DNA from: Takakia lepidozioides
Lineage: Eukaryota; Plantae; Bryophyta
Direction: 5' to 3'
DNA length: 64,000 bases
Assembly (NCBI GenBank): GCA_030704615.1
Contig: CM060734.1
Coordinates: forward strand, 1 to 64,000
Below the pieces are notes generated by a model. The model was not told the DNA's origin. It saw only the letters and a list, made by a program, of their open reading frames with translations, and made no database searches. The translations under genes were made by a program, and so were the position numbers. This document shows, one piece after another, positions 1 through 64,000 of the stretch (position 1 is its first letter; the number at the start of each line of letters is the position of its first letter).

Positions 1-3000
1 AATACGAGATCAATCGAGAATCGTTCGATTGTCCAATGAGGCGTTCACTTGTCATCTGGTTTTTGTTCAATGCGAAAAAGAAATCCTGCAATGCATGCAC
101 GGCTATTGCACCCATTGAACGGATGTGGTTGAAACCCCTCTTTTGCCTGCATGTGTGCCACACATGTGCGGAGACACAACAGACTAATATATCATTTGCC
201 TCCCCATCGACGCGCTCCCCCCTCAAGCCATTCCACAATTTAAATTTATTTTAAGCCAATAAATAGGTTTGCACTGCCTTTCAGTGGGGGTTTTTGGCAC
301 GTATCGATTTTGTTCTGCGGCTTCCAGCATCCCACGGCTACTCCCCCGCCAAAAATTGAAACTTGGCCAGTGTGTTCAATGTACCCTCTGATACGTCCCA
401 GTGTAATACGAGATCAATCGAAAATCGTTCGATTGTCCAATGAGGCGTTCACTTGTCATCTGGTTTTTGTTCAATGCGAAAAAGAAATCGTGCAATGCAT
501 GCACGGCTATTGCACCCATTGAACGGATGTGGTTGAAACCCCTCTTTTGCCTGCATGTGTGCGAAACATGTGCGGAGACACAACAGACTAATATATCATT
601 TGCCTCCCCATCGACGCGATCCCCCCTCAAGCCTTTCCACAATTTAAATTTATTTTAAGCCAATAAATAGGTTTGCACTGCCTTTCAGTGGGGGTTTTTG
701 GCACGTATCGATTTTGTTCTGCGGCTTCCAGCATCCCACGGCTACTCCCCCGCCAAAATTGAAACTTGGCCAGTGTGTTCAATGTACCCTCTGATACGAG
801 ATCAATCGAAAATCGTTCGATTGTCCAATGAGGCGTTCACTTGTCATCTGGTTTTTGTTCAATGCGAAAAAGAAATCCTGCAATGCATGCACGGCTATTG
901 CACCCATTGAACGGATGTGGTTGAAACCCCTCTTTTGCCTGCATCTGTGCGACACAGGTGCGGAGACACAACAGACTAATATATCATTTGCCTCCCCATC
1001 GACGCGCTCCCCCCTCAAGCCATTCCACAATTTAAATTTATTTTAAGCCAATAAATAGGTTTGCACTGCCTTTCAGTGGGGGTTTTTGGCACGTATCGAT
1101 TTTGTTCTGCGGCTTCCAGCATCCCACGGCTACTCCCCCGCCAAAAATTGAAACTTGGCCAGTGTGTTCAATGTACCCTCTGATACGAGATCAATCGAAA
1201 ATCGTTCGATTGTCCAATGAGGCGTTCACTTGTCATCTGGTTTTTGTTCAATGCGAAAAAGAAATCCTGCAATGCATGCACGGCTATTGCACCCATTGAA
1301 CGGATGTGGTTGAAACCCCTCTTTTGCCTGCATGTGTGCGAACACGTGCGGAGACACAACAGACTAATATATCATTTGCCTCCCCATCGACGCGCTCCCC
1401 CCTCAAGCCATTCCACAATTTAGATTTATTTTAAGCCAATAAAAAGGTTTGCACTGCCTTTCAGTGGGGGTTTTTGGCACGTATCGATTTTGTTCCGCGG
1501 CTTCCAGCATCCCACGGCTACTCCCCCGCCAAAAATTGAAACTTGGCCAGTGTGTTCAATGTACCTCTGATACGTCCCAGTGTAATACGAGATCAATCGA
1601 AAATCGTTCGATTGTCCAATGAGGCGTTCACTTGTCATCTGGTTTTTGTTCAATGCGAAAAAGAAATCCTGCAATGCATGCACGGCTATTGCACCCATTG
1701 AACGGATGTGGTTGAAACCCCTCTTTTGCCTGCATGTGTGCGAACACGTGCAGAGACACAACAGACTTATATATCATTTGCCTCCCCATCGAGGCGCTCC
1801 CCCCTCAAGCCATTCCACAATTTAAATTTATTTTAAGCCAATAAATAGGTTTGCACTGCCTTTCAGTGGGGGTTTTTTGCACGTATCGATTTTGTTCTGC
1901 GGCTTCCAGCATCCCACGGCTACTCCCCCGCCAAAAATTGAAACTTGGCCAGTGTGTTCAATGTACCCTCTGATACGTCCCAGTGTAATACGAGATCAAT
2001 CGAAAATCGTTCGATTGTCCAATGAGGCGTTCACTTGTCATCTGGTTTTTGTTCAATGCGAAAAAGAAATCCTGCAATGCATGCACGGCTATTGCACCCA
2101 TTGAACGGATGTGGTTGAAACCCCTCTTTTGCCTGCATGTGTGCGAACACGTGCGGAGACACAACAGACTAATATATCATTTGCCTCCCCATCGAGGCGC
2201 TCCCCCCTCAAGCCATTCCACAATTTAAATTTATTTTAAGCCAATAAATAGGTTTGCACTGCCTTTCAGTGGGGGTTTTTGGCACGTATCGATTTTGTTC
2301 TGCGGCTTCCAGCATCCCACGGCTACTCCCCGCCAAAAATTGAAACTTGGCCAGTGTGTTCAATGTACCCTCTGATACGTCCCAGTGTAATACGAGATCA
2401 ATCGAGAATCGTTCGATTGTCCAATGAGGCGTTCACTTGTCATCTGGTTTTTGTTCAATGCGAAAAAGAAATCCTGCAATGCATGCACGGCTATTGCACC
2501 CATTGAACGGATGTGGTTGAAACTCCTCTTCTGAAAAAGAGGGGTTGCAAAAGAGGGGTTTCAACCACATCCGTTCAATGGGTGCAATAGCCGTGCATGC
2601 ATTGCAGGATTTCTTTTTCGCATTGAACAAAAACCAGATGACAAGTGAACGCCTCATTGGACAATCGAACGATTCTCGATTGATCTCGTACTACACTGGG
2701 ACGTATCAGAGGGTACATTGAACACACTGGCCAAGTTTCAATTTTTGGCGGGGGAGTATCCGTGGGATGCTGGAAGCCGCAGAACAAAATCGATACGTGC
2801 CAAAAACCCCCACTGAAAGGCAGTGCAAACCTATTTATTGGCTTAAAATAAATCTAAATTGTGGAATGGCTTGAGGGGGGAGCGCGTCGATGGGGAGGCA
2901 AATGATATATTAGTCTGTTGTGTCTCCGCACATGTGTCGCACACATGCAGGCAAAAGAGGGGTTTCAACCACATCCGTTCAATGGGTGCAATAGCCGTGC

Positions 3001-5947
3001 ATGCATTGCAGGATTTCTTTTTCGCATTGAACAAAAACCAGATGACAAGTGAACGCCTCATTGGACAATCGAACGATTTTCGATTGATCTCGTATTACAC
3101 TGGGACGTATCAGAGGGTACATTGAACACACTGGCCAAGTTTCAATTTTTGGCGGGGGAGTAGCCGTGGGATGCTGGAAGCCGCAGAACAAAATCGATAC
3201 GTGCCAGAAACCCCCACTGAAAGGCAGTGCAAACCTATTTATTGGCTTAAAATAAATTTAAATTGTGGAATGGCTTGAGGGGGAGCGCGTCGATGGGGAG
3301 GCAAATGATATATTAGTCTGTTGTGTCTCCGCACATGTGTCGCACACATGCAGGCAAAAGAGGGGTTTCAAATGCCACAATTTAGATTTATTTTAAGCCA
3401 ATAAATAGGTTTGCACTGCCTTTCAGTGGGGGTTTTTGGCACGTATCGATTTTGTTCTGCGGCTTCCAGCATCCCACGGCTACTCCCCCGCCAAAAATTG
3501 AAACTTGGCCAGTGTGTTCAATGTACCCTTTGATACGTCCCAGTGTAATACGAGATCAATCGAAAATCGTTCGATTTTCCAATGAGGCGTTCACTTGTCA
3601 TCTGGTTTTTGTTCAATGCGAAAAAGAAATCATGCAATGCATGCACGGCTATTGCACCCATTGAATGGATGTGGTTGAAACCCCTTTTTTTCCTGCATGT
3701 GTGCGACACATGTGCGGAGACACAACAGACGAATATATCATTTGCCTCCCCATCGACGCGCTCCCCCCTCAAGCCATTCCACAATTTAAATTTATTTTAA
3801 GCCAATAAATAGGTTTGCACTGCCTTTCAGTGGGGGTTTTTGGCACGTATCGATTTTGTTCCGCGGCTTCCAACATCCCACGGCTACTCCCCCGCCAAAA
3901 ATTTAAACTTGGCCAGTGTGTTCAATGTACCCTCTGATACGTCCCAGTGTAATACGAGATCAATCGAAAATCGTTCGATTGTCCAATGAGGCGTTCACTT
4001 GTCATCTGGTTTTTGTTCAATGCGAAAAAGAAATCCTGCAATGCATGCACGGCTATTGCACCCATTGAACGGATGTGGTTGAAACCCCTCTTTTGCCTGC
4101 ATGTGTGCGACACATGTGCGGAGACACAACAGACTAATATATCATTTGCCTCCCCATCGACGCGCTCCCCCCTCAAGCCATTCCACAATTTAGATTTATT
4201 TTAAGCCAATAAAAAGGTTTGCACTGCCTTTCAGTGGGGGTTTTTGGCACGTATCGATTTTGTTCCGCGGCTTCCAGCATCCCACGGCTACTCCCCCGCC
4301 AAAAATTGAAACTTGGCCAGTGTGTTCAATGTACCCTCTGATACGTCCCAGTGTAATACGAGATCAATCGAAAATCGTTCGATTGTCCAATGAGGCGTTC
4401 ACTTGTCATCTGGTTTTTGTTCAATGCGAAAAAGAAATCCTGCAATGCATGCACGGCTATTGCACCCATTGAACGGATGTGGTTGAAACCCCTCTTTTGC
4501 CTGCATCTGTGCGACACAGGTGCAAAGACACAACAGACTAATATATCATTTGCCTCCCCATCGACGCGCTCCCCCCTCAAGCCATTCCACAATTTAGATT
4601 TATTTTAAGCCAATAAATAGGTTTGCACTGCCTTTCAGTGGGGGTTTTTGGCACGTATCGATTTTGTTCCGCGGCTTCCAACATCCCACGGCTACTCCCC
4701 CGCCAAAAATTGAAACTTGGCCAGTGTGTTCAATGTACCCTCTGATACATCCCAGTGTAATACGAGATCAATCAAAAATCGTTCGATTGTCCAATGAGGC
4801 GTTCACTTGTCATCTGGTTTTTGTTCAATGCGAAAAAGAAATCCTGCAATGCATGCACGGCTATTGCACCCATTGAACGGATGTGGTTGAAACCCCTCTT
4901 TTGCCTGCATGTGTGCGACACATGTGCGGAGACACAACAGACGAATATATCATTTGCCTCCCCATCGACGCGCTCCCCCCTCAAGCCATTCCACAATTTA
5001 GATTTATTTTAAGCCAATAAATAGGTTTGCACTGCCTTTCAGTGGGGGTTTTTGGCACGTATCGATTTTGTTCTGCGGCTTCCAGCATCCCACGGCTACT
5101 CCCCCGCCAAAAATTGAAACTTGGCCAGTGTGTTCAATGTACCCTCTGATACGTCCTAGTGTAATACGAGATCAATCGAAAATCGTTCGATTGTCCAATG
5201 AGGCGTTCACTTGTCATCTGGTTTTTGTTCAATAAGAAAAAGAAATCCTGCAATGCATGCACGGCTATTGCACCCATTGAACGGATGTGGTTGAAACCCC
5301 TCTTTTGCCTGCATGTGTGCGACACATGTGCGGAGACACAACAGACGAATATATCATTTGCCTCCCCATCGACGCGCTCCCCCCTCAAGCCATTCCACAA
5401 TTTAAATTTATTTTAAGCCAATAAATAGGTTTGCACTGCCTTTCAGTGGGGGTTTTTGGCACGTATCGATTTTGTTCTGCGGCTTCCAGCATCCCACGGC
5501 TACTCCCCCGCCAAAAATTGAAACTTGGCCAGTGTGTTCAATGTACCCTCTGATACGTCCCAGTGTAATACGAGATCAATCGAAAATCGTTCGATTGTCC
5601 AATGAGGCGTTCACTTGTCATCTGGTTTTTGTTCAATGCGAAAAAGAAATCCTGCAATGCATGCACGGCTATTGCACCCATTGAACGGATGTGGTTGAAA
5701 CCCCTCTTTTGCCTGCATGTGTGCGACACATGTGCGGAGACACAACAGACTAATATATCATTTGCCTCCCCATCGACGCGCTCCCCCCTCAAGCCATTCC
5801 ACAATTTAAATTTATTTTAGGCCAATAAATAGGTTTGCACTGCCTTTCAGTGGGGGTTTTTGGCACGTATCGATTTTGTTCTGCGGCTTCCAGCATCCCA
5901 CGGCTACTCCCCCGCCAAAAATTGAAACTTGGCCAGTGTGTTCAATG
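1..5947. repeat. Tandem satellite array, ~404-bp monomer, ~14.5 copies (continues beyond the window start), with an inverted block at ~2547-3371
   Basis: The same sequence recurs at ~404-bp spacing (e.g. identical ORF starts at 36, 440; 3582, 3986, 4390, 4794, 5198, 5602). Two monomers near 795 and 1185 are ~15 bp shorter. The array stops abruptly after ...gtgttcaatgt at ~5947. Confidence 0.97.
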
Positions 5948-6729
5948 TGGTGGTGAACCTTCAAGTTCTCATGTGGGCCCATCACAAGTTCAAGATGTTC
6001 CTCTCACTCAAGTGTCCCAAGATGTTCGAAGGGTCCAAAGGCCTTATGGTATGACAACATCTCAAGTTCAAGCTAATAGTATGTCAGAAGTTGCAAAGCG
6101 TGCCAGAACTTCACATGGGGTAAGGCCTTCTACGACCATGAATATGGGATTAAACAGTGATGTGTCTTCGTTTGGATTGATGGAGCAATCAAGTGGCAAT
6201 ATTCATTATAGCAGCCTTGGAGATTCTGACTCAAATTTTATGAGTGAGCCGCCTCGAGGTGGACGTAGGCAGATGCAACGGGAGAATGCCCAAGGTCAAT
6301 ACAGTCTGCCATTACCTACACAGTGAATCACAACAACGCATGTTCGTATGTCCTCCTCATCTCATATGGGTGTTAATAAGACTGACATAATTTCCGGGAC
6401 CCCAAATCATTGTACACGGGCAATTGAAGATAAAACTCTCAACAAGATGATAGAGTCATGGATCAAACATCAAGAGGCATACTTTAAGGCATTGGGGGAA
6501 CGTGATGTTAAATCTGCATATCAAGCACTTGATGTCCACAAGGATGAACAGAATTCCCAAGCTTTTTGGTCAGCTTTTGATATGTTTCAAGTTGAGCCGC
6601 ATAAAGATTCTTTTGATGATGAAGTGTTGAGACGTATTGGCAGCGAACTCTTGAAAAGAAAAGAGCTTCGTAGGGGTTCCACTACATTTGAGGCTAATCT
6701 CAGTAGGGTTGTCATGCACCCTTCCATGA
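5948..6729 (+). pseudogene. Unidentified coding remnant (~260 codons, one in-frame stop); inferred N-terminal part of the HECT-ligase gene displaced by an inversion
   Basis: ORFs 5835-6326 and 6348-7022 share a frame separated by one TGA. The protein-like helical segment (KTLNKMIESWIKHQEAYFKALGE...ELLKRKEL) ends at the 6730 junction with CRE RT sequence. Confidence 0.45.
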
Positions 6730-8790
6730 GCATCAATACTGTGTCACGCGCAGCTATCTTCCAGGAGCTCCGTTCAGCCCGGAGAGATTTCCACAAGCTC
6801 ATACCGTTTGTTCGATTATTCTATGCATCCGCCACTCCCCTCTACTACAGTCATCATTCTCGCTTCAATCCAAGGTTGGGACCCGACAAGGCGACCCCTT
6901 TAGGAGGACCTTTGTTTGCCATGGCTCACGTCCACGCCCTCATGGCTTCTGTACAAGTACACTCATCTTGTCTCTTTCCATCGGTGGCAGACGACACGCA
7001 CATCATAGGCCCTGCCTTGTAGGTACTTCCAGCTTACCATCATTTTGTCACCCAATTCCATGTCGTGGGCCTTTCGGTGCAACCTCGCAAATGTGCGGTG
7101 TGGTCTCCGTCCGGTCTACCTGCAGATTTTGTCCCCCCCGCTCACTTCATTGCTCCGCCCAATGGCATCAGAATCTTGGGAGTCCCCTTTGGCACCACCC
7201 AGTTCACAAAGTCCTTCTTGGAAGATGCACTCCACCAGGATGTCACCCACGCTGATCTTCTTCCTAGGCTTGGAGATGTGCAAGTAGCATACGGAATCTT
7301 GACCAAATGCTTCCTTCAGCGTCCCTCCTATCTCTTGCGCACAGCCCCACCTAGCCCAGATTTCCTACACCTTTTATCTGGGTTTGATTCTACCATGATG
7401 GCCATTTTCGGGAGATTGTTAGGACCAGAAGCTCTGGTGCTTAGGGTCTTTGCCACGGCAGCAAGCTACCCTGCCCATCTCTTCCGGTGGTGTGGGTCTT
7501 TTGTCCACCGTTGCTACAGCCCCGGCAGCCTTCCTCAGCAGTTGGGCGTTGGTTGCGCCAGCCCTCGCTTCACGATTTCTTTGCGACCATCGTCCCATCC
7601 TTATGGACGCCGTTGCGCATGTCGACAGTGGCATTTTACCCTTCCAGCAGCATTTCCGCTCTACACGTGATCTTCTTCCGGCACCGGCGCGAGCATGTCT
7701 ACCACCATTTGAGCAGTTGGTTGCTCAAGGCCTATACCATCTTCAGGAGTCCATTTCCGAGCGCGTGCACCGTCATTCCTTTTCCGGCATGCTCTCAAGT
7801 GCTTCTTCTGAGTTGCATCGGGCCCAATTTCTATCATGCGCAGGACCTGGAGTTGGGGCGTGGTTGGCAGCACGACCCACTATCGCACCTTTCCGCCTCC
7901 CATCCCCTATTTTCACTATTGTGCTCCGACTTCGACTCGGTTTACCTCATCCTTCGGCATTGGGCCTTCATAGATGCGTCTGTCGTCAGCCCATCGATGA
8001 CCTTGCCATCCACCTCCTCCGCTGCCCATGTGGTGGCGAGCGCACTGCATTTCATGACATGGTTCGTGATGCGGTGGCATCTGTTGCTCGGGAGGCAGGG
8101 TATCATGTACTACGTGAACAACCCCATCTTTGGCCGACGCTCACATCCCACTCTACACGCCGCCGTGTTGACATCGTTCTCTCCAGAGATGGTCTGCGCA
8201 CCCTTGCAGATGTTGTTCTCGCCGACCCCACTTGAACAGATCTGCTATCTCGCGCAGCCACCACACAAGGCACGACAACCATTATAGCAGCTCAGGCCAA
8301 GGAGCGCGACTACAACGATTGTGACCCCACCGACAGATTTCTTCCGTTGGCGGTCGAGATATTTGGCTCCTTGCACAGGCACTTCAATGATTTCCTTCGA
8401 ACATGTGCACATCATGTAGCGCAGAGTAGGTCCACTGGCATCCCGCATGCCTCCGTCCTTGTCGCATACTATCGGCAACATGTTTCAGTTGCTTTGCAGA
8501 GAGCATAAGCCATATCTATTTTGCATCGGGTTGATGTGGCTAGCTCCGCGTCATCTCATCTTCCGCCTATGCCCGACACTTTGCCTATCTCTTTGCCTGA
8601 CCTCCTCCAGGCTGTTGGCTAGGAAGGTCGTTCTGGTTGAGTAGCCTACTATAGCTTTTGTTTTCTTCCTAGTTGAGTAGCTTACTATAGCTTTGTTATC
8701 TTCCTCTTGTTTCTTGTTTCTTCCCCCCCCCCCTTTTTGGGAACTTCTCATCTTCTATACGTTCGCCCATTGTACATGTTGTAAATAAAA
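6730..8790 (+). mobile_element. CRE-clade-like non-LTR retrotransposon, 3' portion (RT, CCHC zinc finger, restriction-like endonuclease), decayed
   Basis: RT motifs NTVSRAAIFQEL, PLGGPLFAM, ADDTHIIG and ILGVPFGT; LPISSGGVGL; RLRLGLPHP; CVCx8HLLRC zinc finger; RLE signature HDMVRD..RRVDIV..LADV..AKERDY..FLPLAVE. Several frameshifts and stops. Pyrimidine-rich 3' UTR ending in AATAAAA at ~8790. Confidence 0.85.
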
Positions 8791-8935
8791 TCTTACAGGG
8801 TTCCATCATCCGGCGAGTCTTCCGGACAGTTTCTTGGAGGGGGCCCCACCTATCCTCACGCCTCACTTGTGCACGAGCGTGCTACCGTCACAACCATCTA
8901 GGGAATTCTAAAAATGCCTTGATGTGAAATGCATC

Positions 8936-9160
8936 ACAATTCAAGTGATCGCCCACTAAAAGTGCGCAATTCAATTGAATTGCACACAATTCAATTGAAC
9001 TACAAAAACTACCTTGAAAACAATCCCAATATGCAATTCAATTGAATTGCAGATTAACAATTCAATCGATCAAACCTAGTTCGCAATTCAATTGCTTTGT
9101 CGATTCAATTGAATTGTGGGGATGCGATCCAATTGAATTGTTATCTATAGCTATTAATTT
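8936..9160. repeat. Cluster of short palindromic AATTCAATTGAATT motifs
   Basis: About ten CAATTCAA/TTGAATTG motifs in both orientations within ~220 bp. Confidence 0.7.
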
Positions 9161-9785
9161 ATTAGGCTATAAAACGTGTATTCAATTTTGTATATATGAT
9201 AGGCGTATATCCCATCAAATACATCATACTGCTTAAGAAATACAAGCTGCCAACCCTGCCCGTCTTTCCTTTTTGTCCGTGGCAAGGCGCCCTGCTCGCC
9301 AAGATGAAGCTCTCAACGAGAGCAGCTTGTAAGCGTTTTGATAGGAGGAGGAGCAGCAGCTAGAGTAGCAGTGGACCCCTGCCTGGTGGTAGGAATCGTT
9401 ATTCATCTCTGTTCTGTTCTTGCCTTAGGTACTCTCACCAGAGAGATGCCCTCTTCAAATCCATCAAGGGGTTTTTTCTTGTACTTCTGTTTACCCAACT
9501 TTGAGAATCTCGAGGCTGAGCCAAAAGCCCAGGCCCCAAGCTAAGTCATACTACCGGCATCGGCCCCTGACAAAGGTAGTTTATGTCCCTTTGTGTTCCG
9601 CTCAAACTGGGCACGGGGTCAATGGCCACAAGGCTATGGAAACGTCTTATGTGCATTCTATTCTGTTATTACTCCATAATATTTTTGGCCTGTCTAACTT
9701 CATAGAACTATGAAGAACTTGACCTCCATTTCAGATAAGGTAACTTTGCACCAAATGGTGCTCATGTGTTTTCTTGTATATGTAG

Positions 9786-9848
9786 GATGCGGTGGATTTT
9801 CCAGAATGGCTCATTCCTTTTCCTACTTTCCAGGCTTTGGCTGAAGAG
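9786..9848 (+). pseudogene. Orphan exon resembling mRNA cap guanine-N7 methyltransferase
   Basis: 63-nt phase-0 exon flanked by tgtAG and GTagct, encoding DAVDFPEWLIPFPTFQALAEE. This closely resembles the DAVDCPEWIVPF..FKSLAEE segment of plant cap N7-methyltransferases as I recall it. No other exons recognised. Confidence 0.6.
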
Positions 9849-11088
9849 GTAGCTGTAGATAGCTTAGTTTCAATCGGTGTTCACTTAAAGACGATTTCGA
9901 GGTTGGCCTCGCTTTTTTTTTTTCCTCAAAGTTTGTACAGTGACCTTCTAAAGTGAAATCTTTCTCTAATACAGTAGGTATTCCAATCCAACATACTTGT
10001 ATGGTTGGAGTAGCTTGGTTGTTTTCGAAGTTCTAAAATTTCTTTCAAGTGTATGATGTATCGTTTGTGAAAAAATTTAGCAGTAGGACCCTTGGTTTTG
10101 ACCTGCAATATGTTGTAACACATAGGAGAGATCCATAGGCCTATCTATGGATAAAAATTTAGAAAGAGACGTGTGTTGGAGAAACAATGGCCCATATGGT
10201 AAACCTAGCAGGGGTAGACCCTAGAGGGTTTTCAGCCCGAGACATACATGGGAAGTTATAGATTGTTTTCCAACACTCATTGCATACAGGTGATGTTTGT
10301 TCCTTCTCTTTATGAAAGGGCCTCTGTGCCAGCCTTATCAGTGTCCTCTCAGTGGCAATCACTTGACCAGTATCTTGTTATTCGACCCTACATGTGAGAT
10401 GTGGCTGGGTGGTTCATTGCTATGCGTGCTATGTGATATCATGCGTTGTGGGCTCTTATAGAATGAAGATGACTTAAAGACGCAGCACGAAGACAATGAG
10501 CGACTGAGGTTAGTGACCCAAACTTCCAAACACTGAAGATAGATGTCAAACATTCAAATTTTAAAGGTGTTGCATGTGGGGGAACGGTGTGCTAGCTACA
10601 ATGGTTTTACAGCCTTCAATTGTTACAATTACCAAACTGGCAACCAAAATTCCTTAGGAGATCTATCTAAGTTTCCATGTCAACTCAAGCTCAGCTGGCA
10701 GTAGAGTATACCAAGGGTTCGGAAAGGCTGGCTTTCATATCACACCAAACAAAGGTGCCTAGGGTCTGGTGCTCGGACCTGGACCCTGCTAACTGATGAG
10801 GAGTCAACGGGGTTTGGGAAAGAGCAACATGGTCATTTGGGGGGGGGTTAGGGTGGAGGGTCAATGGAGTTCCAGCCAACAGTAGAGACTTTGTGACTAT
10901 ACCGTTCGTCTTGGACTTCTCTCCAAGTAAGATGAATGGTTTGCTAACACATTTTGCTAGGGTGAGTAGTTGTTGGTTTCAAAGTACATTTAGTACATTT
11001 ATTAGATAGTGTATATGAAGTTCAGTCACATAAGTCCTCTGGGGGAGTGTGTAAGTGGATGCAGTGGAGTACAAAAGCAATTGGAAGC

Positions 11089-11520
11089 ATGGATAACAAC
11101 CATCTTGACAATGACAAGGTAGTGGATGATTTAGTACTTTATGTGGAAGTAATGCTGAATGAGGGTGCCACAATGAAAGCAATCGCCAAGGCCCTTTTTT
11201 TTCATGATGTATGACCGTTGAAAAGATTGCTATCAGAAATCCAAGGGTCTCATTTCAAAGTCCATCATCAACTTGCTGTCCAACGCTTGTGTGAAAAGAT
11301 TCGAGATTTACTTCCTATTGAAGAGGATGGGACAAATTGGGGAATGAAAACAGTGCAATCTGCCTTAAGGAGGTCAAATTTGCGGATTCCTCGAAGGAAG
11401 GTGGGGGAAGCTTTGAAAATCATCTCACCCTACCATTATGAGCTTACGAGAAAGGCACAGGCAATTCGGAGGACTCAGTATAATGTGACAGTGCCTATGG
11501 CTCTATGGCACATTGACTGT
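11089..11520 (+). mobile_element. DDE transposase/integrase N-terminal remnant (IS3/IS481-like eukaryotic, IS3EU-type)
   Basis: From ATG 11089 (one TGA at 11212): HTH-like ATMKAIAKAL, then NWGMKTVQSALRRSNLRIPRRKVGEALKIISP...IRRTQYNVTVPMALWHID. This matches the G..v...Lr..g.r..r..V..al...dP...RR.Y.v..P..LWHID pattern ending at the first catalytic Asp. A GTAAGT donor follows at 11519. Confidence 0.7.
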
Positions 11521-11689
11521 AAGTATTTTTATCTCATGCATCTTAATGTTCTTTGAAGATGCACATGCAAGACGTTTTCTTGCATTACATATCCCACAAA
11601 ACTGTAGGCAAACTAAAACAAACTTGGACTCACACTCCCACATAACTGGAAAGAACTTTCTGTAACACTCCACATCTACCCCAACTTAC

Positions 11690-11870
11690 ACAGTCAAACT
11701 CGCACTCACACTCGCACTCAAACTCAAACTTAGACTCGCACTCGCACTCGTACTTGCACTCAAACTCGCACTCGTACTCAAACTTGCACTCGCACTCGCA
11801 CTCAAACTCGCACTTAAACTGGCAATCAGAATCACACTTGCACTTCCACTCGCACTCAAGCTTAACCTTG
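11690..11870. repeat. Degenerate hexamer microsatellite (ACTCGC/ACTCAA)n
   Basis: Roughly 25-30 imperfect 6-bp units lying between the transposase and HECT 3' ends. Confidence 0.85.
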
Positions 11871-12006
11871 AAATCCTTAACATTCCACCACTTTGTAGAT
11901 TCACACTACCACTCCCAGAAACGCTTCAAGTACCTATGATACCACAAAATCAAACTCTCTGTTTGAGCTGTGACTCACACCCAAACAGCCCAACAACGTC
12001 CACATG

Positions 12007-13839
12007 TCATGCACGGCCATAGCTACTATCCATGGTAGAATAGTTAATCTTGGTCATCATCATTGAGGCATCTTGGTATGGGGGAAGATATAGAACTTGA
12101 AAGCAAGTGCTTGCTTGAATGCATGGATAGTCGTGTCGATTGAGAAGCTGTATGTTGATGTCTTTGCCGCCAAAGTACTCCAATCCAGTGATGAAAATAG
12201 CCAATCGAGACCTCTCAGCATAGGTCATTTGCTCCACAGAATCTCGAAACCATTTCTGTTGGAGGGGCAATATAGATACATCTGCACTTCCTCAAGAAAT
12301 CACTTGCTTCAATTGCACAAGCACCGTTGAATACAACACGCATTGTATCAGGAGATATGCCTTTCAAATTATCTTTCATTCTATCCTTCATGGTCTGTCC
12401 ACATGGTGCTTGTTCCACAACCATCAAAAACCCCTCTTGCATTGCCTTCACGATCAAATTGCGTCCATTGAAGAGATGACTCCAAACAATGGCTCCAATC
12501 TTTTGCTCCACTTCAGATTCCCAATTCTCTTCTGTCAAATTAAAATCCGAGAATGTCCAAGCCAAGTCTTCCTGCGTCTCATCCTCTTGTAGTCTTCGAA
12601 TCAATTTCATTGCCTCCTCTCTTGATTTTCTAAGGCAATTTAAGATTGACCATTTTGGGACTTGGTCACAAAACATGATCAAAGTTGCAAATGAAAAAGG
12701 TCATGAGACTTCCAATTCGTTTGATGCGAGCATGAAGATCAAATGCCCTAGCATCTTGGCCTGTAATATTGTACACAACCAAAAGCAAAAATGAACAGTG
12801 ATGTCTAAAATTCAAACTAAGAAATGAATTAAGTGAAGTAAACCAAAGTACATCTGTATTTGAATCCAGTGAAGGGAAGCCAATGTCATGTGCAGAAACA
12901 ACTACACCTGAAATGGAGAACTCCAGTAGCAAGGGGAAAGAAAAAGCCAAGGAGTATCTTCAAGAATAATTCATGCATGACAATATAAAACAAATGAGTT
13001 TACAAATCCAAATCTCACCGCATCCAATTGAATGTCTGCGCGTATGACCTTAGAATCCAATTTTGGATGCAATAGCTTTCCTTGGAGATTGTCAGGATAT
13101 TCAAATATTGAATTGTAGCTTTGTGAACCAACAACAAAATCATTAGTCTTTGCAAACACCATTCAACTTTTTCATGAAATACAACAACAAAAAAACCCTA
13201 AGTAGGCAAAATGTGCATCAAAGCAAATGATCACAAATAATCTGAAAATATGATAGTTTATGTTTCGTGCTTACGAAAGAGGTAGACCAGAATTGCTTCC
13301 AAGTATTTGTGAGCCATGCATCGCGCAAACCATCTTCATCGATAGTCAATTTCTCTGCAATGCCGTTGGAATGAACAAATTCAACCTTTGGTTTATAGCA
13401 AGCTGTTTGATGTTTCATCTCATTCCACTGAAGGTTGAAAGCTTGAAGCTCCTTCGTTTGGGTCACCTTAAAAACAACACCAAAGTTTCAATACCTTTGA
13501 AGTTTCAAATTCTAAGTGACAGCAAGCTTACAACATATGATATCATGACAGTGCATGAACTCAACTGAATATCTTCGTGACATTGATGTTGGAAAAGTCC
13601 AACCATCTTTTGTAGGGCTTGAAAACAATTTGATTGATGTAATACCGTTGAAATTTCAATATGGCTTCATCAACCTTCTCTTTTGCTTGTAAAAGTGTTG
13701 CCTAGTCTTGGTGAGTCTCGAATTTATTTGAGCAACACATAAGCTCAAGTTGGGCCACCGACATTCGAGGACTTAGACACAGCTAGATCCTATGTATCCC
13801 AATCTTTCCAAAAAGGTTGCGCCGCGAGCTCAAATTGTA
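12007..13839 (-). pseudogene. HECT-domain E3 ubiquitin ligase, multi-exon, frameshifted
   Basis: N-lobe motif PKVEFV...E..IDEDGLRDAWLTNTWKQF (13218-13466); LLHP (12971-13162); RIGSLMTFFICN (12666-12950); AMQEGF (12215-12682); C-lobe KWFRDSVEQMTYAERSRLAIFITG...QASTCFQVLYLPPY with the catalytic Cys and a short C-terminal tail (12007-12270). Frameshifts near 12270 and 12680. Confidence 0.8.
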
Positions 13840-14002
13840 TTCGAATATCAGCATCAAAACCACCCAATCCGGATGAAGATCGAGAGCAACACGAATCCCG
13901 TGAACCACCGCCTCGCAACCTCCTAGAGTGGCGACCCCGAACTGGTGAGGAAAGAGGTGGGCGGAGGAGAATGCGTCTCGAAACTGAAGACAAAGTGAGC
14001 GC
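13840..14002 (-). mobile_element. CRE-clade-like non-LTR fragment (start of RT domain)
   Basis: RSLCLQFRDAFS..HLFPHQFGVATLGGCEAVVHGIRVALDLHPDWVVL..ADIR, the RT region immediately upstream of NAFNTVSR. Confidence 0.8.
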
Positions 14003-14758
14003 CGGGGTTTCAAGTCTGGAGAATGCGGGAGAGTTTGCTGGAGTTGGGGGCAGCTATGTGCAGATGCGGAGATCGGAGGCGTGCTAAGCTCTTGCAAGAT
14101 TTTGACAGTACTTGGGGCAGAGGTGGAAGGATCTGCACCAGGCTTTCAGATGCAAAGATTGAATGGAATGACCATATCCCGGCAGACTGGCAGCTCGCTT
14201 AGTTCCAAGCGCTCCCCAACAAGTGGTGATGAGCCCGAGGTTAATTGGAGGCACCGGCGTTCTTTTGGAAAAGGGAAAGCCAAAGCACAGCTTTCGTTTG
14301 GCCCTATCAATTAGTTTTTGCTTTCTTTTCAGATCTGCTATGAAACACACCAGGTTGCGGTCTCAGTAAATCAGCAGTGTGGGGCTCACTCATCTGTAGT
14401 TCTAGTCCTCCTGCGTTGTGACTGTGACCAACAGGCACGCAACAGCGGAGTATTGGTGTTGAGAAAAGCATAATTTGTGAGCTCTACGTTGTGGATTCTT
14501 GGAGGTTTTCTTTACCTAGTGGGCAGTGATCACGCAGAGATTTATGGGCCAAGAGGAATAAAGTTGGAGGAGAGGAAAGAGACGGAGAGGGGGAAGAGGA
14601 GGAGGAGGAACGGCTGCCGAGCTCCGGAGTGATGAAGATTGAGAGGAATTTGGTGTGCCTTGGGGGACGTAGAGAGAGAATACGGCGGTGTAGTAGACAA
14701 TGGATGAAGCGAATATGTTGTCACTTCCGTGGTTAGGGTGGAGTGAAGCAGGACAGGA

Positions 14759-16690
14759 ATGAAGGAAGAATTGGCCAAGGCATTACTGCGAGCTGCACGT
14801 CGACAGGGCCATGAGAACGTTGAACTGCGGCGTGAGGGGCCGCATACCATCTTTTTCTGCACTTTATGTGGCACGCGATGCTATAGTGATGCTGCCCTGG
14901 CTGATCATCTGAATGGAAATCGACATGCTCGCCGCACTGCTTCCTGTCTTGTAAAAGAGCTTTCTTCAAGCTCGGCCCTTGTTTCTCAAGAGCCGGAACC
15001 ACTTCTACATAAGAGTGTGGTTGTTGAAAGCAGTGGTGGTGAGGTGTCGAAGGAAAGCACAGCATTATGTTCGTATGAAGGGGTCCCTGATGTCGGAGAT
15101 GGAAAACAGGCGGAGGCGGTGCTTGCAGTATCCAGTTCAACTGCACTTCTGGGCTCTTCAACTACCTCTCTGCAATGGATTGGCAGTGGCCAGCTTTTTC
15201 TCAAAACATGCTCCAACGGGGGTAGCCCACTTGTGGAGGCCTCGTGGTTTTCCTGGCAGGGAATGCATAAGCCTGTGGAGACTAACTGTCACGAAGGCAA
15301 TGTTGGGAGGATGGAGTATGCTGTGGTTGTATTTCCTTACAGCGACAGGATTGGCAGAGGGGGGGATTGGACCTCCTTGAATGCAGCAGGCGAGAACAAA
15401 TGCACCGGTGGTGCTCAATCAGACGCTTCTTTGTCACCTGACGTTCGAAACGAACAATTCAAGAGTCATGAGACGAATGGAAGCAAGGTCGCAATATCTC
15501 GGGATATTGTTGTGTACACGGAGGCTGCTCCGTCCACACAACCTGACACAACCCCCTGCTCATTGACTCTAACAATCAGAACAAAACCTCGAGAAGCACT
15601 CTCTGGTGATTTGCCACAAATTGACAACGAGCAGGAAAACCATTCCTGTGGCAAGGAAGCAACAGTCAGAACTCTTCGCCGAGGCTGGCAGAGAAAAAAA
15701 ACTAAAAACCTAGACAGACTCTGTTTTATTTGCCACCAAAGGTTGCTTCCAGCCAAAGATGTTGCGGCACTGGTGAATGTAAAGTCTGGACAGATGGTTT
15801 GCGGCAGCCGAAACAGGCGTGGGGTAATCACTCACTTGACGCCTGTCCAACTGTCCTCTCTATAGCATGTGGAAGAGTGAACTCTATTTCTGGTGGTCTT
15901 ATTCTGTTTCCAATTCTTGCAAATGAAGTCTCAAATTTGACATGTCTGTTGTTCGCAGGTCTTCCATGTCTTCCACAGTTTCTGTTTGATTGACTGGATC
16001 TCTTTTTGTGAAGCAAAAGCTTGGGATGCATCTTGTACAGTAAATCATTACAAAAAGGTGCGTAGAAGTAGGCAAGCTGGTAGGGAGCAAGCACTTGACT
16101 GGAGCCCCAGACAAGCAGTTGGTGGAGGAGTTCATACCACAGTAGGGGAGGAAGGAGCCATCTTCTGTCCAGAATGCCAAGGCACAGGTGTAAAAATGTG
16201 TGGTGGACTGCTTGAGCCACCTCGTCACCGGCTAGCACAGGTATATCACTGCTTGAATTGGCCTGATGAATTTAACTTGAGCACTTGGCAGCTGCCTAAT
16301 TGCATGGAACATATGGCTCTACATGCTAGTGCAGCTCCTTTGCATACTAGTCTTCTCCTTCTGACATGAATATTCCTTCTTCTTGCGATTCTCCTCATTC
16401 TAGTAGCTGCTCGGGGTGCAGGTTTTTGATTGGCTGTTGGAATTGATTCAAGCAAGGAAAGCTTGGATAGATCACCCAGTGCAGCATGTCAAAGGCACCA
16501 CTGGTCTTATGTTTGTGACACCTGAAAAAACAAAATCTCAGGTACAGCAACATTGCCAGCATCAGTTGTTGGAGTGAAAGGAAATTTTGCGTGTGTTTCT
16601 CCCCATTCTTAGGGATTCTGTGGAGCCAGTCTGTGCTCCACTGCATCCATGAACTACATGTGCTCCATTTGGATTTTTATGAATAGCCAT
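14759..16690 (+). CDS. Conserved plant zinc-finger protein (N-terminal C2H2, C-terminal RING/PHD-like Cys/His cluster); exons 14759-15823, 15959-16240, 16422-16541 and an uncertain last exon ~16612-16690
   Basis: FFCTLCGTRCYSDAALADHLNGNRH C2H2; CFICHQRLL..GQMVCGSRNRRG|VFHVFHSFCLIDW..FCPECQGTG. Phase-0 GT-AG introns at 15824-15958 and 16241-16421 join in frame. The frame of the terminal exon is not resolved. Confidence 0.8.
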
Positions 16691-18796
16691 GGTCTACAAA
16701 GGATTGAACTTGATCTTAGCCTGGTCTGCTTGGAAGCAGGGTGTGGTTCAATCGCAAGGGTTAATCCATTGCTATTCGGCTGGAAGCTCAGGGGCATCGG
16801 GAGGAAATGTTCTTGACAGGTCAGTCTTACTGGTGGTTATCACCTAATCTATCAACTTGCTGTAGATGAGCTTGCAATGTGCTTCTGTTCATGTCTGCAG
16901 CAGCCACGTTTTTTACATGTGAACCAAGTGCTCATCCCTGGTTAGAGATAGCTCAAGTATGGCTATCAACACTGTTTATACAACCGCTAGAGCGTTCTGA
17001 TTTTATGAAGCTTCAAATTGGTGGATGCTTGTTGACTAGGCATCACTGTGGGCCTCACAGGCGTAATGAGCTCCTGCAATTGATGCAGTAATGGGTCAGG
17101 CTGCTGCAGACCTACCCAAAGAATCAGATCTGTAGACTTGGAAGTTTTGGTTATGCTGTCCACTTTTAGGTAACTCTCGTCTTGAGCTGTTGCTCCAGGG
17201 ATTCTTTTGCCTGTTTCCCCTCCTTGATTTGTGGTTCACAGGGGGAGAGGCCCCATATAATTGTGACAAGGTGTTTGTTTTCCGCAAATGCATGATGGAC
17301 CATGCCTTCTTAGTTTCAGTGTCTGAAGCTGACCTGTTCTAATATTACAGTGATTGGATGTGCAATTTGAAATGAGACTTGGCAGGAGGCCTACTGAAGC
17401 GGAGGGTCATGCCTGAGACGTGGACACAGATATGTTATATCAAGATGAGAAATGGAGAATCAGAGTACAAAAGTTGGCATGTAGATGTGAATATATGTTT
17501 TCATAGTCTTATCTGGTTCCGCTCGGGTGCTTGTCAATATTCATGCAGATAGATGGTGGGATGTTATAGATGGTGGTGTGTATATGGTATGGAAGTCCTG
17601 CTGTAAGAACGTACTTGCTACAAGAATGTGCTGTAAAGTAATGTTATAGTACACGAAATAGATGTTCAAAATTCAGACCCTCTATCCATGAATTTTCCTA
17701 AGCTTTTTCTGCAGTCAGTCTGATTTCAGCACGCCTTGCATCTCAAATTTAATGTCTACAAGACTTCTCCAAAGACAATGGTGAGGCAATTTCCATGATT
17801 TGACCAAGCCCATCACTTCTATAGGTGTCCTTGGCGGAACTGGTTGTAATCAGCCAGGACAGAAAAGTATGGCGCAGTGACATCAAGCTTTGGTAGTGCT
17901 GAGCTATGTTCCACAGGGCAGCATCCAGCCATAACACTTTATCTGACAGTTGTGAGGATACACATGTCATGCACTGGTGGACACATTACACTAGATGGTT
18001 CTGGAGATCCTCTCACTGCTTTGCAAAGGATTATCTCGAGGTCTGAGAAGAGTATGGATGCAGGTTGTTCCCCTCTAGTCAAATGCAAAGAGAAGTGGTT
18101 TCTAGTTCATGCCAATTTTTTATTTTTCACAGCAGAGCCCTTCCATCACACTTAGAAGTAGAATTTAGTAAGAGGAACGCCCACCTTAGAGGAAGACACA
18201 TGTGGCCAATGTGGGAAGAAGAGAGAGGAGAGCAGGAGGAAACAGTAGGCTGCACAGAGAGAAAGGAAAGACAAGAATTGGGGCAACGTTGTCGTGGCTT
18301 TTCTTCCGCAGTTGCTGCTGCTTCTCGCCTTTGTACTCTTCCTTGCCTTCCCATATGCATGGAAGTGGGCACTTGTCTTTTGGGATGGTTAGAAGCTGAG
18401 ACAACTGCTGCAGCCTAAAGCTGGAGCGGTGTTTAGGCAGCTCGGACCTTTGATTTGTACAACAAGTAGACCATTGTAGTTTGTTGGAACACAATGAGCT
18501 TGTGAATGTGTGTTGTCAGTTGATTTATACTGTTTGTTTTGCAGTATTGACCCGACCAAGCTTAGAATGACTGCAGCATCCTTGCCCTCTCTGTCAAAGG
18601 TCTACACTATAAAATCGTGCGTTGCTTGAGAAATGCTGCTCTAGTATTCTTCCTTGTCGACCGAACTCTAGTCCTGTTAAGGCCTTGCAGTTCAGGGGAG
18701 AGAGAGGCTGTTAAATATAGGCTTGCATGTAGAGCTCTCCAGTTGGACACAGCAAGGAACAGGGCGGTAAGAGAGAAGCGGAGAAGGGGGGTAGAG

Positions 18797-19956
18797 ATGG
18801 AGAGGCGGTACTGGATGGTCGTTCTGCTGCCATTCATGGTACTTGCATTCTTTGCGACCTCCAATATGCAGCACTGGCTATGGCCTCAGAAATTGGGGGG
18901 ACCCCACCAGGAGACGATGATGCAGGCTGAGCTGCAGTCTCTGGCATTGCTGAAACGCCAAGAGAACGGGCTCTTCAGGCTGGAACTCCACCATCAATTT
19001 CACAGGGAGTGACGAGTACAAGGAGGAGATCTTGACACAACTCAAGTTGAACCAGGAACTGCAGCAGACCTTGCTGTCCAGCTACCAGAATGAGTCAAGC
19101 ATTCAGCCCCTCAACCACGGGGAGTACGCAAGTGTGGACGCCGTGAGCGCCACCCACTGCCGAACGGCCAATGCGGGTGGGGGTGGAAGGAATGGGCTTG
19201 TATGGCAGCCCAAGGCGAACCGGTACCTAGTTGCGATCTGTGACTCGGGACAGATGTCCAACCACTTAATCTGCATAGCGAAGCCCAAGCCACCCTCGTG
19301 CTGCAGATTTTGTGGCCAGATTCAGCTCGAACGAGGAGGTGATTGCTATTGGAGATGTATATTATGCGGATGTTGAAGAAGAATGGGTGAATCAGGCCGG
19401 GGGACCGTTGGGTCACACCTGCAAGAGCATAGTGCAGCCCAATCGCTTGGTGGTTCTCACAGCCCAGCGGTTTATGCAGACCTATTTGGGGCGCCACTAC
19501 CTTGCCTTGCACTTCCGACGCCATGGATTCCTAACCTTCTGCAATCAACAGCACCCAAGCTGCTTCTTCCCGATTCCGCAGGCCGTCGAATGCATTGTCC
19601 GCAAGCTGCGCGAGACAGGGGCGAGGGTGATCTACTTGTCCACAGACGCGGGCGAGAGCGAGATCAGCGTGCTCCGCTCCTTGCTGCCCGTGCCGCTGGT
19701 GCGACGGGCCGAGATGCACGAAGCACGCGCTAAGTGGGACGCTCTGCTTGAGCGCAACAAGCTGAGCAACGACCCGGTGGTGGTGGGCATGCTGGACAAA
19801 ACCATCGCTGCGCTTGCCGAGGTCTTCATAGGCACAAAGGGCTCCACCTTCACAGACGACATCAATCGTCTGCGCCATGACTGGCGCACCGCCTCCTCCT
19901 GTGACGCCTGTCTGTGCCGCGGCGAGCACCCCTCCTTCCAAGCAGACCCACCTTAA
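18797..19956 (+). pseudogene. O-fucosyltransferase family (OFUT36-like, POFUT2/GT68 fold), internally deleted and frameshifted
   Basis: Type II TM anchor (RYWMVVLLPFMVLAFF); WQPKANRYLVAICDSGQMSNHLICI; GDVYYADVE..GGPLGHTCK..ALHFRRHGFL.FCN..SCFFPIPQA..IYLSTDA..MLDKTIAA..FIGTKGSTFT. Frame breaks at ~19010 and ~19280-19320, where a large middle block appears to be missing. Confidence 0.8.
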
Positions 19957-21099
19957 ACCTTCCTATCTTGAGCCCCCTCTGCTTGGTGAGGTGGAGCCCA
20001 CATTGTGAGCGTCTCACACGACTTGATGCAAAGCCGGATCAAGAGAGCTTCATCTGATGCTCGATCAGGATAGATACCGATTAGTTAGTTTTGTGCTCTG
20101 GGTGTTGTTCACTGTTGCCTAATTTGCTGGAACAGCGGACATATGTACATAACAAGTAGCTCGTCTTGAAATCTGCGTGAGGCTTTACTATCAGACACCT
20201 TGGAACCTCAATCTAAAATGAAGCAGTGCGATGAGTTGTTTTAGAGCAGATTTGTGGCAATCCCAAGCGAGAACAGGTGCAAACACGCAGAGGCCATAGA
20301 CCTGAATCTCTCTCTCCACATGCATTATGTCTACAAATGTAGACTGGCTGTATTTGGGATATGTTTGCTGTCTGTCTCTGTCACTCTTTGAGATTGTGTT
20401 CTACATGAACGCATAAGTTGAAAACTAACATGATGCAGGGGTCCTCAACTACCAAACATTCATAAGGATCATTCGGGGGGTCTGCGATACCCAGCAATCG
20501 TGATCAGTTCATGGAGGGGTGTATTGTCCTGTAGGGCCCATGCTTTGTTGTGACGAGTATTCTCAGAGATCAAAGTGCCTATGCTCGTAACGGCACGATG
20601 TGTTATGATCATGCGCTGCTCACAAAGGAAAGCTGATGAAATCTTGGCCCGCAACCTGAGAAAAGGATCATATCTATAGATGGATGTTGACACATGTATG
20701 CCACATCAGGCAGGCACTCTGCAGGTTCATTAGTGGAACTGGATACATATGTCAGAAGCATTAGTGCAAGATCATGGAAGGAAGAAAGGCACAGCGTTGA
20801 GTAGCGGTGGGACCCACGATGCTGGTGGAACCCACGATGGTGGCTGCGTGTCGTACCAAGACCCAGCACCAATGTCTGCAAATGGATTCCGGTGGGCCCC
20901 CTGCTGGAGGCGCAAGGAGGCAACGACTACCCTCCGACCTCCGCAACATTGCCCCCATGGAAATAGGCCCTGGTTTTACCCGGTTATAGGCTCCGCTTCC
21001 TTTATGGGCTCACGTTTAAGAAATGCGCTCATACTTAAGAAATCTGCTCACGCTTAACAAAATGTGCTCACGCGCTAGCTTCCCTCGGGAATACTCACC

Positions 21100-22170
21100 T
21101 ACCTGTCCCAACATGAGGCTGTGCCGAAGGCGTCTGTGAGCAGAAGGGCCTGGTTGTGAAGAAGTGTCAGTAGGAGCACGTGTTGCGAGGGCTTGTGCTC
21201 AGAGATAATGCCCTCCTCAGTCTCCCGCGAGAAAGCGTCGGAGCCGGATTCGAGTCTCTCTATGACCAGCCTTACCACCACGTGGTGGCAAAACCAAACA
21301 CCACTGGGCAAACAACAGAAGAAGATACCACGCCGACACGTCGGCAGGATCCCGGGCCAGTTTGTCTAGAGGCATGCGAAAGCAATGCTGGACCTCTTGA
21401 CGAAGGGCCACCGGGATGCGTCCCGGATGCGTGTGTAGAGGCGGGGGCGGGGTAATCCCAAATGAAAAGCTCCAAGGACATCCAACGAGGAGAGCCACGC
21501 CCATGCAGTGGGTGGAGGGGGAGCTTGCAAAACACTGAGGGGAGTGGGTACAGAAGAACCATCATGGTTAGCTTGCCGAAAGGCTGTGAAAGTGTGCTGG
21601 TGGCGAGCCAAACCTCTGATTTGGGCGAAAGGGGGACCGCAAGCCGAGCAAGGAATACGTTCTGTAGTAGGAACAACTGGTGGTTGTGGAAATGATGGAA
21701 ATGGTGGAACCGTTGGAGGGGGTGGAGCTGCTGGAGGAGACGGCAAAATGGAAGGTCGAGGGGCAAAAGGAGAGTGAGAATGTACCCGCTGTCTGGAGCG
21801 AGATGGAGAACCCGGTGGTGAGGTGACCTCTGAGGGACTTTAGTGCAGCCAGAAAGGCGGAGTGGAGCAAACGTAGTGATGGGACTGTGCACGCCGGTTG
21901 GATCTTCAAGCAAGTGGTCATGTTGCTGAGGAAGACAAACGCGGCCGGGTTGGTATTGTGGCAAACTTCTAGCCGTCACTACCACTGGGGCGTCTTGCTG
22001 GTGAGGTTGGGGTGAGGGGGATACCACTAGCTGGGGTCGAGGTACAGACGCTGGTGCTACCGCTGAAGGAGAATAGGACCTGGGCACAGGCAGAGTGGAT
22101 GTGGTACGTGTGCGGGAGCGTCTTCCTGTCTAGGCTGGTTGTCGACTCTCCGCTGGGTGTTGCCGATCGG
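21100..22170 (-). mobile_element. CRE-clade-like non-LTR retrotransposon, 5' portion (N-terminal C2H2 zinc finger)
   Basis: CSACGPPFAQIRGLARHQH zinc finger and Pro-rich linker, then IPVALRQEVQHCFRMPLDKLARDP..AWYLLLLFAQWCLVLPPRGGKAGHRETRIRLRRFLAGD; frameshifted. Confidence 0.7.
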
Positions 22171-22179
22171 TGGCGATCA

Positions 22180-23090
22180 TCACTTTCACATGAGAGAGAA
22201 TGCATGGAAACATGGACATGTTCGGACTTCAGTTTATGACGCCGTTGCTCAAGGTGAGGTGGTTTCAGGTATGGTGCAAGACATTGCAAGGGGCCCCTCT
22301 CAATTTGCGACCTCATACACGGCGGTTTGGGTTCACGGTCATCATTTCCGCATTTGTGTCTTGACATGAAGCGCAAACAACGTTTTTGATTCTGGCTTGT
22401 GTGCCACATATTGGCAAGACTCCGTGTGGGGCAAGGGAGATACACGACCTGCTATGAGCAAACTTGAGTACATTGGAGAGCTTGAGAGCATACTCCAACC
22501 TCAGTATACAAGGTAACGGCCTCTTCTCTTCAAGGGAAGGTGGTTCCAGCCACATCTTGTGGGGCCCTCCGCAACACTAGTGCAAGATGATTGTGGTTTC
22601 ATGCGCGTCAAGGCATATAGGCTCAACCCTACTCATCGTCCCTCTGATGAGCTTTTTTCATGGCCTTCAGACATGTAGCAAGTTTTCTTCTCCGATGACA
22701 AAACAAGAGGGGGAAATTGGAAGGTGGTTGTGCATGCTTAGCCAAGAGGAAGACGTATCTATCATGGTCTCGGATCTCCATGGGGTGAGGCAATTGCGGT
22801 GGAGGGAGAGACTGGTCATAATGATGCTGATGTTGGAGATTGGGTAGAGGGGGTAGAAGAGGATGATGACGCCCCGGAGAATGCATCCCGGACCTTATAT
22901 GATGAAGCTCCAGCAGATATGGATTTTGGAGAAAAAGATGAAGACACGGCCATTGAAAACAAGGTGGAGGATGATTCGGAGGTGCCTTTTGAGGGCCGGG
23001 CCATTTATGACGATGACTCCGATGACCAAGAAGACTTGTAGCTTGATGAGGAAGAAGAAGCTCCGGATAATGATGTTCAAGTTGATTAGA
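22180..23090 (+). mobile_element. CACTA/En-Spm transposase C-terminal remnant (DUF4216-like) with acidic tail
   Basis: IARGPSQFATSYTAVWVHGHHFR..YIGELESIL..LLFKGRWF..DDCGFMRVK..QVFFSDD..WKVV; multiple stops; D/E-rich tail at 22799-23041. Confidence 0.7.
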
Positions 23091-24939
23091 CACGTAATCA
23101 AAGCTACATAATAATTCTCGCACCAAACTATACCCATCCCTTCAATTGATTGTACATGTACATGCATATTGTAATTTATTTCTATGATTGATCAATGGTT
23201 GTGGCTGGTAGTCTTCCAAGAAAGAAGGCAGAGGCAATGAATATGTTGGAGCAACGCATGCAAATGTGACGTCAAGAGAATAATCAAAATGAATGTCCCA
23301 ATCTACAAGAAGGTACAATAAGAAGCTACAGTGCACACACCCTTAGACCATGTTACATTGCAACAACACCAAGAGGAGCTTGTTGCAACGAAAGTTGAAT
23401 TAGACATTTCTTTTGAAGAAGCGAATGTTGTGATGACAGAGACTGTTGCAATTAAAATGGCAATGGACTTTGCTTTTGAAGAAGATAATGGTTTGATGGA
23501 AGAGACGACAAAGTTTGTTGCAAGTCTCATTTCTTCCTTAAGACGGTTTTTCAAAGTTCGATGGCCTAGCACCCCCACCGGGAGAGAGGGAAGATATACA
23601 TGTCATGTCAAGACATGGACAAGACCGCTAAGGTCATTGTCATTGAAAGACAAAACAGCCCTTTACAGGGCACCATCTAACATTCCCTTTCATGTTTACA
23701 ATCTCATTTGAATACCCCATTACATTTCAGAGTCTCTGAAAAAACAGGGCGGGAGGGTGGGATTCCAGATCATTCATATCATGAAAGCACCATAGTATGC
23801 ATCATCATCTCAAAAATTCATTTCAAACTCATTTCAAAAAACCAGATTGTAGGTTTGGTTTGAAGATGATGTTTTAGAACCAAGATATAAGCAAGATTCT
23901 TAAGAAGAAACAAAAGGGTAGAGCCCCCTTAAGCAGGTATAGGCCTAGAATGGTATTTTAAGGCCTCATAAAATAGTTCTGCCAAGGTGAAAGAGCAGCT
24001 CAGAAACCCCTGTTTGTTATCAAGCCATGAAACCAAAATGATATGAGGGCCTTGAAGAATGTGTGTTATCTATCAAAGCTTATCCTTTTGATCCATCAGA
24101 GTCATACCAAGAAGTTTCATTTCAGAGCCAAGTATCAAGGCAGTCAGAGTAATAACTGCTATTTTGTATCCTTGTATCCTTCATAGCTTAACTCCTACAT
24201 ATGCAAATGTGGTTGTAAAAAACCAGAAACAGGGGTAAAGAGAGAAGCAAATCCTCATTGGAGCCATCTTGGAGCAGGTCTGAAGCGGCATGGTGGCAGT
24301 TTGAAACAGTAGCATAGGCAGCAGCAGAATCCACATTTGCAAGAACAGGAGCTGCAAGCTTTCAAGAAATCAAGACAAGTGAAGACCCTCACCTGTGCCC
24401 GTCCCAAAAACCACCACATAGCGATGTGTGTTAGTGAGGATGCAGCAGGTAAATGGCAGGTCTTCACAGTTGCTATCCATGTCAGTGTTGAATTCTAAAG
24501 CAAGTACAGATCACAATTCAAGCAAGGGTAAACTCAAAAAACCTTGAGTGTTTGTGGTATGCCCTGCGCCATGGCGTCCAACAGATCGTCTCCAACAGAA
24601 CGCAATCAGAGTAGAAGCGTTCACAGATAGAGAATGGCTCATACACAAAGAGAGAGCAACATGTAATCTGTAGATAAATAGGGATAGAGTACTTCCCAAC
24701 AAGGAGTAAAAGCGTCACTGCAAAATAAAGAACCATGAGTTTCTGATCAAAGCGATCACCGCTTTGTCGTCTGCCAGAGAAGAATCTGTTTAACCACCAA
24801 TGCGCATCCCAAGAGCCAGCCATCACGAGTACCATGTAGCAGCAGGGGAGCAGGTTTATACGGCGCATCATCAAGGTTCACTGAAGCACGAGTTCAGTGC
24901 TGTGAAGTGTGTCGGCCTGCTTAGGGCACAACTTCCCGA

Positions 24940-25275
24940 TTTTTCATCCAGGGTGGATGAAAAATCATATTTTACCAAGAGAGGCACTTTGTCAATGGAT
25001 GACATCCCATAGAAATGTATCTTTAGGGTTATGGTATAGGCTTAGGTTTAATAACTGCCATCATGTATGATGGTAGTTTTATTATTCTCTTGGATTTTAT
25101 AATAGGTAACCATTATTTATGTAGATCATCCAGTTTAGATGAAAGAAATAGATGGTAAATCCAGCTTTCTGTACATTAAGTTTCATCACCCTATAATAAA
25201 ATCATCCAGATTTGGATGAAAAAAATTGGGATGAAAAACTAAATAACCTCAAAAGGCTAAGGCCAGATGAAATCC
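24940..25275. repeat. Dispersed repeat rich in CATCCA/TGGATGAAA motifs (related patches at ~37870-38130 and ~50990-51170)
   Basis: Repeated tttcatcca and tggatgaaa words in both orientations at three places in the window. Confidence 0.55.
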
Positions 25276-25429
25276 AAAGAGTTATAGAGGGAGAGGGAGA
25301 GAGGGAGAGAGAGAGAGAGGGGGGGGAAAGAAAGAAAAACAGAGTGGCCCCCCCCCCCCCCCCCCCCCACCCTAGAGTCCCATCCCCATCCCCACCCCTC
25401 TCTTGCCCCTTAACTGAAAGAAAAAGGCA

Positions 25430-27060
25430 GCCCCTCTTACGACCCCCATCCGTCGCAAGAAAAAAAACCCGTCGCAATATCCCACGTGCGACGCCCTGCC
25501 ATCGCAGCGGCCTTTTTGCCCTTCATGCCACTTTGCGACGGCTGGGCATCGCAACGAGGGGTTGTTCTGCTTGCGACGGCTTGGCGTCGCACGAAAGGGT
25601 TGCCTTATTGCCCTTCATGCCACCTTGCGACGTCCCGGCGTCGCAGGCTGGCCCCGGCGCTGGGGGGCGACGCTCCGGCGTCGCAAATAAGGGCTGCCTT
25701 TTGCCCTTCATGCAACCTTGTGATGTCTGGGCGTCGCCGCCTGTCCCCGGCATTGTGCTGCGACGCTCTGGCGTCTCAAGGTTCTGTTTGCGACGCTCCG
25801 GCGTCGCAAAAAAGCACCGCGGGGGCGTCGCAGGCTTAGGGCCGCACGGGGCATGGGGGCGCGGCTGGCGTCGCTAACTTCTGGCCCTCTCCTCTTCCCC
25901 CTCCCTTTCCCGTGCCCCCCTATTTCCCTCTTCCCTCTTCTTGTCTTCCTCCCTCTTCCTTTCCTCCTCCTTCCACCTCATTGTGGCCTCCTTTGAAGCT
26001 TCCCTCTTCTCCCAAGGTGAGGAAACCCCCCCTTATGAGCCCCCCCTTATAAGCCCTCTTTGGCTGCAAAACAAGGGGAAAAGGCATTGGTGGTGGGGGT
26101 AAGCTCAAGGTGCCCATACTTGGCGCCAGATCTGAGAATGCGCTTCCCCGCGTAAGTGTCAGGGCCCTCCATCAGCCCACGTGGGGTGGCGTTCCAGCCT
26201 GAACATTCACTACAGGAAACGGGGGGGAGAGGGGGGGGGGGGGGGGTTTACGATGCCACGGCAACACCTCTACGACGCCGTGACGTCGCTAAATCGCCAT
26301 TTTGGGGCAGGGTGAAATCCCCATGCGTCGCAGGGGCGTGGCAAGAATAGCGTCGCTATTATCCGACGGATAGGGGTCGCTAAGCATCGCCCCCCACCCC
26401 CCCCTCCCCCGCGACGCCCCGACGTCACTTTTAGGCGATCCACAGCGCTGGTAGGGCCTCCTGCTAGCGACGCCCGGCCGTCGCTGCCTTCCAGCCGATA
26501 GCATTGTGTGGGGCGACGGCGCGGCGTCGCTGATTGTTTTTTTTTGGAAGTGCCCGGAGGTGCCTCAAAAAATTGAGACACGTGGCACCATGGGGCGTTG
26601 CTAGCCGGCTGCGTGGGGCCCCATCTTGCAACGCCTGGGCGTGGCAACAGTCAGCCAGGCGTTCCAGAGGGGTTGGTTCTAGCGACCCCCATACGTCGCA
26701 AAAAAAAAAAAAAAAAAAAAACTCGTCACAGGCAGCCACGCCGCGTCGTCGGTTGCAGCGACCCCCTGCCAAAAACCCATCGCAGGGGGCCACGCCCCGC
26801 CGTCGGGAGCAGCAACCCCCGGCCAAAAAAAACCCGTCGCAGTGGGCCACGCCCCGCTGTCGGCTCTGGCGACCCCGCCGACACAAACCCCCAACAGGGG
26901 GCCACGCCATGCCGTCGGTGCTAGCAACCCCCCACAAAAAAAACCCGTCGCATGGGAATCAAGGATGGCGATGGCGGGGGTTGTTGCATGCAACGCCCAG
27001 GGGTGGCAACAGGCGACGCCCTGGGGTTGTTTCATGCGACCTCCAGGGGTGGCCTACTAT
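25430..27060. repeat. GC/CpG-rich array of GCGACG/CGTCGC motifs with homopolymer tracts (probable DNA-transposon subterminal or internal repeats)
   Basis: Dozens of gcgacg/cgtcgc words in both orientations in two blocks (25430-25875, 26240-27050) around a pyrimidine-rich core; poly-G and poly-A runs. Confidence 0.7.
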
Positions 27061-28812
27061 TTTGCATTGAATTGGTGGATTTTTGTTTTTTTCCCTGGTT
27101 TTTTTTTTGGTTGTTGGGGGATCTCACCATAGGCTATTTCTCTTGCAGGTACACAAGTCTGGTTTAGTGCATGATCAGTATGAGCAAGCATGAATTGAGG
27201 GTGAGCTCGGTGCGGCACAAAATGAATACAAGGTGAAAGATGGAAATATACAACGACGCAATGGCGTGAGCCTTGCGCGTGAGCGCGCGAGCGTACGCTC
27301 ACGCAGGAGTGACGTGGCGTGAGCGTGCACCCACGCTGACGTGGCATGAGCGTGATGTCAACAGGCTGATATGGCGACAAATGCTGACGTGGCACTGCGC
27401 GGTCATCTGCCACGTCAGCATGAACATGCGCCGCCTATAACCGAGGATGGTCCTCTGACCGTGGGATTAATGCAGGGAATCCTTGGCTGAATACAATCAA
27501 CACTACCATGAGGCCTACAATTGTAGCATCCAACATTGTGCAATTACAAATGGGTCAAAGCATGCTACGGTCCACCCAAAATGGACGTCCCAAGCTCTCT
27601 ACGAATGCAATGCCACATAGAAGGACTGACATGGATGTGGGATATAAGTGCATTTTGAAAGTTAAGAAATGAATCATTGATCCTTATTCTGTGCTGAACA
27701 ACGGTGGTTTTTTTTTGGAATCCATGGAAATTTGAGCATTGAATGAAGTCCAAACGTAAAAGTATGTATGATGTCCAAAGTAAGGTTGTGGACTTTATGG
27801 AATCAAAGGGAGTGGTGGAAAACTTCAATTCACATAGGGATTTTATTGTCCAGTAGGAAGGTCACTGTTATACGTGGAAACCACAATGTAGCCCTAAAAA
27901 TTAGTTTATGAGATATGTGAGAAATTTTCAAAATCTATCATTTTATCTTGGAACATCCTAATTCATTATACCTTCTTCCACTCATTTTCTTGCTATGGTC
28001 CTTTCATAAGAAGTGTAGCTTTAAACACTCCCTAAGGCACTGCACAATGATATGGAGGTTTTTATGAAAGAATGAACTGCTTGATGATTTTTCATGAAGA
28101 GGGTTACATTGGTATATATTTTGGAAAAATCTAGAAAATAATGTAACGTTCACATAAGGGCAAAGGGGTTGCAGGAGACACTAAAGGTTGCTACGTATGC
28201 CATTTTGGTGAAAAAATCTAAGTCGTCGAACTGCCTACCGTGAGATATGGACTGCGCGGTTGCGTCCGCCATGGAAGCTGCATGAAAAGCTTCAAGACAA
28301 CAGTCTTGCACATGGAGTGTGCGAGATGGCAGGTCACCCGTCGCCGGGTGGTCTGTCAACGTAGATTTTCAAAATGTTTGCGCGTTTGCAAGTGTGGCCC
28401 ATACACCTTTGCCATAATGGCCTAACGTTCTATTCGTGCTATCGATCTTCTTTCTCATATTTTTGAGTGTGCAGAGATAGCCGTGCATGATATGCTTTCA
28501 GTTGCTATGTAATGCAGTAGAGCGCACATTTGCCCTGGAACACGTTGGATACGGGGTGCGACACGGGCGGTATCTGCGTGCAACCTCGCCATTTCCGTAT
28601 CTTCGTGCAACCTGGCCATTTCCTCCAACATTTGGGTGTTTGATTTTGCTCTTGTCGTACTCACTACGCACTTCTTTTGTCTATGTTGCTCACCTGAGTT
28701 CGAAGAAAGTGCCCTGTGTAGTATTTATGTGATACATGTGTGAGTTTTGGAGGTTGCAATCTTTGTATAGTGATAACTAGCTGTAAGTGGTATTGTGTTT
28801 GCGTTTGTGAGG

Positions 28813-31800
28813 GTCACAATCTGAACCATATCAGCCCCATCTACTAGCTCAAGTCTTGGGTACGCAAGCTGCTTGTAGGTTGCGTGCACTACAATTGCAG
28901 CTACTTACAGCCTGCCCGTTACCTCCATCTAGAATAATGTTAATCTTCCCTCAGGTTGAACATGAGTCAGAGGATGTACCATACCATGCATCGCCATTCC
29001 AAACAAAAATAGGAAGCACAACATTTTGAAACATTTCATTTAAAGCAAATTTTGTACAATACAAGTTTTTGCAATTGGATTCCTGAGCTAGCTAAGCCGG
29101 GCTAAGCATGCATTTCCTCCCCCACGCTCCAAGGTTGATGTCCCCATCAACGTTTCTTCCGCTTTTGAGGTCGCCCTTCGAAAGCTGCAACCGCCTCGGA
29201 TGCGTTTCTCATTTCTGAGGCACGCACCCAAGATGCCTCCACATGATGATAGCCCTTCCATTTGACGAGATACTCCGTTTCTCGGTTCCTGAACCTCCTC
29301 GACTTAAGTATTGCCTCCACCTCGTACTCAGGTTCATTTTCATGATCCAACAACATAGGTGGTGGACGCAACACTTGATGCCGATTCGAACGCGCTTCAT
29401 CTTTGAAGTAAGGCTTCAAAAGGGATACATGGAATACTGGGTGCACCTTACTGTTTGCCGGCAGCTCCAATTCATACACATCCTCATTCATAACCTTCCG
29501 AATGCGAAAGGGTCCCGCATACGGAGGTACGAACTTCGGACTCACTTCCGGAGGTAGTCGGAAATTCTTGATGTTCAACCAGACCTCTGTGTCTGCCTCA
29601 AACTTCACTTCCTTTCGCTTCCGATTCGCCTGCCTTTCATACCGTTTCCTAGCTTTGGCAATATTGTACTTTGCGAGCTTCAACAAACGCTCGCGTTCTT
29701 TCAGTACCGCCGCTACTGCTGGTTCCTCAACGTCTTGGGCAGCCCAACTTGTCGGCACCAGAGGTGCTTTTCCATAGACCAATACGAAAGGGGAAACTCC
29801 CGTTGCGGAGTGTTCTGTGTTATCATAACAGAACTCTGCCGCGTCTAAGTGTTCCACCCAGTCTGTTTGGTCTGCCGACACATAATTCCGCAAGATCTGC
29901 TTCACTACGGAATTCACCCTTTCTGTTTGGCCGTCGGTCGTAGGTCGGAAGGCGGCGCTCATCTTCAGCCTCGTCCCCATCTTCTTCCAAAGTGCCCTCC
30001 AAAATTTACTCGTAAACTTTGGATCGCGGTCCGAGACAATATCCTTCGGGACTCCATGATGTTTTAAGACGTGGGCGAAGTAAAGTCGCCCTGTCTCCTG
30101 CGCCGTTGCCGTCTCCTTGGTGGGGATGAAATGGCCCATTTTACTGAACCTATCCACCACCACCATGATTGCATCGAATCCTTTTGACAGCGGCATAGCA
30201 ATCATGAAATCCATCGAGACGCTTTCCCAAGTCCCCTTTGGAATTGGCAAGGGTTGTAACAGCCCCGCTTGCTTTTTGTACTCGCTCCGGTTTTGTTGGC
30301 ATGTGGTGCATGTCTTGACATACTCCTCTGCCTCCTCCCTCAGTTTGGGCCAGAAATACTCTTTCTTCAAGAGTGACGCAGTGCGCTTGGCACCGTCGTG
30401 GCCCGCAAGCGGGCTATCATGGCATTCTCTCAAGAGGCTATCTCCGATCCCTCCCTTCGGCACGTAGAGACGTTTTTGCTTATACCGGAGCAGTCCATTT
30501 TGCAAGTGGAACTGCAATTTACCCCCCATCCTCAAGTCCTGCATCGCGGACTTTGCCAGCTCATCCTTCCGGCAAGCCTTCCGGATCTTCCTTTGGAGCG
30601 TCGTCTCGCCCTTGTACACCAACAAGAGCTGCTGCTTTCTACTTAAAGCATCAGCCACCACGTTGTCTCGTCCCGGTTTGTACTGGATATCCACGTCGAA
30701 CACCGCCAAAGTATCTTGCCACCTAAGTTGTTTTGGGGACAACTTGGGCTGCGTGGCAAAATACTTCACCGTGACATTGTCCGTGAACACCTTCACTGGG
30801 TTGGAACCAACATAGTGGCGCCAAAGCTCGAGGCAATGCACCACCGCCTTCATCTCTTTTTCGTGCGTCGGCCACCGTCGCTCCACTTCATTCAGTTTCT
30901 TACTTTCGTAAGCCACTGGTCGTCCATCTTGCATAAGTACACCCCCAATCGCGAAGTCCGACGCATCTGTATGAATCTCAAATGGACGATCGAACTCCGG
31001 GATTTTCAAGACTGGAGCTTCCGCCATCCGCTGCTTCAATTCAGCAAAAGCTTGGCCACAAAATGTATTCCATTCCCAGACTTTGGATTTACACAGAAGG
31101 TCCGACAACGGCCCCGCGATCTTGGCGAAATTTCTCACATACTTCCGGTAATAGGAGGCGAGTCCTAGGAAGGATCGCACTCCCGGGACCGAAGTCGGAG
31201 GCTCCCAGTCCAAGATCGCCCTCACCTTTCTGTCATCCATTTTGATCCCATCCTGTGTAATTACATGCCCCATGAACTCCACTTTTGTGACCCCGAATTC
31301 GCACTTTGAAGCTTTGGCATACAGCTTCCCTTCTCGCATTTTTGGAACATCCTTTTTAGGTGCTCCAGGTGTTCTTCCTTTGTTTTCGAGTACACCAAGA
31401 TGTCGTCGATGTACACGATCACAAAGTCATCCAACCACTCCTGGAAAAGGCTGTTCATCAGCGTGCTAAATGTCGCTGGTGCATTGGTGAGCCCAAAAGG
31501 CATCACCAAGAACTCATATGAACCATACCTTGTCCTGCACGCGGTCTTCTCCTCATCTCCTTCCGCCACCCGAATTTGATGATAGCCGGAGCGCAAGTCG
31601 ATCCGGCTGAAATACTTCGCTCCTGCCAACCGATCGAAGAGGTCGTCGATCTTTGGCAAAGGGTACCGGTTTTTGATAGTCACTTTATTCAGAGCCCTGT
31701 AATCGACACACATCCGTAGCGTCCCATCATTCTTGTCTGCAAATAGCATCGGGGCACCGTAAGGTGACTTACTTGGCCGGATATACCCCTTTGACATTAG

Positions 31801-33840
31801 ATCCTTGAGCTGAGTCTTCAGCTCGACCAACTCTCTGTGGCTCAACCGGTAGGGCGCCTTGGCAGGCGGTTCCGATCCCGGTATCACCTCAATCTTGTGG
31901 TCAACTCCTCTTCGCGGTGGCAAGCCGCTTGGTAAATCCTCCGGCATCACATCCTGGTATTTCTCCAAAATCCCCTTGATCCAATCTGGGCTCGGCTCCC
32001 CATCGCCTTCTCTTTTCACTTCTCTAATGTAAAGCAAAATTGGGGCTCGTGTGCCTCCTCCACGGCCCACTCCTTTGCTGATAGAAGGTTTATTCGCCAT
32101 CCCACGGATTTGGGCGTTTCCGACACTCGTAAAACCTCGCCACCATTCCCACATGGCAGCGTGACTACTCTCTTGCGGCCATCTATGACCGCTCCGGATT
32201 TGGTCAAAAGGTCATCCCCAAAATGAGATCCACTCCATCGATCTCGCAGATGGTGAAGTTCTCACGTCCCTCCCAACTCCCCAGTTGAAGAGGAACATCA
32301 AACGCCAACCTTGTCGCCAACTGTGGTTCTCCTTTGGCAGAACGTACCTCAATAGAGGCCCCCACGTCACTTGTCGGGAGTCCCAACTTTCGCGCCGCCG
32401 CCGGCGTCATGAAGGAGTGCGACGCTCCTGTGTCCACCAACAACGACACGTTAGTTCCGGATATTATCCCATCCACGAACAATAACTGACTCCCTTTACG
32501 CAGGGCGCCAGTTTCCTGATACAACTCACAAGAATAGTTGCCTACCTTGCAAGTCCTGGCGACCACCGCTTCCACCAAGCGACTGATGGTATCTTCCGAC
32601 AGCTCCGTGGTTGCCCGAGTCATGTTCAATTGTTGAGGTTTTGTGCACTTCTTGGCCATGTGCCCAGGCTCCCCGCAATTGAAACACACTCCATCAAAGG
32701 TCGCCTTCTGTCCGCCATAAGCCGCTCCACCCGTTTTTCCTTTCAAAGCACCGGGTGCCGCCTTGACGTGTGAAGGCCCTCCCTTCGATTTCCACGTGCC
32801 ATTGTCGCCGCGTGGCCTATCCCACTTCTTTTCCGGTCGGGAGGAGTCACCTTCCCGCCGGGTCTTCTTGTGGTTCAGCTCCGTACGGCCTTGTCTCTCA
32901 CCCCTAGGGACATCCGAGAAACATTCAGCCCTCTCAATTGCCTCGTTCAAAGTCTTGGGTGGCTTCTCCTCCAACTTCCGCCTGGCCCATGGGGCCAATC
33001 CCGCCACAAAGTTGAAGACCATTTCTGGTTCTGCCATGTCCGCGACTTCGAGCAACAGCACATTGAAAGCCTGGACATACCCCCAAATGTCATCTGTTTG
33101 CTTCAAATTCCTCATCTTGTCCCGGGCAAGCCAGGACGCGTTGAGGGGCACAAACTGTCTCTTCATCAATTCCTTGAACCCACTCTAGTCCAAGGTTTCC
33201 GGGCTTGGACCTCGGTCGTGAAGGCGTTTCTGCCACCATTGTTGAGCATAGCCCTCAAATAGGTGGGAGCCACTTCCACCCTATCCTCGTCACTCAACTT
33301 GGCCGCCCGGAAGTACTGCTCTAGCTCCAGGAGCCAGGTGTTGAGTGCCTTCCGATTTTGGACGCCCTCGAAGGTGCCGGGTTCCTTAGGCTTCACCTTA
33401 AACTTTGCCTTAGTGGAAGTGGCATTAGCCGCCTTCAACACGTCTTTCAACGTCCCGCCAAACTGCGCCAACAACCCTTCCCAAAACGCTGCCGGCATGG
33501 GAGGCATCTGTTGGTCGGTCGGAGCTCTCACGGATTCCTCGGGCTCCAACTCCTCGGATTCCTCCCGCTCTTGAGCGGCCTCGCTTTCAGAAACTTGCGT
33601 CGCTTCCTCAAACGGCCGCTTCGGTGACACGTCGCCCCCATCGGGCTCACCAGGATTATCATCTTTTGGGCCGTTCCGCTTTCGCTTTGGCTTGCCCGAC
33701 CCCAGGATGAGGCCAATCCCAAGGACGATCGCGTACTGAACTCTAAGCTCTGATACCAAGTGTCGCGCACCTCACTTCGATAAGCTCCCCTTCAAGTCAT
33801 AGTTACTCGCTTTGATGCGCGCGCCTGACTCCCAACCTTT
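28813..33840 (-). mobile_element. Ty3/gypsy chromovirus LTR retrotransposon, near-complete internal region (gag-PR-RT-RH-IN-chromodomain)
   Basis: tRNA-iMet PBS TGGTATCAGAGC (~33747-33758) next to an LTR end ...GCGACA at 33761; gag with CFNCGEPGHMAKKC; protease LVDTGAS; RT YIDDIL; RNaseH TDASDFAIG; integrase H-H-C-C and DDE; GPF; chromodomain EYEVEAILKSR..EYLVKWKGY..SW; PPT GTGGGGGAGGAAA (29113-29125) followed by TG. About three frameshifts. Both LTRs are truncated. Confidence 0.93.
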
Positions 33841-35361
33841 TAGTGATTGGCTGTGGCTTTTTCTTTTGTGATAAGGTATGCCACTTTTTTTGCATTACGA
33901 CTGATTTTGGATAGGGAGGCAAGCCATTGGGGAAGGGAGGGGGTGTCCGTGGGTGGAGATAGGAGCGGTTGGTACACTTCTAATGTATTTAAATAGGTTA
34001 TGCGGGGGTCAGTTCTCCAATTGTTACATGCCGGGGATAGGGAGTGGGGTATGACGGCAAGGGCCTGTCCAATGGTGTGGTAGATATTGAGGTGGGAGGA
34101 CCATGCCCATTTCTGGGTCCTAGTGAGATATCCTCCATTTTGCTTTGAGTGGGCGGTCTGGGGGGGTTGAACATGTGGCTAAGACACTTTTAGTCATGTC
34201 TAGCATCGTAGATGAGAGAGTAATCTCGGCCTCGGTCCATGCGGCCTCGGGAGATAAGAGTGTATTAGTGTCTGAGAGGGTAGAGGAGATCTTATGTATG
34301 AAGGTAGAGGAGGTGGTGTGGAAGTGTTCTTGGAAGGCCTTGAGATTGTTTTGTGGGATGGGTGATAGAATTCTGGGTTGAGGGGGTGGGGTGTGTACGT
34401 CCGGGAGGGGTCAGAAGGGGATAAGAGATGGGGGAAAAGAGATAGAGATCAGGTAGTGATCGGAGTTGCATAGGCTATTGATATGGACATGGCTGTGAAG
34501 ATATGTGGGGATTTCATTACTAGATCTGAGGTAAAAGCCATCAAGCAAGCTTAGGGAGGAGTAGTGGAGACCCCTTTGTCGGGAGTAGTGGTAATCGGCA
34601 GGGATATATTTGAGCTTTAGAGTCTGAGTGAATTTGGCCCAGTCGTGATCCGGGGCCGAGGGTGGTTTGTGAATACCATTATATGAATGACCTAACAGTG
34701 CAATGTCCCTGTTAATAAACAATTTAAAGTTTGTAGTAAAAAATAAATGATCATCTTTAATAATAATAATAATAAATAAAATAAATGATTACTTGAAAAA
34801 TTTCCGAGTCAACAGTCACAATAGTCGCTGCTAGGATGACGTGATGGTGATGGTGGTTTGGGTGGGTGACTGTTTGGGAAATACTATGCAATATTCCAGT
34901 ATGAAGGGGAGGTCGTCTATATGCGAGGGCATATATAAATGTATAAGGGTAATGGGGCATAGTGATGGTGGGTGTAGTTGGATAATTTGTAGGTGTGAGC
35001 GGATGGGGACAGGGACAGTGATTTTAGTAGTGGTGCTGGGAGAATGGTGTGTGCGGAGGATGCCCAGTGCAACGCCACCCCTAGTGGGCTTATAGGGTGC
35101 GGAGCGGCGTAGGAGACATTGTTGAGCATTTAGAGGGTTACCATAAAATAGATGATAGTTGGGAAGTAGTTTGTTTATGTAAGAACTGCTAGTGTTATTG
35201 GTGTGTAGTTTGGTTTCCTGCAGGAGGAAGACATGTGGTTGTGCTGTGTTAGAGAAGAGGTGAAGCAGGCTTTGGATACTGGTGGCTAAGGCGCCCACAT
35301 TCCATGATGTGATGGTGAAGGTACTGGGATCAAGTTCGGAAATGGGGGGGTCATGTCTGGG

Positions 35362-35410
<49 letters not shown>

Positions 35411-37670
35411 GGTTGGTGTGTGTGGGGGCTGTGGGACTATTTTGTGTGGTTGGAGGGTCGTAGCCAGGTATCGGGGTGGTGGCATTGAGTGTGGCGGTAA
35501 TAATGTCTGTAGAGAGGAATGGGATTTGTTAGTGATGTGGTTGTGCCCGTGGTACGATGTGGAGACCAATGCCAGTTGGTCCCCCAGGATATTATGAACA
35601 ACCCCAGTTTGGGAGTCAAGTAGTTTGAGGGAAGCATGGATCTCGGCTAAGTAGTGCGGGGGGGGCATGTATTTAGTAGAGAGTGGTGGCATCAAGCTTA
35701 GTTGGCGTAGGAGAGATCGGATTTTTGAGGTCAAGTGAGATTTAAAATATCCGTTACATGTTTTTGGTAAAGGGGAGATGGTTACGACAAGCGAAAAAAT
35801 GAGCTGTGGGGCGGAGAAAGTCTTGAGTTTAGATAGGGCTGTAGCAAGTGCTGGGCAACTGTTGGGGGGTAGCCTGAAGGTTGTAATATGGCGAGAAGGG
35901 GTGTTCTTTGTGTTTTGGCATTTTGGGAGGAAGGGACTGAAGTGGTCGAGAATATGGCGGTAGCTATGTATAAGAGAGATATAGTTACGCTTGCTTCGGC
36001 AACGCGTCCACCTTTTTTTAAGAGAGATAGTGTTTGGTTGAAAGTATAGGGTATATCTCTCTTGCTCGTCTTCAGATAGAGTCTTGATAATTTCGGTAAT
36101 GGTAGGCGGACCAGGGTTAGGGTGAATATCACCACACCTCAAGAGGATTAGGTCTTGGCACGAGTGCACATATACTTGGTGAGGGTTAGGGGGGTCATGG
36201 TAATAATGTTTAGATTTTGTGGGGAATTTGTAATGTCGGCCGTATGGGCCATGGATGAGGGGATTGATTCGTTGGTGCACATGGCGGGTTGTCAGGTTGT
36301 GGGAGGAGCTGATGAGTGGTAGGGAATTATGGTGGGTAGATTGAGAGATGGTGGAGCTAGTGGAGGAAACATTATCATCCACTTTACCTGGCTAGGGAGT
36401 AGCCTGTGTGGCGGCCCTGTATATAGGGGCGATTTAGCTGTGTTTGTTTAGTGGGTGTACTTAAGGTGGCGGGGAGGTAGGCATTGCATATGTGGTGGAC
36501 TTAAGTGGGATGCATTCATCCACGATTTTTTTATATCCGTTGGTAGTGAGATAGATTTAGTGTTTATATAAGGGGGTGTAGTTTGGTAGAGATGACTGGC
36601 CAGCAGAGAAATGGGGAGAAGTGGGCCGCTAGCTTTCTGCGTATACTGAATCTGGGTGACAGACGCAGATGTCATATTATTGGGTTTGAATAATTTTAGG
36701 GGGGTGTTTTTATAAAAGGTGGCGGGACAGGTGTCAAGTGGTGCGTACGGGAGTGACAAGGTGGCGGGCGCGGGTAGGCCCTGCACGCGGGCCCCATAGA
36801 ACGGGTGCGGGGGATGGGGGCTGTCGTCAGGCAGGGCATAGTGGGTTCTCGAGAGGAGGGGAGAGGGGAGCTTTGAAATAGGGGGGAGTATGAGGTGCAC
36901 CAGCCGGCGGAGCACGGCGAGTGTTGAGAGTGAGCGGTGCTGTGGGTGCGGTGGCCGTGCATAGAGAGTTTAGGTGTTAGTTGGGGCGTTGCGGAGTCAG
37001 TATAGTAATTTGAGTGTAAGAGTTGAGTGCATAGATTGTACTCATAAGACGTTGTTTGCCGTAGCCTTGAGTTGAGTGCATAGAGATGTAGTGGGACTTG
37101 GCGGGTAGCATAGACATAAGGGAGCAAGTTCAATATGTGCGCATTGCATTGAGAAGCAAGGGAGAACAAAATGGCCGCAGCCAACATAGAAGAAAAGCCA
37201 TGCCATGGTGACGGCCACCTTGGATTCCATAGCAGCCAGCTCGCCTCTAATGTCGGTTTTGATGGTGATGGCATGTTCCGTGAGCTTTCTGTCTATTTCT
37301 AGCATCGTGGTATCATGACCTTTGCAGGGGCCTGAGTCCGTTTTAATGCTGATAGAGTTGACGGTATCTGCCAGGGCTTGAATTATATTGGTGACTCGGA
37401 GGCGCTCCAGAATTTTGTTGGCAGGGGGTACTGAGCCGTTCAGGCTATTCGTGTGTGGCTCGAATTTCACCAGCCTGCCTAGCACCTGTGTCGGGGCTTG
37501 TTACATCACTGAGTGTATATGCTGGGATTCTTGCAGGTGATGAGTGCCATGCCTGAGTGTTTGGTTTTCTCCATTGGGGGCGATTTTACTAAAGTAGACT
37601 TGAATGAGTTATCTTTGCCGAAGGCGTCCCTGAGAGCAGCTTCTGTAACCTCTTGGAAATGTAACGGGTC
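33841..37670 (-). mobile_element. APE-type LINE (ORF1 remnant, ORF2 N-terminus with 2A-like motif, AP endonuclease); RT absent
   Basis: Endonuclease motifs TITSWNV, FLLQETKL, GGVAL, HVILA.D..NRD, LDGFYL, SDHYLI. ORF1-like segment at 37042-37688. GDIHPNPGP at 36107-36133. A 47-nt poly-G tract at 35363-35409 marks the frameshift. Confidence 0.8.
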
Positions 37671-40600
37671 CAAGCTTTTTAACCCCAAGATGGACCTGCA
37701 CTGCTACTCAGGCTCCTTGTACAAAATCTCCGAAGCTCTGACTCGCCAAGCTACTACAGTATTTATGTTTACCATTGCCCAAGGGGCACACCCCCGTTTA
37801 TAGCTCTCAATGTGCACACTTTGGAATCTATTGTTATATAACCCCCAAAAAATTTAAAAAATTCAGGGGCTCATCCGTGCTGGATGAACACCTAATGAAA
37901 AATGGGGCTTGATGTTTTTTACTTAAAATGGATGATTACTGGACAGCCTGGTATTTTTTTGAAGTATTGCTTAAAAATTGATGAATGGCTAGTTTTTTCA
38001 TCCATATTGGATGTCATCCATAACGGATGAATTCTTAGAAACCTACGAAAAACATCTATGCTGGATGAAATCCTGTGAGAGTAACCTACCAGCTATGACC
38101 AATTTTCCATCCAAACTGGATGAAATCGCAGGGAAGCAAGATTGGTTCACCTCTCTAAACCTAAATAGCCCAACGGTTAGGCTTCTGTGTTTCCTGGAGC
38201 TGCGCGATGGTGGCTTCAGGGCGCGATGGCGGCCAGACAGGAAGAAATCACGGGGAGGTTATGCATGATCACTTCTCTAACTCTAAACAGCCCGACACTT
38301 TATTTCTTGGAGATGTGTGATGGTGGCCTGAGAACGCAGAGGCATGATCCCCGCGTTGGTAATCCCCTTAGGAGGTGTGACTATGGTTGATCTTAACGCT
38401 CCCCTGCTGGTATTTTCACGCAACTAGCGGGCAGACAAGCTGCTGCCGCGATCTGTGGAGAATCCTTCTTTGTTTGTGTTTTCTGCAGCAGCGCCCTAAT
38501 AGATCTGTGGAGGCTTGTCTGCTCTCCCCTTCAAGAAAATCTATTATGTTTTGCCTTGTTATTACAAACACATCAACCAAACGCAAATACTTACCAGACC
38601 ACCCCATCAAGCCAGCCAGCTCTGGCCACCCCTCCATAATCTGTCCAATATCACACCCACCCAGATCACCCTTATCAACATATGCCCCCACCTAACAGAC
38701 CTACTACACAAATTCACCAGAGACCCCCCCAAATACCACTACCCCTCACAAAACTCATGCGTCCAACTGATGTGCTCCCTCCTGCCCAGGCTACACCTCA
38801 CTGAGGGACCTCCACCATCCCTGCAATACATACATCCAATTCATCAACCGACTAACCACAAATATCAAACACCATATCTCCATTTACATGGATCCATCCA
38901 TACCCTACCCAAGATGTGTATAACTCTACCCCCAATGATCACACCCAAACTAGGCAACCCCTACTACACACCTTATACCCTGACCATATCAATTATGTTA
39001 TTCACTTGCCCCAACAACACCTCTCATCCACAAAATAACCAAACTCATGATGACACCTTCATCCTTACATTACACCCCTGCACACAATGGCAGCCATATG
39101 GTACCCACAACATTCAAGATCTAATCTATATAGCCCTCACCTTCATAACAAATATCCCCAGACTTGGTCCCCCCCAATAACTGCCATAACCCTCCTTCAC
39201 TATGATCAGTTCCTGTGACAGCCATAGATCCAACTTCCCACACACGAATGCTGCCCCCCCCACCTCAATGCCCCTGCCAATGCCTTCACAACACCATGCC
39301 ACTGGATTAATTCACGCTAGACCCAACCCACTGCAACATTAGCACATCAGCCGTCTTTGCCCCATCAAATTACTTGCATACACAAAGCACGAGACCACCC
39401 AAGCTGGCAATGCAGTAACTGCAATGCCCATTCTCCGTTGCAGCTCGTTGGCAACCCATACTGTCTCGCCGCCACCCCCAAAACGAAATCCATACATGAA
39501 GGCCAGTACCGCACTTACCCACTCACTGAGCACACTCCTCCTTCCCACTATCTCTCACGCCTCTCCCTTCCTAGCTTCACTACTCCACCACAACATACCT
39601 CCATGCTTGTATCATTCTAAAACCAAGTAGCACCCTAACCCAAGTTCGTGTCAACAGTAGACACCCCTGTTCAACAAGCTTAGCACCCCATAGGCTGCAA
39701 ATCCTCAACCTCTACACTCTAGTGAAACAGGATACTGCCAAGATGAGCAACGAAGAAGAAGGCTCTGCTCAGTTGAGCCCAATTGAAGAAAACGAAGAAG
39801 TCAGTGACATGCACGTCTCCGATGAGCAATACTTCACTGACGACCAAGTACTACTGCACCCAAGTCCGCCCGAGACCAGATAGAGATCACCAACAAAGAG
39901 GTCAACTCGCCCCAGGAAATGCGATCATACAAGGCCAATTTCTCTCCCCAACGAGGAGCCCCTCCGCCTGCAGTATCCAGCATGCCAGCAGGGGTGGTTC
40001 ACACCAGCCCCAACCTCAAGCGACTTTCCTGCCACTAGACCAGATGGGAAAGATGGGCAGCTATACCCACTCACCCAACTTCCCAAGGACACGAAAGTCG
40101 ACCCGAATCGGGCCTGTCTGCAACACCACATCACATAATCATAAGATTTGACAAGGATACAGACATGCCCAAGGAGCAGGCTCTATACCGTGCAAAGAAA
40201 AGGTTCACAGATATGAACATCCCCTTGGGGAATGTTCTGTACTCCCCAATCACGGCATACACCAAACATGCAAGCAAATTATGGTTAGGGTTGGATTGAC
40301 AGTGGCCTGATGTTTTGACTGAAGAGAGCATGAAATGGAGGTCCCACGAGGTGGGATAATTCTGCCTTGGCCAGCAAACATGCAGAGTGAACTTGAATTG
40401 GGATGGAGGTTCCTTTGGTGTGTCCACTGTGGGCTCTCGCATCTGGCTCCTGCCAGATCCAGGGGTGATAGCTGACCGCAGGGGGTATGAGTATCTCTGC
40501 CATGAGTGATTTGAGCTGAGCTCCAGGCGAGCTCGTTTGGGGATAGTGAGAACGAGTATATAATGTCACTGCAGGGTAGAAACACAAAGAGAGGTTAGAT

Positions 40601-41072
40601 GCAAGTTCATGGGTGCAACAAGAGTGTAGAGGGGGCAACATAGGAAATTGTAAGTCAGTAAACGTGCTGGTGCATATAACTATAAAAGCAATGAGAGGGG
40701 TGGGGAGCATAGAGGGCTTGCACCTATTTTTTATGCGGGATGTCATATCTGTGTTGGTGGCTGGTGTAACAATTGAGACAATTTCCTTGTCAGCATTTAA
40801 CCAATGGAATGGAGGGGGAGGTAGGGGCTGGGAGATCTTGTTTAGAATTGTGGAGATGTAGTCTCTGACCTGATGTGTGGACATGATATATAAGGCCCGG
40901 GGGGTGTCCCATGAGGGGTACCTGATGAGCTGAGGCCTTATGCTGGCATGAGTGTGCTTGCAGGTCTGCCTGCATCTGCATACGGAGTTCTTGCCATGCC
41001 AGAGTGAGTGGGTTGATTGATACAGATGGGTGGACGAAATGAGCAGCAGGGTACAACAGTGGAGGGTAGAGT

Positions 41073-41492
41073 CATACGACATAACGAGACATACACGGGT
41101 CATGCCTAGCATAAAGTTAAGTGAGTGGTGTGGTTGAAATCTGCAGACATCTTGGTGTATGGGAAGAGAGATAGAGAATTGGGGGTAGGATCTTAGGGGT
41201 AGATGGTATGAAGAGGGGACATGGGTTTTTCCAGAGATAGTGGATGGCGGCGTAGTGGATGTTGGGGGGGTATCCCAAGAACATACGACATAACGAGACA
41301 TACACGGGTCATGCCTAGCATAAAGTTAAGTGAGTGGTGTGGTTGAAATCTGCAGACATCTTGGTGTATGGGAAGAGAGATAGAGAATTGGGGGTAGGAT
41401 CTTAGGGGTAGATGGTATGAAGAGGGGACATGGGTTTTTCCAGAAATAGTGGATGGCGGCGTACTGGATGTTGGGGGGGTATCCCAAGAACA
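41073..41492. repeat. Tandem duplication, 209-bp unit x2, within C-skewed degenerate retroelement-like sequence
   Basis: catacgacataacgag...cccaagaaca starts at 41073 and again at 41282, with only a few substitutions. Confidence 0.9.
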
Positions 41493-42639
41493 TCTCTCAG
41501 AGATAGTGAGATATGAGGCAATATATAGGGAGGGAAGGGTGAGTGGGGGGAAAGAGTGGGGGATCTGTTGTGGCTTGTGAAGTGAACATGTAATGATCCT
41601 GAACTGTGATGTAACGTATATGTTGGCTGCATAGACTGGTAAGAGTAGATAGTGGAGTGAGTACACCTGAATCTGTAGCAGAAGGTCCAATGGTGCCACT
41701 TGGGGGTGGGTTGTTGACACCATGCGTCGTTTATGCCCTTGCGCAGACGGGGATGATCACGTGGGCTCGGAATTGCCCTCCACCAGCAGCAGGGGGTAGC
41801 TGCATTTGTAATTTCGAGTCTAGGCTGGTCCAGAATCCAGCAACATCCAGTAGGGTGGCAGTCTTGTAAGAACATTCGGGCAGCTGCATCAGCCTTGATG
41901 CGATTTATGTAATTGCACCCCCAAGATCCCACTAGCACTCCTTGCCTCCAGGGGTCCTTCATAGTGCTAGATTGACTTAGTGGTGTGGAGTTTAGAACAT
42001 GTGTGGTGATGCGATTGGGGTGGGCCAAAGTCGATTTAGACGAGAAGTGGGCGACTGGGACCTTGGTGGTCGTTAGCTGCAACGGTTGGTAGCCGGTTCG
42101 CGTGTAGCGAAGTACCTGCACTCTTGAGGTCGCTAGCTGAGGCATCATAGTGGTCGCTCGTGATGTATGTAGATTACCCTTCCACTCGTAGTAAGTGGTA
42201 CCGGAGCTGTGGTGCTCCTGCTTAGAGTTTGTCCCCGAACTCGGCCTGATATGAAGGTGATGGAACGCCGCCTTTTGGAGGCACGAGCTTGCCTGGGTAT
42301 TCGTAATGAGCAGCAGACTAAGTAGAATCCGTGTAAAAAGAGAGACACGATGGAGAATGTGTATACCATTATGCTTGAGCTGAGATGGGCAGAGCGCATA
42401 TCGCCTATTGCAGGCGAGTCTTCTAGGATAGGCATGCGTGTAACTGTCCTCAGTTGGAGTGGTAACGATGTGGCTGGATACGCCTTACTTGCACCAAAAT
42501 CTGCGTGTTAAGATCGTCTTCACATGGTATGCTTGAGAGTGGTAGAGGGGGTGTAGACGGGAGGGCCGAGAGAGCCAACATACCACGGAAAGCAACGAGA
42601 AAGCATAAGGTAATGTGGAGCTACTTTTACTCACCAATC

Positions 42640-44518
42640 TGTTACCATCCCTATCCGAGGTGGAAACTCCAAGATAGAAGAGTTAGAAATCTCTAAGCAC
42701 TCGGTCCGCTCAGAACAATCAGTCGTGACCTGCAACTAGTTTATCAGAGGGGTGTTTCCTATTTGTATTCCTTCTCGCATTAATATTAGCAAGTTATCTT
42801 ATTGTCTATGATTAAATATCAGATTGTTTCTACAATCTTCCATGTTCCATCTACCCAGGGTAGGCCCTATCACCGAAGTGAAATGCATGCCACGATCAGT
42901 ATCCAAAGAGACAATTGGAACAAACTATGCCATGGTGTCTCTAATCTGTTCTACAGTGCATCTCTACAGCTTGCATGAATCAAACATCATCTCGTCGTAT
43001 CTCCTCCTCTGTGTAATCTCCATCCATGCGCTTCCAAGATCGTGCTCTCCGCCTGATCTCCCCCAGTGATGTCCAAGAAGTGCTCCCCCCAAGAAGTGAC
43101 CTCTCAATGTTGCTACTCTGTCTATTCTTCCTGTAAGCCGTTCTAACCGCCTAACTAACTAACTATCATCCAAGACAAAATGCATGTTCCATGTGCAGAT
43201 GTCGTTCCCACACAGTCGTTCCCTGCCAATGATAACCGTTCCCTGTGAACGTTGTGACGGGTTGTGTCGGGCTGTGACTGGTTGTGTCGGGCTATGTCGG
43301 AATGTGATAGACTATGACTGACTGTGATAGGCTGTGTAAGGCTGTGTAAGGCTGTGTCAAGTTGTGACAAGCTGTGTCAGGCTGTGAAAGCTCGTGACTG
43401 ATTGTGTGAGTCTGCCTACCACCCCTAAGGCCTGTGTCTGTCACCCCTAAAGCCTCTATTGGTCTGAGCCTACCATCCGTAAATCTGCGCAAAATTAAGG
43501 GTACCCCACAGAATCCGTAAAACTGTCTAAGTCCAACCTTCTAACATTATCCCTCCCCCTCTCAAAAAGCCGTGTCCTCATGGTTTATTATTTAGGATCA
43601 GCAAACCTTTGTGAACGAACACCCTTCTACTAGTGAGAGTCCCTCGGAGGGCTCTGTGTGTGAGCCCGAGCCATGTCGCTAGTTGGTGGGGATGACTGTC
43701 GACTAGATGGAACTGACTGCCCTGCCTTTGTCTGATAAGGAGGCAACTTATCATTTTTACCTTAATCTGTTCACATTCCCGCTTGGAATGACCACTAGGA
43801 CTGTATATGTGGCAAAGGTTCCCCTTTGCCGGACACGTAAAAGGTTCCGTTACCTGTCCTCTTGATGCATTAATGGGCTCGTAATAAGTTTCGGCTGATG
43901 TACTGGGTAGGTACTTTGACGGCCCTGTTTGTCTTCTTGTGTGATGGCGGTCGTTATTGCAGTATATGCAATGCGGAGTGCTTTGCCCCTTAGGCCAGTG
44001 TTTGAATTCAAACACTCTTCCGTTTTCCTCTGACCACGTGGCATATTCTCCGAGTTTGACTTCCAAATTGTCTTTACACTTACCGGCCACCTAACTGACG
44101 TTATCTTGCATCCATCTGTCACTGCCCTTATGGATTGTGCGACCTGTGTGGGCTGTGTTGCCTGTGTTGGGCTGTGACAGGCTGTGAAAAGCTGTGGTAA
44201 GCTGTGGTAAACTGTGATATGCTGTAATAGGATGTGGTGGGCTGTGATGGCTGTGTGAACACCTATGTTCTCTGCTATAGCCATTTACATTCGGCTTTAT
44301 GACAAGTGCTTCATACTTCCCTGGTGCTACTGGTGTAGCTGGTGACTGCATCTGTGTTTCAAGATGCAAATCATGCTGCAATGGTCTATCATGGATACCA
44401 CTGTATCCCTTCAACTTATTGGCATTGACTCTACCAAACATCTCTTTGTTAATGGTTTGTAACATGGTTGTGTTTTATCATACATCTTCTGTATGACATA
44501 AGGTCCTTTCCATGGTGA
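42640..44518 (-). mobile_element. 3' LTR (42640-43546, TGTTA...TAACA) plus PPT and gag-like remnant of a second, apparently pol-less LTR element
   Basis: Perfect 5-bp terminal inverted repeat; adjacent minus-strand PPT GAGAGGGGGAGGGATAA|TG; degenerate zinc-knuckle-like CIYCNNDRHH and CHIYSPSGHSKREC in ORF 43578-44090; GCTGTG repeats in both the LTR and the internal region. Confidence 0.65.
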
Positions 44519-45025
44519 TGTCGTGCACCTAAGCATCGTGCCACAACATACATCGCTGTCCACCACACAATCTAAACACACAATCCTAGAAAGCTATATC
44601 ACAATAATAAGAGATGAGAAATGAGAGAAGTGGAAGACAATGAAAACTATCAAAGCATGAAGCAATCACACTAAGAACAAGCCCTAGTCCTTCCAAGTGA
44701 AATCCACTCTATCACATAAACTAAGTCAAGCTAAGGGCACCCTTGCTAAGGGAATCCACCCTACAAAGCCCTCAACACACTTCCTCTCAATACCTAGAGC
44801 TATGGAGGTGAGAGAAGCTTATGGAGGCTCAACTACAAGAAGATGAGCCTCCTCCATCCTCACAAGGGGAAAACCTAACCCCATGTCCCAAGTGAGGCTC
44901 GACACCTCACTTGGCATGTGAGACCCAATGAAGTCCCAACACACCAAATATAAATATAAATATCTAAAATGTCATAGTTAACTAGAAGTAGGTAATTCTA
45001 GATAACCATGACTAAAACCATGACA
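44519..45025 (-). mobile_element. 507-bp LTR of the DNMT/PHD gypsy element
   Basis: Minus strand TGTCATG...CACGACA. Its last ~84 bp are repeated at 45028-45112 next to the PPT, and its first ~420 bp recur inverted at 52148-52579. Confidence 0.85.
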
Positions 45026-45112
45026 ACTGTCGTGCACCTAAGCATCGTGCCACAACATACATCACTGTCCACCACACAATCTAAACACACAATCCTAGAA
45101 AGCTATACCACA

Positions 45113-48100
45113 ATCGCCCCCCTAGGTGATTAGGTCCCTCTAACACCGGATAGCTGACAAGTATCCATCCCAATAAGATCATCGCGTGGTCATCAATCGC
45201 CCAAGTCCCAGTATCTGAAGGCAATAGATCAAGAGGCCGGGTGCAAAAGTAGCCCCATCGTTACTCGCCTTCCTGCAATCCATGGCTTCATTTGGGTGTC
45301 AATGGCATCGAACTCCCGTTAGCTAGACCTTGGATCACTTGTCAACCTCGCCACTGTCATGCCCCACTACCTCTGTCTAAGGCATCGTGGACACAACCAT
45401 TCCCCACTAGGAACCTCCTCAAGTGGCGATGTCAAGCATCCCATGTGCCACCCCCTTGAGCATTTGTCACACACCAACATGGTCGCGGCACCACCAGCAT
45501 GCCCACATAGTATGCAACGCAACCCTGCAGGTACCACTGCAAGGTTGGGATCTATCATCCCATCCACATGTGGAAGGTGACATGGCGCACAATTGTGCAC
45601 ATGGTCCTTCCATACCATGCCATCTCGACCCTCCAGAATCAACACTCATGAAGACAACACCTCCCGGACCCTTAGAATCACACGACCTGCTGTGACATCC
45701 AAGGTCGTAAGCACTGTCTGCTGCAGATACACATAGTCCCGAGGATGGAAACGCCGAACACCTGGCCGATATCCCCCTCCATGTATAGTGGCGTACCTCA
45801 ATGTGTCTCGGTGTTAGGCAATAGCAAGGTTCTCAAAAGCACTCTCTTGAACAACTCTGCCCGTTGGGCACATGCTTGTGTCCACACATCCGGATCATCA
45901 AGGTTGAGGACTACTGCAGTCTCCCTGCGAATAGATGCAGGCAAATCTGGCTCTCGGCCAAAGAGAAGGAAATAAGGCGAGAACAAGGCAAGTGATGCTT
46001 GCTTGTTAAACCTGTAACCCATGGCCAACCAAGGTAGCTGAAGGTCCCAATCTCCCAAGTGTCCCTTCTGCAAGCCATACTTGCGCAAACCTCGCTTGAC
46101 TGTTTGCACAACCCTCTCAACCAAGCTATTAGCCTCGGGATGATCCCGAGAAGTAGTGCGGTGATCTATCAAGGTTTGCTCACACAAAGCCTGAAACTCC
46201 CCCAAGAACTCTCTCCCTTGGTCCGCGAGTACCTCGGCTGGAGCACCAAATTGGCTAAGCACTCGATCTAAGAATGCATACGCAGCCCCCTCACTTGCCT
46301 TGTCAGGCAATGCCACCAATTCAATCCATTTGGAGAAATGTTCTACCATCACCAACACATACTTGTTATGGCGAATCGTTAGTGGCAATGGGCATGCGAA
46401 GTCAAAGACTCCAACGATAGCCCAAACCCATAATGGGTAAAAGATGCAATTGTGGAGTAGGTGCATTGAAAGAAGCCCGCACTCTATCACACATCATGCA
46501 CCTTGCCACTAACTGTTGCACATCCGTGTGCATGCCCCGCTACTAATACTGTCCTTGCAACAAACTATGAGTGCGCCGCACTTCAAAATGTCCGAACTCC
46601 TCATGGGCATGGCGTACCAATCGTGCTCGTTGTGTTGGATGAGGCACAATCCTCACTCGTCCATCCTCCCATACTCGGAGTAGGTGAGTCCCCTCCCACT
46701 TGAACCTCTTGGCTCGTTGTAGGATCCGATCTCTCTCCTTAGCAGTCACATTAACTGCTGTCTTTCTAATACGAAGGTAGGCCAACACTGCTGCATCTTC
46801 ATGTACATCTTTAGCACCACCAAGCTCCTCACTAATCTCTGGATCGTCATGCACACTATCTCTATGACCAATCACATAGGATGGACCAGCTTGAGCTCCC
46901 ATTGCTAGAATGCATAAAAAGGCAGATGCATGCCATCCTGGCACCATCTCCTCGTCTGTCTCATCATGCCAATGAGCTCTTGTATCATCAAGCTCACTTG
47001 TGCATGGATTGCGACTCAATCCATCCGCATCCCGGTTGATTATTCCGGCTCGATGCACCACCTGGAAGTCGTACTCTTGAAGCATAAGTGCCCACCGTGC
47101 AAGCTTCCCTATAAGCTTGTCTGACTCCATCAACCACTTCAATGGTTGGTGATCCGTGACAAGGGTGAAGAGATTGTCATAGAGGTAGCATCTAAAATGT
47201 GTCACTGCCCATACTGCAGCTAGACACTCATCTTCATAGGAACTAAACTTCACATCGGCATCATTGTTCGAGCGGCTAGCATATGCCACTACAAACTCTC
47301 TTCCCTCATCATCCACCTGTGTGAGCACTGCTCCAATCCCTAGCATACTCCAATCCGTATGTAGCTGGAAAGACCGCCCCCGAATAGGCCGCCTCAAAAT
47401 AGGCGCAGAAGTCAATCGAGCCTTGAGTTCCTCAAAAGCCTGCTCTTCCTCCCACTGCCACTCCTAACCCACCTTGGTCAACTTGGTAAGAGCTTTTGCA
47501 ATGCTGCTAAATCCTTTGACAAACCGTCGATAGTAGTTTGCCAATCCCGTGAAAGCACGAACTCTGCTCACATCCATGGGGCGTGGAATGCATGCAATGG
47601 CCTCCACCTTTGTCTGTTGAACATCCAATCCTCCAGGGTATATCATGTGGCCTAAATACTCAATCTGATTATGGAAGAACTTGCACTTTCCGGGGTGCAG
47701 TTTCAACCCGTGTGCTCTCAAGCGCTCAAACACCATCTTAAGGTGTCTCTCGTGCTCCTCAATCGTAGCACTAAAGATGATGATGTCATCAATGTAGCAC
47801 CGGGCAAAGTCTAGCCCCGCGAGAATCCTATCCATGACCCTCTGAAACTCTGCAGGAGCATTCTTCAACCCAAACGATAAGAACCGCCATTGGTACAAAC
47901 AATCATTCCTATGTTGGTCAATCCCCCAGAATGCCGTCTTTTGCTTGTCAGCTTCTTTGATTGGCAACTGGTGGTAACCGGATCGCAAGTCCAATGTGCT
48001 AAACACCTTTGCATGCCCAATGGCATCAAAGATCTCCTCTGGAGTTGGCTTGGCATATCTATCGGACTCAGTCTGACGGTTCACAAGACGATAGTCCCCA

Positions 48101-50509
48101 CACATCCTTCTTTCTGTCCAATTGCCATAGATATCCTTCTTAGCTAGCATCACCGTTGCCGAGGCATACTCCCCGCCTGACAACTCCACTAATCTAGCTT
48201 CGAACAACTCCATAGTCCGTGACTGGATCAATGACCTCTCCATGTAACTGTACCGGTAGGGCCTTCGAAAGATTGGCGTGTCACTTGTCAATTCAATATG
48301 AATTTCTTGACCCTTCAAACTCCCCAAATCCTTCAATCCGAAGGCAAAACAATTTCTATAAGCCCTTAGAAATCGCCGAATCCTCCGTCTCTCTCCTTCG
48401 GTGACTGTAGGTCCAACATCTGGTTCCCAATTGTCCTCAGTGACTGCAACCTTGGGTACACCAGGCTTGGAGGTAGGAGACGCATCCTTTGGTTGCTAGA
48501 TAGCAACCTCTTGGGCCTTGTCCGCCCATCCTAACTGTGGCGTAGCCTCCACTTGCTCCGCCATAGCCACCTTGAGAACATCCTCTGGGGAAGAAACATC
48601 TTCAACCTCTTCAAAAACCTTAGCCACCTTGGCCTCCAACTGATCCTCAGTGTATGGCTCTCCCCACTCCTCATACTGTTGCTTGAGAGATCCAATGACT
48701 CTCTCTTTGCGCATCTCATCCCACATCTGCCATGGGTGTTTGCACCCCATGATCCTGTGCTCGCCCCCACTCACTGCCTCCACCGTCACGGTTGGCAGAG
48801 ATGGTGCAATATCCAATGGAAGTGCAGAAGTAGCCACTAATGCTTGCAATCTTTGTTGCTTAGCCATGCACAAGCCAATGACCCATGTCAAGCAATTGAG
48901 ATCCATTGCCTGACCCAACACTTGGCGTCGTGATGCCTCTGACAGAGCTGGCACAGCTGTAGTGCGCGTGACAAATCCCATTACCGGCTCTCGCTCATCC
49001 GCATTGGGCTCCATCAATTGTTGTAGCACACTATCCCAAATCAAACCAGGACCATTGTCTCGAAAAGCATGAGATGAGGGAAAGCTCATGAGCGTAGGCA
49101 AGGTTGTACGTGGCTACCCCACTCGATTTACCACTGCTAGAGGTGGACGGTCATCATGTCGCACCCTCTGTGGTTGCCTCCCTTGGTCCAAAATGCCCTC
49201 AACTGTGAGATTGGGTGGTCGTTGAATGGAATCGTATGCTCTCTTGAGCAGCTCTGGTGGTGCAAGATTGGTCCACCACAATCGAGGTCGATGCGCTCGT
49301 GATCCCACCGCTGCTGCATCCAATAGCACCGCCGATCCAATCCAAGACCGCACCTGATGCACACTGGCCATAACCTTGGCCCGAGAGTCCCCCATAAGAG
49401 GAACATTCTCCAATATATAGGCTAGAGGTTGCACTTGCCTCGTCTGCAAGTCACGCAACACTCTCAACATCTCCCAAAACAAATGCGATCGTGTATCATG
49501 CAAGCCATTCCCATGACCTGCGGGAGAGTGTCATTGGCAAGGCCATCCAGCTATCACCAAGTCAATGGCACCATGCCGGTCCAAATCATCCGCCGCCTTA
49601 CAGAGGCGGATTTGGAGCCTTGCCCTTTCCAAATTCAAACATCTTTGGGTGGTTCAGAGAAGGTGCGAGGGATTACACGTCATGAGCTCTTCATTCGATT
49701 GCAGCCGGATCATCCTACGGATGGCTCAGTCATGAGAGCTAAAGCCATTGTTACAGATGCGATGCCCTATGATGTGCTTGTTGGTGGGGCTGTGTTATAC
49801 CCAATGGGATTTACCCTGGACTTTTGGGAGGAAACGACGTCCTATAGGCCGGAGTGGCAATCAGGGGATGCTCGACGTGCACTGCTCCCAGTGCGGTTTA
49901 TTGGGAATGTAGCGGTGGATCATAGGAACATGATGCCCACATTGACTGCATTCTCAGGGGTGGCGGCTTGGGGTGGTGAATTCTTGGAGGACAATAGCCA
50001 TATAGATGATAGACCACCATCTGATAAGGACAAGCACATGGCATATAAGGCTGAGTTGCTTCCTCATGTGCCTGTGCATATTCCACTGTGGGGTACGGTT
50101 GGGAATGTGCAGCGAGTAGCAGGCGAGAGTGTGCACCAAGCATGGCAGGAGGCCTTTCCATTGATGAGTGAGGGGAATTCAGTGACATCACCTGGACCTC
50201 CTCAATTAGCTCCTTTGGACACAGTGCCCATTACCTGACAACCATCTGACTCAGGGATTTGTTTGCTAGACCTGTTTGGAGGCATGAGCACTGGGCTTGC
50301 AGGAGTGTTGCAAGCAGGAATCAAAGTACGCAAGTACTTGTATGTGGAGAAGGATGAGATTGTTCGGCGTGTTTCCATGCGCCATGTTGCCTTGCTCACA
50401 CATCAGTATCATGAGTTGTTGCCTCTTTCAGCAATTCAAGGGTACCAAAAAGCCTTGCCAACAGACATTACCTTGCTGTGCTCAACTAGCCCAAATCGCA
50501 GGGCCATTG
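45113..50509 (-). mobile_element. Ty3/gypsy internal region: protease - DNMT3-like cytosine methyltransferase - RT - RNaseH - integrase - PHD finger - PPT (49570-50502 inverted)
   Basis: [11 protein letters not shown] and YIDDII (47464-48336); RNaseH TDWSMLGIGAVL and TDHQPL (46543-47415); integrase DQGREF and ERVVQTVK (45798-46490); PHD C4HC3 (45382-45516); DNMT motifs IV/VI/VIII/X on the minus strand (48500-49569) and motif I on the plus strand (50263-50509); protease-like segment 49590-50238(+); PPT CCTAGGGGGGCGAT (45113-45126). Confidence 0.9.
48860..50509. pseudogene. C5 cytosine DNA methyltransferase domain (DNMT3/DRM-like) within the gypsy pol, split by an inversion
   Basis: Motif I LLDLFGG; II YLYVEKD; IV DLVIAGWPCQ (PCQ at 49534-49542); VI YILENV; VIII LLDAAAVGSRAHRPRLWWTNL; IX/X EREPVMGF..T..SRRQVLGQAMD. 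In-frame stops at 49531 and 49114. Confidence 0.88.
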
Positions 50510-52147
50510 GGGTCGAGAGGAGCCTGTCTAAGAAATGCACCAATACGCGGGTTGTTTCTGTGCCAAGTAGCCCTGAACACAACACTATCATTGCTACGCA
50601 ACAAAACGGACAATACACATGCAATGATCGTCATCGATCACGTTTCAAGATGGGTGAAGGTGAAACGTGGGCAAGAGAACAATGCCAAGAGGACCTCACA
50701 ATTCCTAGAAGAGCAATGCACATATAGTTATGGACTTCCAAGCTGCACGTTGAAAAACAGAAGCAGCAGGCAAGATGTACTGCAAGATGGTACAAGAAGG
50801 CGATGGACTAGGCCTCGAATGGAGCTCAAGGAGCTGTGCACAATTGAACTCACTGAGCACACGGAAGGTGGCACCGAGGACGGAGGCAGCCAAAAGACAG
50901 AGTGCTCTACAGCTGTAGGGTAAAAACGCGGGGACGTGTGTTTATTTCTCGGACATGGATTCGGTCGGGATACTTGACGGGTGACGAGGGCTGGATGAAT
51001 GGCCAGGAGATGAAGGTGCGAGGAAACAATTCATTCGAACTAAATCAAGGATGAATGCGAACAAAGTAAAAGGGCAAAAATCTGTTCATTGGGTAGATTC
51101 ATGGGGCGTGATGGATGGAGAAGGGATCAGCTGGCAAAATTGGATGAACTGGTAAAGTTCATCCAACTAGTGACAAATTGGTAGTTGGCAGATTATTATA
51201 GCAAAACAACAGCTAAACTAAGGCCTTTGTCGTATGCATGCAGCTTGAAAGGGGGAGTAATACCCGCAAGTTTGCATTAAGACATTAGAGAAGTTCACGT
51301 GCACAACATGATAAATTTATGAAGTGGGCAGCGCACCGTCCGGTGGAAGGGGTGGCTGAAGGGGATTTAGGAGTGAAGGATGGGGGAAGAAGACATTTTT
51401 TGGGCAGGACTGAAAGTAGGAAGAGAGGGAGATGGAGAACACGGAGATGGTGTGAAGATGGTATGGCAGTAAAGTGGAGTGAGATGTTGGTGTTATCCAT
51501 GGTATTCTCGATTGGAAGTGGAAGCACTGTAAATCAGGAGTCTTGCTTTCTTTTCAGCGATGAGTGTTGCTCAAGAATGAGAGTGGTATGTAGTATGAAA
51601 ACGAGTGCATAAAGGAGTCATCTTTGTCGAGAACTTGCAAGAACTTCATACGTCAAGCATCAAGTATTATGCAGTCCAACCTGTTGGGCAGATTGACAGT
51701 GCAGCCATCAGAACTGGGATGTAACGATCAGATCAAGAAGGTGGAACGTGCGGATACACGGATCAGATGAACCATCAAGTGCTGACTTCTTTTGCTTTGG
51801 ATGAAATAGAAGAAAACAAATAAACAACAAAAAGAGTGATTGTGAAAACGTAGAGAGAAGGAAAAGAGAAATAGCTAGGGGACTGGATGTTGTTTTCCTC
51901 TTCCGCTGCAGCAACATTTATTCCTTGAGCACTAGTGAAGTGGGACATGTGACAACAAGAAGTACATGGAGCCCCCTTCTTTTTTGCTCTACAGAAGTAC
52001 GTGCTGATGATGCAGATAACATGACCAGAATTCAGATGAAGACGAAGGATCAGTTTGATTAAGGTAAATTGAAGACTTTTAAGACAGGTGATTTGGTACT
52101 GTGGTTGCAGAAAAAGGGAAAGATTAAAGCTTCTAAGCTTAAATCAC
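50510..52147 (+). mobile_element. Highly decayed gypsy integrase remnants, interrupted by a GGATGAA-repeat insertion and by the LTR at 52148
   Basis: PIRGLF..VALNT..MIVIDHVSRWV (50540-50670) and KTFKTGDLVLW (~52070-52105). Confidence 0.5.
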
Positions 52148-52579
52148 TGTCATGGTTTTAGTCATGGTTATCTAGAATTACCTATTTCTAGTTAACTAGG
52201 ACATTTTAGATATTTATATTTATATTTGGTGTGTTGGGCCTTCATTGGGTCCCTATTGGGTCTCACATGCCAAGTGAGGTGTCGAGCCTCACTTGGGACA
52301 TGGGGATAGGTTTTCCCCTTGTGAGGATGGAGGAGGCTCATCTTCTTGTAGTTGAGCCTCCATGAGCTTCTCTCACCTCCATAGCTCTAGGTATTGAGAG
52401 GGAGTGTGTTGAGGGCTTTGTAGGGTGGATTCCCTTAGCAAGGGTGCCCTTGGCTTGACTTAGTTTATGTGATAGAGTGGATTTCACTTGGAAGGACTAG
52501 GGCTTGTTCTTAGTGTGATTGCTTCATGCTTTGAGAGTTTTCATTGTCTTCCACTTCTCTCATTTCTCATCTCTTATTA
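52148..52579 (+). mobile_element. 3'-truncated LTR of the same family as 44519-45025
   Basis: Reverse complement of ~44604-45025 with few substitutions and an 11-bp internal duplication; starts TGTCATGG. Confidence 0.9.
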
Positions 52580-53887
52580 CTACAAGAAGATCACCTTATG
52601 CTTGTGAGTGTGGAGTGTAAGGATTAGTTTTGCACTTGTATGTTAAAGAGGTTGAGAGCTAGGAGAATTTAGCTCTTGTAGCACAAAGCTTGCAAGGGGT
52701 TGCAAGAAAAGGTGCTCGAGTATTGCATGCACCAAGGAGTTGGAGAGCTTGAGAAGAAAGCTCTTGAGTCACAAGATTTTGCAAGGATTGCAAGGAGGAA
52801 GTCTTGTGTGTGTGGAAGCATGGATTCTAGAGTTTGAGAATCCTTTGTATGCATTATGGAGTCGATGGTGTGCACCATGGCTTGTGGAGAGTGACTAAAG
52901 GCTTGTTAGAGCTCATTTCACTATCAAGCTAGGGTTAAGCAAGTTCAAAGTGTGGATGTTGTGGAAAAGAAGCCAATGAGCTACATAGGCTTGGGCTTGA
53001 AGACAACAAGCGCAAGTACTTGGAGAGCACTAAGAAGCTCAAGAGGTTTTGAAAAGGAGCACGTGAAGAAATCTTCCAATCATGGTGGTGTGGAGCCAAG
53101 CTTAGGGCGCCATTGGAAGAGCTTGGAGAACATATGGTGGGAAATCCTTGAAGGGAAATCATCATTCAATGTATGCATAGCTTCACCCTAACTATGTAAT
53201 GTGACAAGAGGGGGAGGCAATACTTGGTTATTCATGCTCTTGGTAGTGCGAGCTTTGTGGTGGATAGTTGACCAAGCAAGTGGTGCATGTGTGGAGCATG
53301 CTCTCTTGAGTTTGTAAGTTCAAGTTTGAGAATGAGAGCTCTTGAACTAGCAAGAGGTGAAGGCCTTGATATCCATTTGTGTGTGAAGTGGAGAGGTGTT
53401 GATTCATGTTATGATGAAGGAGAGCAACACATAGGCCAAGAGGTCATGGAACATGCATTCAAATGACCAAGGGGAGCACATGGATGATAGATTGGTGCAA
53501 GACCCCAAATGAGGCATATGGCGTGAGAGTCAGATCCAAGGCGGATTGCTTGGGAGCATTATTGTAAGTGACAAGCATTGCTTCTACACATTGAGATAAT
53601 TTGTGTTGATTTGGAGCAATTGTCAAGTGATGAGGAGACAAATGCATGATTGCTCGGCAATGAAGATATGGTAGTTTGCAATCAAATCCCAAGGACTATA
53701 AGGGGGATTGATTTGGTGGACAATGACTTGCAAGTTGAGTTGGACCACTCTTGGTTGCACATTGGAGTGGAAGAGAGCAAGAAGATGCTTCTTATGACCA
53801 CCTAGAGACCATATTTTTGCTTGAGTAGAAGCATAGAAGTCAAGGACTTGCATTCTAGCTCTTCATTACAAACCCTAGTAGTGTATG

Positions 53888-54190
53888 CTCAGACTATACC
53901 TCTGTTAGTATACCAAACAGGAGCTTGTCCATTTTACTATACCTCTATTGAGGTATCACCATATGTGAACCCTAATCAGCTCAGATTATACCTATGTTAG
54001 TATACCAAACAGGAGCTTGTCCATTTTACTATACCTTTGTTGAGGTATCACCATATGTGGACCCTAATCAGCTCAGACTATACCTCTGTTAGTATACCAA
54101 ACAGAACCCTCATTTTCAGACTAGACCTCTTTAAAGGTATCATCAACATAAGGGACCCTAGCAACCTCAGACTATACCTCTGTTAAGGTA
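53888..54190. repeat. Minisatellite, 92-bp unit (~2.5 copies plus fragments)
   Basis: ctcagactatacc recurs at 53888, 53980 and 54072; each unit has an internal ctatacctct sub-repeat. Confidence 0.85.
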
Positions 54191-54989
54191 TCAACATTGA
54201 AAGGACTTAGTGAAATTTAAGGGCCTTTGGAGGATTGTTTGGAAGGTATTTGAGGGCCCTTGGAGGAGTGTTTGGAGGATCTTTGGGGTCCTTGGAGGAG
54301 TATTGGAGGACCCTTCGAGGAGCTTTGGTGGACACTGTTGAAGAGCTCTTGAAGGATTGATTGAGGGATATTTGAAGGATACTTGCCACGGCCATACAAA
54401 CGAGTGGATAGAGACATGATGGAGAGTGGTGGGATGAGAGCATTCTGGGGTTAGGAATTGCTTTAGTTTCTCTTCCCCATAGTCTTTCACCATCTCTGTA
54501 GGCCAAAACCTTTCCGTAGGTGGAGGCAAGAGTCAGTCCGGGTTTGGGCTGGGGTGTCATTGCAGCAGCGACACTGTGGAGTGTTTTTGGTGTGGGGGAG
54601 TTGCTGTCTTATTTTCTTGTGTTTGGATCCCCTCCACACCTGCATGCTTGACTGTGCGCCATTTTAGCTTTTTGTAGGCACTTATTTTCATAGGAGGTTG
54701 GTCCGGATTTGATCACCGGCCAATCCTAGAGTATGCTGTCGGTGGTGAGGCTGGAGTGATGACCAGCAAGACCACCAGTGTTTCTTCTATGGTGAGGCTG
54801 GGTTGATGACCAGCAGACCATATGAGTGCTTGCGGTGGATGCAGGTGCAGGTACAGGTCTACGTTAGAAACCTATTATTCCTGCTTGAACCACTAGCCGC
54901 AACAGGTTCTCTACCCGATTACCTTGTGGAAAGTGGGGATTAGAGACAGGTTCACAACCGGTTGGGTTGTGAGTTTTCATCACGGAGGT

Positions 54990-56000
54990 GCCACCAGTTG
55001 CTGAGGGTGCCGGTATGAGCACCAACGATACTAGTGGGTACACAAGACGAGGTGTGCGGTTTAGGCCACCTTCACCTTCAGTGTCTTCTGAGGAAGGTTC
55101 AGACTCGGAGTCAGGAGGATTCTCGCCGAGGGTGCAAGCCATTTCCGTGCCATTATTGTGGGATACGATGGAGGAAATGTATGGAGCTACTAAGGGGCCA
55201 CGACGGTACTCTGGAGCTGTGGGCATCATCGAGCTTGATGATTTCAAATAGGAGTTTGATAGTTGGTGTGATTTGCAGCAGATGCGTAATCCACAACTGT
55301 TTACGCCTTTTATGGCGTGGAAGAGGCAGCACCTTGAGGGGCCGCCTATGGATGACTATCATGAGTTTAGGCGGGGACATGAGGTGGAGATTGAGGAGTG
55401 GCGACAATATTGGTCACCTGACTATGTCTCCATCACTAGAGGCACAATTGTGGTACATGGGGAAAAGCTTTCAAGCAGTACCTGAGTTCATGGATTTCGG
55501 AGGCCTTTAGCCCGAGCTGACGGAGCTCCGCGGTGGATTGCATCTCCTTGATTATGGGCAGTTCTGTGTCCAGCGCATGTTGTTGGAGGACCTGATAGCC
55601 CATCCACAGCTGCGGCGGGGGTGGGAGTTAGTGCCTTCGAGAATTGGTGGATGTTCGTTTGAGGGGGGGGGGCCCTGGATTTCTTGGGTTCGGAGTGTCA
55701 GCGGCGATACTAGCAGCCACACCAATATCCCCAAATGCAAGCACTAGTAGTGGGACAAGTAAAGATGGAGCTGGGAAATCCACTCAAGCTCCTGCTGCAG
55801 CACCAGCACCCGTGCCTGCCTTTAACCCAGTTGTGGAGTTCTTCGAGGAGTTGAGGATAAACTACCAGGGGATAAGGACGAAGAAATTGCGGAGCTTACA
55901 AGAGTTCCAGCGCAAGCCTACTGAGAGTTTGATGGAGGCTTATACGCGCATGAGGCGATTGATAAATATAACCCAAGGAGTTACAGAAGCTCAAGCAGTA
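54990..56000 (+). mobile_element. Retrotransposon gag remnant (possibly of the DNMT-gypsy family), with an internal insertion at ~55465-55735
   Basis: ELDDFK*EFDSWCDLQQMRN..PMDDYHEF..FNPVVEFFEELRINYQG..LRSLQEFQRKPTESLMEAYTRMRRL, a major-homology-like Q...ES...Y..R pattern. Confidence 0.65.
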
Positions 56001-56435
56001 TCAGAATCCTTCTTCTTCCATGTTGAATTCTGCAAGTTAGCTGGTTGAGTGAACCTTTGATAGTTTGGAGTGACTAATAGGGTGAAATGATGTGCAACAA
56101 TTTGCTGCCATTGGCTGAAGAACACTTATAATTTCTATGCTTATGCCTGTCCACTTGTGTGAAGGCTATGTTGACAAGCTAAAAGGTAACCTAGAAACTG
56201 ATCAGTACTCTGTTTTGCCTATCATGATTTATGCTTCACCATTGTTCATTCTTGGTCTGGGAGGAGAGATTGTAGGCCTTTTATCCTTTTGGTATTTAAA
56301 GTCCACGGATAAAACTACAATGTAGAGGGAGAGCTTTACGAGAATGGGTATGGTATGCACTCCCTTATGGGGTGAGTGCATACCACACTCACTCCGTAAG
56401 GGACTGCCATGCCAGGGGTTTGGATGGTGGGTTCC

Positions 56436-56495
56436 CTCTCTCTCCCTCCCTCTCCCTCCCTCCCTCCCTCCCTCCCTCCCTCCCTCCCTCCCTCC
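56436..56495. repeat. (TCCC)n microsatellite
   Basis: About 12 tandem TCCC units. Confidence 0.9.
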
Positions 56496-57482
56496 AGATA
56501 TCTATTTGGGATTTAAAATATGATTTTCCAGTTTGGAATCTATTGTTATAGGGTGGGAGGGTGGGGTTTTTTTTTTTTTAAAGGCCATTCATCATTGAAA
56601 GAGACCATCAACCCCCTTGCTTTATACCATTTGCAGCAGCTCAGTTGGATCTGAGAGGGCTGCCTGAGAAAGTCTTCATTTCATAAGAAAACAGTCCTAT
56701 GCCATGAGCAGTTTTTTGTGCTCACGCTCTCACTCCCGTGGGTTGTACGTTAGGTGGGTCTGAATTTGGGTCCGGGCTTGGGTATTTGATGATGATGCGG
56801 GTTCTGGATCCACTAGGTGAGTCTGGGTTCATTTTTTACATGAACTAGGGGTACGGGCCAAGGTATTCGATGATGATGCGGGTTCAGGTCCGGGTCCAGG
56901 TGCTGCACCACACTGATCCTGTCATGGGAATGTGAAATGTCCTATAGCAAGTTTTGGTGTGAGCTGGTGATAGGTAAGAGGATGGTACTTTACCAACCTC
57001 ATCAGGTCTGAATGCGGTGGTGTTAAATTAATGATAGGTTGGTGTTAGATCATTCCAGGTGGCACTTACATGACGAACCCTAATGTTAAGAGAGATAACG
57101 CCAAAAATTGTCACACCAGGTGTGAATGGGCAAAACAACAATTGTCCTTCTGAAAAGAGGAAGACAACAACACCCTTAATCTGAGTGTGAAAGTTTTGAA
57201 TACTTTGATTTTGAGATGTTATTTGGATTGTTAATCACAAAAGTAGAACAAGTCACACAAGCCAAGGTGAATGGGGTATTCACAGTGAAAAATTCCTGGT
57301 GAACTTTGGTAGGCACATCATCTGGATTTGGTCATGAATCAAGAAGTGAAAAGCTTCTGGTTACATGGCCAAGGCTAGATGGCACATTCCAGATGCAAAT
57401 AATCAACAACTCCTGCATAATCAAAATATAATAATAAGTTGCACCCACTTAGAATTGTAATCTGAACTAAGCCTGCGAGCTA

Positions 57483-60223
<2,741 letters not shown>

Positions 60224-61435
60224 TGTACTACGTCGGCCACCTTCAGTATCCTTATGCTGCCAATATGGTACTGACAGCTTCTCTCCCTCCCCCAGGATAG
60301 CTTCAAGCACAAGTAAACTCAAGCTCAAGGTGGAACGCTAGAAGTCACAACAAAGAACTGTGGACAAGTATCGAGGACCGTCTGGAACAGTGGGTTAGCG
60401 TGCTCGTACATCGTCTGCCACCTCAGTAAATGGGTGCCCGTATGGAAGAGGCACTCCTACACATCAACTCCACATTGCTATAATCCTCCCTTCTTTTTCT
60501 CTATCTTCACACCGTTGACACCAACAATATCAAGGCGAGGGCAGGCGAACACATGGATGCAAGAGTTCATAGACACCAAGCGGCTGCGCACAGACATCAC
60601 CGCGACATCAACTGCGAATGCGACCACAGGTCCACGGCCGACTGTGCAGTGCTGGCTTCTAAAGAGCCTGCCTAAGACAGCACCTCCCAATCAGTAACTT
60701 TCTTTGAAGAGAGATCACTAGAGAGAGAAGAGATATTCTGATTCATTCACGCAGGTAGGGGTCGCCACAAGTTCTCAGCTGAAGGGAGAGCAGTATGCGG
60801 AGAAGATGCACCGCCCTACACCAAAGATCCCGCAACTGATCCCCGCAAATGGAGAGGAATTTCCGTTCTTCTCCTTCTCGAACAAGACTTCCAGGAGAAG
60901 AAAAGATGGCAGCCCAGCTGGCTATATGGGAGGGTGCAGGGTGTGGAGATTGGAAGACGGCACAGTTGGCCGAGTTGAGGCAGCGTGTGAGGGAAGGCCT
61001 CCAGAAGCAGCGCAGTCATGGCATGGCATGCATGCATGCATTGCCTGCTCTTCTGCCACACAATTATAAACAAATATTGGAAGTATGTTGCCGGCCCATC
61101 ATTTCCCACCCATCAGTGCATGTTTAGGGGGCTCCTCCGTCCGCAATGGAAGAAATACCAAAGAAACCAACCGATGCAACTTTCGTTAAGGATTTTGGGT
61201 GTTTATTACGACATTTAACAGACTAATAATAATCACTAAATTCCCCTGTCCATGTTAGTCTGTGGACGTAATGCACCCTAAGTGCAGATTACGGTTCATA
61301 ATGCGCTGTTTTGCCTTGCTGCTCTAATAATAATGCGATACGTGGCATGTAAACACTCAAAACCCTTCACGTGCTGGAAAGGTTGAGCACCGGCGCCTAA
61401 TGCTGTGTAAGACGCGGGGTATGGAATACCAAATG

Positions 61436-61560
61436 CTCGACAATTTTACTATCATCTAGGACCGTCGACAAATCATCTACGACCCTCAACAAATCATCTA
61501 CAACCATCGACAAATCATCTACAACCATCGACAAATCATCTAGGACCGTCGACAAATCAA
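61436..61560. repeat. 21-bp minisatellite (cgacaaatcatctacaaccat)n, ~6 copies
   Basis: Direct inspection of the tandem units. Confidence 0.85.
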
Positions 61561-62029
61561 CCACTAGTGGCTGTAGATGATTTGTCCAGGGTTGATTTTG
61601 TGGGCAAACAGTATTCGTTGGAATACCAAATGCCCATGTCTTCATCCCACTTGTTCAACGAATATTCTCTAATAGATTCTTAGATCCTTCAAATTTATGC
61701 TTAGATGCTTTCATCTTTGATTTGTCGGGCATTTGGTACATGAAGCATTTGGTACATGAAGAAATACCGTATGACAACGTCCCTCCACAAATCAACTTAG
61801 TTCTTCACACCACTTGTTGACAACATGGGTGTCAACACCGTAGGTGGAGCCATTAAGGCAGGCGACGCCAACAAGGTTACTGGCGCCAGTAAGGGAGGCG
61901 GCGCCAGGTTGTTGGCACAACTTAGTTCAGATTGGCCCAACGTAATTTCTGATAAATACATATATATACATATACATATACATAGAGAGTTTAGGGTTAT
62001 TTGCATAATTCAAATATGATGAGACCTTG

Positions 62030-63700
62030 TCATTAAGAATGTTGGACTATAACGTAATAATTTGATGATATTTAAAGAACAACCAGATCTAATATGTGGA
62101 CGTATAATCTATAGCGTTCTAGTTTATTCGTATTACTTAGAATTTTTATATAATGAGATGTGCAATAAAATATTGTGAATTAAAAATCACAAAGGGGTAG
62201 AGATTGAATTAAAATCTATCCTATAACAGCCTTATTAAATGCATATGAAATATCACAATTCAGTGTTCACTCTTACATGTGTTTTCTATTATTATATTGG
62301 TCATTTATGTGTACACATAAGTAGAATATTCTCATTGTCCTGCAATAAGTTATTTTTAATTAAAAATACAAGGATGTGTGAGACCGGATTATAAAAAAAT
62401 AACAAAATGCAGATAAGATTTCATAATTTAATATTCACTCGTACACGCACTTGCTATTATTATTATATAGATCATTTATGTGTATCCCATGAATTCAAGA
62501 AGATTATGAGTAACCTATGCATAGGATGGATGCATAGGAATTGTGATAAAGAACAATTGGATCTAATAACATGTGTGCACGTATACTCTATAGTTTTCTA
62601 GTTTGTTCGTAATACTTGGAATTTTTGTATTGACAGATATGCAATGAAATATTTTTAACTAAACAAAATTACAAATATGTGACAGATCCAATAAATCTAT
62701 TCTATAACAGCCTTCTTAGATGCATATAAAATATCACAATACCCTGTTCATTCTTATTTTAAAATTTAAAATTTATTTTAAAATACAGATAAGACTTCAT
62801 AATTTAATATTCACTCGTACCTGCACTTGCTATTATTATATAGATCATTTATGTGTATCCATGAATTCAAAGATTATGAGTAACCTATGCATAGGATGGA
62901 TGCATAGGAATTGTGATAAAGAACATTTGGATCTAATAACATGTGTGGACGTATACTCTATAGTTTTCTAGTTTGTTCGTAATACTTGGAATTTTTGTAT
63001 TGACAGATATGCAATGAAATATTTTGTATTAAAAATAATTACAAACATGTGACAGATCGAGTTAAAATCTATCCTATAACAGCCTTTTTAAATGCATATA
63101 AAATATCACAATTCCCTGTTCATTCTTATATGTACCTTTTATTATTATATTGATCATTTATGTGTACAAAATTTTCATTGTCGTGCAATAAGTTGTTTTA
63201 AATAAAAAATCACATGGATTTGGGAGATCAAATTGAAAAAATGAATAACAAATATCATTTTAATATGCAGATTAGATTTTATAATTCAATATTCAATCTA
63301 ACATGCACCTCCTATTATTATATAGATCATTTATGTGTATCGCATGAATTGAGTGACCTATACAACTGAGTGTTATGAGTGACCTATACATAGGCTGCAC
63401 GATTTAGATATGATGTATAGATACACAGTCAATGCATTTCTGTACTTAAATACTTATAAATGTTTGAAATATTGTGTTCATAAAACTTAGAATGTTTTGT
63501 ATTGCTAGACATGCAATGCAATGTTCTCAATAAAAAATCACAAGGATGTGACAAACGAAATATAAAAGATTATATAGCATCATTTATAAATAGGTATAAT
63601 ATTTAACATTTTCATTTTCATTTCTACAATGTACATGACACATGTACCCCCCAATATTATGTAGGTCATTTATAATAAGTATATCATATAACCAAGATGA
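62030..63700. repeat. AT-rich degenerate tandem repeat, ~480-bp unit (one copy shortened to ~370 bp)
   Basis: gatctaata..gtggacgtata at ~62086, 62560 and 62930; aaatctat.ctataacagcc at ~62212, 62693 and 63065; cagataagat..cataatt at 62410, 62786 and 63268. Confidence 0.8.
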
Positions 63701-64000
63701 AGTACTTATACAAACACGCAACATCACAAAATATATATATGTATATATATTGCAAATGACAACATGTCACTTGTAAATATTGTGTGCTTTTTCTTCATGG
63801 AGTTATTGTCTCCTCCACTAGACTACACAAAGCAATGCCCACCCACCTAAATCCCAAAAACAATGTTTATTTGCACATGGAAGTACTAAAACCCAATAGT
63901 AAATGAATGGGCGGGGTCTACCTATATCACATGGCTAGGAATGACATGCAGTTCAATTTAAAAACTCTTCTTCAATTAATGTTACCTTATGGCCCTGTTT

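Follow-up and report, generated by a model that had tools for sequence, protein, structure and literature searches.

A dead Ty3/gypsy retrotransposon copy in a bryophyte genome represents a lineage with a DNMT3-type methyltransferase, an inherited stop codon before the reverse transcriptase and permuted terminal repeats

Do land plants harbour retrotransposons that encode their own DNA methyltransferase, and how would such an element be expressed and inserted? According to a 2019 review (PMC6338049), land plants such as tracheophytes lack methylase-carrying transposons. We analysed a stretch of 64,000 nucleotides from Takakia lepidozioides, here called the window, which contains a dead and rearranged copy of a streptophyte Ty3/gypsy lineage with a methyltransferase domain. 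The bZIP gene next to the element is closest to Marchantia (74%) and Riccia (72%), in agreement with the land-plant host assumed in an initial annotation.

That annotation placed the element at positions 44519 to 50509. The methyltransferase and reverse transcriptase (RT) motifs are located there, but the element itself is longer and spans 44519-55990, the repeat at its 5' end (A1) and the beginning of gag having been missed (Table 1). Its repeats and coding region are ordered A-coding-B-A-B, and it is flanked by a 4-bp target duplication, TCAC. Contigs from the host that carry the empty site continue from position 52147 into the 3' flank of the insertion.

Table 1. Features of the element and its flanks in the window, in order of position
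Feature	Position	Strand	Remarks
Target site duplication TCAC, 3' copy	44515..44518	-	Same 4 letters at 52144-52147
Repeat B2, 87 nt; 3' end of element, ...CACGACA	44519..44605	-	2 mismatches to B1
Repeat A2, 420 nt; starts TGTCATG	44606..45025	-	Against A1: 412 matches, 8 mismatches, one 11-nt gap
B1/A2 joint GACA-GT-TGTC; putative integrase cutting site	45020..45033	-	Palindromes in relatives
Repeat B1, 87 nt; putative start of the repeat copied in reverse transcription (B+A)	45028..45114	-	
Polypurine tract (AGGGGGGCG) and conserved upstream motif, adjoining B1	45115..45144	-	
PHD finger, integrase C-terminus	45382..45516	-	PF00628, E 6.8e-11
DDE integrase (zinc-binding part and core), with stops and frameshifts	45646..46638	-	PF00665, E 1.5e-12; PF17921 below cut-off
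RNase H	47071..47376	-	PF17917, E 1.7e-33
Reverse transcriptase, YIDD	47641..48360	-	PF00078, E 5.4e-33
Inherited in-frame TAG, then CAA CCA; putative readthrough site between gag-PR-DNMT and RT-RH-IN-PHD	48490..48498	-	Conservation; context as in PMC2754532
DNMT3-type methyltransferase, motifs IV-X	48880..49596	-	Stops at 49533 and 49116 in the window copy
Flipped piece: C-terminal half of protease, linker, methyltransferase motifs I-III	49597..50478	+	Stop at 50236
Displaced 5' flank of the insertion	50482..52147	.	Ends with the 5' TCAC at 52144-52147; order of events putative
Repeat A1, 432 nt; 5' end of element, TGTCATG..., no B before it	52148..52579	+	
13-nt stretch in A1; putative self-primer at the RNA 5' end	52340..52352	+	Complementary to the stretch after A1
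Putative primer binding site, without tRNA-type TGG	52579..52591	+	Complementary to the A1 stretch
5' leader, 2.6 kb, 92-nt tandem units	52592..55167	+	Repeated in the host
gag, 5' part	55168..55990	+	Residues 1-107 and 135-200 of Marchantia P0001 match with 65-66% identity

The order gag-protease-RT-RNase H-integrase is present in the window and unbroken in relatives. The copy is dead, as had been noted: besides stops and frameshifts, it shows two inverted pieces, and parts of gag and the protease are missing. The remainder of gag, the zinc knuckle and the catalytic half of the protease are absent, and residues 201-658 of Marchantia P0001 have no match in the window. The 5' leader has no DNA match in the moss loci. 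Copies in the host are known as short contigs aligned to the window; some of these join 49594 to 50475 across strands, linking the two halves of the methyltransferase. No spanning piece among the host contigs confirms the flips, which may thus be an assembly error.

The five C5-methyltransferase motifs listed in the initial annotation (I, IV, VI, VIII and X) were found where it had placed them: LDLFGG at 50266-50283 on the + strand, inside the flipped piece, and GWPCQ (49548-49534), ENV (49410-49402), AHRPRLWWTNL (49296-49264) and RRQVLGQAMD (48930-48901) on the - strand. A 138-aa piece following PCQ matched PF00145 (E 4.4e-6, 26.8 bits, cut-off 22); in the same search neither the flipped N-terminal piece nor the motif X piece had a methylase match alone. 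RVT_1, RT_RNaseH, rve and PHD also scored above their cut-offs. The family profile was best against DNMT3A (E 1e-19), with values of 1.6e-10 to 8e-9 for DRM and at least 4e-6 for bacterial enzymes, and a structure model of the relative P0005 (pLDDT 82.6) matched DNMT3A with E 7e-18. Judged by motifs, profile and predicted structure, the domain is a C5 methyltransferase of the DNMT3 class with the canonical, non-permuted motif order, as originally proposed.

Of 182 alignment rows, 175 retain the catalytic Cys, 180 the Glu and 176 the Arg of motif VIII. Comparisons of the window domain with four relatives yielded dN values of 0.23-0.29 and dS values of 2.2-2.5. The dN/dS ratio was about 0.1-0.2 for deep pairs, which places the domain under purifying selection. 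Counter to this, the median inside the moss family was 0.45 for the methyltransferase and 0.56 for the RT (53 pairs). The element had an observed/expected CpG ratio of 0.56-0.60, compared with 0.91 for a neighbouring gypsy element, 0.65 for an exon of the host and 0.27 for L001; being confounded by host methylation, the ratio was set aside as evidence.

The methyltransferase is a family-wide trait. The methyltransferase piece has 42 relatives, including sequences from Marchantia (up to 73%), Calypogeia and Sphagnum, and relatives of the element occur in these genera and in Closterium. We collected 52 loci, many with the order gag-PR-DNMT-RT-RH-IN-PHD, a count in which many loci belong to one moss family and some represent the same insertion assembled twice. 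A related group (69 of 191 proteins) has the domain between RNase H and integrase. Viral contigs yielded nothing related to the polyprotein, and their methylase matches were weak. Sequencing depth in the host is lower over the methyltransferase than over RT-integrase, so subfamilies that lack it may exist there. The flips and losses of the window copy might suggest that the methyltransferase was captured once or is a chance neighbour, and that the odd repeats arose by rearrangement of this copy. We give this reading practically no credence, since the same domain order and end layout recur in unrelated insertions of several families and host contigs connect both halves of the domain.

Phylogenies were inferred with FastTree and rooted at the midpoint; the inner nodes are weak, and the RT tree is without named Tf1 or Tcn1 sequences. 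The RT-RNase H clade with Klebsormidium received a support of 0.939 and the methyltransferase clade containing P0261 a support of 0.996. Two Klebsormidium nitens proteins, KFL_013780020 (gag-PR-DNMT) and KFL_013780010 (RT-RH-IN), are located on one 7497-nt contig, and both group with the window in their respective trees. The initial annotation had left a choice between an embryophyte member of the Klebsormidium lineage and a parallel lineage; the grouping in both trees agrees with the former and makes the latter unlikely. We infer that the contig is one of the copies of PMC5890265, and by sequence the window element belongs to the KnitGypsy-Dnmt3 lineage. The K. nitens pair consists of two gene models. 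In the window the methyltransferase and RT share a frame with an inherited stop between them.

This frame holds the C-terminal part of the methyltransferase, RT, RNase H and the start of the integrase, with stops at 49533, 49116, 48498, 47466, 46545 and 46542. The earlier view of a single polyprotein from methyltransferase to RNase H, broken by decay, stands as regards the shared frame but not as regards all of the stops, for the one at 48498-48496 is present in 33/34 scorable relatives. Such conservation identifies it as inherited rather than a product of decay. It is not universal, however: L032 is without it, and P0033, P0183, P0245, P0310, P0340, P0341, P0379, P0381, P0389, P0393 and P0419 have the methyltransferase and RT within one predicted protein. 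CAA follows directly in 31 of 33 loci, and the window reads UAG-CAA-CCA, a plant readthrough context. The full CARYYA follows the stop in the window, L001, L034/L035 and L133; in L133, an intact relative, TAG CAA TCA is the sole stop. A leaky stop of the type UAG-CAR-YYA works in plants, as described for tobacco mosaic virus (PMC2754532). The stop is probably leaky, with pol made behind it by low-rate readthrough. The methyltransferase thus ends the Gag-protease frame and, lying before the stop, would be made at the Gag level, far above RT and integrase. A pseudoknot signal after the stop was rejected (weak hairpins, z -0.2 to -1.9 in four sequences).

It is improbable, in our estimate, that frame 1 truly ends at the stop and that pol is made by splicing or from a new start just downstream. 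The moss family has CAA CCC and an ATG after the stop; with C as its sixth base it departs from the full CARYYA, and pol could arise there by reinitiation or splicing. Public gene models either divide the frames between two genes or fuse them. Against this, there is no ATG behind the stop in the window and L001, the frame is maintained across it, and both the following CAA and the full plant signal are retained as described above.

Three hallmarks of gypsy elements are present, namely a DDE integrase, TG...CA ends and a short target duplication, and 4-bp duplications flank 4/4 copies with both ends. The Pfam scan of nine frames identified no tyrosine recombinase and no chromodomain; a PHD finger occupies the integrase C-terminus instead. 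What deviates is the repeats, for in place of two full like LTRs there is a lone A at the 5' end and B-A-B at the 3' end. The element works like gypsy, with the inserted repeats permuted. B-A-B ends were found in the window, L004, L037, L039, L041 and L134, the two B repeats of L134 being identical over 106 nt, and B was absent before A1 in all 11 of the 5' ends with 130 nt upstream. L015, L025/L027 and L032 have B-only 3' ends, and one reversed B-only end is common to L013/L016. No A-B-A start was seen among the copies examined.

The B1/A2 joint of relatives is a palindrome, GACA-GC-TGTC or GACA-AT-TGTC. It is carried by L135, which has sister families without the methyltransferase (L139/L140), and the end system is thus probably independent of the enzyme. 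The A2/B2 joint is clean in 4/6 copies and has extra letters in the other two, one of which begins with 10 bases of the primer site; L044, one of these two, is rearranged. Pairing between a stretch inside A1 and the site after A1 was found in three families with letters that differ yet remain complementary, which points to self-priming. The 11/11 pairs at the primer site were reached by none of 200 shuffles, pairing of at least 10/11 was seen in only 8 of 12 copies, and TGG was found at the primer site in none of the 12. With the purine tract before B and the pairing site after A, the repeat that is copied would be B+A.

These observations can be combined into a life cycle that we favour by a narrow measure. 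Frame 1 (Gag, protease and the DNMT3-type domain) would end at the stop, and low-rate readthrough would add RT, RNase H, integrase and PHD. The RNA would start inside A1 and end inside A2, and its 5' 11-13 bases would anneal to the site behind A1 and serve as primer of the minus strand, the mode known from Tf1 and Tj1. The plus strand would start at the purine tract, resulting in a linear (B A)-coding-(B A) molecule whose ends are joined to a circle. In the left repeat, the integrase would cut each strand of GACA-GC-TGTC behind CA and generate 2-nt overhangs, and the opened two-repeat circle would be inserted as A-coding-B-A-B, while one-repeat circles would yield A-coding-B. Processed retroviral ends likewise have 2-nt overhangs. 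Retroelement circles are usually taken as a dead end. An integrase cutting a palindromic circle junction has a precedent (PMC1180852), and the B-only ends and the primer-site letters at one A2/B2 joint fit circles. The evidence suggests that the odd ends are best read as the integrase opening a two-repeat circle at the inner palindrome. Since the two palindromes of such a circle are alike and A-B-A starts are missing from the copies examined, the model needs an unexplained bias. Made at the Gag level and carried in the particle, the methyltransferase would most likely pre-methylate the new cDNA. We are evenly divided on whether a gypsy clade from alga to bryophyte separates its RT ends from its integrase ends, with an obligatory circle opened at the inner palindrome, tRNA-free priming and a leaky stop that puts a DNMT3 into each particle at capsid level. 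The boldest form, in which the early-made inner palindrome is methylated and shielded and only the late-made left one is cut, is a long shot.

The ends could also be of the PAT/Ngaro type, with an RNA from inside A1 to inside B2, a B1-A2 block that templates both missing ends through strand transfers and a linear product that the integrase takes without end joining. The layout is exactly the A1-B1-A2-B2 of such elements (PMC4157794, PMC5890265), the scheme accounts for only one of the two palindromes becoming ends, and most A2/B2 joints are clean. We consider it unlikely nonetheless, since the purine tract adjoining B1 and the primer site adjoining A1 mark out B+A as a repeat of the ordinary kind, the standard pathway, in which priming after A1 is followed by a jump into A2, would leave B2 uncopied, and the joint with primer-site letters and the B-only ends suit circles. 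Somewhat less doubtful is that the methyltransferase acts chiefly outside the particle, with the insertion site or host chromatin as its target, or that it contributes nucleic-acid binding to the capsid protein. Its placement with the abundant Gag products and not next to RT, the PHD finger of the integrase and the same end system near families without the enzyme are consistent with this, as is the yeast assay of the Klebsormidium domain, in which no methylation was seen and which its authors call inconclusive (PMC5890265). It is countered by the retention of catalytic residues in nearly all rows of the alignment and by the related group in which the domain is set between RNase H and integrase and would accompany the cDNA. 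Pre-methylation of the cDNA remains our preferred role.

Methyltransferase-carrying retrotransposons are abundant in the bryophyte host of the window and present in Marchantia, which is a genetic model. De Mendoza et al. (PMC5890265) left open what advantage an element draws from encoding a methyltransferase, a question that can thereby be addressed in a tractable plant. The anatomy of the ends provides a concrete, testable model for a layout so far noted in a figure legend only; if the model is true, circles are the normal substrate of a DDE integrase, and the stop predicts the methyltransferase to be a major particle protein. Search tools for paired LTRs would be expected to miss such elements, and in public gene sets frames of the family carry the label of hypothetical protein or methyltransferase. 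In the literature within reach, which did not extend to repeat databases, to the main supplement of PMC5890265 or to the bulk of subscription papers, we found neither the family described in land plants nor its end mechanism.

The six bases after the amber codon of the leaky tobacco mosaic virus stop (PMC2754532) are the same in the window, L001, L034/L035 and L133, although here the stop is borne by a retrotransposon and in the moss family the sixth base is C. A DDE integrase that opens two-LTR circles at a palindrome has been proposed for foamy virus (PMC1180852); that palindrome is the end-to-end junction and normal LTRs are restored, whereas the palindrome of the window lies inside the repeat, so that the inserted copy is permuted. 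PAT, Toc, Ngaro and SymbioDIRS-Dnmt3 share the split direct repeats A1-B1-A2-B2, some of them with a methyltransferase (PMC4157794, PMC5890265), but use a tyrosine recombinase in contrast to the DDE integrase, TG...CA ends and 4-bp duplication seen here. Elements of the Tf1/sushi group, Tj1 and the plant Tcn1 chromoviruses have a primer site complementary to the RNA 5' end, and Tj1 requires an in-frame stop before pol; they differ in having two full LTRs and a stop after gag instead of after gag-protease-methyltransferase, and the passages on them describe no methyltransferase (PMC4600332, PMC6317226). Self-priming pairing is common to the Tf1/sushi-Tcn1 chromoviruses and, as read from sequence, the window, where a PHD finger takes the place of a chromodomain. 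KnitGypsy-Dnmt3 of Klebsormidium nitens (de Mendoza et al. 2018, PMC5890265) differs in its host, an alga rather than a land plant, and in sequence, the window being 40% identical in the methyltransferase and 45% in RT-RNase H. The article places its methyltransferase in the same frame as RT, whereas the bryophyte members keep a stop between the two, and the article text gives no end mechanism, self-priming or readthrough. It shares with the window a non-permuted DNMT3-type domain in a gypsy element, purifying selection on that domain and, according to the legends of Fig. 1e and 4c, repeats ordered A-coding-B-A-B.

The C5-methyltransferase motifs named in the initial annotation are present in the window, and Pfam matched the element with DNA_methylase (E 4.4e-6, above the cut-off), RVT_1, RT_RNaseH, rve and PHD. 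From 49596, one frame on the minus strand runs through methyltransferase (DNMT) motifs IV-X, reverse transcriptase (RT), RNase H (RH) and integrase (IN), with stops at 49533, 49116, 48498, 47466, 46545 and 46542. Motif I lies in a flipped piece, and the 5' part of gag was located by its match to P0001, a Marchantia relative, of which residues 201-658 had no match anywhere in the window. Host contigs (two runs, one sample) join 49594 to 50475 across strands, indicating that unflipped copies exist. In run X1, the summed depth over the DNMT was 114,000-127,000, whereas the last bin reached 570 and single contigs 45-78; this sum is no copy number and is read only as showing that the family is very abundant in the host. 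We take the integrase-linked PHD finger to be without the tryptophan of H3K4me3 readers and to resemble readers of unmethylated H3 tails.

Features of the window, including displaced parts of the methyltransferase element
Feature	Position	Strand	Remark
Flipped piece: motif I and half of protease	49597-50478		Opposite strand to the motif IV-X frame
gag, 5' part	55168-55990	+	Match to Marchantia relative P0001
Host bZIP gene, VIP1/RF2a type	about 57990-60337 (bZIP match 59228-60337)	-	With introns
Second gypsy element, without methyltransferase	29150-33770	-	RT-RH-IN 28-40% identical to DNMT family
372-codon frame, C2H2-like zinc finger	14747-15862	+	Probably host exon
Broken frames resembling non-LTR retrotransposon pieces	5829-8284	+	Judged by eye
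Broken frames resembling non-LTR retrotransposon pieces	34414-37500	-	Judged by eye
21-nt tandem units with inverted copy, and AT-rich block of 170-480 nt repeats	61430-61585 and 62073-63622

Among named matches to the bZIP segment, the best were from Marchantia (74%), Riccia (72% and 69%) and Calypogeia (67%), with mosses at 66% or less, which makes a liverwort the most likely host.

The DNMT piece retrieved 42 longer relatives, the named ones from Marchantia, Calypogeia and Sphagnum, and when representatives at 50% identity were searched with a profile, 432 proteins scored E 1e-30 or below, 150 of which were listed. The DNMT3-like assignment made from the sequence holds, in that the family profile matched DNMT3A best (1e-19), ahead of DRM (1.6e-10 to 8e-9) and bacterial enzymes (4e-6 or worse), and the structure model of a relative (P0005, pLDDT 82.6) matches DNMT3A/B structures. 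The comparison of substitution rates across copies that had been proposed there gave dN values of 0.23-0.29 at nearly saturated dS values of 2.2-2.5 for the window against L001, L003, L005 and L015, all related loci. Within the mostly decayed moss family, the median dN/dS over 53 pairs was 0.45 for the DNMT and 0.56 for the RT. The catalytic positions are conserved among 182 rows (Cys in 175, Glu in 180, motif VIII Arg in 176), and together with the low dN relative to dS this suggests that catalysis is probably selected for.

The initial annotation had described a single polyprotein broken by stop codons. The frame is indeed shared from DNMT to integrase, but the single polyprotein is not supported as described, since the stop at 48498 also occurs in relatives: at the DNMT-RT joint, readable in 34 of 52 loci, 33 have a stop where the window does (TAG in 23, TAA in 10), with CAA directly behind it in 31. 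The full CARYYA context is found in the window, L001, L034/L035 and the intact third-family locus L133, where this stop is the sole one over 1162 + 1047 codons. In plants, such a context is described as making the stop of tobacco mosaic virus leaky (PMC2754532), and Tj1 of Schizosaccharomyces japonicus as requiring such a stop (PMC4600332). Against readthrough count the moss family context, CAA CCC ATG, the fact that several of the scored loci represent the same insertion more than once, and 11 other proteins predicted to join DNMT and RT in a single chain. We infer that the stop is probably read through.

The element starts with TGTCATG at 52148 and ends with CACGACA at 44519, with TCAC duplicated; 4-bp duplications were seen in all four copies having both ends. 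The insertion target is another high-copy host repeat (44000-44518 and 51993-52147), and the empty site is found in host contigs. In the window, A1 is followed by the coding region and B1, then by two bases, A2 and B2. When all 52 loci were probed with the A and B repeats of L004, B-A-B turned up in L004, L037, L039 and L041. L003 showed B-A truncated where its contig ends; L015, L025, L027 and L032 had only B, and L013/L016 had only B in reversed orientation. L134, of the third family, is also B-A-B, with identical B1 and B2. No B was found upstream of A1 at any of 11 ends with enough flank. A purine tract directly precedes B1 in every family, and the B-A joint is palindromic: three moss copies and L133/L134 have GACA-GC-TGTC, two copies have GACA-AT-TGTC, and the window has GT in the middle.

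Since the purine tract precedes B1 and the primer site follows A1, B+A would be the repeat copied by reverse transcription. The ends used for insertion, to judge from these sequences, lie at the B-A palindrome and not at the borders of that repeat, and the shift of B from the left to the right end suggests that the cDNA ends were joined and the product opened at the palindrome. Extra letters occur at two of six A2-B2 joints, one beginning with primer-site bases in a rearranged copy. Ends with B alone would be expected from one-repeat circles, and would likewise result if B1 and B2 recombined; use of the left palindrome alone is left unexplained by circles. The order of tract, B and palindrome recurs in L136 and L135. 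The former has its DNMT after RNase H, and its contig breaks off within the palindrome; the sisters of the latter, L139/L140, have no methyltransferase. The end system therefore probably predates the methyltransferase and is probably independent of it. In the remaining loci among L135-L209 the strict pattern was not seen, and a looser one matched 2 of 71 loci.

In the cycle we propose, of which the sequence anatomy is the directly shown part, Gag-protease-DNMT would be produced in bulk and pol by readthrough. Reverse transcription would be self-primed inside a methyltransferase-rich particle, whose enzyme would methylate the cDNA; this would be made circular, and integrase would cut the palindrome and insert the element with a 4-bp duplication.

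As to kinship, the window's neighbours in the RT-RH tree (156 rows) are the moss family, Marchantia and Calypogeia, and then a transcript from Coleochaete; the enclosing clade (support 0.939) also takes in Closterium and Klebsormidium elements. Elements with DNMT before RT form a single clade (0.996) in the DNMT tree (182 rows), the Klebsormidium protein included. Both trees have midpoint roots and weak inner supports, and the rows used were those covering at least 330 or 200 residues, with members of sequence clusters left out. Of the two origins initially considered, an embryophyte member agrees with the bryophyte relatives, whereas a parallel lineage is unlikely given the clade shared with Klebsormidium in both trees. 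The simplest reading would be one old capture of the DNMT, passed down through streptophytes. A second group (69 of 191 proteins) has a related domain after RT or RNase H, in the order RT-RH-DNMT-IN-PHD; it includes P0034, P0038, P0042, P0172 and L136 and stands apart in both trees. RT-RH identity to the Calypogeia relative P0330 is 82% for moss-family L005 and 69% for the liverwort-like window, which may reflect either old paralogy or transfer between bryophytes. The contigs of L133-L136, L139 and L140 are eukaryotic retrotransposon sequences found within prokaryote genome bins, and in one case a protein from them is labelled cyanobacterial in public sets.

A gypsy element with DNMT3 is a kind already known, from one alga. 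The literature searched contained no land-plant description of such elements and no mechanism for their ends; a review, in the part available, states that land plants such as tracheophytes lack methylase-carrying elements (PMC6338049), and the available part of a 2026 preprint mentions only streptophyte Gypsy-DNMT3. In K. nitens, gag-protease-DNMT (KFL_013780020) and RT-RH-IN (KFL_013780010) lie on one 7497-nt contig, and the same repeat layout is noted for Klebsormidium elements in a figure legend of De Mendoza et al. (PMC5890265). The stretch directly after A1 can pair with a site inside A, over 13 bases in both the window and L133 and over 10-11 of 11 in seven of the 11 moss copies; its letters differ between families, and the tRNA-type TGG is absent from the primer site. 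A contains a local hairpin in L041 (1830-1860) and L133 (about 7225-7255): the self-primer sequence forms one of its arms, and the other repeats the primer site; the primer could be freed only when the RNA start falls in the loop. The pairing after A1 resembles, and probably represents, the self-priming pattern of Tf1/Tj1.
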